A stretch of DNA of 61,210 bases, filler included, from Jimgerdemannia flammicorona (taxonomy: Eukaryota), in NCBI GenBank assembly GCA_003990765.1. It is 3 parts of 3 records of this genome, joined end to end, with 100 filler letters (N's around TTAATTAATTAA, not from the genome) between each part and the next. Parts side by side here need not be neighbours in the genome. Positions count along the whole stretch, not along the records: positions 40,880 to 61,210 come from RBNJ01001707.1; 2 more parts are not named here. One strand, written 5' to 3'. The position numbers and the translations under genes were made by a program. Positions 1 through 61,210 of the stretch are shown in pieces (positions within the stretch are counted from its first letter, which is position 1; each line of letters starts with the position of its first letter). The notes under the pieces are model-generated. The model did not search any database. It was not told the origin of the DNA and saw nothing but the letters and a program-made list of their open reading frames with translations.

Positions 1-310
1 AACTTAGTAGTTTTAGTTATTGGAATTTATATTTAGCTTTATATCTTAGCAACCATTGAATTATATTTTGTATAAATACCTCTCTTATTTCCTCTGAAAT
101 AAAGTCAGTTCCTCTCAGTACAATATACACACTTCCTTGCAAGCAATCTAAGAGATAACAAGACAGTTTAAAGATAAGAAGTTTGAGGACTATAAGACCT
201 TGGGAAGGCACTCCAATAAGAACTTGCTTATAACAACTTGAGTTAGTCTAAGAGATACACCTTGAAGAGAATCTGGCGTATTTGAAGGACTCAGTGACCA
301 CTATGTGACA
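1..310. mobile_element. Probable LTR/retroelement remnant ending in TGTGACA
   Basis: CpG-poor TE-like sequence ending ...CACTATGTGACA at 310, an LTR-type terminus. No protein motif recognised. Confidence 0.3.
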
Positions 311-733
311 CTATATAATGTCAACTATATTATGATAAGAATATACTAATAACCTCTTACCAACCAATAAATAATAAAAATGATCATTGTTCTATATCTA
401 GATAAAATATATAATATAAAAACTGGCCCAGTAAGTATATATATATTTATAGAGAGAAGTGGGAGATAATGAAAAATATATATAAATGAATAGAATTACA
501 GAGCTTAAGTATAAAGGCCATATAGAATGCTAAGTTGAAATGATAGATTATATATAGAAATAGTATATATACTATAGGAAACCTATGCTCAATTTATATA
601 TGTCTTAGATAAAACAATAGTATTGAAATATTTTTTGATACTAGAACTTGAGACATTTCTATATTCATTGAACTGTAGTCTCAAGCAAGTCCACTTATAT
701 TATAATCTTATCTACAGTATGTGATGTTTTATA

Positions 734-1056
734 TAGTATATTCAACAAATCAAATCAAATCAAATTTGACCCTAATTTGATTCAATTTTAATATTCAAAT
801 TAAATTAAGTATTCAATTCAATTTAAAGTTCAATTCAAACCTAATTTTTCAAAATCCAATAACTCAGATTTAATAAATTTTAGCTTTTTAGATTTATCTT
901 AAATAGATATATCTAAGTATAATAAAAAATATTATTATATTTAAATTTAGAAAAAAATTTTATCAATTTAAATTTAATTTGATTAAATTAAATCAGATCT
1001 TAAATTCAATTTGAATTTAATCCAATTCAAATAAATACATTTGTTTAGAAGTACTA
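734..1056. mobile_element. Decayed hAT-type MITE
   Basis: Imperfect TIRs TAGTATATTCAACAAAT ... ATTTGTTTAGAAGTACTA with internal AAATC/AATTC repeats. Same TAGTRCT terminus as the other hAT elements here. No clear TSD. Confidence 0.55.
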
Positions 1057-1080
1057 TATAATAGTTTATTATATAATAAT

Positions 1081-2377
1081 GAAACTATAGAATATTTTAT
1101 TACTTTTTTAAAGAAGGGAAGAATATAATGAATTATTACATATAAGCCACCAGAATTTCTGATAGAAATTCTGATGAAAATTCCTACAGAAATTCCAATG
1201 GAATTTCCAACTATCAGTTATAAATATCAAATATAGTATAACTGTATATAGATATACTCAGCATACTATATTTAGCCATAGCCTCAAATCTGTATAAATA
1301 TCCTCTATACTGAGTGTGGTTTAACCTCAGTCAGAAAACAGAAGAAAAGCAAAAGTTAATTGTCTAGTATATTTAGGAGGAGAACACCTGCCAAGTCCCA
1401 CTTAATCTATAGAGGATTGCAACACTTAAGAGGAATACCTACCAAGAGCCACTGCCAGAAGTTGTGAGCTTTATTCCTTTCCACTCTGGTTCTCTTTCTG
1501 ATACAAAGAGAACAGTCTGCTGATTTGGTCCACTTCCCAGACATGCCAGAATAACTCAAGAATCTGCTTCCCAGATAATGCTAGAAGAACTCAAGAATTT
1601 GCTCTCTAGACGAATTTGCACCATTCAAGAAGGGAAGGAGATATAACAGTTCATTATATGCCAACAGAAGTCCACCTGACTTGGACAATTTGAATCTGGA
1701 ACATTGGCATCATCCACCATTTGAGAAATCTACCAAATTCGCCACGTTATGCATAAACCGCATCATTTAAGAAGTCTGCCAAATCCTGAAGAATTACCAT
1801 CATCCTTTAAATTTGCCGTGTTATGCAAAATCTGTATTCAATAATCCGTGCCATCCAAAGAAATCTGCGCCATCCAAAGAAATCCGCATCATCCAAAGAA
1901 ATCTGTGCCATTTAAGAATCCTGCCGAGTCAGCCAAATGGAAATCACCAAAATTGTCCACGTTATGCAAACAAGCGAACTCACACCTATTTTTTTTTTGA
2001 ACATTTTATTACTTTTTGTAAAAGAAGAGAAGGATGTAATTGATCATTACCTAACAATGAAACCACAGAACATTTTATTACTTTTTTAATGAAGGGAAGG
2101 ATATGACAAATTATTATATACATGTTACTGGAATTTCTGATGGAAATTCTGATGGAAATTCCTATGGAAATTCCAAAGGAATTTCCAACTAGCAGTTATG
2201 AATATTGAATATTATATAACTGTAAATAGATACACCCAGTATACCATATATAGCCAAGTCTCAAATCTGTATAAATATCCTCTGTACTGAGTGTTTTGTA
2301 ACCTCAGTCTGAAAGCTGAAGAAATGCTTAAAGCTCTACTTTTCCAATCATAAGAATAAAGTAGTATTCTTATCACA
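1081..2377 (+). mobile_element. Gypsy-type LTR remnants in tandem (solo LTR about 1141-2118 flanked by partial LTR copies)
   Basis: 1081-1340 is directly repeated at 2058-2320. 1380-1520 resembles LTR sequence at 43840-43960. Shared TATAAATATCC...GAGTG...AACCTCAGT motif and the AACATTTTATTACTTTTT near-terminal motif of the family A LTRs. Confidence 0.55.
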
Positions 2378-3604
2378 GAACCCTCAGACCTGACTTGATT
2401 ATAATTCTGAGTCTGATCAACTTAAGATATAAGCATAATACTTTTACAAGAATCTGAAAGTGATATTTTGACTATACCACAATTGGAACTCAGCACTTTC
2501 TCACAAGAACTAAAAACTTAAAGCTGATAGTTATCTTGATTATCCACAATATATTAATTCTATCTATATATAGTTTTATTATATACTTGTTATATATATA
2601 TATTTATAACTATAAAATTAAAAAAAAACTTTATATATAATAATAAAGAATAATACAATTTATTAAAAATTATATATAATACTTGAAAAGAAGAAATAAT
2701 ATAGAGATTTATTGATATAATTTAAAATTAATATATAAATATCACTGATTAAAATTTAATGTGATTTTATATTTATTTTTATCATAAGTACAAAGTTGGA
2801 GGATATTATTTCGTAATTACTATATTATATATTATTACATCAAACTCTATAGGAAAATAAGTTATACTTTATTTTAATCTCTCAGATTCAATAAACAACA
2901 ATAGGAAATTATCAAAGATTGACAGCAATGTCTATATATTTGAGCTCTAGAACTTCTTCCCACTATCAACCCAGCAGAGTCTGCTAATGTGGTTGCAAAA
3001 AAGTGCAGGGGCATCCTTTTTATCTATTATGTATCCAGCGCAGGCCTTTCCTCGATGATAGCATGGACACAGCATCACCTCTTCCTGCCACGGCAAATTG
3101 CATTGTCTCATTTGAACAACGGACGGCCGAAATGTCACACCTGAGCGTGAGGATATCAAGTTCTTTTTTTGCGGGCAAGAAATGGCTCATTCGCCCTCTT
3201 TTATAATATAGTTTGCCCAAATTTAGCACGGCTTGCGGAGGCGACTCCCCATAAGCCACACACGTCCGCTAACGTAAGCCAGCGTCCTGTCACTTTTGGA
3301 ATAACACGTCACGTTTAGAATTGCGGATGTTGGTTGGTTGGATTGGATTGAGTCACGTTCAACTTGTTACCTGGATGCCATTGGCAGTTCACTTCGCTCA
3401 CTAATATTTGTGTTTGTTTTTCAGTATAAAATTAATCAACCATAGATTTGAAATAATTACATAAATATCATCACATAGAGTTGAAGATTTTTACATCATA
3501 AATGGTTGTGCAAATAAAAAACTTATTTTACTGAATTGTTGAAGGACAAAACAGGTCAGTAAAAGTTGGTGATGAAGGATATTTGTTTGAGATCTACGAC
3601 TGAC

Positions 3605-4643
3605 TTACACTTGGTGACATGGAAAGCCTATCAATGGGTATGCATCTAGTTATAATTGGGATTCTTAACCTGTTGTGATTATATGGTTTTTCACAAAGAG
3701 CGGCATTTTTATTGATATTGCAAACATCGCGCTTTTACTCGTTACGATTGGTGACGTAGCTGATGACGTCGACTGACGGCGTATACATAAGCCACAAATA
3801 ACTGGACAACAACATCGAGTGCAACATCGAGTACAGGACACTCCGTGACTCCTTTTTGCATCCAAGCACCACATTTCCGGAGGGTTCCGTTTTGTGGTGC
3901 CGATGGTAGTGTGAGCTCGATATCTCCTCTTCCTCCTCAAACTGTCTGGCCATTCCTTGTATAGAGTAGGCCTGGAAACGGAAGTAGAATTGGTTGCAGA
4001 GGACGTATTTTGGGCGAGATTCGCGCTGAAAGGATATAAGGATGACCGTGGACTGACAAACGTCTGCTGAAATATTGGTTCTGGCCCAGGTGCGACATCG
4101 CCTTTTCGGAAGTTACCAGTGTACGATTCCGAGTTGAAGAAAAATTGCATGGCATCAGGGTCGTCTTTGCGCAAAATGGACAGGTCGTTTCGCGTCGGTG
4201 CGGAAGGATCGGTGGCTCGGTGCGCGGGAAGTGCAAGTGCGTTGATGACGAGGGGGGACGAATGTGCAACCGCCGCGAGGTGGTGATCCGTCAAGGGGTC
4301 AAAAGATGAAGGTCGGCGTCGTAGTCGTGCTCGACCTCGAAGATGATGTGGTCGATGGGCCAATGAGAGTGTTTCTGGTCTTATCCGAGGGAGTAGCGTG
4401 GACGGCGTGCGTCTTTCGGGGATGGAATACGGAGAATTTCATGTAGGGGACCGTGAAATATTGGCGGTCGAACTCGTGGGCCGCGATCTTCGAAGCAATT
4501 CTTTGGCCGGATGGGTCGCCCGTCGAGCTCGGATGGGCGGTCGGGAGGCCTCTAGATCAACTCGTATGGCCGGATGAGAGTCGTGCTGGTTCGGGGGAGA
4601 GGATGCGGGACGCCGATAGTGGTCACGACGTTGGTCAGATGGG
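3605..4643 (-). pseudogene. Zn2Cys6-like family copy A: 5'-truncated, about 170-bp insertion inside the Cys cluster
   Basis: Homologous to 18435-19661 (FNSESYTGNFRKGD, TTKRNPP, CHGVSCTRC remnants), with frameshifts and an insertion at about 3650-3820. Confidence 0.85.
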
Positions 4644-5119
4644 CTTTCTTCATTTGCATTTATTATACGGAAAATGACAAAAAGGTGGCAAATTCGGGTA
4701 TGGCGGAGGTGGACACGAGGCGTATATATAGATCGATGTACATATCTGATCTTAAGGAATGCCGTCATGCCTATTTTGAAAAGTCTTCGTTTCAGCTCAC
4801 CCTTTCGGACGGTAACATACAGAACGCGAATCCGTGGCTGATTGACAAATTTGCGATTCGCGTACCCCGATCCGGCATAGACCATTCCAGGTTGTCGGAT
4901 ACGGAGAAGCTAAGTAGTCGGCGATTGGCCAATTCACTTCATTCATTTATATTTATTATGTATACAAACCAACCATAGATTTTAAATAACTGTGTATATA
5001 CGGTTGAAGAACTTCACCTCATATAAATTATGTGGAAATAAAATAGCCATATTTTACTGACAAAACAGGTTGGTATAAAGTTGTCGGCGAAGGCTATTTG
5101 TTTGAGATCTAAAACCGAT

Positions 5120-6337
5120 TTAAACATTGTCTACATGGCAAATTCTATCAAGGTGTTGACATCGAGTGCAAGACACTCCATGACATCCTTTCTTGTCCTT
5201 TCTGCATCCGAAGCACGGAGGGCTCCATTTTGTGGTGCCGATGGTAGCGTGAGCTCGACATCGCTTCTTCCTCATCAAGCACTCTTGAAATCCCTTGTAC
5301 GGAATAGGCCTGTGAGCGAAAGTGGCAGTTGTTGCGATGTTCATCTGTTGGGAAAATTTCGCGCTGAAAGATATGAGGACAATGGTGAGCTGGCAAACGT
5401 CGGCTGAATGATTGGTCCCTGCCCCGGTGTTGCATCGCCTTTTTGGAAGTTGCCAGTGTACGATTCTGATTTAAAGTAAAATTTTATGTCATCAGGGTCA
5501 TCCGTGCGCAAGATGGGGAAATAGGTCGGCGTCCGTTACGGCAAGGTCGGTGGCTTGGTTTGTAGGAAGTGCGTTAATGACGAGCGGGACGACTGTGCAT
5601 CGGTCGCACAGTGGTGATTCGTGAAGGGGAACTGCGGCATCATAAGGGTAGAAATCGGCGTCGTAGTCGTGCTCGAGCTCGAAGATGATGTGGTCGATGG
5701 GACAATCGAGGAAGGCGAGAGAGTGTTTCTGGTTTTGTCCGAGGGGAGCGACGGGCACGGCGTGCGGCTTCCGGGGATGGAATCTGGAGATGTCCTGTAA
5801 GGGACCGTGTGAAATTGGCGCAGGAACTCATGTGCTGCATTCTTCGGAGCAATTGTTTGGCCGGATGGGGCGCACGTCGAGCTCGGATAGGCGGTTGGGA
5901 GGCTGCTGGAACCGTTCGTGTGGCCGGATGAAAAGCAATGCTGGTCCGAGGGAGGTGACGGTGATGAGTGGGGCGCTTATAGTGGCGACGAAGCTGGCCG
6001 GATGGACGACAAAATAGCGGCCGGTCGGTTGGCGAAAGAAAACAAGGTTCTCGTTGGCTTTTTTGCTGAAATGGACATGGTCAAGCAATGTATAATAGGA
6101 GCGGAGAATTATTTTGGCGAGACCAGGCTGCTTCTTGAGAATACGTTCGGCGCACCTGAACAGTTCCAACACATCCACATCGATGAGAATGTCGTCCTTG
6201 CGCGGCTGGAAGACCGCGTATTCCTGATTGGCGAGCATAGGGAAAGAATGTTTGCCAGATCGTGTCAGGAGGGTCGGCGTCGGCCGGGGAGGAAGGTGGT
6301 CAGAGGCGGAAGAGCGGAGGGTGGTTGAAGGGTTCAT
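5120..6337 (-). pseudogene. Zn2Cys6-like family copy B: full length, disrupted
   Basis: MNPSTT start through CFGCRKDKKGCHGVSCTRCQHLDRIC end. Relative to copy H it has a 2-bp deletion near 5980 and a CAA>TAA stop near 5537. Confidence 0.85.
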
Positions 6338-7025
6338 GGTTGAAGAAGAGGGGGAGGCGTTGTTTCTGCTTAGGGCACGGTGTGTTCCGGAAGAGACTAA
6401 GATTAGGATAGCGCAAGAACGCGCCCGAGGAAGAGAGAGTGGGGAGCAGTGAGGAAACGTTCTTGGGGGGCCGAGAATGATACTTTTAAAACCATGGCAG
6501 GAGACTTTTGGGTTTGTCGTTTGGGTCGCGCGTCAACAGCGCAGGGGGTGGGAAGGTTGATGAGGAACAAAATTATTTGGTTAAGATGTAAGGAGGTGAG
6601 GGTATTGGCGGGGGTCTTGGGAATATGGGGTGGGGGGGAGTGGCGAAAGAGAGGGTAGACGAGCGTGGGGACAGGTTATAATTTATTATAGTTTGCCCAA
6701 ATTAAGCATGGCCTGCGGAGGCTCCCCAAAAAGCCACACACGTCACGCTTATGTCAGCCGACGATCATAAAACGTCACTTATAATTTGCGTTGATTGGTG
6801 GCAGAATTGAGTCACGTTCAACTTGGCCATTGGCAGTTCACTTTGCCCTGTTTGCTTTTCAGTATAAAACTAATCAACTATAAATTTATAATATCATACA
6901 TGTAGGGTTGAACATTTTTTACACCATAAATGGTATGTGCAAATACAAAATCATATTTTACTGAATCATTCAAGGACAAAACAAAGTTGGCGGCGAAGGC
7001 TATTTGTTTAAGATCAAGGACTGAC

Positions 7026-7284
7026 TTACATTGGCGACATGACAAAGCCTATAAAGGTGTATACATCAAGTGCAGGGCACGCCGTGACATCTTTTCTTGT
7101 CCTTTTTCCATTCAAAGCACCTCATTACCAGAGAGTTCCGTTTTGTGGTGCCGATGGTAGTGTGAGTTCGACATCTCCTCTTCCTCCTCAAACAGTCTGA
7201 CCATTTCTTGTATGGAGTAGGCCTGGAAGCGGAAGTAGTTCTGGTTGTAGAGGGCGTCTTGCTGAACGAGATTCGCGCTGAAGG
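7026..7284 (-). pseudogene. Zn2Cys6-like family copy C, 3' part
   Basis: Encodes PYKKWSDCLRRKRRCRTH...KKDKKRCHGVPCT* and is flanked by the family 3' region (6680-7025, similar to 3200-3600). Confidence 0.8.
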
Positions 7285-8250
7285 CTTGAAATCTTCCGTT
7301 TTTGAGCAAGAACGTTCTCTCACTGTTCCCCGCTCTATTTTCCTCGAGCGTGTACTTGTGTTCTCCCAATCCCCATTTCTTCCGAAACACCCCGTGCCCG
7401 AAGTTGAACCCTCCCCTCCCTCCTTCTGCAACCATGAACCCTCCAACCACCCTCCGCCCCTCCACCTCCGACCATATGCCCCCCCCCCGCCACCGCCTAA
7501 CCTCAATGATACGGTCTGGCAAAAATTCGACTCCCCCACGCTCACCAACCGGGAATTCGCAGTCTTCCAGCTGCGCATGGAGGACATCCACATCTACGAA
7601 ATTTGTTGGAAATGTTTCGGTCCACCGAGCGTCTTCTCGACGGTCCGTCTCGCCAAAATAATTTTCATCTTCTGCTACACCCTGGGTGCCCCCGTCCACT
7701 TCACCAAACAAACCAACGGCGACCGTGTTTTCTTTCGCGAGCAGCCCTGCCACTACTCCATCGTCCAACTGTCCAGCGTCGCCGCCACTATCAGCGGCCC
7801 ACACTCATCACCGTCCTCTGCCACGAACCAGCACGACTTATCATCCGACCTTGCAAGTGGATCTAGAACTCCCAACCGCCCATCCGAGCTCGACGGGCGA
7901 CCCATCCGGCCAAAGAATTGCTCCAAAGAGCGCAACCCACGAGCTCCACCACCAATTTCTCACGATCCCCTACATGACATCTCGGTATCCCATCCTCGAA
8001 AGCCGCACGCCGTCCTCGCTGCTCGCCTCGGACAAGACCAGAAACAATCTCTCGCCTCCCTCGATTGGCCTATCGACCACATCATCTTCTAAGCCGAGCA
8101 CGACTACGACGCTGACCTTTTTCCTTGTGACGCCACAGCTCTCCTTGGCAGATCTCCACTGCGCGGCCGATGCATATTCATTCCCCTCGTCATCAACGCA
8201 CTTCCCGTACACCAAGCCGCGGATCCTGCAGCAACCGTCGCCGACCTACT
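7285..8250 (+). pseudogene. Zn2Cys6-like family copy C, 5' part, inverted
   Basis: Promoter/5'UTR plus ATG at 7434 (MNPPTT..., LNDTVWQKFDSPTL) on the + strand. The upstream family sequence resumes in the original orientation at about 8275. Confidence 0.85.
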
Positions 8251-8487
8251 AATATTAATAATATAATAATAACCCCTTGGCGTACCGAATTTTGGGTTTG
8301 TGGCTAGGGTGGCGGAACTATGGGTTGCGCTTCAACCGGAACAAAATTAGTTGGGTATAGGCGAGACCACGTGAATCAGATTATGACTTGACGTCTGCCA
8401 CCTGGTGACGCAGTGAAATGGAATGTGTAATACCTGTCTAGATCCAAGTGTGTCAATGCGTGCTGGTTCAAAACTATGAACACGTAC

Positions 8488-11400
8488 CAATTTGTTTTGG
8501 ACTCCAGCTGGTGTCAGTTGCAGGAACTGCAGAAGGGGAATCTCCATCTTGGCTTCTTGGATCTTCTGCCAGGCTTCATTATAGATATCCCTGGGCATAG
8601 TCTTCAGGGTGTACTTCTTTTTGGGCTTTGAGGCAGCAGGTTCCCATTCTTCTTGTTCCATTTCTTCATCCTCTAGTAGTAACTCATTCCTCTTGGAGAC
8701 AAAAGGTGAGAGAGTCCAGGGAGGTGTTTCTACTTGCTCCTCTTCATGTTCTTCATCTTCTTCTTGGATAATTCTTCTGCTGATATTCCTGGATGGCCTT
8801 CTTATAGGTCTCTTCCTTTTCTCTGCTGGGTAGACTATTTTTCAGGTAGTAACCTTTATAGGATACAAGTCTAGGTCACTGTAGTCTTCACTGTTGCTTC
8901 TTCAAAATTTTCAACAGGGTGGACTTCAGCCTTCTTATATTGAGTGTCATTTCTTCAGTTTGGTGGTTCTGAGTCCCTTTGGTCACTTCTTTTGTTGTCA
9001 CATTCAGTGGCATAGTATCTGAATTGTCCACAGTAAAAGCATAAAACTTGGGCTCTATCTTGGACAGGGTATCTTCTTTCTTCTTACTGATAGCTCCTGT
9101 TATCTCTGGGTGGATAACCTTGGCTCCTCTGTGGTGGGTATCCTCTGTTGTCTTGATAACTCCAATTTTTGCATATAGTGAGTTTTTCAATCTGTCCAAC
9201 CAATTGGTCCAACTTGGAGCTGAGGTCTTAGATTTCACTTCTGTCCTTCTTTCCTTCTTTGGCTAGCCTTCTTTTTTCAGATCTCTCTTGTCCTTGAAGG
9301 AGTCCTTGTAGGGCTTTGACCAGGATGTCTTCTTTATCTTCTTTTTTATCATGATCACTCTAGGTAGTTCCTTGTCTGACATTAAAGAATCCTTAGACTA
9401 TATCTACTTACTCTTCAGACCTTCTGATGCCCAGAGTATAGACATGCTGGGCAATGTTTAGGGGAATTTCATTCATGAAGATCATTGGACCTATGATGTC
9501 CTGATTGGTGGCATTGAACCCAGTGGTATGCATTCTGTTCTGAATTCTTATAAATAAAGCTCTGGGCAATTCTCTAAGATTCATCTTCATTCACATGATA
9601 GATTCTTGAGCCTTGTAGCAGGTTTCAATTCTGTATATTTTTCAATAAGCCAGTAGACCATGGCTATATATTCTAGCTCATTCTCACCAGTTCTGAATGT
9701 GGGTCATTTACTGTTCAGTGGAAAATTCCTCTGGCTGGTTCTCTGAGCTGAGCCTTGTAGATGGTGATTTTTCTTTCATCTGAGAGATTCCTCAGGGCTG
9801 TGATTCCTTCAATCTCATCAAGGAATTCTCTAGGGTCTTCCTCCAGATATCCTGCAAAAGTTGGCAGTGAGGTGGCTATTTCATTGTCACTTTCTTCTGA
9901 TTCTGGTTCTGGTCTGGATTCTGATTTGAATTCTGACTCTGATTTGCTTTCTAAACTATTACTGGAGATGGGGGTGCTTGGGTATCTTGAGAATAGTATT
10001 CTGGACCTTGGATAAAGTAGAATGAGCCTAGATATTCTTATAGGAGCTACTTCCAATTCTGCAAGGGCTGGTGGTAAAGATTTAATGAGTGAGATTAGTG
10101 AGACTGATATGGGGTGTCTGGCTATAAGATCTTGGGCTTGTATAATAAGATCTTCTAGTTCTTATGCAAGTTCTTCAAGTTGTCCAATAGGGCCACCTGT
10201 GTTGTCTGGTTGATCTGGTTGGGGATTTCAGATTGTACTGGCTTCTGGTTCTGTTTGGGATCTTTCTAATACTGGGTAGTTGGCAAGTCTTGAGGTGATT
10301 ACTTCTCTTCCTGTCCAGATACTAGTAATAACTGATTCTCCTGTAGTAGCAGAGATTGGTATTATATCAAATGTATCCAGTTTGACTGTGAGTTCTTGTG
10401 AGCTGAAAAGTTATGTTGATTTGAAATCTTCCTAGTTGAGCCTCCAAATGTAACATGTCGGGCTCAATGGAGGTAAATTATAAGATTGGGGGTTGATGTA
10501 GTTTGGCTTGAGCCCCCAAAAGTAACAAAATATTCTTAGTGTTTAGTGGTATAATAGTCAAAGCTGGATATATGCAAGCAATTTGTGTGTCAATTTCCTA
10601 ATTAAGATAGTTCTCTGGATATAGCAGTGATTTGTATATCTTTCCTTCTTAGTTGACAGATAATTTCTATATAGCATAGCAATCTCCAAAAGTATGTGAT
10701 TTCTGTATGACAATCTCTTGTTTGATGTGATGATCTCTGTATAGTGCAGTGGGTTTCTTATGTATAATAGTCTGGCAATTTGGCAGATAACTCGATTTGG
10801 ATACAGATTCTTCTAAAACAATAGTTTGGGAATAAAGGATGGTGCAGACTCTTCCTGAAATGGTTTACTGGGAATTGTACTGGTGGCAATTTCTCTGAAT
10901 CAGGCTCACCAGGAATAAACTAATAACTCAGATAGTATGGATAACTTGGATATCATGGATTACTTAGATAACTCAGATAACTCGAAAATGACAGATTCTT
11001 GGCAAGTTACATCAAAGACTGGCTTTGTTTGTACAGGGTTATATTGTAGACTGACTCCACTATGAAGTTGCATCAGATAGACTGGCTTGTGGCAAGAATA
11101 GCAGTTCTCTGGAAAGGCAGGTTTCTCTTCAAAAGAGTAGTAAAGTTCTTTCTTGAACTTGGCAGTTTCTTCAGGCTTATCTAGTAAGTAAACCCAAATA
11201 TAGTAGCTTATTCCTTAAGCAGCAGATTACTCAAATGACAGTGAAGTTCTTTCTTGAACTTGGCAGCAAACTTCAGACTTATCTAGTAAGTGAACCAAGG
11301 CTTTGTATTGGAAAGTGGACTGGAGTGGAAATAAGGAGACCAATACTCAATCTTTAGAGACTTCTTTGGTTTATATTTCAATTCAGAATGAGGTTTATTC

Positions 11401-11702
11401 ACTCTTGTCTCTAGGGTATTTTATACATTGTGGTTGCTATCTGGTTACTATGTGGTTAACTATAGATTTACTACTTATGGCAATTTGTAAAGGTTTAGCA
11501 CAAGTGTATAGATCTGGCCCAGGTATATAGGTCCTGTACAGATATACCTTATCTGGTAGTCTGGCTATTTATATAGTTTTCTACAGCAATAGTTGCTGTA
11601 TCTGGTTACTATACTATGTATTTATATCATCTTGCTAAGTTACTAATTGTTCACATTATCTGGCTAAGTTTCAATTCAGGTGGTATATTTTAATTTGTTA
11701 CA
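8488..11702 (-). mobile_element. Gypsy family A 5' fragment: LTR + PBS + gag, truncated before protease
   Basis: LTR 10449-11702 (TGTAACA...TGTTACA), then PBS TTTGGAGGCTCAACTAGG and gag LPTFAGYLEEDPREFLDEIEG. Colinear with 46502-48525. Confidence 0.9.
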
Positions 11703-13235
11703 ATATGTAGAGTATAAATAAAAAGCAAATTTCTCCTTCTTAGAAAGGATGATTGTCAGGCTTATTTTTTGCCTAGATTATTTTCCATTCAGACTTTTTT
11801 ATAAATAATTATTACATATTAAGGAATAATAGAGATGACTTGGATAAAAATAATTAGCCTAAATTAAGTATATAAAATAATCAGCCTACTAGATATTATA
11901 CAAGGCCCCATTACTTATGTAAAAACAAATAAAATATCATGAACAAGAAAATAGCTCTTTCAGAATAAATCAAACAATAGAACTATTAATAAAAAGATCT
12001 ATATTTATTACAATTTTTGTAAAATATATATAGCAATACAATGATTTAGTAAAAAGACAGAATACCATAAATGAATGAAAACCAAAGTGATTAAAAAATA
12101 TTCAAAATCCAAGTAATTATCACAAATCCAAAAAAATTGGCTGAAACTTTCTCTTATTTCAAAAGTTTATAAATTTTCCAGAAGCCCTATCCTAATTAAG
12201 AGTCATATAAACAATTTAGATATTGTGGGGCAGAATTTTATAATATGAATACAGTTTTTGTTTCCACATAAACAATAGTATTCTCTTATATGGTAAAGTT
12301 CTTAAGCTAGAACAAGTGGCTAACACAACCAATAGAACTTTATAGCAAAGAAAATGTAATTATTTTTTTAAGATATTTATGGAAAGGTATCTGAATTAGA
12401 TTAACTGTCAGCCTACCAGCAGAAGTACTTACTATTCCAGTATTTGTATAATGTTTTAATTGTATTTTGATAAATAAAATAGAGATAGTCATAGTATTTC
12501 AAATTCTATTCTGAAGTGATCCAGTAAATATTTCATTTTTCTTCCAGATATGGAACTTTTGTATTTGTGATTCTTTTTAACATTCTGGTATAGTATGAGG
12601 ATGTTAATTATATAGGTAATACTACTTGATTTTTACTACATATACTAATATTATCACATCTTTCTGACTTCTTATCATCCATGTCACAATTATCAGTTTA
12701 GTAATTATATAGACTTTCTTCATTTGTATTTATTTTACAGAAAATGACCCAAAAGTAGCAAGGTCAGATATGTTATAAGGTATATATACAGATCAATGCA
12801 TATATTCAATCTTAAGGATATGCTATCATAACTATTTTGAGAAGTCTTTATTTCAGCTCACCCTTTTGGTTGCTACAGAATGTAAATCTGTAGCTGATTG
12901 ACAAATTTGAGATATACATACCTTGATTCAGCATAAGCTATTCTATATTGTCAGACAAGAAGAAGCTAGGTAGATTATTAATACATTATATATAACTATA
13001 TGAGAGTAAGTTCCAATTTGGACAATAAATTATCACACAGCATCACATTCAGATAGTATTATTAATGTGAGAATTCAATTTATTTATTTATATTTATTAC
13101 ATATACAAAACAGCAAATAACTGTATATATAGTTTTGACAAACTTTATATTATAAAAAAAAGTCATATTTTACTGACAAAATAAATTAGTAGAAAGTTGT
13201 CAGCAAAGACTATTTGTTTGTAATTAAAAACCAAT

Positions 13236-13640
13236 TTGAATATTATCTAAATGACAAATTCTGTCAAGGTTTTTACATCAAGTATAAGATACTCTATAAT
13301 ATTCTTTCTTGTCCTTTCTGTATCCAAAGTACCTTATTCTCAGAAGGTTTCATTTTGTAATATCAATAGTAGCATAAGCTCAACATCATCTCTTTCTCAT
13401 TAAGCAGCCTGGATATATCTTATATAAAATAGGTCTGAAAGTGAAAATGAGTAGTTGAGATAAGAATCTGTTGAGCAAATTTTATACTGAAAGAAGATGG
13501 AAATAATAGTGAGCTGGTAAATATCAGCTGAATGCTTGGTCTATATTCTGTTGTTGTATTGTCTTTTTTGATATTATTAGTATATAGTTTAATTTAAAAT
13601 AAAATTACATATCATCAGGATTATCTATATATAAGATAGA
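13236..13640 (-). pseudogene. Zn2Cys6-like family copy D (3' half), hypermutated
   Basis: Aligns to 5115-5515 with C>T/G>A changes. Flank 12715-13230 aligns to 4645-5115. Confidence 0.75.
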
Positions 13641-13770
13641 GCTATAATCTTAAATATTTAACTCACTAGAGTTCTATTATAGAATGGCAGAAATTTGGGA
13701 ATAACATGTGATATGGCTTAGAATGGTTATTAATAATAGAGAAAAAATTTTACTATCAACTTTCAGTCTG

Positions 13771-13811
<41 letters not shown>

Positions 13812-14334
13812 AACTTTCAGTCTATCTCCAAGTATATAATTGATATATTTCTATTATGAAAAATACTAAGCTAAAATCATAATATAAATTTAATATATAT
13901 CTTTATAATACTCTTGATAAAATTGTTTAAGACTTACTTTTATCACTTTTTAAATATAATTTTTTAATCATAATTTTTTTATTTTTAAAGAATTATTTAT
14001 ATACTAAAACTAAATTTTAAGTAATTCTCAGTTATTACAACTAAGTTAAAATAAAAAATTTTTTTAAAAAAAAATAACTTATTAGTTTATTAGATTAAAT
14101 TGAGTTATATATAATTTATTAACTTAATATTATTAATAGTTTACTTTACTCATTTATATTTTATTTTGTTTTTAGTATAAAAGAAATTAATTAATAATTT
14201 AAAATAATTATATAAATAATATATATTGAGTTATAGATTTTTTAATATATTATAAATAGTATATAAATTAAAGATTTAGATATATTATAAGAGAGTTAAT
14301 AGTAAACTCTATTTGTTTGAGATCTAGAACTAAT

Positions 14335-14715
14335 TTATATATTATTAATATAATAAAGTCTATTAAGATATTTTTATTAAGTATAAAGAATACTCTCTGA
14401 TATTTTTATATCTAAATTACTTCTTTTTAAAAGAGTCCTATTTTGTAATACTGATAGTAATATAAACTTAATATCCTTTCTTTTTTCTCAAATAGTCTAA
14501 ATATTTATTATATAAAATAGATCTAGAAATAAATTTAATGTTAATTGTAAAGAATATCTACTATGTATATGAGATTTGTATTGACAAAAGTTAAGAATAA
14601 TTGTAATCCAATAAATATTTTCAAAAATATTACTTTTAATAATAGTATAATATTATCTTTTTGAAAGTTATCAGTATATACTTCTGAGTCTATTTTTAGA
14701 AATATAATATATAAA
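14335..14715 (-). pseudogene. Zn2Cys6-like family copy E (3' half), extremely hypermutated
   Basis: TATTTGTTTGAGATCTAG, TTTTGTAATACTGATAGTA and TTTTGAAAGTTATCAGTATA correspond to family motifs TTTTGTGGTGCCGATGGTA and TTTTGGAAGTTGCCAGTGTA. Confidence 0.65.
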
Positions 14716-14724
14716 ACAATAAAA

Positions 14725-14933
14725 ATATATCCAAATTTAATGATCTTCAACTTATTAGATTTATTATATATAGGAGAATATAACTAACTAAAGATTATTA
14801 AATTTAGTTATATATTCATCAAGTTATTATATTTGAAAAATAGAATTCAAATTAAATTTTAAATTGAATTAGCCTTTGATTCAATTTGAATCAAATTGAA
14901 TTGAACCTTTAATTTAATTTATTAGAAGTACTA
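14725..14933. mobile_element. hAT/MITE terminal remnant (second copy at 44763-44971)
   Basis: About 200 bp similar to 44763-44971. Both end ...AATTTATT(AGA/GAG)AGTACTA, the reverse complement of a TAGTACT TIR. Confidence 0.55.
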
Positions 14934-15215
14934 GATATATCTAATAAGTATAGTATATCTGATAAATATAGGTATATCTTTAAGATAAAATTAATAAATC
15001 TGATTTGGTACCTTATTAATTATAAGTAGTAGTATATATAAATAACTAGGTATGAGTAACTATACTATGCTAAGAATTCATATTATTTAGTTATACTATA
15101 TTATTTACTTATTATAATATATAAAATAAAAAAGCATATTTTACTAAATTGATTAATAATAAGTAAGATTAGTAGTTAGTAGTAAAGGCTATTTTTTGAG
15201 ATCTAGGACTGACTT

Positions 15216-17223
15216 TATTAAGATGATAACTTGATATATATGTAGATATATAACTTTATACTATATACTATTTTAATAGTTTTATGTTATTTATCAGTAA
15301 TATGTGAAATATATAACTTACACAATTTGAATAAACTGCTTTTTCTATTAGTCATAATGAGATTATGAGCCCTGACTTATAATAAAGATTATGAGTCCTG
15401 GTTAGCAGCTAAAAACTTCTCTAATATATGTATATACTATATTATAAGATATATAAGTATACCAAGTATAAGTGCTCAGTAATACAAAATAAAGTTCTAT
15501 TATAAGTACAGATAAATATGATCATTACTAGCTGAGGTGGTGAAGAAGTCTGCCAAGATAGCAATATTGAAGTTCTCTGTGATAACAAAAGGTAATTATA
15601 AAAAAATATCTACTAGTACTCTAAATGGATCAGTATGATTCAAATCTAATTTGAATAGAACAGATTTGAATCTGATTCAAATCCAGTCATATGGAATTCG
15701 AATTAGATTCAAATTAATTTAAATCAGATTTAAATCAATTCAAATTAGATTCTATTTTGGAAAAAATAAAAATTAACCAAAACAATCAATATAAATCGCC
15801 TAATATCTCTATAAATATTTATCTAAATTCAATATAACAATATGAGCTGTATTTAAATAATTAAGAGCTTTTGAGAAATATACAGTTTATTTAATTTGGA
15901 CCAGTATTTATAGAGAAAATCAATATAAACCATTGTAGTATATGGCCTAACTATATATGACCTATGGATATTTTGTTAATTTTTTCTATAAATACTGGTC
16001 CAAATTTAATGAAATTTATATTAAATATAGCATACTTTGTTTATAAATTTGGATGAATATTTGAAGATATTGTGCTTTTTGTCTAGGATTTATATGATAT
16101 AAATGTAGTGATTTCAAATTTGGCAATTTGAATTGATCATATGATGATATAAATTGACTCATTTAGAGCACTAATGTCTGCTCAGATGTTAGAGGCAAGT
16201 ATGATAATAAAGATCTCCCAGATAATAAATGATGTCCTCTCTAGTGTTCAAGGTAATTACAAAGTCCTCCCCAGTGTTTGAAGCAATTATGAAGCCCTCT
16301 CAAGTGATTGAGGTAATTACAACAGGTTCTCTCTAGTGGTAGAGATGATTATAACAAAGATATCTACTCAGATAGTTGTGACAATTATAACAATAAGGAT
16401 GCCAGACAATAAGATTGATGAAGTCAGTATATGTATATGAGGTCAGTAACAAGATCAATATGGACAAACCTGAACCCAAGCCCAGTATAGAAAATATTTT
16501 TCGACTAGTGACAAATGAAAAGTCTTTAACCAGGTCTACCAACTACTGAAAGGACAATAACTATTACTACTAAAAGGGCAAAAATCTCTAAAATAACAAC
16601 TGATAAGAGAGTAACTACTAAAGATACTATAGAATAGCAATGATAGCAAATTAAGCAAGAGTGATATATAGTTATCTAGCTTCTTTTAATGCTAACTAGT
16701 GATCTCAATAAACAGTTACTTAGAATATATCTTCTATAAGCAGTTATATAGATAATACAATATATCAGTATTTGACAAAGTTGAGAAGTTGATCATAAGA
16801 CTTTTCAGACTATTAAAAGTCTTATATTGCATATACATTTCACATCTGCATTATATATTGGTTACATCTCTTATCTATGAGCAGATATTTCAGAACATAA
16901 TTTGAACTATAAAAAATTCCATATATATAGGATTTTATAGTTGTATTTGAGTTATATGTAGTTCTAGTTTTTGCATGTATTATGCATCACTTTTTTATTC
17001 TAGATTGCATTCCATTTTTTTGGGGTACAGTTGGTATTCTTTTTTTTTTTGGTTACATATCTCGTTGAGCAGGAGTGTTGGGAATATGTAGGCACGTGAC
17101 TTTACGCCATTCCAACAGTTTTACGTCATTCATCAGTAACACGTGAAATACCTGACTTACACAATTTGAATAAACTGCTTCTTCTGTTCGTCACAACAAG
17201 GTTATGAGCCCCGACCTACAACA
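15216..17223 (+). mobile_element. Non-autonomous Ty1/Copia-type element with short LTRs, inserted in the 3' end of family copy G
   Basis: LTRs 15216-15384 and 17076-17223 (TGTTG...CAACA). 5-bp TSD GACTT at 15211-15215 and 17224-17228. PBS-like AAGATTATGAGTCC (Copia/Ty5 GGTTATGAGCCC type) after the 5' LTR. PPT TTGAGCAGGAG before the 3' LTR. Confidence 0.85.
15614..16173. mobile_element. hAT-type MITE nested in the Copia derivative
   Basis: TIR TAGTACTCTAAATG / CATTTAGAGCACTA. 8-bp TSD ATATCTAC / ATGTCTGC (two G/A differences). Confidence 0.8.
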
Positions 17224-17788
17224 GACTTGCACATTGGCGACATGAGAAAACCTATCAAGGTGTTTACATCGAGTGTAGGGCACTCCGTGACATCCTATCT
17301 TATCTTTTTTTGCATCCAAAGCACCTCATTCCCGAGGGTTCGGTTTTGTGGTGCCGATGGTTGCGTGAGATCGACATCTCCTCTTCCCGTGTCGGTTCGG
17401 GGCAGAGGACAGTGATGAGTGTGGGGCGCTGATAGTGGCGGCGGCGCTGGGCAGATGGACGACGGAGTGGCGGCAGGTCTGCTCGCGCAAGAAAGCATGG
17501 TCGTCATTGGTTTATTTGCTCAAGCGGACGCGGGCGCCCAGGGTTTAGCTGACGCAGAAAACTGTTTTGGCGAGACGGTCCGTGGCGTACCGGAACAGTT
17601 CCAACAAATCCTCGTAGATGAGGACGCCATCCATGCGCAGCTGGAAGACTACGTATTCCCGATTGGCGAGCGTGGGGGAGTCGAATTTTTGCCAGACCGT
17701 GTCATTGAGGTTCGGCGGTAGCGGGGAGGCATGTGGTCGGAGGTGGAGGGGTAGAGGTGGAGGGGCGGTGGGAGGTTGAAGGATTCAT
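17224..17788 (-). pseudogene. Zn2Cys6-like family copy G with large internal deletion
   Basis: ATG at 17788 and N-terminal domain, then a jump near 17390 directly into the C-terminal Cys region. Its 3' flank continues at 15130-15215 beyond the Copia insertion. Confidence 0.8.
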
Positions 17789-18434
17789 GGTTGCAGAGGG
17801 GTGGTGTTCAGCTTAGGGCACGGGGTGCTTCGGAAGAAAGGGGGATTGGGAGAGCACAAGGACACGCTCCGTGAAACGTGAATGGGGAGCAGTGAGAGAA
17901 CGTTCTTGATCGAAAAAGAAGACTTCAAACCTGGGCTACCGAATTTTGGGTTTGTGGCATGCGTGGCGGAACGGTGACTGGCTCAAAACTATGAACGCGT
18001 GCCACTTCTGAACTGTCAACGTGCTCCCGTTATTGAACTAAAGATGGACCATACCCCTTGTGTATTTACAACCTGGAACCAATGCTTATGTTTGATGATT
18101 TCAATATATAGTCTGATATATTTGCAATCAAATTGGCCTACGTCGTTTGTAACCGAACGTGTGTACAATGTTGCGGATTGTTCGTTGGTTGAATTGAATC
18201 GAGTCACGTTCAACCCGTCGCCTGGGTGCCATTGGAAATGCACTTTGCTCACATATATTTATTTTCTTCTTTCAATTTGCAAACTATTCAACTAAAGTTT
18301 TGAAATAATTGTATATGTATCATACACATAAAAGATATGTGCAAATAAAAAAGCTTTATTTTGCTGAATCAATCAACGCCAAAACAGGTCGGCAGAAGTT
18401 GACAGCGAATATTTGTTTGAGACCTAGGACCAAC

Positions 18435-19661
18435 TTACACATTGTCAACATGGCAAATACTACCAAGGTGTATACATCGAGTGCAAGGTATTCTGTGACA
18501 CCCTTTCTTGTCCTTTTTGCATCCAAAGCACCTCATTCCCGGAGGGTTCCGTTTTGTGGTGTCGATGTTAGCGTGAACGCGACATCGGTTCTTCCGTCTA
18601 AAACAACCTGGACAACTCTTGTATGGAATAAGCCCGGAAACAATAGTGGCACCGGTGGCGGTGGGCGACTGTTGGGCGACATTCGCGCTGAAAGGAGATA
18701 GGGATGATGGTGGACTGGCAAATGTCGGTTGAAAAATCGGTCCTGTCCCCGATGTGGCATCGCCTTTTTGAAAGTTACCAGCGTACGCTTCGGAGTTGAA
18801 GTAAAATGGCACGGCATGAGGGTTATCTATGCCCAAAATGGACAGGGAGGTCGGCGTTGGTTGCTGCAGGGTCGGTGGCTTGGTGTGCGGGAAGTGCGTT
18901 GATGACGAAGAGGACGACTGTGCGCCGGCCGAGTAGTGGTGATTCGTGAAGGAGAGCTGCGGCGTCATGAGGAGAGAGGTCGGCGTCGTAGTCTTGCTCG
19001 AGTTCGAAGTTGATGTGGTCGATGTGGTCGATGGGATAATCGATGGAGGCGAGAGAGTGTTTCCGGTTTTGTCCAAAGGGAGCGACGGGGACGGGGTACG
19101 GCTTCCGGGGATGGAATCCGGAGAAGTCCGGTAGGGGACCGTGAGAAATTGGCACGGGAACTCATGGGATGCGTCCTTTGGAGCGATTGGTTGGCCGGAT
19201 GGGGCGCACGTCGAGTTCGGATGAGCAGTCGGGAGGCTACTAGATCCGCTCGTGTGGCCGGATGAGAAGCAGTGCCGGTTTGGGGGAGATGACGGTGAAG
19301 AGTGTGGGGCACTGATAGTGGCGACGACGCTGGCCGGAAGGACGGCGGTGTAGCGGCCGGTCGGCTCGCGAAAGAGAACACAGTTCTCATTGGTTTGTTT
19401 GCTGAAGTGGACGTGGTCACGCAATGTGGAATAGAAACGGGGAGGAGGCTGCTTCTTGAGCAGGCGATTGGCGGACACGAACAGTTCCAACAAATTTTTG
19501 TCGTTGAAGATGTCCTCCGGGCGCAGCTGGATGACCGTGTATTCCTGATTGGCGAGCGTTGGAGAATCGGGTGTTTGCCAGACCGTGTCATTGAGGTTCG
19601 GCCTTGGCGGGGGAGGCAGGTGGTCAGAGGTGGAGGAGTGGAAGGTGGTTGAAGGGTTCAT
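18435..19661 (-). CDS. Putative transcription factor: unknown N-terminal domain, S/T/P-rich linker, C-terminal CX2CX6CX2H + Zn(II)2Cys6-like cluster (copy H, intact)
   Basis: Uninterrupted 408-aa ORF ending CPGCFRRKNRCRVH...CFGCKKDKKGCHRIPCTRCIHLGSIC (CX2CX6CX4CX2CX6C). CpG-rich. A possible terminal intron follows (GTAAGT overlapping the stop). Confidence 0.75.
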   Translation of the reverse strand: MNPSTTFHSSTSDHLPPPPRPNLNDTVWQTPDSPTLANQEYTVIQLRPEDIFNDKNLLELFVSANRLLKKQPPPRFYSTLRDHVHFSKQTNENCVLFREPTGRYTAVLPASVVATISAPHSSPSSPPNRHCFSSGHTSGSSSLPTAHPNSTCAPSGQPIAPKDASHEFPCQFLTVPYRTSPDSIPGSRTPSPSLPLDKTGNTLSPPSIIPSTTSTTSTSNSSKTTTPTSLLMTPQLSFTNHHYSAGAQSSSSSSTHFPHTKPPTLQQPTPTSLSILGIDNPHAVPFYFNSEAYAGNFQKGDATSGTGPIFQPTFASPPSSLSPFSANVAQQSPTATGATIVSGLIPYKSCPGCFRRKNRCRVHANIDTTKRNPPGMRCFGCKKDKKGCHRIPCTRCIHLGSICHVDNV

Positions 19662-20344
19662 GGTTTAAGAGGGGGGATTGTTTCAGCTTAGGGCACGGGG
19701 TGTTCGTAAGAAACGGTGATTTGGAGAGGGCAAGGAAGCGTTTGATTTTAAGAGAGCAGAGAGAGAACGGTCTCGGGGGCCGGAGAAACATTTTACGTCT
19801 GTCAAATTCACGTGACTACCAATAGTATCGCATGAAAAGCGCTAAAGTAGGAATAGCAATAGGTTTAACGAGTCACGGCTGTGTAACCTTTTTTCTCCCC
19901 AAATGTATTATTGTTCTTCTTCTGTCGCTTTGCTGCAATTCTGCAATTAGCGACATCTCGTTTTCGCACCTCCCTGTTTACTGTATTATATCTAGCGGGT
20001 TCGCTTATGCCGAACTGACCATTCGCCACGCAATGTCGATATTCCGACTTGCTGCGATATTCGCCAAAATAAATCAAACATGTATACAACGTAGTTTCGA
20101 GGGGCACGAGAGTTGGATATGCTAAACCTCGTGGCAAAAGTCGTTTAAATTTTTATGAGACTTCCGCCTCTCCCCAAGTATATAACTGGGCTGTCCCTAT
20201 TATCTTAGCAATACAAAAAGTTGACTATATATATATATATATATATATACCGGGTAGAACCTTAATCTGAAGTCAATCACTTTGAGTATTATTGGTAATA
20301 AATTACCATTTGCCCTGCAAGACTGTAAGAATCTCTGCTAAAAA

Positions 20345-20444
20345 NNNNNNNNNNNNNNNNNNNNNNNNNNNNNNNNNNNNNNNNNNNNTTAATTAATTAA
20401 NNNNNNNNNNNNNNNNNNNNNNNNNNNNNNNNNNNNNNNNNNNN
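20345..20444. other. Artificial contig linker N44-TTAATTAATTAA-N44
   Basis: Exactly 100 bp with a six-frame stop linker. Confidence 0.97.
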
Positions 20445-20880
20445 CACACCCAGTCTATTACCTATTTCTACCCAAAAGTCCCCCAATACCTCACACTCCC
20501 CCAGCCAATGTTCCGGCATCTGCACAAATCCCCCATCTTGCCCTACATTGTAACACTCCTCACAATCAAATTGGCCACCATCCACCAGATGCCCAGTGCG
20601 AAAATTCAGCATGACATTTCTCCGCAGCATTCGCCACCACACCACCCAGTACTTGGGAGGAAGCCATCTCTGCACCTCAGCACTCCAAGACCAGATACCC
20701 GCCCAGTCCCACTCCTCGCCGATCCCAGCCCCCTGCCAGCCACTCAGCCTAAGATCCTGGCCAAGACCCTGCTGACACTCCACTCCATCTCCAAGATTAA
20801 ATGTTTCAATTGGAGCACCCCCCAGCAGCAGTCCATCTCATCTCCACATATCAGGTCCCCACACCCCCTCCCCCTCATTG
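20445..20880 (-). mobile_element. LINE ORF2 C-terminal fragment
   Basis: WLPPKYWVVWW...CEECYNVG...MPEHWLGECE, homologous to 40200-40460. Confidence 0.85.
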
Positions 20881-21347
20881 TTTTGCCAGTGGAAAGATAT
20901 ATATCATTATAAATATGACTAATTTTGTTGATCATTAGCAATAGTGAGTATGTTGATAAATAATATTTATCAACTCCAACAATACTTTTCAAATTTAGAG
21001 GAGTCAACTAATAAATAGTTACATATATATGAAGCAGGAATTAGATAAAGTGACATACCAATGTCTACAAGTATTGTGGAACCCCAAAGTAAAATGAATC
21101 TCGGGGTATCCAATTCTGAAATTTAACAGTATCAAATATCTGCTATCGATTTCTTTCATAGTGCCTATCTACTTGACTTATATTCTATAATAAAAATAAA
21201 TAAATAAATAAATTTATGAAAAAATATACAGCTTTACATATATCTGCTCCAGAATCATTTGCTTCAAGTATTGAACTTTTCTTCAATATTAGGAAATAAA
21301 ACATCATACACCTAGTTTTCTAAAAAAAAAAAAAAAAAAAAAACAAT

Positions 21348-21385
<38 letters not shown>

Positions 21386-22101
21386 AAGTTCTTTAAGCTC
21401 GGGTTCAATTGATAATGAGGTCAGTTTAATTAAGGCCCCACTACCCCCTACATATTGAATACAAACTGACATTGTTTTCAATGTCACTAATGGCTTGCTG
21501 AATTCTGATGGTCTCAAGATCATTGGCCCAGCATGCACACCTTGACTATATACAGATTACATGCACCATGGGGGTCCCCATCATTTTTTTCAGTTCTATC
21601 ATTGTAGCTAAACCACCTGTCAACTATCCTACCAAACTTGGATGCGTTCGACGGGCAGAGTGGGATATTCTGGCAGATAGGGGTATTGATGCAGACGTAT
21701 GCAGTCACACAGGGACACATAGTGCGCAGGCTGTGGTTCTGTTATGTGGAGGTGTTGTCATCTCCTAGAGACTGCGTTTGATACCGTTTGTAGACAATGA
21801 AATGGCCACTTGGCGAGAGTGTTTTTCCAGAAGGTGCTTTTTTTTTTTTTGGCGCCGACTGCAAGTCTCTTCATCGTCGTCCAATAATATGTCGATATCA
21901 CATTTCGGAGGAGGTTTCCCAAATATCTTTTCCCCGTCTCATGCTGAGAAATCTTCTCTGGCTTGCGGTGTTGACCAGCATCATGCCATTTTCGTTATGA
22001 TAAGCCGACATGTCCTCGTCATTTAAATTTTCTGCGGCCCCTGGTCACACGTGGATTGTGCTGCAGGAATTTCACTCTTTGTGCTACCTCCTTCTCGTCA
22101 A

Positions 22102-23230
22102 AATGCCAATCCTAACCCTCAACCGCACTGACCTCCCCGGAACCCTCGACATCAACTACAAAACTGGCCAAGAGTCAGTTGCGTGGCTTAGGGAGCAAGC
22201 CCGTGACGCCATCACTGTCCTCTCACCTGGCCTTTGTCGACTCACAGGTCGTCGACGACGATAACGGCATGCCCCCCGAATACTACACCATCAGCAAGGA
22301 GTGCTGGCTTATCTGCCCCGTCTTCGGGGAATTGGGTGATATGACGGAAATGACCGCCTCTACTAGTCGCTACTGATCCCCGAAATGGTGGAGCAGGTAA
22401 AGCGCATCATCAAAGAAATGTATGTGGTGCTGGAGGATCAGCAGCGGCTGCTATTCGCCAGGCGTCAATTAGATGAAGGACACTCGCTCTCTGACTACAA
22501 CATCTCACTGGGGAGCAGATTACATCTTGTGCTCAGACTGAGGGGCGGCGCCCAAAATTTGCCGACTTGTCTAATGAGAGCAGGCTCCGGGAGCAAGCGT
22601 GGTCCAGGTCGGCGCCCAGCTGGCGCACCGCAACCGATGGATTGAACGAGGAAGGTAGGTTATATCGTTTTCCTGTTCTCACCTCCTTTCATCTTATAGG
22701 CAAACTCCTAATCTTGCGTTTACCCTCCATCTATCCAAGGCACATACACAAACTCCGCCTGTGCCGCTCATGGACGCCGCGTTATCATCAAATGGGGCAT
22801 GCGTAACTTTGACTTTCTCTACGAATCCCACAAATGCCGCTGTCCGATATGCCGTATGCTCGTCGAGCCCATCACATGCGCCTTCAGCAATACCTGGTGG
22901 ACCTTCCGCGGACTGAAGAAGCTCGCGAACGCGCCCCCAGAGTACGTACAGGGTCCCTGGCGGCACGCCGGGATGCGTACCACGCCTTTGACGAGACTCA
23001 GAGTGGCGTCGTCGGGTGGTGAGACTTAAGATCCTTGTAAATTCACGGAATCCCGAGGGCATGTGTTCCGTGTGCTTTGAGGAATCAGGACTCCAGGGGA
23101 AGGGTGTCGGTAGTTGTAGTCATAGTTTACATCCCGCGTGCTGGAATAAGTGGAGGAATGTGCAGGGGTGGAGTTGGGGATACAGTGTCCATTGTGCCGT
23201 GAGCTGGACAAGAATAAGTGATTGTTTGGA
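22102..23230 (+). pseudogene. Ubiquitin-like domain + Cys-rich domain + RING-like gene, frameshifted
   Basis: [37 protein letters not shown], then [20 protein letters not shown], intron 22654-22739, CRCPIC..TCAFSNTWW, and CSVC..CSHSLHPACW. Several 1-bp frameshifts. Confidence 0.75.
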
Positions 23231-25052
23231 AAGCGAGGAGGGTTTGTGGATGGAGAAGGTTCGGCGGGTTTGTTGTAACAGAAAATTGCCTAGACGACAC
23301 GTCCATGGGACCTTTGGCTTCCCAGGATTCGTTTTTGGCTTCTTTTAGTTCTTGACTTCAAAATTATATCCTAGCACTTCGTAATTACTCTCTTCTTTTT
23401 TTTCTTCTTCAATTTCTATCATGTGTCCAATAAATTGTCTTTGTGACAAAATCCCAAATCTCCACTACCTTGGCGTTTTGTGCACTTTGCTGCATCGCCA
23501 AATCGATTAGCATTCCGTCTGAAGGAGCTTCTTTGCAGCCACGGTTCCGAACACCCACCCACCCCATGTGGTTACGACCTGCATTTCATCTGGGTATCTC
23601 CAATCTGTCCCGTCCTGTCCCGCTCAAGCTGCACCGCCTGAACGTTGCCACCTCTCTTCGTCGTTCCTTCGACGGGCTCAAGACCGACCCGTCATCCTCA
23701 ATGTCCGCGATTACGACACGTTGCATAAAATGCGTACGTCGCAGTCACCCGCGATGATCCCTACCATAAATTAGTGTGCCAGCGCGTGCTCGTATACGTA
23801 GACTACTGCCAGCGGAATTTGGATGCAGTCTTCTGTTGCGTTACCTATCAGCCGTGCAAATCCGGGATCTTGCTGGAACACATCTGAATTTCCGGCACAA
23901 ATTAGAAGCTGACATACGCAATAAGCGGGAACGTAGGTGCCAATCGTATATATCGGCGATGCGAGAGTTGTATAAGATGCGATAAGTCGTTTTCGTTCTG
24001 GAATTCAAGCCTGTGGTCGTTGTGGGATTTGTGAGATCATCGCTGCTTGATGGTGGGACTGAACGAAAATACCACCACTCTTTGTACACAAATAAGATAC
24101 CCCCTGGGCATCTTTCCTGGTTGGTGATTCCTCTGGAGGAGATATGTTATGGCGTACACCATTGGCAAGCCAGTTCACCCGCCAGACCGGCATTCACAGC
24201 CATCGTTCAGCATCCACATTTGGGTTCACCATTCTAATAATATATCGCCACCCTTCAACTTGTACTAATACTCCAAGATTCTGTAGAAATAAATAACAGG
24301 TTGAATACTTAGCACAAGCACCGACGTCTGCCCGCACTTCGAGGTGGTTAGGGCTCTACCTCACAATGCAGGTTCCAAGTGAGATGGAGGGTCTATCTCG
24401 ACGTAATTCTTATTGGTTTCTTGCTAAAACGTAGGTCCTCAAAGAACATTTTTACTGCTTGCCATAACATAGTTTATATATATTTAACCTCACCCTGGCA
24501 CAGGCCAATCCAAAAATAATTAAAACTGTCGATATGATATCGGAGATAATGATAATTCTTAATAATAATAATAATAATAATAATACATACTCTATAAAAT
24601 GTTTTTTATGAAACATATACATATTGAATTGTAAATTGAATTGATGGCAAATTTTTTCCCAACGATCCCCCCCCCCCTCTTCCCTCGGAACTGCCCATAT
24701 ACTATTAGCGTTTCGTTCGTGAAGCTGATTTTGGGCATCGTCAGAGGACTTATTGATATTAAAAGTCAGCGGGGCGTGGGCATATGGCGACGATATGAAG
24801 GTTCAGTTTCACAATTATTCTATCAAGATGTCCACCAAGATGCAATTGGAGTTCACTCCATCGGATGACTAAACCCTAATGTAGTGGCGGATCCAAACTC
24901 CGGAGCGAGGACGGAATTCCCAATCTGAGAGTACGACCTCAGAAGACTCAAATCTAAACGCATTCGCGGGCCGAGACACTTACAAACCTGTCGATTCCTA
25001 AACCGTCCTTGGCACCCTTTTCTCCTTTTCCAAAGGCATCGCTTCACACTCT

Positions 25053-26768
25053 ATGGGTCAATCTCTGTCCAGATTCGCGCTCAAGCACAAGGAAGACCGC
25101 TGCGAAAATCCTGTCCCAGAAGTAACATCCAATGACAAGCCGCCTACCAAATACTCGCACGGGGACCCAATTCCCCAAGACTCCAAGGTCATCGATGGTC
25201 TCATTTTCAAAAATTCTGGGAGCGTTTACCCGCTACCGAATGACAAGTCTGAGTATGGCCGCTTGAAAAACCTGCACTATCTTGTCCGGTGAGCGATTTG
25301 TCGGCGGCTAGTTTGCGTTCCACTGCGACATGATGTTTTTGTATTGAAAACCCGGCCGTTAAGAGTGTTTTGTGAGTTGGTTGGGACGAGGTGTAACTAT
25401 AGAGGCGTTGACATAAAGACTACAAAAACTGACTAACTTTCACATCCGGAAATTAGCTATATCTTCCAGAGGTAATAATTGATATTTAAACACCCCATAT
25501 AGAATGTATGCTTTGATAACCATTATTTATTCATACCCGATCCTTCTGTTTGTAGTAATTACCAAGCACCTGTCACGGAAGACCTGAAACGCGGAATAAA
25601 AGTTCTCGACGCTGGGTGAGGCCTCCTATCATTTATTCCACCAGTGACTAACTCCGCACGTACTAATAGGAATCTTTCTTCACCTATCAGCTGCGGCACC
25701 GGCGTCTGGGCTATCGTAAGTACCCTGCCCAATATCCTGCTCACATATCAATTATTCTACCCGACTGACCCCCCTTCCCACTTCCCCGCCTCGCCTTCAA
25801 CCACTACAAAGGAGCTCGCTACTGAGTTTCCGAATTCGACCTTCATTGGCACCGACATTACGAATGTTTTCGCCGGGTCGTTGGAAACCGTGCCTTCCAA
25901 CTGTACTTTCCTCGAGGCCGACACGACCAAGCGCCTGCCATTTGATGACAACACATTCGACTACGTATTCCAGCGGTTTCTGAATGCGTGTTTCGCGAAA
26001 GCAACGTGGCCTATTGTTATCAAAGAGCTAATAAGAGTGTGCAAGCCTGGTGGTTTTGTGGAGCTGCGTAAGTGTTTTTTATTTACTTATTTTATTTATC
26101 TTCTTTTCCTCATACGACGTTTGCTAGCTTCTCATGCTCACTTTCCCAACGTTTTTAATCCCTTCAACACGCAGTCGAAAGCACATTCGCGCACGACGGC
26201 GGTCCGGCGATATCAAAGCATTCTGAATTATGTACGTATTCTCCTGTCTTATCTAGCGTTTCATTGTTACATATCACTCACCACATATGATATTGCCTTA
26301 CCTGGCCAACGCTTCCCGCAGTGGCAACCCTCTTCTCCCTCCGCGGTGTCGACGTGACCATTTTCAAGACCCAGGAGTATGTCATCAACGCGGGCCTGGT
26401 CGACGTTCAAAGCTTCTACACGCCCTGGCGGCTCAACTGGGGCCCCGACGAGAAACTTGGCGAGCTGAACGCACAGGTTTGTGCTCCAGTCCAGTTAACT
26501 CTCTCCTTTCAATTCCCTTTGCGCTATTAAAGACTCAATCCTCCCCTTCCTTCAATAGAATTACATGGCAGCGGTTCGCAGCGTCCGCGCAGCTACCAGC
26601 ATAGCCCTTGGCATCGGCGACGACGAGTACGACGAGGTTGAGCGTGGATGCGAAGCCGAGCTACTCGTCCCGGGTGTCGAATACAAGGCAACCAAGACCC
26701 TCTTCTCGCACAATGGTCGAAAGCCCTTCCCCGTCGCAGACGACGCCCAGCCCGAGATACACACATAG
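25053..26768 (+). CDS. Class I SAM-dependent methyltransferase (LaeA-like/Methyltransf_23-25 type), 8 exons
   Basis: Exons 25053-25288, 25457-25471, 25556-25615, 25691-25715, 25812-26067, 26175-26231, 26322-26476 and 26559-26768, all GT-AG and in frame. Motifs YPLPNDKSEYGRL, VLDAGCGTGVWAIELATEFP, LPFDDNTFDYVFQRFL and ELIRVCKPGGFVEL. Confidence 0.93.
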
Positions 26769-28086
26769 CCCCGCTTTATGTGTATGGCCCCTTGCGAAGG
26801 ACCAAATACATAGAGTATTGCCCCGGTCGACGTCACGAGATACGCCTTTTCATTATAAAGAAAAAAATTATGAGAGCAATCATAAGCCTTAAGATGTTTT
26901 ATACTGGTGACAGCCAGAAATGTTGTGATAATAAAACTGTGCTCTATACTCTACTAAAAAAAATGCTGCACATGCAATATTCACTCTGTTCACGAGTTCG
27001 TTACTGGACAACGTCTCGACAGCTGTTTTAGTTCTTCTTTAATGTCATTTTTCTATCGGAAGTTTAAAAAGCGTCCATGGCTATTCCATTGGATGCCGCC
27101 ATTCTGTTAGCTCATTGGTGAAGCAAAATAATATATATTGTATCCAATTAGATCAATTAGATCTAATTTGATTTGATTTAATTTGCTGAAAATACTAAAT
27201 ATATTTATTAAACTAGAATATAATATAGCCAAATTGATTATTAAAATAAATAAAAAAATCTAAATTTAAACTTTATAAAAATTTAATTAAATTTAACTAT
27301 ATTAAATTATAGAATAAATATTATATATTATAATATATAATTTATATTGTAACAGTTGTTCTGAATTAAAAATACCAATAAGAGAGATATTTGATTATAG
27401 TACTTAATTTAATTTTCAATATAGTATAGCATTATAGTTAGTAGTTTTCTGATCTTATAGTTGTAAAATTTGTATAATTATATAAAAAGTACATCTGTAA
27501 GAAACTTATTATTATACATATTGTACAGATAAACAGACCTCACAACTGTATAAAATGACTTCTAGAAAAAAAAAATTTTAACTTAGCTATCTTATAGCTA
27601 GTAAGCTTATATAAATATCTCTAGTATCTAGAGTAAATAAATCTCAGATCAAAATAGTTTAAAAGTAAAGAAACAAGAGAACTAATAAGCCTATAGAAAG
27701 ATATACTTTGAACTCACCCACCCTTATATCTGAGAACTCTGAGGAGTTAAAAAAGATCAAGAATTTAAGATAAAGAAATCTGCTATATTTCTAAAATTGT
27801 ATATCTGCTATATTACAACTTGGTACCTATTAGCTGAAGATTTAAGATAAATTTCTCACTTTTAAGCTAAACAATAAATAACTGCTATAAAAAATAAAAT
27901 AAAATAAAATAAAATAAATAACTACTTTTATCTGAATATATACTTAAATCAAATTAAGATATCTAGATAAGATAGATATGAGACTACCAGTAGTTTATAG
28001 ATATATCTCTGATGAGTCAATTATTATCTTTCTTGATGATTTTAAATAATATACTATAGTAAGAACTCTATCATCTATATAATAAG

Positions 28087-28302
28087 TAGTATTCTTAATA
28101 AGTCCTAATGAGTTGATTAAAATCAGTTCAAGTTATTTTAAATCAACTTGTTAAACTCAACTTTTGACTCAATTCAAACTGATTTCTATTATTTTCTTAT
28201 AATTTAAATTAAGATTCAAGTTAATTAGTTAATTTAGATCAGAATTTGATTTGCTTTAAATTGAGATTTGAGTTGATTTAAATAAACTTATGAGGAGTAC
28301 TA
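28087..28302. mobile_element. 216-bp hAT-type MITE
   Basis: TIR TAGTATTCTTAATAAG / CTTATGAGGAGTACTA with a perfect 8-bp TSD ATAATAAG on both sides. Confidence 0.85.
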
Positions 28303-28329
28303 ATAATAAGTAACTTTTATACTATTCAA

Positions 28330-30468
28330 TTTCTGAGAATCTGCAAGAGCTGTATTCATAGCTATGAATTATAATAAAAACAATGATACTATAATACTGA
28401 TAGCATAGAAGATCTAGTTGTAAACTATCTACTATATAGACAAAATTAAATAGGCTCTGAAGAACTAAATCAATACAACTTGCTAAGAAATAAATAAAGA
28501 TTGGAATATCTTTTATATCTGAATTTACTATTAGATAATTTTGGTCAATTATACTAATATATACATATTATCAGAGTTTAAGTAGCTAAAGTAATCTTCA
28601 TAAAAAGAATTTATTTAGAGATAGCTATAACAATCTGATCATCACCAATAGTTCTAGACTTATATATTACAGAAGGTGACTTATGCTCAGTAATATTAAA
28701 TTGTCATATATTCTCAAGATTATATAATAGAGAGAGTTACTAGTATTAGTATTAAAGTATCTAAGATAACTAGTATAATATTCACAACTATAGTCAATCT
28801 CAACTAAAGGCTATAGAGTAGCAGAGGAAGAGAGACCCTATGAAAGAACTTACTAAGAAGTTTTTAGAAATAACTATATATCTGAGAGATATAGTAAATA
28901 AAATTAGAGAAAGTGGTCATTACCTAGTTTAGAAGTTAACTACTACTATAGACAAGAGAGAAACCTACTATATTTATAGAGAAGAAGGCCACTACTCTTA
29001 CAAATATATGAGCAAGATCAAGTATAAAACTTAGTTAAACAATGCTATCAAAAACTATAAACAGATCAATACTATTATCTTTAAAGAGATTGGAGATTCA
29101 GAAGAAGAATAAGAATAGAAATCATATTCTACTCTAATATCTAAGAAGGATATCTATAAAGAGCCCTATAAGAGACCACCAGAAAGACTTAAGAAAAACT
29201 CAGAAAAACAGTCTATAAAAGGACAGATAGAAGTAACTATAGAAAGTAAAACTAATAGATCAAAATATAGAACTTGAACAAGCAATTGAAGATATAATCT
29301 GAAATAATACTTCTGCCAGCAAAGAAGAAAAAGAGAAGAAGTTATAAGAGCAAGATCTTCAAGTATAATATCTTCAAAGATCCCAATTAGTAAAAAGTCA
29401 ATACAATCTTCAAACAGTTGACAGAAATCTCTACCTCAGATAATAAATGAGACTTAGACTTATAGAAATAATTAATGATCAAGGTTGAAGACTAATAATA
29501 TACAGAAAGACTCTAGTAAAAAAAAGTGAAAAAGATAACTATAAGACCTCTACCTATACTATCTGTCAAATTAAGAATAGGATCTTTGAGACTATTATTG
29601 ATATAAAAGTAGAAAGATATCTTCTAAGTAAGAAAGCTATAAACTACCTAGGTTGGAAAATTGAAAAAGCTAAAAAATTGATATTTCTACCTCTTTGAAA
29701 AAGATCTGAGATATTTTTATTAAGTTTAGAAGAGCAATTATCTTAGAAGATATAATTATTATAAATACTACCAATTATGTTATCCTTATCAGCAATCAGT
29801 GACTTCACAAGACCAGGGTAATAATTGACATAAATGTCCAAAAGATACCAATTGACTACTGAAGACAAAAGATGATAATCTCAATTAATATTAATAAAGA
29901 AGTACTCTCTCAGATAAAGAAAAAAGATGGAAAACAAGAAGAAGTTTATATAATAACTACTCAGAAGAAGAAGAAGGTTGGATGGATCAGTAAAAAAGAT
30001 TGATATAAGAAGATCACTAAAGGATATACTCTACAAGAAGTTTGTCTTTATGAAATTCAGATGTACTAAATAAAGCATATTGATTACTGCTACTATATAT
30101 TGCTAAGATCTATAAAATTTCTTCTGAGAAAAAGAAAAAGAGGCAGAAATAGCAAGAAAAAGAAGACCAGAAAGATGAGCCACCAGCTCTCTTAGAGGAC
30201 TATGATGATGATGAAGAAATCAAAGTCAAAATTTAGATGATCTACTCTGATATAGTCTTACTAAAATATAAGTCAGAAAATGCAGCTGAAATAAATATCA
30301 CTATAGTTGAGAAGACAATTCTAGAATCTCAGACAATTATACTACTGGAAACTGGTCTAGAGATGACTATTCCCAAGAACTATATAGAATACTCAAAACA
30401 AGAAGTAGTTTAGTCAAAAGCAAAATTTCTATTGAAGAAGAAGAGAAATCCTACTTATTACTAAAACC
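28330..30468 (+). mobile_element. Heavily decayed Gypsy gag-protease fragment
   Basis: Degenerate zinc knuckle TYYIYREEGHYSYKY (about 28963-29010) and protease-like FETIID...YLGW (about 29585-29660). A-rich strand bias. Confidence 0.55.
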
Positions 30469-30695
30469 TGCAACCCAGGATCTTAGAAGTGAAAGGGCTG
30501 GGGGAAATGAAAAGAGAAAGGAAAGAATTTGGATCTATAGGAAGAAGAGTTTTTATTAGTATCAGAATTACTGTAATACATATACACCAACAACTGGTGC
30601 CACAGCAATCACTACAGCTGATTATTACCTAACAACCTATATTATAGAAGTCTTGATCACAAAGGTCCTGATCACAAAGGTCCTGATTACAAATG

Positions 30696-30769
<74 letters not shown>

Positions 30770-32989
30770 GTCACTTGGACTGCCCTTTATTACTGAAGTC
30801 TATAGTGTTAACAATACAATGTCACCCCCACTCTCAACCAATGTCCCAGGGGCCTGATTACAAATGTTTTGATCACAAAGTCCTGATTACAAAGATCATC
30901 CATTGTTACCAAATTAGTTGCTCATACTTATTCAGAAATTGTGAACCAACTTGTATAAATATCCCCAGTATTCCATCTGAAATAAAACAGTTTTAGTTCA
31001 GCCCTTAATATAAGAATCAAGTTCCCCATCTCTATATACATTTCTCCTGAGTCTTAGTAATGACACCTAAGTGACTCTAGTGTTTCTGACTAAACTTCAA
31101 AAGCCTAGCTAACTTCTGCCAGAACTAAAGACTAGTATATAAATCCAAAAAGACTTAAGAAAACCCCTTATTAAATCTGAATTATAAGGCAAATTCAGTC
31201 AATATATAAATAAAGAATAAATCCTTTATAACTGTAATTATTAAGAAAGACATTATAGCTATAACTACTTTTAAGCAAGCAATTTCTTATACTGAAGGCT
31301 TCTTGGTACACTTGTATACTAAGTTCCTAAGTAATATCTTATTTTTCTAATTATTCAAAAATAAGAGAGAGGTAGAAATAAGTATTATTACAACTTAGTA
31401 GCAATAGATCACTAAGCTAAGATGATATCAAGAATACACTTCTGTAAATTGGAATTAAAACCAACCTTAACCCCAGAACCAATCATAGATAACTAAGGAA
31501 CAGATCCATAAACCAGAGCTAATTTAGCAATAGCTACTAGGATTAGATAATATTATAATAATACAGACCAAAGGATATACTAGATACAGATCAATCAAAC
31601 TTATCAAGACCTATACAAAATCTTTAAAAACTACCACCCAGGCCTTAGAAATGTAATTAGTCATCATAGGTTTAATGTTCTTATCCATAATATATTAGAG
31701 CTACTAAGATACCAGAATTTACTATTATAGCTATCTAGGAATTTGTTATCTATATTACTTCAGTCTCCCCTATAGTAAGAGTAGTAGCTGAAGAGTGAAT
31801 TGCATCTGATATAATTCACTATACTCCTACTCAAATATCCCTCTATCATCAGTTAGCTATATACTATACCAATACTATTATAGGATATAAGAATAAGTAG
31901 GCAGACCTCTCACCTTCAACCTCTGATCAAGAAGTAGGCCCATCTACTCAATCTGACACTGAGACCCTTTTTGAAGGACCCAGCTAGTATAATAATATAC
32001 TATCTGATCAGAGAAGAGGTTCAGATAAAGATTCTACAAAATATCAGTCAGATGATCACTAACAAGGAACAGTAGATCTAGGAATTTTTCAAGGATCTAT
32101 TGACTAAGAAAATCCAACCTATCAAACTTCAGAACCAACCCAAATACCTATAATATAATTTGGTTTACCCACTCTTATAGGATATTTTGATCTGATCTCT
32201 GAGAACTAAGTAACGCTAAGTTACTCTATACTACAACTACACCAGACAGAGCAATCTTTAAGAGAATGTACCCCCACAGGCCCATAACCAGTAATCAATA
32301 TAATAGTAGATATAAATATTCTAGCCCTAACTGCCCAGCTAGCCACCCTAGCAGATATAGTAAGATAAATTACTAAATAGGACAAACTTACCAAAATCTT
32401 ATAAGTTCTAATATTCAGTAGAAAGAACAGTAATATCAAAACATTCATCAATATAATAGATATAGAATATAGAGTAAATTAATTGAGTCTTTATAAGAAT
32501 TCTCATCAATAATATTAATAGTACCCTTTAATAATTATTTACCACATCAGTGGCTCAAGTAAAAATAGTTGTAATATTCTTTACTGAAATAGCAGCTGAA
32601 TTCTGGTGGATCTTAGAAGAATGCTCAGTAATCTGGAAAACCCATTTTCAGATAAATAGATATATGATTATAAAAAAATAAACTAATAGAAGGACCATAC
32701 AGTAGATCTAGAACTCAAGACTCTACTGCTGAATAAGTTCAGAAATATAGTCTATATATAAGAAACTTAGAACAAACTAGCCTAAATAAAGTTCCATAAG
32801 AATAGTGAGGAGGATATAAAAATCTATATTACTAGGATAGATATCTATCTTAAGACTATAGAACTAATCTATTAAAAAAGCAATCTGACTATCAATAGCA
32901 CCAGGGCTAACCATCTTTTTGCAGCTCTACCAGACTGATGTACTTAGAAGATCAAGGAACAAGGCCTCCCCCAAGGATGCCCACACTAC

Positions 32990-33645
32990 TCTTAGTGTTT
33001 TTTTTATTTTTTATATTTCTCTTCTTTTATAGTAACTTGAACTTCATTCTTTATTACTAAACTAATCTAACTCATATATAATATAAGTGCCTTACCTTTA
33101 TTTAATTCCTCTGAGGGGACCTCCCCCCACCTCTTTCTGATTAAAGGCTACCAAGTCATTAACCACCACAATACTTTCTCTACTTCTTTTACAAATCCCC
33201 TCCACTAGATAATCATAATAATCTCTTTAGAGGCTCTATCCTGTCCACCATCTGGACAGAATATTCTTCATCAACCCTTCCTACCACAGCAGTCACTCCT
33301 CCAAACTCATCTGCCTACTCTTCTCAAATATATATAACTAGTATTTAGCCAGTCCTATCCAAACTACCAAGACCTACTTAATAGTAAGCTACTTATTATC
33401 AATATGTTCTACTAACCATTTCTACAAATTCTCTCACTGATCCTACTTATCATTCACCTTCCACATTACTTCTAAGCAGTTCTTAATTACTATTTAGAAG
33501 TTGCCAAGAACCTTACACTCACCTAGCCAATGTTTAGATATCTATACAAAACTCCCCTCCTATCTTATATTAAAGTACTCTTTATAATTAAAGATTTTGC
33601 TATCTATCAAATAACTTAACCTAAAGTTCAACTACTCATGGTACT
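32990..33645 (-). mobile_element. Decayed 3' LINE fragment with A-rich tail
   Basis: 33510-33595 is the hypermutated reverse complement of 40340-40420. The T-rich tract near 32996-33015 corresponds to the tail. Confidence 0.7.
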
Positions 33646-34019
33646 TTATCTAAATACAAAAAAGAGTCTGCAAAATCCTTATTACTCAGATCTCATAAAA
33701 TTAGAAATATAAGAAAGATAGCTAGGAAAAGAGAAACTCTCTTAGAAGAAATAACTAAAGAGACTAGAAAAATCAGCAAAACCACAGAAGACCAAAATCT
33801 CTCAATGAGGGTGAAAAGAAATAGCTCTATTAAAAAGAATTATACTTTATCTACAAGAAGGCAGAATACATCTCCTTCAGATATCCTAAGAAAAAAAACA
33901 GAGACCTCTCAGATAAATCTAGTAACCAGATCATTACTATTATTAGAGAAGGCTCTAGAGAAAAGAATTCTAAGAATATTATCAAAGTGTAGAAAATTTG
34001 GTATAAGCTACTATTCTCC

Positions 34020-34385
34020 ATCTCACTGATACTGAATATGATCTCTATAGCAGTTATGATCTTATTATTTTACTCAATATTAATGCTATAGTGTATATTG
34101 AGTTTATAATACAAACCTCTAAAAGAACATACATCTATCTGACCAACAAAGCAGCCTGATTAAAGAATTTAATATTGGTTTAAGAGAAGGAGTTATTGAT
34201 CAAGAATTCACTAGAAAAATTTATATCATTCTGTAAAATTTTGATGAGATATCATTTGAAGTCAAAGAAGGTCAAAGAATTGCTCAGGCTATTATTAAAG
34301 TAATTCATTAAGATCTCACTATCAAAGAAGTCCTCAAACTTATCCAGACAGACTATAGTAAAAAAGAATTTTGATCTACTAATAA
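34020..34385 (+). pseudogene. dut: Retroelement dUTPase (family B)
   Basis: TDTEYDLYS (DAGYDL), QSSL (RSGL), GVIDQEFTRKI, EGQRIAQ and TDYSKKEF*ST (RGxxGFGST): all five trimeric dUTPase motifs in order. Confidence 0.85.
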
Positions 34386-35147
34386 ATCCTCTAGTCAAAA
34401 GTTTCTATTATAAAGAAAGTTGATAATGAAAACTAATATAAGAGAATTGTAGATAGTTATATATTATGTAGATAATGTCTTTAATTTATTTGAATATACT
34501 ATATAGAATATGTTAGTAAATATCATATATATCTCTCTAAGAAATATCAAGCCTCACAGACCGAGGAACCAAAACCAGACCATACTCTCTATGAAACTGA
34601 CTTCAAGAAGACTGATAATAATTGAGACAATTGGAACAACAATGATGAAGAGCTCAAAATCATTAAGAAAAAGGAGGACAGTTGTATCAAGTTTATAGGT
34701 CAAGTTTACAGACAAGATATCAATATTCTACTAGATAGCAGTACTATAAAAACCTATATATTACTAAGAAAATTGGAGCCCAAAGCCAGCCAATTACTAA
34801 TAATAGTAAGACTGAACCATTGACCTGAATCTGCAAAAACCTATTACTCAAAATTGACAAATATCAAGAGAAGTTAGACTTTATTATTATAGATCTCCTA
34901 GGAAAAGATATTATTCTAGAAAAAGTATAGTTGACCCAGCACAATCCAGATATTAACTGGAGGCCCAATGAGGTCAATCTAACTATGAAGGAAGAAAGGT
35001 CACTCTAATATCTCAGAAGGGCAATATCTACTAAGAAATTGAGATCATCTTTACTATATAAATAAAGAGACTCTTACATATATAAGAAGAGAAATACCTA
35101 CTATATCTACATAGTATAAGAAGTCACTGAAGCTCTAAGTAACTCCA

Positions 35148-38100
35148 GGCGTTCCAACAGTAACATTTGGGTGACACAAGACTCAGACAACACTTTTTAC
35201 AATGTTTTTGGTGTCCAACGACTAACAACATGGATGGCAATGATCGATCTGGTGAGCATACTGGTCAGGGGGGTGACAGCACCTTTGGCTGGCAGCAGGT
35301 GGAGAGGAGGGGAGATGGTTTGGGGATGCCAGGGGCCTTGATGGCTAGCCGAGGCCCCAGCGGCAGAGGGAGGGGAGGTCTGAGGCAGCGAGGAGGGGAG
35401 AGGTCGACCTTTGCTGACAAGGTCAGGATGGGGAAGATGGCTTCTGGGCTAGATAGTTGGCTGGGCCTGGGGAAGGCATCAATGGCTACTGCTGGGGGTC
35501 AGGGAGGTGCACCCCAGGGTACTTCTGGTAGTAGGGAAGGGGCCAGAGTAGGGGCTGGAGATGTGACTATTGATGGGGCTGTGACTGGGGATCTGGCAAA
35601 AAATCCAGATGTGACAGTGGTTGGCAATTCGGGACTTGGAGTGGGCACGAGGCCTGGGGACCTGGTGGATGGGGTGATGGGCATGGTGTCGGCCCCATTA
35701 CTCAAGAAGTCAAGGTCCGAATTTGTGGTCATGATGTACTTCCGGGGCTTGGCAGTGATGGCGAGGATGATTTTGGGGCTGGTGGCACTGGAGGCTAAGG
35801 GAGCAGCATCGGTGAAGTTCTTGAGGGGGAAGGAAGGGGTTGAGGTGGGGTTTGAGGAGGAAGATGCCTTGTTGGCAGCTATGGAGAAGGGGGTGATGGT
35901 TGGAGGGGTTGTAGTCCCTATGGCCCGGTGTATACGCTGGGATCCCTGGGTGGTACAGTTGACAGTGTTGGATCTTCCTACAGTGTCAAAGGAAAGGACC
36001 AGGGAGTTGGTTATGGAGGTGATCAAGGAGTATGGCAAGATTGTGGATGTTGGGTTTAAGGTCTGGGAGGGCACAGAGCTTAGAACTAGAGACATCAATG
36101 TCAGGGTGAGACTGGCTGGAAAGGAGAATATGGGGAAGTCAAGGGACTGGCCAGCAGCACTGAGGTGGGGACCAGTGGAGTGTAAGATCACTAGGGTGAA
36201 GGGGACTCAGGAGGAGGAGGAGGACCTGTTGGAGGCTCTGGAGGACCTGGAAGGGGCAGTTGTGAGGAGGAGATTAGCCTGGAAGGAGTTTGAGGCCAGG
36301 ATGGTGGTGGGGGAGGTGGATGGGAAGAGGGTTCAGATAGAGAAGGGGGCCTGAGAGAAGATGCAGGGGAGGAGGATTCAGAAGGAGTTGTTGGTGAAGT
36401 TGGGTGAGGGTAGGGCTGGTGGAAGCTCCGGGGAGTGGGCTGCAGGGTTGCAGGAGAGCACCTGGGCTGAAGGGGGAGAGATGGCCCAGAGCAGGGCTCA
36501 GATTGGAGTTGGGGAGGGGAGGGAGGGTAACTTGGAGGTGGATGCTGAAATGGGCGAAGGTGGGCGCCCTCAGTATAGTGTTCCGAATGGAGTGGGAGGC
36601 GAGGAGGAGCTGATGGATGTGCCGGATGAGGAGTGGAATGAGTCAGTGAGGAGGAGTGTGCTGGTGGACCCCAAGGTGGATGGGGGACAAATTGCTCAGG
36701 GGGCAGCGGAGGCGGTAGATGAGGAGAAGTGGATGTGGAAGACCCTGGAAGGGGTAGCAGCTGAAGAGCTGGGGAGTGAGGACTTCAGGGTGATGGAGGA
36801 GAGGCATTGGGAGGAGATTCTACATGGGGAAGAGGTGCCGAGAAAGATGAGGAATGAGATACTGGCTGTCCTCCTGGAGTCTGTTGAGTATCAGATTGAT
36901 GATCAGCAAGAGGAGGAGCTTAGAAGGATTGCAAGTGACAGGGCACTTGTCTTGTGGAACTCAAGGAAGGGACTAGAGAAGTGGCACACAGTCTGCTTGG
37001 ATTACAGGGTAGATATGGAGGAGGTGAACAGGGTGGAGTGTCAGGAAATCTTGGGGGCACTGGATGCTCAGGATATTGCGGAGGGTGAATTGGAAGCTGA
37101 GCAGCTCTTAGACTTGGTGAGGGATGAGATGAGTATGGAATTATAGGTTGAGGTCTCTTCTACAATGTCTACTCAATATGAACAGTACAACTAGGATATT
37201 CTTATTGAATGTTAATAGGTTATAGGGGGCGGCTAGGAGGAAGTACATCTTTGGTTGGCTTCAGGGTCTGGATGCAGACCTCTTCTTGTTACAGGATGTT
37301 CGGTATGATGCAGATGTGGATTTACAGGATTGGACTAAGAAATGGGAGGGTGCAGAAGTTTGGAGGGGAAAAGTGGGTATTCTTGTTTGGAAAGGGATGG
37401 GGGACATTGGGGACATTGGACATTGGGGGTCGCGGGTGGTGTGGGGAGTATGGAAGAGGCCTGGATGGGGCTTGCTGACGGTTGGGTCTTGTAACTGCCC
37501 AGCTGAGAGAGAGGAGAGGGTGGATTGGATTCACAGATTGAAAGAGGCTGGTTTATTGGGAGAAGTTGGGTTTGACTATATGGGGGGGGACTTCAACATG
37601 GTGTGGGATAAGGAGTTGGACAGAACTGATGGAGGGAGAGACATGTGAGGTGAAAGTGGTGGGTTGGTGGACTGGTTGGAGATGGAAAGGTTGTGTTCTT
37701 TAGTGGACTCAGGAAGACATTTTTGGGCTGATCGGTGGGTGTATACCTATTGGGCAGCAGGACTGGGCTCTAGGATTGACTGGGTTCTACAGCAGAGTGT
37801 TGGGGAGTAGATGTCTGGATGGTGCTGGGAGTCATATGGTGTCCATGGTCTGATTACTGGGGGTTGCTTGGAGGGGGGAGGTTTGGGGGAAATGAGGATG
37901 GGCCCGGACATTGGTGGCTAAATTCTTCCTTATTGGAGGATAAGGCATTGTGGGAGGGTTGGGAAACAGAGGTGGTTGGAGATATCAGCAGATGGCAGGA
38001 TCAAGGACTGGCAATTGGGGACCGTTGGAGAAGGTTGAAGGTGAAGGCTCAGAGGTATTGAAGGGAAGTGGGGAAAGGAAAGAGTGCTCAGCGAAGGCGG

Positions 38101-40779
38101 CGGGTACTGTGGGCCTCACAGCGTTTGGTGGCGCTCATGGAGAGATGGGTGGGTGTGCTGGAGGATAGGGCCGAGGCTGATTGGCATATTGCGAGAATCC
38201 GGCAGGAGGTGGAGGAACTCAAAGGGGTGCTATGGAGGGAGGAAGAGGAGCAGCTGCAGGGGATGGTAGCCCACTTGCGATGGCAGGGGCTTGTGGAAGG
38301 GGAGAGACCTACCAGGTTCTTATCGCAGTTGTTACAAGCACGACAAACAAGGCAGCAGTGGGAGGGAGTTTTGGATGAGAATGGCGAGCTGGTGGTGGGG
38401 ACCCCGGCGATTTTGGGCCTATTGCGATCCCAGTGAGGGAACCTTTGGAGTGAGGATGAAGAGGGACTGGATGCTCTGGACATTGAAAGGCAGCTGGGGG
38501 ATTGGCACCCAGACCCTACCATGGGACTTGTGGCATTGGGGGACCTGGTGAGTGGTGAGGAGATTTGCAAGGTGGTGGCCTCTACGAGTAAAGGGACAGC
38601 CCCGGGAGAGGATAGACTCCTCTGGGATTTTTGGCAGAAGATAACAGGGGTGCATGAGGTACTAGAGGAAATGATAGCTATGTGTGATGAAGTCCTTCGG
38701 TCTGGTGCCTGGATTGGGGGACAGCGCTTGGGGCTGGTCTCCTTGCTATATAAGAACAAGGGCAGGAGGGAGGATTGGAAGAACTGGCGGCCAATCATGC
38801 TTCTGGACATGGACCGCAAACTGGTGACGAAGATCTTGGTGTTGCAGTTGCAAGGGATCGCACAGCAGGTGCTTGGTTTGGAGCAATGTGGGTTTGTCGG
38901 TGGTCGGTTGATTCAAGATGGGACAGCCTGGGTTCATGGAGTGATTGAAGGTGCCCGGGCTACAGGGGTGGATGGCAGATTGGTATTTCTGGACCAGGAG
39001 AAGGCTTATGATAGAGTGCGGAGAATATGGCTGGAGGGAGTGCTGAAGCGGATTGGTATCCCCCCGGGGTTCCGAGGTTCATTGATCAGCCTCTTGGAGG
39101 ACAGTCAGGTGGCATTGGTCATCAATGGCCACCGGGGGGGTGACCTTCCCCCTGGGCCATGGGGTGCCGCAAGGGGACCCCTTGTCACCCATATTGTATG
39201 CCCTTTCCCTAGAGCCACTACTGGACAGGATTTGGTGTAAGATTGGAGGTTTGGACATTTTAGGGGTGAACTAGAAGGTGGGGGCCTTTGCCAATGATAT
39301 GGTGGTCAGACTGGGTTCCTTGGGGGATGTTGGAGAGTTGCAGAGGACAGTGGAATGGTATGAGTGGGGTTCTGGTGCTAAACTGAACTGGCACAAATGT
39401 GAGATGCTGGTGCTGGGTACTGGAATTGTCAGTGGCAATATTATTGGAATAGTGGTTCCGGCTGGTGAACCAGTGCACTACTTGGGGATCTACTTCTCGG
39501 TGTTCAGATCTCTTCTTCCCCAGGCATGGTGGGACCGTAAACTGCTGGAGTGGGGCGATGTCTTGATGTGATGGGGAGGCCGGCATATGTCCCTTGCCGG
39601 AAGGGTGATGGTGTTGAATGTGTACTGGATGCTGAAGCTGTGGTATGTTGGATATCATTTGGATTTCCCACCGTGGGTGGTTAAGGGGTTGTTGAAGATG
39701 GTGAGGTCGTGGATTTGGAGAGGGCAGCAGAGCCAGATTGGTTGGAAGGTGCTTACACTGCCCTTGAAAAGAGGTGGACTGGGCTTAGTGGACTTTACTA
39801 AGCAGCTTTTATGTCTGAGGGCCTGGTGGCTAAGGAGGGCGAGTGAGCTTAGAGGTCGGGAGTGGGTGCCACTCATGCAGAGGTTGTGGGAGGTTCAATA
39901 CTCCCCACGTGGTGGCTCCAGCGACCTGCTTGCAATGGTGGCCATGGAAGGGAGCCAGAGGATGCAGTTTACAGGCTTTTGGTGGAGAGCGGTGGATGGT
40001 GTTAAGAAAATCGGCCTTCGGTGGTGAGGTGACAAGGCTGAGGAGGTTTGGGGACCGCAGATGTGGAGATGGGACAGGCTTCTATTGGGTGGTGTTCTGG
40101 TGGAGGACTTTCAGCTTGGTGAGGGTCTGGAGTGCCTGCGAGGCCTAGGTGGAGACCTGTGGCCTGAAGCCTGGCAAAGGGTTGGAATTGGGAAAGAGTG
40201 GGATTGGAATGGGCTCTGGCTTTGGAGCAAACGGGTGAGGCAGTGGCTGCCCCCCAAGTTCTGGTTGGTGTGATGGCAGATCCTACAGCAGAATGTGATG
40301 CTGAACTATTGGTCTGGTCACTTGGTGGACGGTGGGGTATTTGAGTGCAAGGATTGTTTCAATGTTGGTCAGAAAGGAGGAGTGGTACAAATGCCTGAAC
40401 ATTGGCTTGGTGAGTGTGAGGTTTTGGGGGAGTTCTGGAGATGTATAATGGACAGGTTATGGTTGGGGGCTGGGGGGGGGGAGAGAGGGGGGAGATGGGG
40501 AGAGCTTTGCCGGCAATTAGTGGGTGGGGTCGGAGATGAATGGCTGATCCTTGGCTGGGTCTTGGCTATGTGGGTTGGGTTGGTGGAGCATTGGGTGCAT
40601 GTATTTGAGGATGGGCGTTGGGTTGGGGTTGGTGAAAGGGTGGCATGGTGGGAATGGTTGCTGTTGGACATTTTAAATAGCTGGTGGTGGGGTTGGGGTA
40701 TGGGTGGGGGGTACCGCAGAGGTTTGGTGCAGTATATCTCCCAGAAGAGTGGTGGGAGGGTTCAGGTAGTGGATGATCA
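35148..40779 (+). mobile_element. Near full-length non-LTR retrotransposon (L1/Tx1-like LINE), degenerate
   Basis: ORF1 35230-37146 with one internal TGA. ORF2 about 37170-40779: APE (LNVN, LLQD, GGDFN, SRID, SDY), RT (PGED, KNWRPIMLL, LDQEKAYDRV, GVPQGDPLSP, FAND), LPLKRGGLG and C-terminal CKDC..EHWLGEC. Runs into the gap. Confidence 0.95.
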
Positions 40780-40879
40780 NNNNNNNNNNNNNNNNNNNNN
40801 NNNNNNNNNNNNNNNNNNNNNNNTTAATTAATTAANNNNNNNNNNNNNNNNNNNNNNNNNNNNNNNNNNNNNNNNNNNN
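40780..40879. other. Artificial contig linker N44-TTAATTAATTAA-N44
   Basis: Identical 100-bp construct to 20345-20444. Confidence 0.97.
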
Positions 40880-40895
40880 AAAAAAAAAAAAAAAA

Positions 40896-43800
40896 GATGC
40901 CAGATACTTCAGCAGTATGGACCTCTTTGTGGGATTTCATGAAATCCCCATGGACTCAAAAGACATTCAAAAGACAGTCTTTCTTACTCTAGGAAAACTG
41001 TTTGAATACCTCTGAATGCCCTTTGGACTTTGTAATGCACCCCCATCTTTCAGAAGATGATGAATTCAGTCTATGCTCCCTTGTTCCACTATTGCCTGAT
41101 TGTATACATATACAATTCCAACATCTATTTAGCAAATTTTGAAGAACATCTGCACAACCTAAAGGAATTCTTCAAGCTCACCTGCAAGAACCACTTGAGG
41201 CTGAATGCAAAGAAATGCTACTTTGGGAAACAGAAACTTGAATTTCTTGGATTCATAGTTTTAAAAGAAAGAACCCATACAGACCCAAAGAAAACTAAAA
41301 AAATTAACAATTGGCCAGCACTCAAGACTCTGAAGGAAACATTATCATTCCTGATACTAGTATCTTACTACAGAAGGTTCATCAAGGATTTTGCCTAAAT
41401 TGCTGCTCTAATCTGAATCTTTCTCAAGAAAGAAGTGTCATTCAAGTGGACAGAATCACAAGAAACAGCCTTCAAAGAACTCAAGAACTGCATGACTACA
41501 GTACTAATCCTTGTGCACCCCAATCTACAGAAGTCATTCATCTTGTACACAGATGCTTCTAAAGATAGCCTAAGAGTAGTTCTAGCCCAAGAAAGACCTG
41601 ATCAACAACACCATATAATAGCTTATGCAAGCAGAGCTACCAATCAGCAACAGATAAACTATGGTAGCACCAAACTAGAATACCTTGCAGTCATATGGGC
41701 AATCACATTGTTCAAGTATTATCTCATTGAAAAAAAGTTCACTCTGATCACAGACCATACAGCCCTCAAATGGCTATTCAACTATAAGGAACTTATCAGA
41801 ATTCTAGCCTGCTGGACCCTTATTCTTCAGTATTACAAAATCACCATCATCAATAAAGCAGGGAAAGCCCACAACAATGTTGATGTACTTTCCTGCCAAC
41901 TCCAATAAACCAGAAGAAGGGTGTCCTGAGAAACTACACTTTAAAAGAAGCTCCTCAGACCATCAAGATACAAGAAGATCTCATCTGTAAAGAACATCAA
42001 AAAGCCCACTAAGGACAGATAAGTACAGAAGACAAGATTCAAAAACTGTATCAACACTGGCCCCACCTCAGAACCCAAGTCCAAGACATCATTGACACTT
42101 GTCAGAAGTACTAGAGAAAGAAGAACTATCAAGCCCCTTTACAACTGATTCCCCCACTCACTCACATCTTTCAGAGATAGAGAGTAGATATAATAGAACC
42201 TCTGCCAATAATACCAAAATGAAATAGATATATCCTAGTATTTGTTGAACACTTGACCAAATGGCCTGAAGCATACTCTATGGAGATCGCAGATGTCCTT
42301 TCCATTATTGGACATTTTTATGACCTCGCCCTCTGATATAGACCCCCTGAAGAACTCATCTCTGATAGAGAAACTGAATTTGTGAATAACATAATCTCAA
42401 GCTATACAAAAATTCATGAGATCCACCTGAAACGAACCACCTTTTATCATCCTCAAACCAATGGAATGATTGAAAGAATGAACCAGACCATCAAGAAAGG
42501 ACTTGCCTGAGTCAACTCTACCAATTGGGACCTCTGCTTACCCGAGATCCTATGGGAAATTCGAAATATCCCTGCTGCATCTACCAAACAAAAGCCCTTT
42601 AAAATGATATTTGCCAAAAAGACCAGAACTGCTGACCATAAGAACCTTGAAAAGCTTCTTGAAAAAGAAGATTGGCTGCAAAATGAAGCCTGAATTCAGA
42701 TTATCAAGGCCCAGAAAAGACAAAAGAAGTATTATGACCAGAAACAGAAGGATCAGAAGATCAAGATTGGTGATCAAGTCTTAGTTTAGAGAAGCATAAT
42801 AGAAACAAACTTTGTTGCTAAACTGAAACTGAAATGGGAAGGACCATACCTTGTACACAACATCAGAGGAACCAGCATCTATATAAGAAACATGGATGGA
42901 CATGTCTTGAGAACTCCAGTCTACATCAATTGCCTCAAGATATATCTGTACAAACTATGACTCAGAGGATAGATCAATGCCTTCAGACCCTCATTCTCAG
43001 CTCTTTCCAAGCTCTGCCAATTCCCCTGCCCCAGTTTCGCCAACTTGAAGGAACCCCCATACAATTGATCCAGAAGCATCAAGAGAACCTTGCCATTGCC
43101 CAGAGGTTGCTTCAGATGCCTTCTACAACATTGGACAGCTATTGACAGAATAACCTTACATAAGGAGCCTGGCCAGAATTACTCTCAGAGAAGCAAGAAC
43201 TGCCAAATGAATCTACACTCTGTATAATTGAAATGTTGGAGCCCTGGTGCAGTCTCACTTCTACCTCAATGACATTTATCAGATGAATGAGATCACCTTT
43301 CAGAGTATTCTTCAACAAGTAGACATCTTGTTTCCCAAAGAACAAGAAGAAGATCCAGAGCTAGAATGGAGTGACCCAGATATAGACAATGAAGATGATG
43401 GAACAGACATAGATGTAGAAGATGCCTATGCTTATTGGAATGATGACTAAAGGATAGCCTGGGACAGACTACCCTTTAGTGGAGACTGATGTGATAATCT
43501 ATAAAAATGCAGCATCTAAAAACTTAGCCAGATGATACAAACATTAGCACAACATAGTAACCAGCAACCATTGCTGCAGAAAATGTATAAATAATCCAGA
43601 TAGCTAAAGAAGGGAAAAACCCTGATAGTGGCTGTCACTCTGACAGTAGCTGTCACCCTGACAGTAGCTATCACCCTGATAGTAAATGTCACCCCATAAA
43701 TAGTATTCTATAGTTAGTCAGATAGCAATCAGATAGCAACCACAATATATAAAATACCCCAGAGACAAGAGTGAATAAACCTCAGTTCTGAAATATAAAG

Positions 43801-44761
43801 CAAAAGACAAGTCTGCCTACTATACTTCAAAAGATATATCTGCCAAAAGCCACTGATCTAGGAAGAATTGCAATACTTAAGAGAAATGCCTGCTCTATAG
43901 CCACTACTAGGAGATTGCAAGCTTTGCTCCTTTCTCACTCCAGTCTACTTTCTGTTATAAAGAATGAGTCCATTTTGGTTCACTTACTAGATAAGCCTGA
44001 AGAATCTGAGTTTACTACTCAAGTTTAAGGAAGAACTTTGCAGCCTTTTGAGTAATCTACTGCTTGAGGAATAAGCCACCATTTTCAAGAAGTCTGCTGA
44101 TTTAGAAGAATCCATGCCATCATATTTCCAAAAGAGCCCACCGATTCAGGAAGAATCCACATCATCCAAGTAGTATTCTCAGTTGAAGCTGAATCTGCAT
44201 CATCTGCCATTTCTAAGTTATCTGCCACATTCCCAGTTGAAGCTACCAATTCAGGAAGAATCTGTACTATCTGAGTTATTCATTTATTCCCAGTGAGCCA
44301 AATCAAGTTATCTGCCAGAAACCACATACTTTTGGAAATTGTCATACTATATAGAGATTGTCATGTAGAGATTGCCATCACCTAAGAAGGAAAACTACTA
44401 AATTGACAGACCATCATATATAAGGAAGCTCATGCTATACAAAGATCATCACACTACATAGAGATCATCACACCAAGACTATCACCCAGAAATTGCATAC
44501 TTTTGGAGATTGTCTCACTATACAAAATTGTAGTATTCCCAGTTGACCTAAGAAGGAAATCTGTTCACATATACAAATTGCTGCTACACCCAAGAACCTG
44601 TCCCAGAAAGGAAACCACTTACACAGTATCCAGATCTTGACTATTATACCACTAAATACTAAGAACATTTTGTTGCTTTTAACAAAATAACTGGAGACTC
44701 AAGCCAATCTACATAGTTGCCCAACCTTATAATTGGCCTCTATTGAGCCAGACACATTATA
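40896..44761 (+). mobile_element. Gypsy family A 3' half: RT, RNase H, integrase, extra ORF, PPT, 3' LTR
   Basis: MPFGLCNAPPSFRR; YTDASK...TDHTALKW (RNase H); ISDRETEF...YHPQTNGMIER and GPY (integrase). PPT-like TTTAGTGGAGACTGA. LTR 43490-44761. Confidence 0.95.
42957..43450 (+). pseudogene. Extra ORF3 of Gypsy family A (about 160 aa, acidic C-terminus)
   Basis: ATG overlaps the pol stop (ATGA). MTQRIDQCLQTLIL...EWSDPDIDNEDDGTDIDVEDAYAYWNDD*, with internal stops and a frameshift. Homolog at 59372-59883. Confidence 0.7.
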
Positions 44762-46503
44762 CTATATTCAAATTTAATGATCTTTAGCTTATTAGATTTA
44801 CCTTATATAAAGGAATATAATAAGCTAATAACTGTTAAATTTGGATATATATTTATTAAGTAATTATATTTTAAAAAATAGAGTTTAAATTGAATTTTAA
44901 ATTAAATTAGTCTTTGATTCAATTTGAATTAAATTGAATTGGACCTTTGATTTAATTTATTGAGAGTACTAGATTCATATATTCCAACTCTAGTTATATA
45001 CTAAAAATATCTTTAAAGAAAAAACAATACTATCTCTAGATCTAATTATTATCAACTAAGAACTAGAATATAAAGTCAATTATATTTTAGATCACAAGAA
45101 TTACTAATTCAGACAAGCTACCAAATCTATCTAGTACTACTTTGTAAAATAAAAAGAATATTCTGAGTATAATACTATCTAGAAAAAAGAAGACAACCTT
45201 TTGCTAAATACAGAAGAAGTAGTAACCTAATATAGATATATGATATAATATAAATTCTGATAGAATTTCTAAAAGACAGTTATATTTCTAAATACCTCTG
45301 ATAAAGAGGAGTAGCAGAAATCATACTACTAATATTATAAAATAACTATATATCATAGTAGACATACTAAGCAGTCCTAGGTATACAGTATAAAAGACAG
45401 TCAAATATATCTAAGAATATCTAGGACTGCTTTATCATAACAACTTGTATAATTAGCCAGAGATATTAGAAAGAGTATGTTTATCATACAGACTCTATAT
45501 ACTATACAGACTCTATACACCTATCATAAATAGCATTCTATACTTAGCTATATAGCAATCAGATAGCAACTAACTTATATAAAATACTCTAGAGACAAGA
45601 GTGAATAAACCTCAGTCTAAAATTAAATCTAAAGTAATAGTATTTTCTTTTTACTCTAGTCTACTTTTCAATATAAAGATTGATTGGTATACTTGCTGAA
45701 TAAGCCTGAAGAACTTGAGAAATCTGTCAAGTTCAAGTAAAGAACTTTATTGCTAAAAGAAGAGAATCTGAGTTATTTCTCAGAAAAGTCTACTAATTCA
45801 GGAAGAATCTGCTGCCATTTCCAGAGAGTTTACTATAGAAATCTTGTCACAAAGTCAGTTTATCTGATGCAACTTCACAGTAGAGCTAGTTCATCTAATA
45901 TAATTCCACATAAATGAAGCCAGTCTTTGATATAACTTTACTAAGAATTTGTACTATTTGAGTTTAAGATATTTACTAAAAGAGCTAATTTAGGAAGAAT
46001 CTATATTATTTAAGTTATTGAGTTATCTACCAAACTGAGTTATCTGCTATCCAAGTTATTAAGTTACCCACCAAACTAAGTCATCTACTATTTTTGAAAA
46101 ATCTGCATAAGGAAGTCTACTAAGATCATTATATCAGAAATTATATACTTTTGAAAATAAGATTGTTATATCAGAAATTAAAATAAGATTATTATACAGA
46201 GATCATTATGATACATAGAGATCATTATGCTATACAGAGATTACTATTCAGAAATTACATACTTTTGAAGATTACTATAATACTAAATTGCTATTATATA
46301 TATCCAAGAACTATTCCAATAAGAAAATTAATATACAAATTGACTGTTATATCCAGATTTGACCATTATACTACCAAACACTAAGGACTTTAGAAATTAT
46401 AGAATATTTTGTTACTTTTTAATAAAGTAACTAGAGGCTTAAGCCAAACTACATCAATTTTCAATCTTGTAATCTATCTTTATTGAGCTAGATATATTAC
46501 ATT

Positions 46504-46520
46504 TGGGGGCTCAACTGGAA
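46504..46520 (+). promoter_or_regulatory. Primer-binding site, tRNA-Pro-like
   Basis: TGGGGGCTCAACTGGAA immediately after the LTR, resembling the tRNA-Pro PBS TGGGGGCTCGTCCGGGAT with CpG decay. Second copy at 10431-10446 (minus). Confidence 0.7.
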
Positions 46521-49500
46521 AATTCACACACTGAAGAAGATTTCAAAATCAATATAACTTTTTAACTCATAAGAACTCATGGTCAAACTGGATATATTTG
46601 ATATAATACCAATTTCTGCTACTACAGAAGAACCAATTATTACTAGTATTTAGATAGAAAGAGAAGAAATTACCTCAAGACTTGCCAACTACCTACTATT
46701 AAAAGGATCTCAATAGGAAGTTAGTATAGTACAGAATTCCTAGTTAGAACTAACAGATTTATTACTAGACCAATCAGATCAACCAGATAATATAGACAGT
46801 CTAGCCAGGACCTTCAATAAGCTTATATAAGAACTTGAAGTATACAAATATGATTTCCTGCAGAAGTTCTACTAATTTCACCTATTGAATCTCTACCACC
46901 AGCTATCATAGAACAGAAAGAACTAGGAGTAGCCCATTCAAGAATATCCAGATCTATTGCACCTTGCTCAAGATTTATAATACTATCTTTAGGATATCTA
47001 AGTGTTCTGAACTCTAGTAATAATTCAGAAAGTGAATAAGAATCAGAATCCAAATCAGAATCAGAATCAGGACCAGAATTAGAATCAGAAGATAGTAATA
47101 ATAAAATAGCCACTCTATTGTCAACCTTTGTAGGATACTCAGAAGAAGATCCAAGAGAATTTCTTAATAGAATTGAAGGAATCACAGCTCTAAAGAACCT
47201 CTCATCTGAAAGAAAAGTTGCTATCTATAAGGCCCAACTTAGAGAACTAGTTAAGAGAATTTTCATCTGAGTAAGAAATGATGCAAATTCAGACCTAAGA
47301 GTAGCTATCTATATAACACTAATTTGGCTAGCAGAATATGAAGCCATGACCTACTAATTTATTGAGAAGTATACAGAAAATAAGATCTACTATAAGACTT
47401 AAGAATCTATTATAGAAATGAAGATAAATATTGGAGAATCACTTAGAGCATTCTTTATAAGAATCTAAAAAAGAATATATGTAGCTGGGTTCAATATTAC
47501 CAACTAAGATATTATTGGCCCAATGACCTTTATGAATGAGATTCTTCTAAATATTACTCAGTATATCTGTATCTTAAGTATCAGAAGGTCTGAAGAGCAA
47601 GTAGATACAGCTTAAGGATTTTTTAAATCAGATAAGGAACTATCTGGAGTGACTATGATAAGAAGAATAACAAGAAGGATATCTTGGTCAAAGCTCTACA
47701 AGAACTTCTCTAAGGACAGGAAAGATCTGAAGAAAGAAAGCCAGCTAAAGAATAAAAGAAAAACAGAAATAAAATTCAAAATCTCAGTTCCAAGTTAGAC
47801 TGATTGGTAGAACAGATTAAAAAACTTACTACATATCAAAATCAGAGCTACTTACAAGACAACAGAGGGTATACACTACAAAGAAACCAAGGTTATCTAC
47901 TCAGAGATAATAGGAGCTATTAGTAAGAAGAAAGAAGATACTCTGTCCAGAACAGAGCCCAAGTCCAGTGCTTCTACTGTAGACAATTTGGATACTATAC
48001 CACTGAATGTGATAACAAAGAAGTGACAAGAAACTCAGAACTACTAAATTGAAGAAATGAAATCTAATACAAGAAGACTGAAGCCCATTCTGTCAAAGAC
48101 TTTGAAGAAGAAAGTAATAGTAAAGACTATAGTGACCTGGACTTATACTCAGCCAAAGTTAATACTAATAAGATAGTTTACCCAGCAGAGAAAAGAAAGA
48201 GATATATAGAAAGACCATCCAGGAATATATATCAGCAGAAGAATTCAAGAGAAAGATAAAGATCATGAGAAGGAACAAGTAGAAACACCTCTTCAATCTC
48301 TCTCACCTTTTGTTTCTGAAATGAATAAACTACCTCTAAAGGATGAAGAAATGGAGCAAAGAGAACAAGAGCCTGCTGTCCTGAAGCCTAAGAAGAAGTA
48401 CATCTCAAAGACTATGCCCAGAGATATCTATAATGAAGTCTGGTAAAAGATTCAAGAAGCTAAGATAGAAGTGCTACTCTTGTAGTTCCTCTAACTAATA
48501 TCTGCTGGAGTTCAAAACAAATTGTTGAAAACTACCAGATCCAGCACTGGCCAAGTTCCAATTCTACAATAAGAATCAGTTCTCACTCCTATCTAAGCTG
48601 TAGAAAGATATGTCAGCATCCACTTACATAGAGATATTGGAGGATAAAAGATGAAAATTCTTATAGATATAGGAGTAGCTATCTGTATTATTGTCAAATA
48701 TTTTCTGGACACACTCTAATGGTCCATTGATGGACTATCTAATCTCAGCATTATAGTAGTAGATAGAGCCTAAACTCAACTCCTTGAAGAAGTATGAAAC
48801 ATTACTATCTCTCTGAGACATATTCAGTTTTCTATCCCAAAAGTTATTATTACTGAAGCTGTCACCTATGATATGATTCTTGGTATTAACTTGATAAAGA
48901 AAATGAATATAGTTATTGATATTAGCTAACAAGTACTCAAATTCAATTACCAAGAAAAGAAGTATAGAGTTAAGTTGACTAGCTATGAGCAATTAAAGAA
49001 AAAGAAGAAAGTTACTATCCAGAATAAATATACCAGTAGTGAAGAATCTACTACTGAAGTAGAAGAAGAATCTGAGGATGAAAATGATCTCAGACTCAGT
49101 CTACAAATCAATCTAGTAGATGACAGACCAGAGGACAATGTGTGGATCAGGAATACTATCTCTATCACTATTGGAGCAATTGTAAAATAAATCAAAGAAT
49201 GTCTCATCTGTCTCAAAAGATATAAGTGCCCTGAGCACTTCTCTAAAATCATTAAGAAAAGGAATTTGCCTGATACAACCTACCTCAAGTATAGAAAAAG
49301 AAAGACATATTCCAAAGATACCTATAGCAGAAGCTATAGAAGTATAAGCAATTTGAGGTCAAGAATTATCCAAAGAAGAAGAAACCCCTGAACAAGAAGT
49401 ATCTGAAGAGGAAGAAGTCTCTGAACTTATCCCCTGAGATGACTCTTACTGGATACTATTAGAAGATAATGACCTCTGAAATGGTGAAGAAGGACCCAAT

Positions 49501-49699
49501 ATAATCTCTATTATTTTAAAGTAAGGAATACTCCAAAAAAGAGCCTTTCAGTTAGGAAGATATCTATATCAAATAGTCTTCTACTCTTCTCAAGACTACT
49601 GTTATTGGTGCTATCTACTGGATTAATAAGAAAGACAGAGACCCCAAAGACCAGAACTTCTAACTAGTGCATCGCAACCCAAGCTGATCCATATACATA

Positions 49700-50030
49700 T
49701 TTAACCTGACCTAGAATTATATGTCACCTGTCTTTAACCCAACCTGGAATTATATGTCACCTGTCTTTAACCCAACCTGGAATAATATATCACCCATCTT
49801 TAACCTGACCCAGAATAATATATCACCTATCTTTAACCCAACCCATAATTATATGTCACCTATCTTTAACCTGACCTGGAAACATATGTCACCTGTCTTT
49901 AACCCAACCTGGAATTATATATAATCCATCTTTAACCCAACCCGAGAAATATATGTAACCCAACCCGAGAAATATATATGACCCGACCCAAGAAATATAT
50001 GTGACCCGACCCTAACCTATATTTAACCTG
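49700..50030. repeat. hAT left subterminal 33-bp tandem repeats
   Basis: About 7 copies of TTTAACCCAACCTGGAATTATATGTCACCTGTC, with inverted copies at 55255-55480. Confidence 0.9.
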
Positions 50031-50194
50031 ACACAGACTCATCTTTAATCCACCTTTAAGCTATAAGACACTAAAAAAAATATATTACATATCTAAGATA
50101 TATATTTAGAATAAACAAACAGAAATATAATTAGGAATCAGAAATCAAATTAAAATCAGAAATAAATAGGAAGTAAATCAGGAAAATAAAGAAC

Positions 50195-51771
50195 TTACCA
50201 GTGTGAACAGATCTTACTCTTCATTACTATAAACCAACTAATCCTCCTCCTCTTCATCACTATAAACCAACTGATCCTCCTCCTTCTCATATTCCAAACC
50301 ATCTTCCTCCATATATTCTGAACTACTTTCCTCTATATCCTCCTCCTCCATATCCTCCTCTGTGCTGACCTTCTCTGTGCCAACCTCCATTTTGTCCTTT
50401 ACACCAACCTCTCCATATTCCTCTGTGCCGACCTCCCCACACTAACCTCCCCATATTCCTCCATGCTGACCTCTCTCATGCCAACCTCCTCATGTTCCTC
50501 TGTACTGACCTCCCCCATGCTGACCTCCTCTGTGCTGACCTCCCCCATGCTGACCTCCTCTGTGCTGACCTCCCCCATGCTGACCTCTCCACCAATCTCT
50601 CCACCAGTGCCAACTCCTCTACTGGCACTGACTTCTTCCACCTCTCTATCTCCTCCACCACTACCCTCAACAAAATACACAAGCCTGCCATTTATCAGTC
50701 ATATATAAAGCATTTTGTCATTCTTCACTAGTACTCATTCAAATATGGCCAGCAGTTTTTCATGTTCATCTATAATGACAATTCCATCTGGACAACCTCG
50801 CTTATTCCACACTTTGGTATTCACCTTGAAGCTGGTGTGATATGATGAATGTTCTACAATTTTCGCACAGTTTTCTATCACTCTTATGACTTCTTGCCTC
50901 AGTTGGTCATCATGTACTTTCTTAATGCATTTGTTGGCTGCAGCAAAAGCACACCTAATGTCTGATTTGTAAGACCTTTTCTCTGTGAGATTTGGGGTAT
51001 CCAGGAAATTGGTTTGGTAATGCTTCCAGGTGGTGTTTGGGCAAACTTGATGGCAAAAATGGCAATTGTAGCAAGATTTGCACTCTGGCCCAGACTTAGA
51101 AGCTGGAGGATATGTATATTTTAAATATTATTAGGAAAAAAATTTGGACATTGATTTAAAAAGAAAAAAAAAAAAAAACCAACTTTTTTGAGCTGCATTA
51201 TTGGGATCTAGTGGGAGACCTTGTGCTTGCGGACTGGCAGTGAGCTGGTGGTCAAGCTGGAGATCAGGGAGCTGAGGGTTAGTAAGCTGGGAGTCGGCGA
51301 GCTTGGCAACCTGAGTGTTGGCAAGCTCAGCAGGCTGGGTGTCAGCAAGCTTGGCAGGCTGGGTGTTGGCAAGCTCAGCAGGCTGGGTGTCAGCAAGCTT
51401 GGCAGACTGGGTGTCAGCAAGCTGGGCATCTTTAGGGTGCCAAGCTTTGGGATGGTGAGCTGAAGCATGTCAAGCTTAGGGGGGGCCAAGTAAATACTTA
51501 TTGGCTAGGCAGTCATATCCACGTTTTCTCAACATAGCAGTGAATTAAGTAAGGTGAAGTGAAGGACAAGGTGAAGTGAAGAACAAGGCAAAAAGAATGA
51601 GAGGCAAAAGTAAGCTTTTGATATCTTAAATGTTCAAAAGCTATAACATCTTTCAGAAGCTCTTTCAGAATCTCTCCGAAATCTCTTTCAGAAGCTCTTT
51701 CCAAATCTCTTTGAAATCTCTTTCAAAATCTATTCGAAATCTCTTTTGAAACCCATTTCTAAATTGCATGT
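50195..51771 (-). pseudogene. Second, divergently oriented intron-containing gene inside the hAT
   Basis: Long coding-like frame 51102-50400 (SKSGPECKSCYN...EVIRVIEN...GRLVYFVEG, then an acidic EVS repeat), broken only by TGA codons. CAG acceptor at about 51103, GTAAG donor at about 50199, and an upstream TPSLPSLL-repeat exon at 51208-51489. Confidence 0.55.
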
Positions 51772-51829
51772 TGTTTACAATCTGAGGAATGAGAGTGAGG
51801 GAGATAGAGGAATATGTGAGGGTTGTACA

Positions 51830-52465
51830 AGAGGAGTGGAACACAGTGAGAAAAGCTCTGGATTACAAGCATAAGCATAAGTGTAAGCACAAGTACAAGC
51901 TTTGCTCCACTCAGCTGATAGCTGATATCATATGATATCAGCTTATTATCAGCTTGTCAGACTGAGTAGAGCAAAGCTTATGCTTATGCTTATGCTTGCA
52001 ATCTGGAGCTTTCCTCACTGCATTCCACTCCTCTCTGTGTGATTCAGTGGGTTCTGTATAAGCCCTGATTGAGTGAGGTTTGCAACAACATTTGAGCAAG
52101 ATTTGTAGTGTATTTGAGTGAGATTTGCAGTGAGATTTGTAGTGAGGTTCGAGTGAGATTTGTAAGCAAGATTTGCATAAGCCAGGTTTTATAAGCCTTG
52201 TGCTTGCAAGCTCAGCTGATAGCTGATATCATGTGATATCAGCTTATATACATGTCATATCAGCTTGTGACTGAGCTTGTCCAGGCTTGTAAGTATAAGG
52301 CTTACAAATCTCACTTTAATCTTATATGCAAATCTCACTTGCAAATCTCACTTTAATCTTGCTTGCAAATCTTGCTCGAACCTCACTGCAAATATTGCTC
52401 AAATATACCATAAACCTTGCTCAAATGTCGTTACAAACCTTGCTTAATGCAGAACATACTGAATC
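51830..52465. repeat. Two adjacent long imperfect inverted repeats (51830-52034 and 52041-52465)
   Basis: Arms AGAGGAGTGGA...TCCACTCCTCT and GATTCAGT...ACTGAATC. Each contains the palindrome AGCTGATATCAT(A/G)TGATATCAGCT. Confidence 0.85.
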
Positions 52466-52759
52466 TCCAAAGTATGTTTGCTGTTTGCAGTTGCATAATG
52501 GGTACCAGTTCACCACCTGTACATATTTATTCATCCATCCTCTGTCCACAATTGATCATTGGCTATCGCACACTACCTCACTGCTCTCCCCAGCTTGCTG
52601 ACTCCTGTTTCAGACCCCACAGTTCCTGGCTTTTCCCACTGCTCACTCCCCCAGCTCATTTCCCAGTTCACCACTCCCTAGCTCACCACTTCCTAACCAC
52701 TTTCCAGCCCTTGGCCTCCCACTCAAGCTCCTAGTCTCTATCATTATCAAATATTTGAA

Positions 52760-55130
52760 ATGTCTAAAGATCAAGAAGTATATTTAGAAGAAATCTCAGA
52801 ACTGTTGGATGATATATTAGAGGATATATCAGAGGATATATCAGATATCTCCACTAGTTTGTTATCACCAATGAGTATGAGAATAAAAATAAAAATAAAA
52901 CCTGGTGATAGCTGGGTGTGAAATCATACCACAAAGGTAGTTTTATACATTGTGCTAATGGTTGCATTCATAGAGGTGATTGGTCTCATCAGTCGTAAGG
53001 GTGGGTGGTTGGTTATAAGCAGTTGAGGTTCTAATATAGTCTCATATCTCTCTATTCAAATAGAATTTACAAAGTAAGCTCATCAGTTGCAACTATTGCA
53101 TGACTTGGAGTTATATATCGAAGAATAGCAATATTAACAATCTTAAATGATATCTCTGAAAGCATCACAATGTCATACTCTTACCTCTTTAGTGTGCTAA
53201 GAATTCTTGCTGATCTAAGAAAGATGATATTGTAAGTATAGATAGAATGGAATTCGGGAAGTACTTAGGAGGTTATTAGAAAAATAATTCATCAAATTTT
53301 ATTATTACAAATAGGAACACACTAGCAAGACTTTAAGTGATAAAAATTTCCATTGGTTAATTGCCAACTTCATTGTCACTGGATATCAGCCATTCTCCAC
53401 TATCGAAAATACTGGCTTCAAGTATCTCCTTTACATATTACACCCTGATCTGGCCCTTCCATTGGCTGATATGATTTTACAAGTTATTCGAAAGGAATTT
53501 GAACTATTGTGGACTCAAGTGAAAGTAAGGCTAGCAGGGCTCAAGTCAAAGGTATCACTTACACTTAATTATTGGACATTGGACATTAACATCAAGGCCT
53601 TCCTTGGAATAACAGCTCATTGTATTGACAGTGATTGGAAGATGCATGACATTATCTTAGACTTTGTGAATATTAGCGAAATAATACACATGGGTGCCAA
53701 TCTTGCAAAAAGTCTGAAGCTAGTAATAGATGATTTATTGCCTAGTAATAATCAAATTATTGCTATTGTGTGTGACAATACCAGTAACAATGATACTCTG
53801 TTTGAGAATCTCCATCATCCACTTGCTCATATACATTGTTTCGGGTATATGTTGAATCTCATCATTCATAATGCTCTTGGTTCTCTTAGTGAGCCTATTG
53901 GAAAGCTATAGGAGTTGATAAAGAAGATCAAAAATTCAGTACAATAACAAGCACAACTGGCAAAGGTCTATAAATCCTCTGGAATTTCCATTTTGAAGCC
54001 TCTCTTAGATGTTACAATGAGATGGAGTTCTACACTTGAAATGTTAGCACATGCTCTGGAGATTTGTAAGGTAAGATTTTGAATCTATTTGTATAGATTT
54101 TGGAATATGATTCAGAAGTATTTTGGTACTAAATAAATTGATATTATATCCAAATAGAGCTTGGATATATTGTGTGCTATGGATAAGTAAATGAGTGATA
54201 TATCTGAAGATGCATGGTAACAATTTGAATTGATTTATCGATTTCTCAAGCCTTTTGCCAAAGTGACAACCATGATGTCAGCTTTGAAGTATCCTACAAT
54301 AGCAGCTGTTATCCCACTATTTAATCAGCTATGTGATCACCTCAAAGATGTCATTGATACATATCAAACTGGTGAATATTTTAATCAGGTATATATATGA
54401 TTTTGAAAGTAATTTTATTTGTAAATTTAGAAACTAATTTAGTAAGTAATTGGGAAGTAATATGTATATATTTTTATTTTTTATAAATAATGCTTACTGC
54501 TGCTGAGAATGCATATATGAAACTTCTAAAGTATTACTGCAAGACAACACCATTATACAGCATAGCTTCAGCCTTAGATCCACATATCAACATGCATTAT
54601 TTCTATCATGAGCAATGGAAAAAATCCTTAATTGATGAATGGAAGAATCAGATGGAACATATCTAGGAAAAGGAGTATAAGCCTATTAATGCTGTCATTA
54701 TACCCTCAATATCTTGTGATACTGATGATTTTATCAACTCAATATATGAGAAGAAACAGTACATTGATGTGAATGATGAGCTTAAATAGTGGGTGTTGTT
54801 TTTATGTTTTTTGGTTGGCTTGGTTAATTTTCACTCATATTTCTCTATTTCAGTTATTTGTTAGAGAATCCAGCTAATCCTCATATAGATATATTGGATT
54901 GGTGACAGTGAAATCAGTCAGTATATCCCAATCTTTCATGAATGGCTCACAATTATCTTGCTATTTCAGCAACATCTGTTCTATCTGAACATATTTTTTC
55001 TATTACTGGTGAGCTAGTAACTGAATGTCGAAACAGCTTGTATATAAATACAATTCATGCATGCATGTGTTTGGATTCTTGGTGGTCTTCAGATATTTTT
55101 CACTTTCAATTACTCTGAAAATTATCCAAA
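52760..55130 (+). pseudogene. hAT transposase with BED-type N-terminus, intron-containing
   Basis: SLTLNYWT...FLGITAH, VCDNTSNN, HIHCFGYMLNL, LDVTMRWSST, ASALDP, and YPNLS*MAHNYLAISATSVLSEHIFS (hAT dimerisation domain). Confidence 0.93.
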
Positions 55131-56110
55131 TATTTTCTGAATCATTTTTTCAGGGCAGAGTTCAGAGGGTCGGGTTCAGGGTCAGGTTCAGGGGTTGGGT
55201 TCAGGGTCAGGTTCAGGGGTCAGATTCAGGTTTAAGTTAAGGGTAAATAATGAGTTGGGTGACATATATTTCCAGGTAAGGTTAAAGATGGGTTATGTTT
55301 AATTCTGGCTCGGATTAAAGATGAGTAATATATCTTTCCAGGTCAGGTTAAAGACAGGTGACATACAATTCTAGGTCGGGTTAAAGATGGGTGATGTATA
55401 ATTCTGGGTCGGGTTAAAGATGGGTGATGTATAATTCTGGGTTGGATTAAAGATAGTAATGTCTAATTTCAGGTTGGCTGTTTTATGGGTTGGGTTTCAG
55501 GTTAATCGGGTTGGGTTTGTGGAGTACTACTCCTAACTATAATTATATAGTCAACTATCTTCCAGGAAGTCACTACAAAGTTATAAAGTCAAGCTAAAGA
55601 ATAAGGTCTTTTTACCTAAACAGAAGTATATTCCTTGGCCACCCTTCCTCTAATCTATAATCAGGATAGGTACTAGTTCTCAAGACAATAAGAGATTAAT
55701 AACCAAGAATAGCATTTTTAAGCAATGAGATATTGTAACCATGAAAGACACCCAGACTGCCATAACTGTAGATACTAGAAGATTTACCTTAGCCAGGATG
55801 TTGTAGTCCATATACTAAAGAGAGGAGACAATAGAACTAGAAATCAGGAAGAAGGACTCTTAAGATCTATAACTTGGAAGAAGATATCCTAGCTCTCATC
55901 AGATATATAACTTGCTAAGGATGGATAGAAGATACCACCAACTTCATAGAAGCCCTAGACTCTATAGAAAAAAGAGAAATTAACTATCTCTGAGATCTCT
56001 CTACTGGAGCCAGATGGCTGTACCTCAACCTCATTATCTGAAGGCTTTCTATCAGTAGAGCTTTAGCCCAAGGATAGCCTAAACTTAACAAAGATGTTGT
56101 CCAGTATATC

Positions 56111-56510
56111 TTGCTATATTTCAATACCAAACTCCTGACCAAAGCTCATCAAGAAGATATAGGATATGATCTCTACAGTCTAGAGAATAAATCTATCAAA
56201 CCTGGAAGAATATTGATATTCAGAATGGAACTAGCCATACAGCCACCCAAAGGAACTTACATTCAGCTGACCTCAAGATCTGGACTTATCAGATAAGAAG
56301 TAACTATAGAAAGAGAAACCATAGACTCTGAATATGTAAGTAAAATCAAGATTATCTTATATAATAGTAGTACAGAATAGTACTGAATCCTTAAAGGACA
56401 AAAGACTATACAGACAGTCTTCATAGAAGTTAAGATCTCTCAATTATAAGAAGTTTCTAAACTGATTGAAGGAATAAGACAAACTAAAGAATTTGAAAGC
56501 TCAGACAAGA
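56111..56510 (+). pseudogene. dut: Retroelement dUTPase (family A), between protease and RT
   Basis: AHQEDIGYDLYS, TSRSGL, TIDSEYVSKIKIIL, KGQKTIQ and RQTKEFESSD: decayed dUTPase motifs 1-5. Confidence 0.88.
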
Positions 56511-59371
56511 AGGAAGTATATCTCTTCTAGATCAACTATCTCAAGAAAAATGCCCTCTAGCAAATATATTACCAATCAGTCAAACTGTACAAGAACCTCA
56601 TCCTGAAGTCAGAAGAGCAACCCACCTTCAAAATCTTTATACCACCCAACTCCAGAAACCTTTTCTTTAAACTCAATAAAGATATCTCAAACCTGGATAT
56701 TGAGAGATATATATTTCTTAATAAGATGAATCTGGTATACTTCTGAGCAATCAACCAGAGCTGGGAAAGTATCATCTTGTCATAAGAAACTATTATCAGA
56801 TACCTAGTACTCTTCCTCAACTAAACCCACAGAGAAGTCTATGAGCTAAATCTATTAGGAAATAGCAAAAGATCCTAGAAGAAAAGAAAGGCCTCTCTGC
56901 AACTTAGGAGACAGTAAAGCCTTTCACCAATATTAGAGAAAAATTGACATCTCAGTAATGATAGCAACTAGTAAAACTCCTTCACAAATATCAAGATATC
57001 TTTACAACTGATTATGGTAACCTGTCATACAACCTATCATACTACTACAGTATAAATATAGAAAATATAACACCCATCTGGTAGAAACTCTATAGAATAC
57101 CCCACTATCTAAAGATATTTAAAAAGAAATATATTCAAGAACTCTTAGACAATAGAGTTATCTGATCCTCTACCAGTTCTTAGATTAGCCCCATACTTAT
57201 CATACTAAAGAAAGGAGGATGGAGACTCTGCATAGACTAGAGGAAACTTAATTCAGTCATTGAGAAGAATACCTATTCTTTGTCCAGAATTGATGATCTC
57301 TTGGATCAGTTACAGGATACCAGATACTTCAGCAGTATAGACCTTTTTGCAGGATTCTATAAGATCTCTATGGATCCTAAAGATATTCAGAAGATAGCCC
57401 TCCTTACCTTAGAAAAACTGTTTGAGTACCTCTGAATGTCCTTTGAACTTTACAATACACCCCCCACCTTTCAGAGAATGATGAACTTAGTCTATGGTTC
57501 ACTGATTTACTACTATCTGATTATATAAATAGATGATTTTAATATCTATTCAGAAAATTTCAAAGAATACCTGTACTACTTAGAAGAATTCTTCAAGCTT
57601 ACCTACAAGAATTATCTGAGACTCAATGTCAAGAAATACTACTTTGGAAAACAGAAACTCAAATTTCTTAGATTTATAGTCTCAAAAGAAAAACTCCATA
57701 CAGATCTAAAGAAAACTAAAAAGATCAACAACTGGCCAGCATCCAAGACCCTAAAGAAAACACTATCATTCCTAATATTAGTATTCTATTATAAAAGGTT
57801 TATCAAGAACTTTACCCAAATTTCTACCCCAATCTAAATCCTTTTCAAGAAAGAAGTGTCTTACAAATAGATAGAATTACAAGAGAGAGCCTTTAAGGAA
57901 CTTAAGCATTATATAACTATAGTACCAATCCTTTTTCAGCCTAATTTACAAAAGTCATTTATCTTATATACAGATATTTTCAAAGATGGTCTCAGAGTAG
58001 TTTTAGCCTAAAAAAAATCTGACCAACAATATCATATAATAGCTTATATAAGTCAAGCTACTAATTAGCAGCAGATTAACCACAGTAGCACCAAATTGAA
58101 ATATCTTATAGTCATATGAGCAGTTACTCTGTTCAAATATTACTTTATTAGAAAAGATTCATTCTAATAACTGACTATATAGCTCTCAAATGGCTATTTA
58201 ACTACAAGAAACCCACTGGAATCCTGATCCACTGGATCTTTATCCTTCAGGATTACAAAATCACCATAATCTACAAAGTAGAAAAAGCTCACAACAATAT
58301 TGATATACTTTTCCATCAATCTCAATAAACTAGAAGAAGAGTATACTAAGGAACTATACTCTAAAGAAAGCTCCTCTGACCATCAAAGCACAAAAAGATC
58401 TCATTCAGAAAGAATACCAAAAGGCCCACCAAGAACAGGCAAATGAGAAAGAAAAACTGTACACAACATATCAATATTGGCCCAACCTCAGAATATAAGT
58501 CTGAGATATACTTAGGAAATATAATATCTGTCAAAAGTACTAATGAAAGAAAAATTATCAAGCACTATTATAACCAATTATACTATTAGACAATATCTTC
58601 CAGAGATGAGAGTAGATATAATCAGACTACTACCAGTTATACCAAAAAAGAATAAGTATATCCTAGTATTTGTAAAATATCTAACCAAGTGGTTCAAAGC
58701 TTTTCCAATAGAAATCACAGATGTCTTGACTATTATAGGTCTCCTTTATAGACTTATACTCAGATATAGACCTCTAGAAGAACTCATCTCTAACTAAAGT
58801 ACAGAATTTATCAATAATATAATCATAAGTTATGTCTGAATTTACAAGATCCATCTCAAATAGACTATATCATACTATCCTCAAACTAATAGTATGATAG
58901 AATAAATGAACTAAGCTATTAAAAAAGAACTTGTCTAAGTCAATCCTACTAACTGAGATCTCTACTTATCTGAGATCCTATGGAAAATTTATAATACTCC
59001 CACTATCTCTATCAAATAAAAACTATTCAAAATAATGTTTACAAAGAAGATCTGACCTACTGATCATGAGAATCTCAGAGATCTTCTTAAGAAGGCAGAA
59101 CAGTTATATAATCAAGCCTGAGTTTAGATTATAAAGACCTAAGATAAAAAAAGTACTATAATCAGAAGCAGAAAGATCAGAAGATCAAGATTGGAGATTA
59201 AGTACTAGTTTGGAGAAGTATGATTGAAATAAACTTTATTATCAAACTAGAGCCCAAATGGAAAGAACCTTATCTTATATATAATATCAGAGAAACTAGT
59301 ATCCATTTAAGAAGTATAGATAGACAAACTCTGAGAACACTAGCATACATCAATTGCCTTAAGATATTACT

Positions 59372-59883
59372 ATGAATCAGAGGATTAACTAGTACCTTCA
59401 GACCCCTATTCTTAGCTTATTTAAATCACTTTCAGTTTCTCTACTCCAATTTTGCTAAGCTAATGAAATCTTCTGTTAGTGAATCCAGATTTATCAAGAG
59501 AATCTCATCTTGTCAGATGTCTACTATAAGTCCACTAACTGCAGACCTACTATACTATTAGTGTACAATTACAAAACCTTCTAGCTTCCAAGCAAACTTA
59601 TATTAGAAATATCACAGATCTGATAAGAAGATATGTCATTACTATAAACAGATTATATATATTCTATAAGTGAAACATTCCAGTATTAATGCAGATACAG
59701 TTCTCTCTGAATAATATATAAGAAATGAATTTAGCTACCTATCTAAGTATTATCAATTGTATTAAAATTCTATTCTCAGAAGAAGAGAAGGAATCAGTAA
59801 AATGGAGTAACCCAGATATAAATAAAGATGATAGCTCAGATATTGATGCTGAAGATATATATTTACATTAAAATAATGACTAA
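59372..59883 (+). pseudogene. ORF3 homolog in the second family A copy
   Basis: ATGA overlap with the pol stop. MNQRIN*YLQTL-like start and WSNPDINKDDSSDIDAED end. The middle is divergent from 42957-43450. Confidence 0.65.
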
Positions 59884-60783
59884 AGAATAGTCTGAGAACA
59901 GACCATCCTTTAGTGGGGGCTGATGTGATGAGTAGCAGAAATTGTACTACTAATATTATATATAAAATAACTATATATTATAGTGAATATACTAGGTAGT
60001 CCTGAGTATATAGTATAAAAGACAGTCAAACATATCTAAGGATATCTAGGACTGCTTTGTTATAATAATTTATATAATTAGCCAAAGATACCAGAAAGAA
60101 TATATTTACTATATAGACCCTATATACTATATAGACTCTGTATACTATACAGACTCTGTATACTATATAGACTCTATATATCTGTTATAAATAGCATTCT
60201 ATACTTAGCTATGTAGCAATCAGATAGTAACTAACTTAGAAAGAATCTGTATTATCTAAGTTATTGAATTATCTACCAAACTAAGTTATCTGCCATCTGA
60301 GTTATCAAGTTATCTATCAAACCAAGTCATCTACTATTTTTAAGAAATCTGCATAAGAAAGTTCACCAAGATAATTATGCTCAAAATTATATACTTTTGA
60401 AAATAAGATTGTTATGCTAGAAATTACATACTTTTGAAAATAAGATTGTTATACAGAGATCATCATACTATATAGAGATCATTATGCTATATAGAGATTA
60501 CCACTCAGAAATTATATACTTTTAGAGATCACTACACTATACCAAATTGCTATATACCTAGGAACTATCTCAGTAAGGGAATTGGTATATAAATCAACTA
60601 CTATATTCAGATTTGACCATTATACTACTAAATATCAAGAACTTCAAGAATTATAGAATATTTTATTACTTTTTAACAAAGTAACTGAGGGCTCAAGCCA
60701 AATTACATCAATCTCCAACCTTGTAATTTGCCTTTATTGAGTCAGGCACATTATACTATATAGATAATCTACTATAATATGAG

Positions 60784-61210
60784 TAGTGCTCCGCAAACCC
60801 GACCCGATTAACCCGAAACCCGACCCGTAAAACAGCCAACCCGGAATTAGACGTCACCCGTCTTTAACCCAACCCGGAATTATACGTCACCCGTCTTTAA
60901 CCCGACCCGGAATTATACGTCACCCGTCTTTAACCCGACCCAGAATTGTACGTCACCCGTCTTTAACCCGACCCGGAATAATACGTCACCCGTCTTTAAC
61001 CCGACCCGGAATAATACGTCACCCGTCTTTAACCCGACCTGGAAATGTATGTCACCCGACCCGTTATTTACCCTTAACCCAAACCTGAACCCGACCCCTG
61101 AACCCGACCCTGAACCCGACCCCTGAACCCGACCCTGAACCCGACCCTCTGAACTCTGCTCTGAAAAAATGATTCGGAAAATATTTGGATAATATTCAGA
61201 GTAATTGAAA
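60784..61210 (-). mobile_element. Right end of a CpG-intact copy of the same hAT (truncated by window end)
   Basis: Reverse complement of 55103-55529. TIR TAGTGCTCCGCAAACCC and about 7 copies of 33-bp TTTAACCCGACCCGGAATTATACGTCACCCGTC. Confidence 0.93.

Follow-up and report, generated by a model that had tools for sequence, protein, structure and literature searches.

One-sided C:G-to-T:A hypermutation ending within an LTR element of an Endogonales fungus, pointing to a region-confined RIP-like mutator

Introduction

RIP-type hypermutation is treated as a trait of Dikarya, chiefly of ascomycetes, and in Neurospora it needs a repeat length of roughly 400 bp. C>T bias in the transposons of Dikarya is described as carrying species-specific dinucleotide signatures (PMC4352252). 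In Zymoseptoria tritici, a Dim2-dependent mitotic C>T mutator is reported to be independent of meiosis and confined to methylated transposon regions (PMC8016269). Two kingdom-wide screens place repeat-directed signatures only in ascomycete classes (PMC12543289) and RIP-proficient taxa almost only in Ascomycetes (10.1101/2025.06.16.659975). An index-based RIP-like signal outside Dikarya has been described, with stated caveats, in Zoophthora radicans (Entomophthorales; PMC11105155).

Regarding the lineages closer to the DNA analysed here, arbuscular mycorrhizal fungi are described as keeping DNMT1, DNMT2, DNMT5, DIM-2, and RID, and sister Mucoromycota clades as having lost DNMT5 and RID (PMC8298701). 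RIP signatures were not detected in Mucoromycotina according to one study (PMC8647823), and Phycomyces, a species of this group, is reported to possess a DIM-2 homologue and a DNMT1-class enzyme (PMC13297926). The literature that we searched, which did not extend to the original Endogonales genome paper, connected neither Jimgerdemannia nor Endogonales to RIP, to cytosine methylation, or to AT-rich blocks, and mentioned these names only in passing. Here, we describe a locus in which the two LTRs of a single element, and the two parts of the gene copy that it splits, differ by strongly directional C:G-to-T:A mutation with a sharp edge. This pattern suggests a RIP-like mutator restricted to one region, in a lineage for which the searched literature holds no earlier report.

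Host lineage and gene content

The window, i.e., the whole stretch of DNA that was analysed, comprised 61,210 bases in three stretches of ~20.3 kb, joined by N44-TTAATTAATTAA-N44 linkers at 20345–20444 and 40780–40879. Because of these linkers, repeats common to different stretches are not necessarily genomic neighbours; the LTR element and the AT-rich block at 8484–17062 lie entirely within the first ~20.3 kb stretch. A 409-aa ORF (18435–19664, minus strand) showed two matches at E ≤ 0.001 among the 8000 candidates scored, both hypothetical proteins of Jimgerdemannia flammicorona (58 and 65% identity). A SAM-methyltransferase exon (25620–26357) showed 21 matches, with Endogone sp. as the best named source (59–68% identity), followed by Glomeromycotina (43–54%). 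As the closest named proteins were those of Jimgerdemannia and Endogone, the host belongs to Endogonales, an early-diverging order (Mucoromycotina) outside Dikarya; this taxonomy check agrees with an earlier sequence-only reading of the same DNA, which had proposed a probably non-Dikarya host. The genome of J. flammicorona is reported to measure 240 Mb and to consist of >77% repeats (PMC10386755).

The methyltransferase exon lies in a GC-rich, CpG-normal gene island (21500–27000) that carries a class I SAM-methyltransferase with introns (Methyltransf_25/11), which is of the small-molecule type and not a DNA methylase. The island also includes a fragment of a ubiquitin-like ORF (22367–22645). 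No DNMT gene was found within the 61,210-base window, and the tRNA scan returned 0 genes.

Structure of the LTR element

The element consists of a 5′ LTR (15216–15384), an internal region (15385–17075), and a 3′ LTR (17076–17223), all on the plus strand. It has the hallmarks of an LTR retrotransposon, namely direct terminal repeats, TG...CA termini (intact in the 3′ copy), and a target-site duplication within the usual 4–6 bp, GACTT, which is a perfect 5-bp match between 15211–15215 and 17224–17228 (plus strand). A purine-rich tract, GAGCAGGAG, lies directly upstream of the 3′ LTR. No clear primer-binding site could be read from the sequence abutting the 5′ LTR, which is itself mutated.

The internal region of this small element is AT-rich with few isolated CpGs, its CpG-free runs being interrupted near 15699–15797 and at 16502. 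The 1.69-kb interior showed no gag/pol capacity and contained no ORF of at least 120 aa, so the element is non-autonomous or degraded. BLAST within the 61 kb window returned only the pair of LTRs and no further copy of LTR or interior, and an exact scan of metagenome contigs with a 26-nt block common to both LTRs gave 0 matches. Among four 30-bp tandem units at 16234–16358, 11 variable columns held transitions only, 3 were mixed, and 0 held transversions only. Since they vary mostly by transitions, the interior of the element has been mutated too.

Substitutions between the two LTRs

The mechanism of LTR retrotransposition makes both LTRs identical at insertion. The flanks of this element are contiguous in the alignment of the surrounding gene family and carry the same GACTT, which means that the two LTRs represent a single insertion and started out identical. 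They no longer resemble each other in composition: the 5′ LTR has a GC content of 0.21 and 0 CpGs, and the 3′ LTR has a GC content of 0.41 and 6 CpGs. In a transition-tolerant global alignment (148 columns), C or G in the 3′ LTR faced T or A in the 5′ LTR at 30 sites, corresponding to 30 of the 61 C/G sites, with 1 reverse difference and 2 transversions (binomial p = 3e-8). The 3′ LTR could thus have undergone a C/G>T/A change at one site at most. C:G>T:A changes accounted for 30/33 LTR substitutions, a near-exclusive share of the kind expected of RIP. When aligned locally (138 columns), the pair showed 26 directional, 1 reverse, and 2 transversion differences. Both strands were affected: C>T occurred at 20/36 C sites and G>A at 10/25 G sites, without a significant strand difference (p = 0.30).

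The mutated fractions by context in the 5′ LTR were 16/25 for CpA, 7/11 for CpG, 5/11 for CpC, and 2/12 for CpT. Hence, non-CpG contexts account for 23 of the 30 changes, and the LTR pair does not show the CpG-only loss of the 5mC type. The sequence-only reading had stated that nearly every substitution in the 5′ LTR runs one way, that CpG, CpA, CpC, and CpT contexts are all hit, and that the 3′ LTR, 1.7 kb away, keeps its CpGs. The counts above uphold each of these statements, and the four strings that it cited are all present as given.

To obtain a background rate, the 2 transversions in 148 columns were scaled by the ratio of C/G>T/A changes to transversions in the GC-rich gene copies described below. 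Approximately 0.012 changes per C/G site were expected in one LTR lineage and 0.68 were observed, i.e., a ~58-fold excess, with a range of 16–478 because the background rests on 2 events. The hypermutation postdates the insertion of the element.

Several smaller features of the pair were also recorded. Within the 5′ LTR, 21/32 C/G sites were mutated in the first half and 9/27 in the second, and strand-run tests for clustering were not significant in the LTR, nor in the three mutated gene copies of the next section (copy A left stub, B, and C). A 26-nt block, ACTTACACAATTTGAATAAACTGCTT (15316–15341 and 17155–17180), is the same in both LTRs despite several CpA/TpG sites. The 5′ LTR also carries insertions of 14 bp and 7 bp. 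The 7-bp insertion (15260–15273) is a tandem copy of TATACTA, the mutated form of TACGCCA in the 3′ LTR. As the inserted copy already carries the mutated form, this duplication postdates the hypermutation.

Polarity and position dependence in the flanking gene family

As the LTRs lack an outgroup, the flanking gene family was used for polarity. The family forms a tandem and inverted cluster (3204–8248, 12714–14760, and 17224–19740), and its only two database relatives are both from Jimgerdemannia. Copy D (18171–19740, minus strand) is intact, GC-rich, and CpG-normal, contains the 409-aa ORF at 18435–19664, and served as the reference. Its protein is Ser/Pro/Thr-rich, without a Pfam hit, and shows a C-terminal CX2CX6C...CX2CX6C cysteine pattern, which we take to recall a Zn2Cys6 cluster. 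The element splits copy A at the position of copy D's stop codon, leaving a left stub (15050–15215, minus strand) and a right part (17224–17932, minus strand), the latter without a long ORF and shortened, compared with copy D, by a 676-bp deletion.

For each AT-rich copy, the ancestral state was taken from the majority among five GC-rich copies, and each GC-rich copy was set against the other four. Conversion of ancestral C/G to T/A reached 141/218 sites (65%) in copy B (14150–14760, minus strand; GC 0.17), 112/247 (45%) in copy C (12714–13700, minus strand), and 23/48 (48%) in the left stub of copy A. The corresponding counts in the GC-rich copies were 24/189, 21/190, 28/167, 28/192, and 5/76 (7–17%), the last being the right part of copy A (aligned part 17224–17400). 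T/A>C/G changes amounted to only 4–8% in the AT-rich copies, and transversions to 7–16%. As the AT-rich copies lost C/G with few reverse changes, they represent the derived condition, C:G having been replaced by T:A. In the control, pairs of GC-rich copies were symmetric (74 vs 82, 44 vs 42, 53 vs 52, and 30 vs 20), with transitions about as frequent as transversions. The pooled context order was CpG and CpA, followed by CpC and then CpT.

The same gene copy is thus mutated to the left of the insertion and not to its right (23/48 vs 5/76, p = 2e-7). Whether DNA is mutated thus depends on where it lies and not on its sequence, in line with the domain restriction that the sequence-only reading had claimed. 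A 32-bp patch at 15184–15215, next to the insertion, looked unmutated and was dropped as a feature, since it is largely explained by many CpT-context sites.

Transversions separate copies C and B at 17.3% of sites, compared with 8–16% among the GC-rich copies and 2/148 between the LTRs, and hence these two copies were not recent duplicates. Provided that their mutation coincided in time with that of the LTR, they would by then have been too different to pair. Copy E (4870–5560), the intact closest relative of C, lies 8 kb away and shows 8 reverse sites vs 88 in C.

The AT-rich, nearly CpG-free block and its edges

The mutated copies and the 5′ LTR lie in a nearly CpG-free, AT-rich block (8484–17062), which is tiled by CpG-free runs of at least 400 bp with few CpGs between them. 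Its left edge at 8484 is 5 bp ahead of a Ty3-like retrotransposon fragment (8488–10623) that matches 46299–48524, an interval belonging to a larger element whose RT-RNase H domain lies at 41417–41908. Its right edge, as read from one assembly, falls at ~17022–17076 according to the GC change point, the first CpG, and the clean 3′ LTR: the change point is at 17061 (support 17022–17177), and a 560-bp CpG-free run ends at 17062, with CpGs resuming at 17063. The sharp boundary at about 17060 that had been proposed earlier is therefore correct to within ~50 bp. Beyond it, CpGs are retained in the unconstrained 3′ LTR and in GC-rich intergenic DNA (18000–18435).

Other such stretches occur at 27098–35149, 40716–49672, and 55508–60791, where single CpG-free runs extend over 4.7–5.5 kb (~67–134 CpGs expected, 0 seen). 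The AT-rich blocks are rich in transposons and without long ORFs, with GC down to 0.15–0.30, and pairs of transposon copies inside them differ nearly always by transitions (e.g., 73 transitions vs 3 transversions). Of 25 AT-rich, CpG-poor 1-kb windows, 0 passed the three-index rule of the classical RIP indices. The mean TpA/ApT of these 25 windows was 1.05 and the mean (CpA+TpG)/(ApC+GpT) was 1.13; the composite RIP index exceeded 0 in 10 of them and 1 in none. The CpA preference of RIP, with high TpA/ApT and low (CpA+TpG)/(ApC+GpT), was accordingly not seen, and CpG loss was at least as high as CpA loss.

Comparison with known systems

The locus shares with RIP in Neurospora and other Pezizomycotina the near-exclusive C:G>T:A change on both strands and the sharp-edged, GC-poor transposon blocks beside CpG-normal gene regions. 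It differs in that the host belongs to Endogonales and not to Dikarya, that CpG and CpA precede CpC and CpT in place of a CpA preference, that the classical indices are silent, and that diverged paralogues and single members of repeat pairs are mutated. With the Dim2-dependent mutator of Zymoseptoria, the locus would share a target defined by domain and not by pairing. In that system, however, >98% of changes are reported at CpA and CpG is spared (PMC8016269), whereas at the present locus the loss at CpG equals or exceeds that at CpA.

CpG decay of methylated transposons as reported for Basidiomycota and for other fungi with DNMT1/DNMT5 resembles the window in the transposon CpG o/e of 0–0.4, in the TpG/CpA excess, and in a milder, CpG-led repeat pair described below (PMC4352252; PMC13297926). 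Such decay differs from the deeper tier, in which 23/30 LTR changes and most of the changes in copies B and C are non-CpG and GC falls to 0.15–0.30. The Zoophthora radicans signal rests on composition indices in another phylum, whereas the present case rests on polarised alignments at one locus where the indices are silent (PMC11105155). Judging from one 61-kb window, the hypermutation operates in the manner of RIP or of the Dim2 mutator, but without the CpA preference and index signal of RIP, and it is not restricted to CpG as plain methylation decay would be.

Possible explanations

The reading we prefer, and to which we assign about an even chance, is that a C>T mutator acted only inside a silenced chromatin domain, which transposons had seeded and which probably carried cytosine methylation. 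First, a non-autonomous LTR element of small size would have entered the 3′ end of one copy in a tandem gene family restricted to Endogonales. After this insertion, a C:G-to-T:A mutator would have acted from the Ty3-like element at 8.5 kb to ~17.05 kb, covering the diverged gene copies as well as the 5′ LTR and the element interior, and stopping within ~50 bp of the 3′ LTR. Its target would be a silenced domain seeded by transposons, probably densely methylated at CpG and non-CpG cytosines by an enzyme of the DNMT1/DIM-2 class, with C>T change arising through enzyme-assisted or spontaneous deamination. The divergence between C and B, the sparing of copy E, and the absence of strand clustering together favour such a positional target. 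So do the contrast between the two parts of copy A, the long CpG-free runs with their sharp ends, and the position of the left edge next to a transposon; the reports of DIM-2 and DNMT1-class enzymes in Mucoromycotina (PMC13297926) and of the Zymoseptoria mutator (PMC8016269) speak for the reading as a whole. Against this domain mutator, a LINE-like element in the window is CpG-depleted yet not AT-rich, so not every transposon was hit. In addition, the one Mucoromycotina methylome quoted in a review (Phycomyces) shows mainly CG methylation, a poor fit with equal loss at CpA and CpG (PMC7862722).

Homology-triggered mutation of the RIP type would account for the locus if the ~8.5–17.0 kb interval, or the element minus its 3′ LTR, were duplicated elsewhere and only the shared length were mutated, leaving a sharp edge; we regard this as unlikely, though deserving of real weight. 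Neurospora RIP gives sharp edges at the ends of homology, and a segmental duplication ending near 17.0 kb would produce a one-sided sharp edge under ordinary RIP as well. Near-exclusive C:G>T:A change on both strands, reaching 45–65% of sites, and the almost transition-only transposon pairs in the AT-rich blocks (73 vs 3) are likewise what RIP would yield, and a closer paralogue or an 8.5–17.0 kb duplicate beyond the 61 kb would restore this reading. The earlier argument that RIP should strike both LTRs has little force: with lengths of 148–169 bp, below the RIP minimum of ~400 bp, a spared 3′ LTR is a weak argument against RIP. Against this reading, BLAST of the LTRs and the interior found no partner copy in the 61 kb, old paralogues and diverged single stubs are mutated as hard as transposons, and neither a CpA preference nor any window passing the three indices (0/25) was found. 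One-sided pairs, moreover, occur at least three times in the window (the LTRs, copy E vs copy C, and the repeats at 55104 vs 60778). Gene content, as given in one review, points both ways, since arbuscular mycorrhizal fungi retain a RID-type gene but sister Mucoromycota clades lost RID and DNMT5 (PMC8298701).

An improbable explanation is that the element and both its flanks once shared a single state and that the right side was later overwritten, through gene conversion or a crossover, by an unmutated allele or duplicate of this locus, or that the assembly joins two haplotypes. The inner end of the 3′ LTR does provide a structural landmark close to the edge, and genomes of this group are reported to come from field-collected fruiting bodies, so that mixed genotypes are possible (PMC10386755). 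However, the flanks are contiguous in the family alignment with the same target-site duplication, so only an unmutated version of this very insertion locus could have acted as donor, which would itself imply locus- or allele-specific hypermutation; the unmutated state also continues beyond the LTR for 3 kb to the segment end. Slow AT-biased decay of the ordinary kind, in old DNA free of constraint and without a special mutator, would suit AT-rich blocks with many transposons and no long ORFs, but we consider it highly improbable because it is contradicted by the LTR clock (2 transversions and 1 reverse change vs 30 directional changes, a ~58-fold excess) and by the persistence of CpGs in the unconstrained 3′ LTR and at 18000–18435. 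One-sided clusters between LTRs are how cDNA editing was detected in vertebrates. An APOBEC-like deaminase acting on retrotransposon cDNA before integration is scarcely credible here, as the neighbouring host DNA (the left stub of copy A, and copies B and C) is as heavily mutated as the element, and C>T and G>A occur unclustered on the same strand, in place of a strand-specific pattern confined to the element.

Significance

Returning to the domain-confined mutator, we tentatively extend it to a broader proposal, which we consider possible but rather doubtful: Endogonales may possess an active C-to-T genome defence aimed at transposon-seeded silent chromatin and not at paired duplicates. Such a defence would act in all dinucleotide contexts and build isochore-like AT blocks in a lineage described as lacking RID. 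Because their indices assume CpA preference, kingdom-wide surveys would have missed it. A polarised, internally dated case in Endogonales would either push such a defence before Dikarya or show its re-origin without RID. The failure of the composition indices to flag any of the 25 windows illustrates that heavy C>T hypermutation can escape them, and the LTR-pair test, which is applicable genome-wide, could separate chromatin-aimed from homology-aimed mutation. The process would also bear on the shaping and annotation of very large, repeat-rich genomes.

A second one-sided pair and milder CpG-led decay

A further one-sided pair consists of inverted repeats at 55104–55535 (plus strand) and 60778–61210 (minus strand), which differ over 432 columns by 45 vs 2 transitions and 9 transversions (p = 1.6e-11). 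The mutated arm, 55104–55535, has decayed mostly at CpG, with 31/69 CpG, 6/30 CpA, 8/87 CpC, and 0/27 CpT sites changed; in this tier the loss is led by CpG, as in 5mC-driven decay. The unmutated arm has a GC content of 0.50 and a CpG o/e of ~1, and lies at the edge of the CpG-free run at 55508–60791. The interior between the arms is CpG-free and matches the Ty3-like element at 40896–43043, and the arms may themselves form the ends of some larger element; the right arm is cut off by the end of the window. Both arms are built of ~33 bp units (GGGTCGGGTTAAAGACGGGTGACGTATAATTCC-like), which also occur at 49696–50012.

The LINE-like element (35150–40700) has a GC content of 0.53 and a CpG o/e of 0.2–0.4, with RVT_1 at 38437–39240 and its long ORFs all on the plus strand. 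This milder, CpG-led decay fits cytosine methylation of transposons, and CpG-led decay typical of methylated transposons coexists in the window with the deeper all-context decay. The coding strand of the LINE-like element is very G-rich, with 40% G against 14% C. A fragment showing 70% identity to it occurs in reverse orientation at 20472–20870.

Short, AT-rich palindromic repeats with CAAATTTGAAT-like motifs were observed at 864–1060, 14726–14936, 15638–15760, and 44763–44974, all in AT-rich blocks, with 84.6% identity between the copies at 14726–14936 and 44763–44974. They look like MITEs, and one of them is nested inside the LTR element.

Follow-up and report, generated by a model that had tools for sequence, protein, structure and literature searches.

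Two related Ty3/Gypsy LTR retrotransposon copies of Jimgerdemannia flammicorona raise the question whether the small reading frame between integrase and 3' LTR (ORF3), which the original prediction described as an accessory ORF coupled to pol by an ATGA stop-start overlap, is a gene, and how it could be expressed. The window, that is the whole analysed stretch of 61,210 nucleotides, contains two dead relic copies of one family, A and B, in both of which decay is heavy and mainly C-to-T. Five DNA copies were compared: A, B and the related loci L001, L002 and L003. The element family is probably fungal, with a soil or root fungus as host. The features of the window are as follows:

40896..41908, + strand, copy A RT-RNase H remnant, matched by blastn to L001-L003; frame closes at TAA 41906-41908
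41905..41908, + strand, copy A junction 1 (RNase H stop/integrase start), ATAA, integrase in -1 frame
41905..42960, + strand, integrase ORF remnant of copy A, carrying an H2C2 zinc finger, an rve core and a GPY/F end
42778..42956, + strand, last ~60 integrase codons of copy A, corresponding to the stretch where synonymous change between sub-lineages is reduced
42957..42960, + strand, copy A junction 2, ATGA (integrase TGA/ORF3 ATG)
42957..43450, + strand, copy A ORF3 remnant, sub-lineage II, tail ...EWSDPDIDNEDDGTDIDVEDAYAYWNDD before the stop
43487..44761, + strand, copy A 3' LTR, TG...ATTATA
45299..46501, + strand, 5' LTR, upstream of copy B interior
46504..46518, + strand, primer binding site-like TGGGGGCTCAACTGG, candidate PBS
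46519..49640, + strand, gag and protease region, heavily mutated, CCHC motif CFYCRQFGYYTTEC
56129..56503, + strand, dUTPase domain of copy B, located between PR and RT, PF00692, E 2.5e-15
56857..56863, + strand, copy B AGGAAAT, mutated counterpart of the L002 slippery heptamer
58325..58328, + strand, copy B junction 1, ATAA
58325..59375, + strand, copy B integrase ORF remnant
59372..59375, + strand, copy B junction 2, ATGA
59372..59883, + strand, copy B ORF3 remnant, sub-lineage III, APEQT-type insert, 9 stops and one frame change
59921..60755, + strand, copy B 3' LTR

Copy A begins directly 3' of assembly gaps (N runs 40780-40823 and 40836-40879), and its integrase contains eight in-frame stops within 41944-42957. 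Whether the 5' LTR at 45299..46501 and copy B stem from one insertion is uncertain, as a matching target duplication was not observed. The gag/protease region (46519..49640) gave no Pfam match; a partial copy at 8347-8841 (reverse strand) has gag and PR in one shared frame. The dUTPase predicted for the element was recovered in copy B and, with E 4.6e-26, in L002.

The overlap between integrase and ORF3 was found as originally described. The integrase frame of copy A (...GPYLVHNIRGTSIYIRNMDGHVLRTPVYINCLKIYLYKL, then stop) closes at TGA 42958-42960, overlapping ATG 42957-42959, and that of copy B (...INCLKILL, then stop) at TGA 59373-59375, overlapping ATG 59372-59374. An ORF of about 160 aa, however, is present in neither copy, as ORF3 is interrupted in both. 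In copy A, codons 1-54 are free of stops and are followed by a 13-nt deletion at 43116/43117 and three stops; the longest ATG ORF at this site (103 aa) lies in a different register, and one soil-metagenome contig (run X1, depth 13.2 of 78.9) has 13 additional nt at 43117. In copy B the frame changes near 59509-59515, and 4 plus 5 stops are present. ORF3 was wholly intact in none of the five DNA copies, with stops in A, B, L001 and L003. The frame reaches to about 40 nt short of the 3' LTR (stop at 43448-43450 in A and 59881-59883 in B). Between A and B alignment was possible at the N-terminus and at the acidic C-terminus with its Trp, whereas the DNA of the middle could not be aligned (blastn spans 40896-43043 and 43362-43495 only); the middle of ORF3 is a recombining mosaic.

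Intact ORF3 was found among soil and root metagenome proteins, with lengths of 164 aa (P0011), 170 aa (P0015) and 172 aa (P0010), and in two 183-aa forms (P0008, P0012) with 19 further residues upstream in the same frame. These five distinct full-length forms span three sub-lineages; the intact proteins group into three clusters at 90% identity, and identity across sub-lineages is 59-61%. Codon maps of ORF3 gave pN of 0.11-0.35 and pS of 0.58-0.81. In nucleotide alignments pN/pS was 0.17-0.42 in the ORF3 frame compared to 0.64-2.46 in the other two frames in six of the seven pairs, while the seventh (A-B) is confounded because both copies carry frameshifts. Each antisense frame over ORF3 contains at least two stops, and at least five across the full-length L001 copy. 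By these codon comparisons ORF3 was shown to evolve as a real gene under purifying selection. Since ORF3 is open in natural relatives, pN/pS lies far below 1 in its own frame only and further copies retain the ATGA (present in four of the five DNA copies), the proposed conserved accessory gene in env position is supported, as is its distinction from a classical env: a transmembrane-grade segment is absent (maximal Kyte-Doolittle 19-residue mean 0.94-1.46 in three intact relatives).

The protein has an overall pI of 4.4-4.5 and combines a basic helical core (pI 9.2-9.9) with an acidic tail harboring conserved Trp/Tyr, the final 45 aa containing 17-19 Asp/Glu and zero Lys/Arg. The AF2 model is all helical with a pLDDT of 72-79 at residues 30-135 in the best of five models, the other four being poor (41-48). 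Neither a signal peptide nor a transmembrane segment was detected in ORF3, and searches of Pfam, NCBIfam, PDB profiles, ESM Atlas, Foldseek and VIA gave no match. Among 1.84 billion representatives five matches were obtained, each of at most 157 aa, and neither a relative outside the family nor a pol-ORF3 fusion was among them; as far as sequence similarity reaches, ORF3 was shown to be without relatives outside its element family. It could serve as an adaptor that would bind, through its core, either nucleic acid or the nucleoprotein of the element itself and would recruit a host factor through its tail. Guessing from composition alone, we tentatively prefer a possible LTR-directed transactivator-like role; a function as host-defence antagonist seems unlikely, and one as integration or chromatin cofactor equally so.

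Beyond what had been predicted, integrase is a separate ORF in the -1 frame; its start codon and the stop of RT-RNase H form a second ATGA overlap. In all five copies this stop lies at the identical place and integrase is in the -1 frame; the overlap reads ATGA in L001 and L002 and, by a G-to-A change, ATAA in the other three. An integrase of 354 aa occurs on its own as P0022 (19 member sequences); it is 99% identical to the L002 integrase ORF and starts with Met-Ser, the latter from an AGY codon, thus ATGA is kept. No fused pol above 36-37% identity was found among proteins of 619-2000 aa. Between sub-lineages integrase showed pN of 0.013-0.19 and pS of 0.05-0.63; integrase was thus under selection during sub-lineage divergence, and the split layout was therefore functional. 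A stable hairpin lies on either side of junction 1, one of 10 bp that ends about 9 nt before it (z -2.95; 1 of 200 shuffles folded as well) and one of 8 bp from +14 (z -3.16; 0 of 200). A synonymous drop before junction 1 was not observed, and no chromodomain was found, integrase closing at the GPY/F module. Also new is the in-phase G_GGA_AAC slippery site via which dUTPase and RT are joined (L002 1322-1328, a single undecayed copy), RT being in the -1 frame relative to dUTPase; the fold downstream of the heptamer was not significant (z 0.16).

Junction 2 reads ATGA in four copies from at least three sub-lineages and ATAA in L002, and the overlap is retained despite 3-nt and 12-nt indels immediately upstream. 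Of 15 database proteins spanning the ORF3 start, 14 begin ORF3 with Met and have Thr, Ile or Asn as second residue, each from an A-initial codon, Met as first residue being partly forced by gene-caller behaviour. Retention of the A after ATG while the remaining second codon varies points to selection on the overlap itself. By comparison of the copies, both ATGA overlaps were shown to be ancestral to the family. RNA structure at junction 2 was not significant within 48 nt on either side (z +0.79 to -0.61), nor in the 150 nt upstream (z -0.49 to -0.82), and no pseudoknot was found at this junction; a five-sequence alifold contained few informative changes, and G-to-A with C-to-U pairs arise from this decay anyway. 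In the final 60 integrase codons synonymous codon differences amounted to 10-17% compared to 29-39% elsewhere (Fisher p 0.0066 for L001-L002, 0.0048 for A-L001, and 0.0042 for L003-L002, which depends on the L001-L002 pair). With this window of 60 codons, picked post hoc, three of seven pairs were significant and four were not (A-L002, p 0.33; three copy B pairs, 0.58-1). The last ~60 integrase codons may represent a candidate cis element for ORF3 expression; other candidate causes of the drop are local recombination and an overlapping frame.

Taken together, these results are best explained as a whole by a polycistronic element with serial termination-reinitiation and ORF3 as adaptor, an explanation to which we give an even chance. 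Gag-PR-dUTPase would come first, followed by RT-RNase H in the -1 frame at the in-phase G_GGA_AAC heptamer. The full-length RNA would then be read as a relay, in which ribosomes terminating at each UGA would restart at the overlapping AUG (AUGA), yielding integrase (353-354 aa) from the overlap with the RT-RNase H stop and ORF3 (164-172 aa) from that with the integrase stop, and output would fall in the order RT-RNase H > integrase > ORF3. As two restarts would follow the frameshift, very little ORF3 would be made; in passages of reviews, 3-20% efficiency per restart is given for caliciviruses (PMC10275272). Coupled reinitiation, as originally proposed for ORF3, is strengthened by the second ATGA at the RT-RNase H/integrase junction and by the reduced synonymous variation in the last 60 integrase codons; against it, a significant fold at the ORF3 junction was not found. 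We infer serial termination-reinitiation as the best reading of these sequences. In its working form the family, a chromodomain-less, dUTPase-bearing Ty3/Gypsy LTR retrotransposon, would be polycistronic on the pol side.

Alternatively, ORF3 may be a real accessory gene translated from a separate mRNA, which would be a spliced subgenomic transcript or the product of an internal promoter in the 3' end of integrase, the ATGA reflecting tight packing. Retroviral env and accessory genes are expressed from spliced subgenomic transcripts, and the plant element Ogre splices an intron within its coding region, which counts in favour of such an mRNA. Likewise, the ORF3 junction is without significant RNA structure, a purine at -3 of the ORF3 AUG in all five copies fits ordinary scanning initiation, the final 60 integrase codons with their reduced synonymous change might just as well hold a splice acceptor/branch region or promoter, and two restarts in series would give a very low yield, as judged from part of a review (PMC10275272). 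However, the identical ATGA layout joins RT-RNase H to integrase, an essential enzyme, so that two separate extra mRNAs would be needed; moreover, the A after ATG is kept where the second codon otherwise varies (Thr, Ile, Asn; Asn, Ser), and the indels immediately upstream are all multiples of three. An own mRNA appears rather unlikely.

An upstream start of ORF3 is improbable. Here ORF3 would begin about 41 codons earlier, at an AUG inside the KWEGPY codons (MGRTIPCTQ...), by internal initiation or as a -1 frameshift fusion. In copy A and L002 the ORF3 frame indeed continues upstream without a stop for about 45-50 codons, gene-caller extensions exist in P0019 (41 residues), P0008 and P0012 (19) and P0006 (22), and a dual-coding overlap would account for the synonymous loss in integrase codons 293-352. 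Yet a stop closes the upstream frame in L001, L003 and copy B (in L001 as product of an ordinary Gly-to-Arg replacement in integrase), no in-phase X_XXY_YYZ heptamer was seen by eye in the sequences before either junction, an integrase-ORF3 fusion protein was not found, and strong protein conservation begins exactly at the ATGA Met. That ORF3 is nonfunctional, a decayed integrase tail or 3' UTR whose ends are kept for cis functions (polypurine tract, reverse-transcription signals) with a coincidental ATGA shared through descent, is largely refuted and highly improbable. The stops in both window copies, L001 and L003, the conserved 3' block adjoining the LTR and the lack of outside relatives and of a confident fold would fit this view, but five distinct full-length open forms occur in three sub-lineages, divergence concentrates at the third positions of codons in the ORF3 frame and in no other, tblastn gave E 1e-60 to 1e-73 where the DNA is just 58-71% identical, and the middle still aligns as protein where blastn fails between A and B.

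Tmt1 (Tuber), PosPlaTy3 (Postia) and Phanerochaete elements share LTR, gag, PR, RT, RNase H and IN with the family described here. A dUTPase between PR and RT, reported for fungal elements in passages of two papers (PMC2864245, PMC6431247), is common to these dUTPase-bearing fungal Ty3/Gypsy elements and this family. Tmt1 is grouped with chromodomain-bearing elements in part of a further paper (PMC12581995), whereas integrase here ends at GPY/F without a chromodomain; the nearest fused pol in the protein collection is 36-37% identical. The split RT-RH/IN/ORF3 layout with ATGA overlaps is unmentioned in the passages considered from the literature on dUTPase-bearing fungal elements, the original Tmt1 description lying outside this comparison; a figure legend of Novikova 2010 lists an 'add. 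ORF of unknown function', which may overlap ORF3. According to excerpts of two papers, an extra ORF between integrase and 3' LTR is known in LTR elements (PMC2864245, PMC5408684), and Athila/Tat env-like ORFs, ORF3 of bdelloid Juno/Vesta and errantivirus env likewise occupy the env position. Unlike these, ORF3 is small, has no signal peptide or transmembrane segment and shows no similarity to the families tested.

In the betaretrovirus-type gag/pro(dUTPase)/pol arrangement, dUTPase belongs to the protease frame, and a -1 heptanucleotide slippery site leads to RT. The same holds here, but gag, PR and dUTPase appear in one frame and the later junctions are stop-start overlaps instead of frameshift sites. 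With the TURBS of caliciviruses and influenza B, HvV190S and CHV1, the family shares stop-start nucleotides, an out-of-frame downstream ORF and a long upstream ORF. As excerpted from two reviews (PMC10275272, PMC5902531), the calicivirus AUGA/UAAUG restart needs 40-87 nt upstream, and restart in the fungal viruses CHV1 and HvV190S needs upstream coding sequence. The sequence required within about 40-90 nt upstream in the viral systems could correspond to the reduced-synonymous island at the ORF3 junction and the stable hairpin at the integrase junction; the ORF3 junction differs in having no pseudoknot or significant fold. Those systems are RNA viruses, whereas here a DNA-integrated retroelement, known from sequence alone, has two junctions in series. 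For LTR elements and retroviruses the passages of one source name frameshifting for Gag-Pol, and termination-reinitiation for non-LTR elements only (PMC5902531). In the non-LTR element SART1, ORF1 and ORF2 are coupled by UAAUG and a downstream hairpin is required (PMC10275272, PMC5902531, in part). SART1 and the present family thus share a stop-start overlap within a retrotransposon, and the SART1 hairpin may be compared with the 8-bp hairpin at +14 of the integrase junction, but SART1 is a non-LTR element using UAAUG, whereas the family described here is an LTR element using ATGA.

The two dead copies of the element, copy A and copy B, were resolved by self-comparison and repeat finding within a repeat-rich stretch whose GC content ranges from 19% to 55%. 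The following features were delineated:

40896-44761: copy A, partial, RT through 3' LTR, starting directly after N runs that end at 40879
45299-49640: copy B, part with LTR, PBS and gag-PR
49643-55535: DNA transposon-like insert with 33-bp subterminal repeats, splitting copy B in two
~55540-60755: copy B, part with pol, ORF3 and LTR
8347-11480, minus strand: third copy, partial (LTR, PBS and start of gag-PR)

The organization is that of the Ty3/Gypsy group (Metaviridae), with PR, RT, RNase H and integrase (IN) following each other in this order on one strand. Direct repeats representing the LTRs were found at 45299-46501 / 59921-60755 and at 43487-44761, a PBS-like sequence (TGGGGGCTCAACTGG) is located 2 nt past the 5' LTR, and a purine-rich tract precedes the 3' LTR. 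Mutated frames were subjected to Pfam searches with stops read as X. Copy A matched rve and H2C2, while the less mutated metagenome locus L002 matched RVT_1 (E 5.1e-32), RT_RNaseH (E 9.1e-38), rve (E 2.1e-10) and Integrase_H2C2 (E 3.9e-10). A CCHC motif (CFYCRQFGYYTTEC) was recognized in the read-through translation of the mutated gag, a region without a Pfam match, and in the reverse-strand partial copy gag and PR share one frame (8347-8841). The chromodomain (PF00385) by which chromoviruses are assigned was not matched on the IN ORF, ORF3 or three-frame read-throughs, and the integrase ORF stops 30-35 residues past the GPY motif. Stops occur throughout both copies. Relative to L002, copy B carries 602 C-to-T/G-to-A changes versus 142 in reverse, strongest at CpG (0.58) and CpA (0.46), and copy A carries 207 versus 65; this decay is RIP-like or reflects deamination. 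The host is probably a fungus, as indicated indirectly by the decay, by the Glomeromycota origin of the nearest named integrase relatives and by the soil and root metagenomes in which related sequence occurs. For annotation, the copies in the window are themselves ordinary dead repeats.

Several further observations were made on the surroundings. The insert is nested in copy B and a third copy of its terminus lies at 60778-61210; its ends lie in inverted orientation (55104-55535 versus 61210-60778; 87% identity) and contain arrays of a 33-bp tandem repeat, while its internal ORF (53315-53911) gave only weak matches to DUF659 (E 7e-4) and a TNP-like RNase H (E 6.5e-3). The hexamer CTATAT directly follows both 3' LTRs (44762-44767 and 60756-60761) and the flanks beyond it differ, which could reflect a target preference or a true LTR end 6 nt further on. 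Upstream of the LTR at 45299 stands ACCTC, and no matching target duplication was seen for an element spanning 45299-60755. The minus-strand copy at 8347-11480 has fewer mutations than copy B at the end of gag and the start of PR. A GC-rich region (35164-40780; 53-55% GC) with a very strong GC skew, reaching 0.57, extends to the assembly gap and codes for a reverse transcriptase of the non-LTR type (RVT_1 E 2.3e-9 at 38437-39237). Finally, a repeated family (3665-8250 / 17213-19740, copies ~72-80% identical) has Ser/Pro/Thr-rich ORFs with a C-x2-C-x6-C...C-x2-C-x6-C pattern that by eye is Zn2Cys6-like; this reading was dropped, as no Pfam match was obtained, including for the ORF at 18438-19664.

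At the boundary between the integrase stop and the start of ORF3, the extra gene between integrase and 3' LTR (junction 2), the predicted ATGA overlap is present in both copies (copy A, TGA 42958-42960 and ATG 42957; copy B, TGA 59373-59375 and ATG 59372). The ORF of about 160 aa that the original prediction placed downstream did not hold for the window, where it is a reconstruction and the frame is closed in both copies. In copy A, 54 clean codons are followed by a 13-nt deletion at 43116/43117 and then by 3 stops, and copy B is interrupted by 9 stops and one frame change. A deletion in copy A agrees with one soil contig aligned to it, in which 13 additional bases stand precisely at 43117.

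With the read-through N-terminal part of ORF3 as query, 7 proteins were obtained from 8 candidates, and a cluster look-up added further ones. In these relatives the frame is open, as in the database proteins P0011 (164 aa, 3 contigs), P0015 (170 aa) and P0010 (172 aa); P0008 and P0012 (183 aa) use the same frame with a start 19 residues further upstream. The full-length forms comprise three sub-lineages that are 59-61% identical, with the metagenome locus L001 representing a fourth type and the related locus L003 a mosaic. The ORF3 of copy A groups with the P0016 type and that of copy B with the P0015 type. The strong divergence noted for the middle of the protein is explained by the copies belonging to two sub-lineages, by a 5-codon indel and by decay. 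Among 1.84 billion representatives, a profile search recovered 5 proteins, each an ORF3 family member of ≤157 aa and none a pol-ORF3 fusion; ORF3 is therefore an orphan with no recorded fusion to pol. A metagenome scan gave at least 590 pattern matches, and only 3 among the matches listed code for a relative. Relatives of the element were carried, at a small share (0.05), by four sequencing runs (two soil metagenomes, one root metagenome and one coded organism), and no RNA run was among those listed. Reads aligned to the window gave short contigs of relatives without the joints, and the ATGA positions were absent among the 40 variant rows listed. Viral contigs scanned with the integrase gave no match.

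In codon maps of ORF3, pN was 0.11-0.35 versus a pS of 0.58-0.81, the latter being near saturation. Because protein-guided alignment is biased, pN/pS was recounted on nucleotide alignments in all three frames. In six of the seven pairs the ratio was 0.17-0.42 in the ORF3 frame versus 0.64-2.46 in the other frames; in the seventh, copy A against copy B, the count is confounded by frameshifts in both copies. The antisense frames of ORF3 are closed. With an open frame in relatives that is under selection, as had been anticipated, ORF3 is a real, conserved accessory gene.

This gene also recombines. The integrases of L001 and L003 hardly differ (pS 0.049), but the pS of their ORF3 is 0.58. Their sliding identity is 98-100% over most of the integrase and ~92% near its end, then 70-80% from ~35 nt into ORF3 and ~50% past ~185 nt, indicating that the 3' module is swapped between sub-lineages. 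The LTRs of copies A and B are mostly unalignable. A direct comparison of L001 1790-2290 with L003 1216-1569 likewise displays near-identical integrases next to very different ORF3 middles. The ORF3 of L003 joins an L001-type N-terminus to a P0015-type middle, which demonstrates recombination inside ORF3.

As predicted, ORF3 has no transmembrane segment and is not a classical env (maximum 19-residue hydropathy 0.94-1.46); the signal peptide or membrane anchor of errantivirus- or Athila-type env was not found, nor were matches in Pfam (best E 0.2-0.36, short of cut-offs), NCBIfam (0 families) or PDB profiles (best E 0.5). The ESM Atlas contained unnamed clusters at 0.90-0.91, with TM ≤0.40, none of them usable. 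AF2 reached a pLDDT of 47 with a 9-row alignment; with 17 rows the best model reached 61.1 and the other four 41-48. The best model has an all-helical body (pLDDT 72-79 over residues 30-135), for which Foldseek against PDB gave a best E of 0.27 and VIA wide a best Z of 6.4, under the stated helical-bundle noise level. The core of the protein is basic (pI 9.2-9.9), and its last 45 residues contain 17-19 Asp/Glu, zero Lys/Arg and the conserved motifs EWSDP and AY.YW(N/D)DD. This tail may resemble acidic activation domains and the acidic-Trp motifs that bind Arp2/3. From its composition we infer that ORF3 may be an adaptor, whose variable basic body would attach to nucleic acid or to the particle of the element, while a host factor would be engaged by the conserved acidic-aromatic tail. 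A first guess is a transactivator-like action on the adjacent, co-exchanged U3. To our knowledge, few accessory genes have been described in fungal transposons.

The overlap at junction 2 was predicted to be kept in other copies, and this was the case: ATGA was found in four of the five DNA copies (A, B, L001 and L003), with ATAA in L002. P0011, P0008 and P0012, which are near-identical to the L002 protein, retain Met-Ile, corresponding to ATGAT. Integrase tails vary (KIYLYKL, KILL, KKYFPTPP, KIYLHKP, KKYFPTLP) and 3-nt and 12-nt indels occur just upstream, with the overlap unchanged. The second codon of ORF3 encodes Thr, Ile or Asn and always begins with A, thereby preserving the TGA. Met stands at the start in 14 of the 15 database proteins that span it (P0006 has Ile; P0018 is the product of L001 itself), a count that is weaker than it appears because gene callers force a Met start.

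A second overlap was detected upstream, at the RT-RNase H stop and integrase start (junction 1). All five DNA copies end the RT-RNase H frame directly behind ...HNNVDVLS(R/C)xxQ, with the integrase in the -1 frame. The junction reads CCCAATGAACC in L001 and L002, with a TGA stop and then the ATG of Met-Asn-Gln-Arg-Lys-Gly. The overlap of stop and restart codons that marks TURBS-type termination-reinitiation is present at both junctions, as ATGA in two of five copies here and four of five at junction 2; L003, copy A and copy B have ATAA at junction 1, a G-to-A change typical of the decay. The integrase ORF of L002 is intact (353 aa). P0022, a stand-alone integrase of 354 aa with 19 member sequences, is 99% identical to it and starts with Met-Ser, again ATGA. 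After P0022, identity drops to only 45% in the next relatives. Among longer proteins the best fused polyprotein reaches 36-37% identity to the integrase, and the nearest named relatives, also at 36-37%, are Glomeromycota proteins. Between sub-lineages the integrase diverged under purifying selection (pN 0.013-0.19, pS 0.05-0.63), and the split layout was therefore functional rather than a lesion shared by descent. Among the integrase-like proteins P0023-P0141 (194-618 aa), 96 of 120 start at the equivalent Met (42 MN, 31 MD, 23 ME), a hint, at the level of protein sequences, that integrases encoded as ORFs of their own may be frequent in a wider clade. The claim that these related integrases are likewise separate ORFs was not retained: in Rhizophagus clarus a fused pol extends across this region, and the equivalent-Met starts may therefore be gene-caller artefacts.

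Signals that could promote a restart were sought around both junctions with a fold tool that predicts no pseudoknots. The 96 nt around junction 1 fold better than shuffles (z -2.95 and -3.16), with a 10-bp hairpin ending ~9 nt before the AUGA and an 8-bp hairpin from +14. At junction 2 no significant fold was obtained around the junction (z +0.79 to -0.61) or in the upstream 150 nt (-0.49 to -0.82), and no SART1-type hairpin was seen downstream. The 'compensatory' pairs reported by alifold at both junctions combine G-to-A with C-to-U, changes which the decay itself makes, and were therefore not counted as evidence. The common M-x-Q-R start of integrase and ORF3 (ATGAACCAAAGGA versus ATGACTCAGAGGA) was discarded as a signal, sub-lineage I being without those three codons.

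Upstream of junction 2, synonymous divergence drops over the last ~60 integrase codons (L001-L002 pS 0.10-0.16 versus 0.28-0.63 elsewhere), with 10-17% synonymous codon differences versus 29-39% elsewhere and the lowest pS at codons 308-337, that is 45-135 nt upstream of the ATGA. In this window, which was picked post hoc, the drop was significant in three of seven pairs (Fisher p 0.0066 for L001-L002, 0.0048 for A-L001 and 0.0042 for L003-L002, the last not independent of L001-L002), and not in A-L002 (p 0.33) or the three copy-B pairs (0.58-1). A restart-promoting element is one candidate explanation for this island; others are an overlapping frame, a signal for splicing or a promoter, and a recombination tract.

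The dUTPase that had been proposed for the element is present, with a PF00692 match in L002 and copy B, and in both the RT frame lies -1 to that of the dUTPase. In L002 an in-phase G_GGA_AAC heptamer occupies 1322-1328 within the dUTPase/RT overlap, while copy B has AGGAAAT at 56857-56863; the fold downstream of the L002 heptamer was not significant (z 0.16). The sequence of this one undecayed copy, on which the slippery heptamer rests, suggests a retrovirus-like -1 frameshift inside pol.

In the textbook view of LTR retrotransposons and retroviruses, the Gag:Pol ratio is set by frameshifting or readthrough, and RT and integrase are cut from one polyprotein. Here the layout would be gag-PR-dUTPase, a -1 slip, RT-RNase H, ATGA, IN, ATGA and ORF3, and ribosomes would restart twice at AUGA overlaps on the genomic RNA, for integrase first and for ORF3 second. 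The variable basic core of ORF3 would evolve together with the neighbouring U3 promoter, and the acidic Trp/Tyr tail would bring in host transcription or chromatin machinery, likening ORF3 to the transactivators of complex retroviruses. Coupled reinitiation, originally proposed for ORF3, is plausible and has gained support through the second ATGA at the integrase, with the restart itself being unproven. The joint reading, a relay of one -1 frameshift and two AUGA restarts leading to integrase and ORF3 together with ORF3 as a new transactivator accessory protein, is put forward tentatively and, taken as a whole, is doubtful.

If true, this would be the first LTR element known with termination-reinitiation and the first whose integrase is made so. 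Integrase and an extra protein as separate AUGA-joined cistrons would constitute a new expression strategy for the LTR class, tie LTR elements to the polycistronic scheme found in caulimoviruses, caliciviruses and fungal RNA viruses, and provide two short restart signals of natural origin that presumably function in fungi. As an orphan gene that is selectively kept and recombining, ORF3 could mediate transposon-host conflict or promoter feedback.

Extra ORFs past integrase and a dUTPase between PR and RT are known in LTR elements, including fungal ones (PMC2864245, PMC6431247, PMC5408684). Stop-start restart is described for the non-LTR element SART1 and, among viruses, for caliciviruses, influenza B and the two fungal ones CHV1 and HvV190S (PMC10275272, PMC5902531), and a 2018 review presents LTR elements as using frameshifting, in contrast to restart users (PMC5902531). 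Within the literature covered, which was incomplete, neither ATGA coupling nor separate restart of the integrase was found for any LTR element. Restart-promoting elements are located 40-87 nt upstream in the reviewed systems (PMC5902531, PMC10275272). A TURBS also carries a motif complementary to 18S rRNA, and its downstream product requires that the upstream ORF be translated and terminated. Compared with such a TURBS, the element described here has the low-synonymous last 60 integrase codons (three of seven pairs, post hoc) and no significant fold. Victoriviruses have a structured element, a predicted pseudoknot, close upstream of the AUGA; here none was significant at junction 2, and a hairpin with z ~-3 is found at junction 1. 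The downstream hairpin of SART1 has a possible counterpart at junction 1 only, in the 8-bp hairpin from +14.
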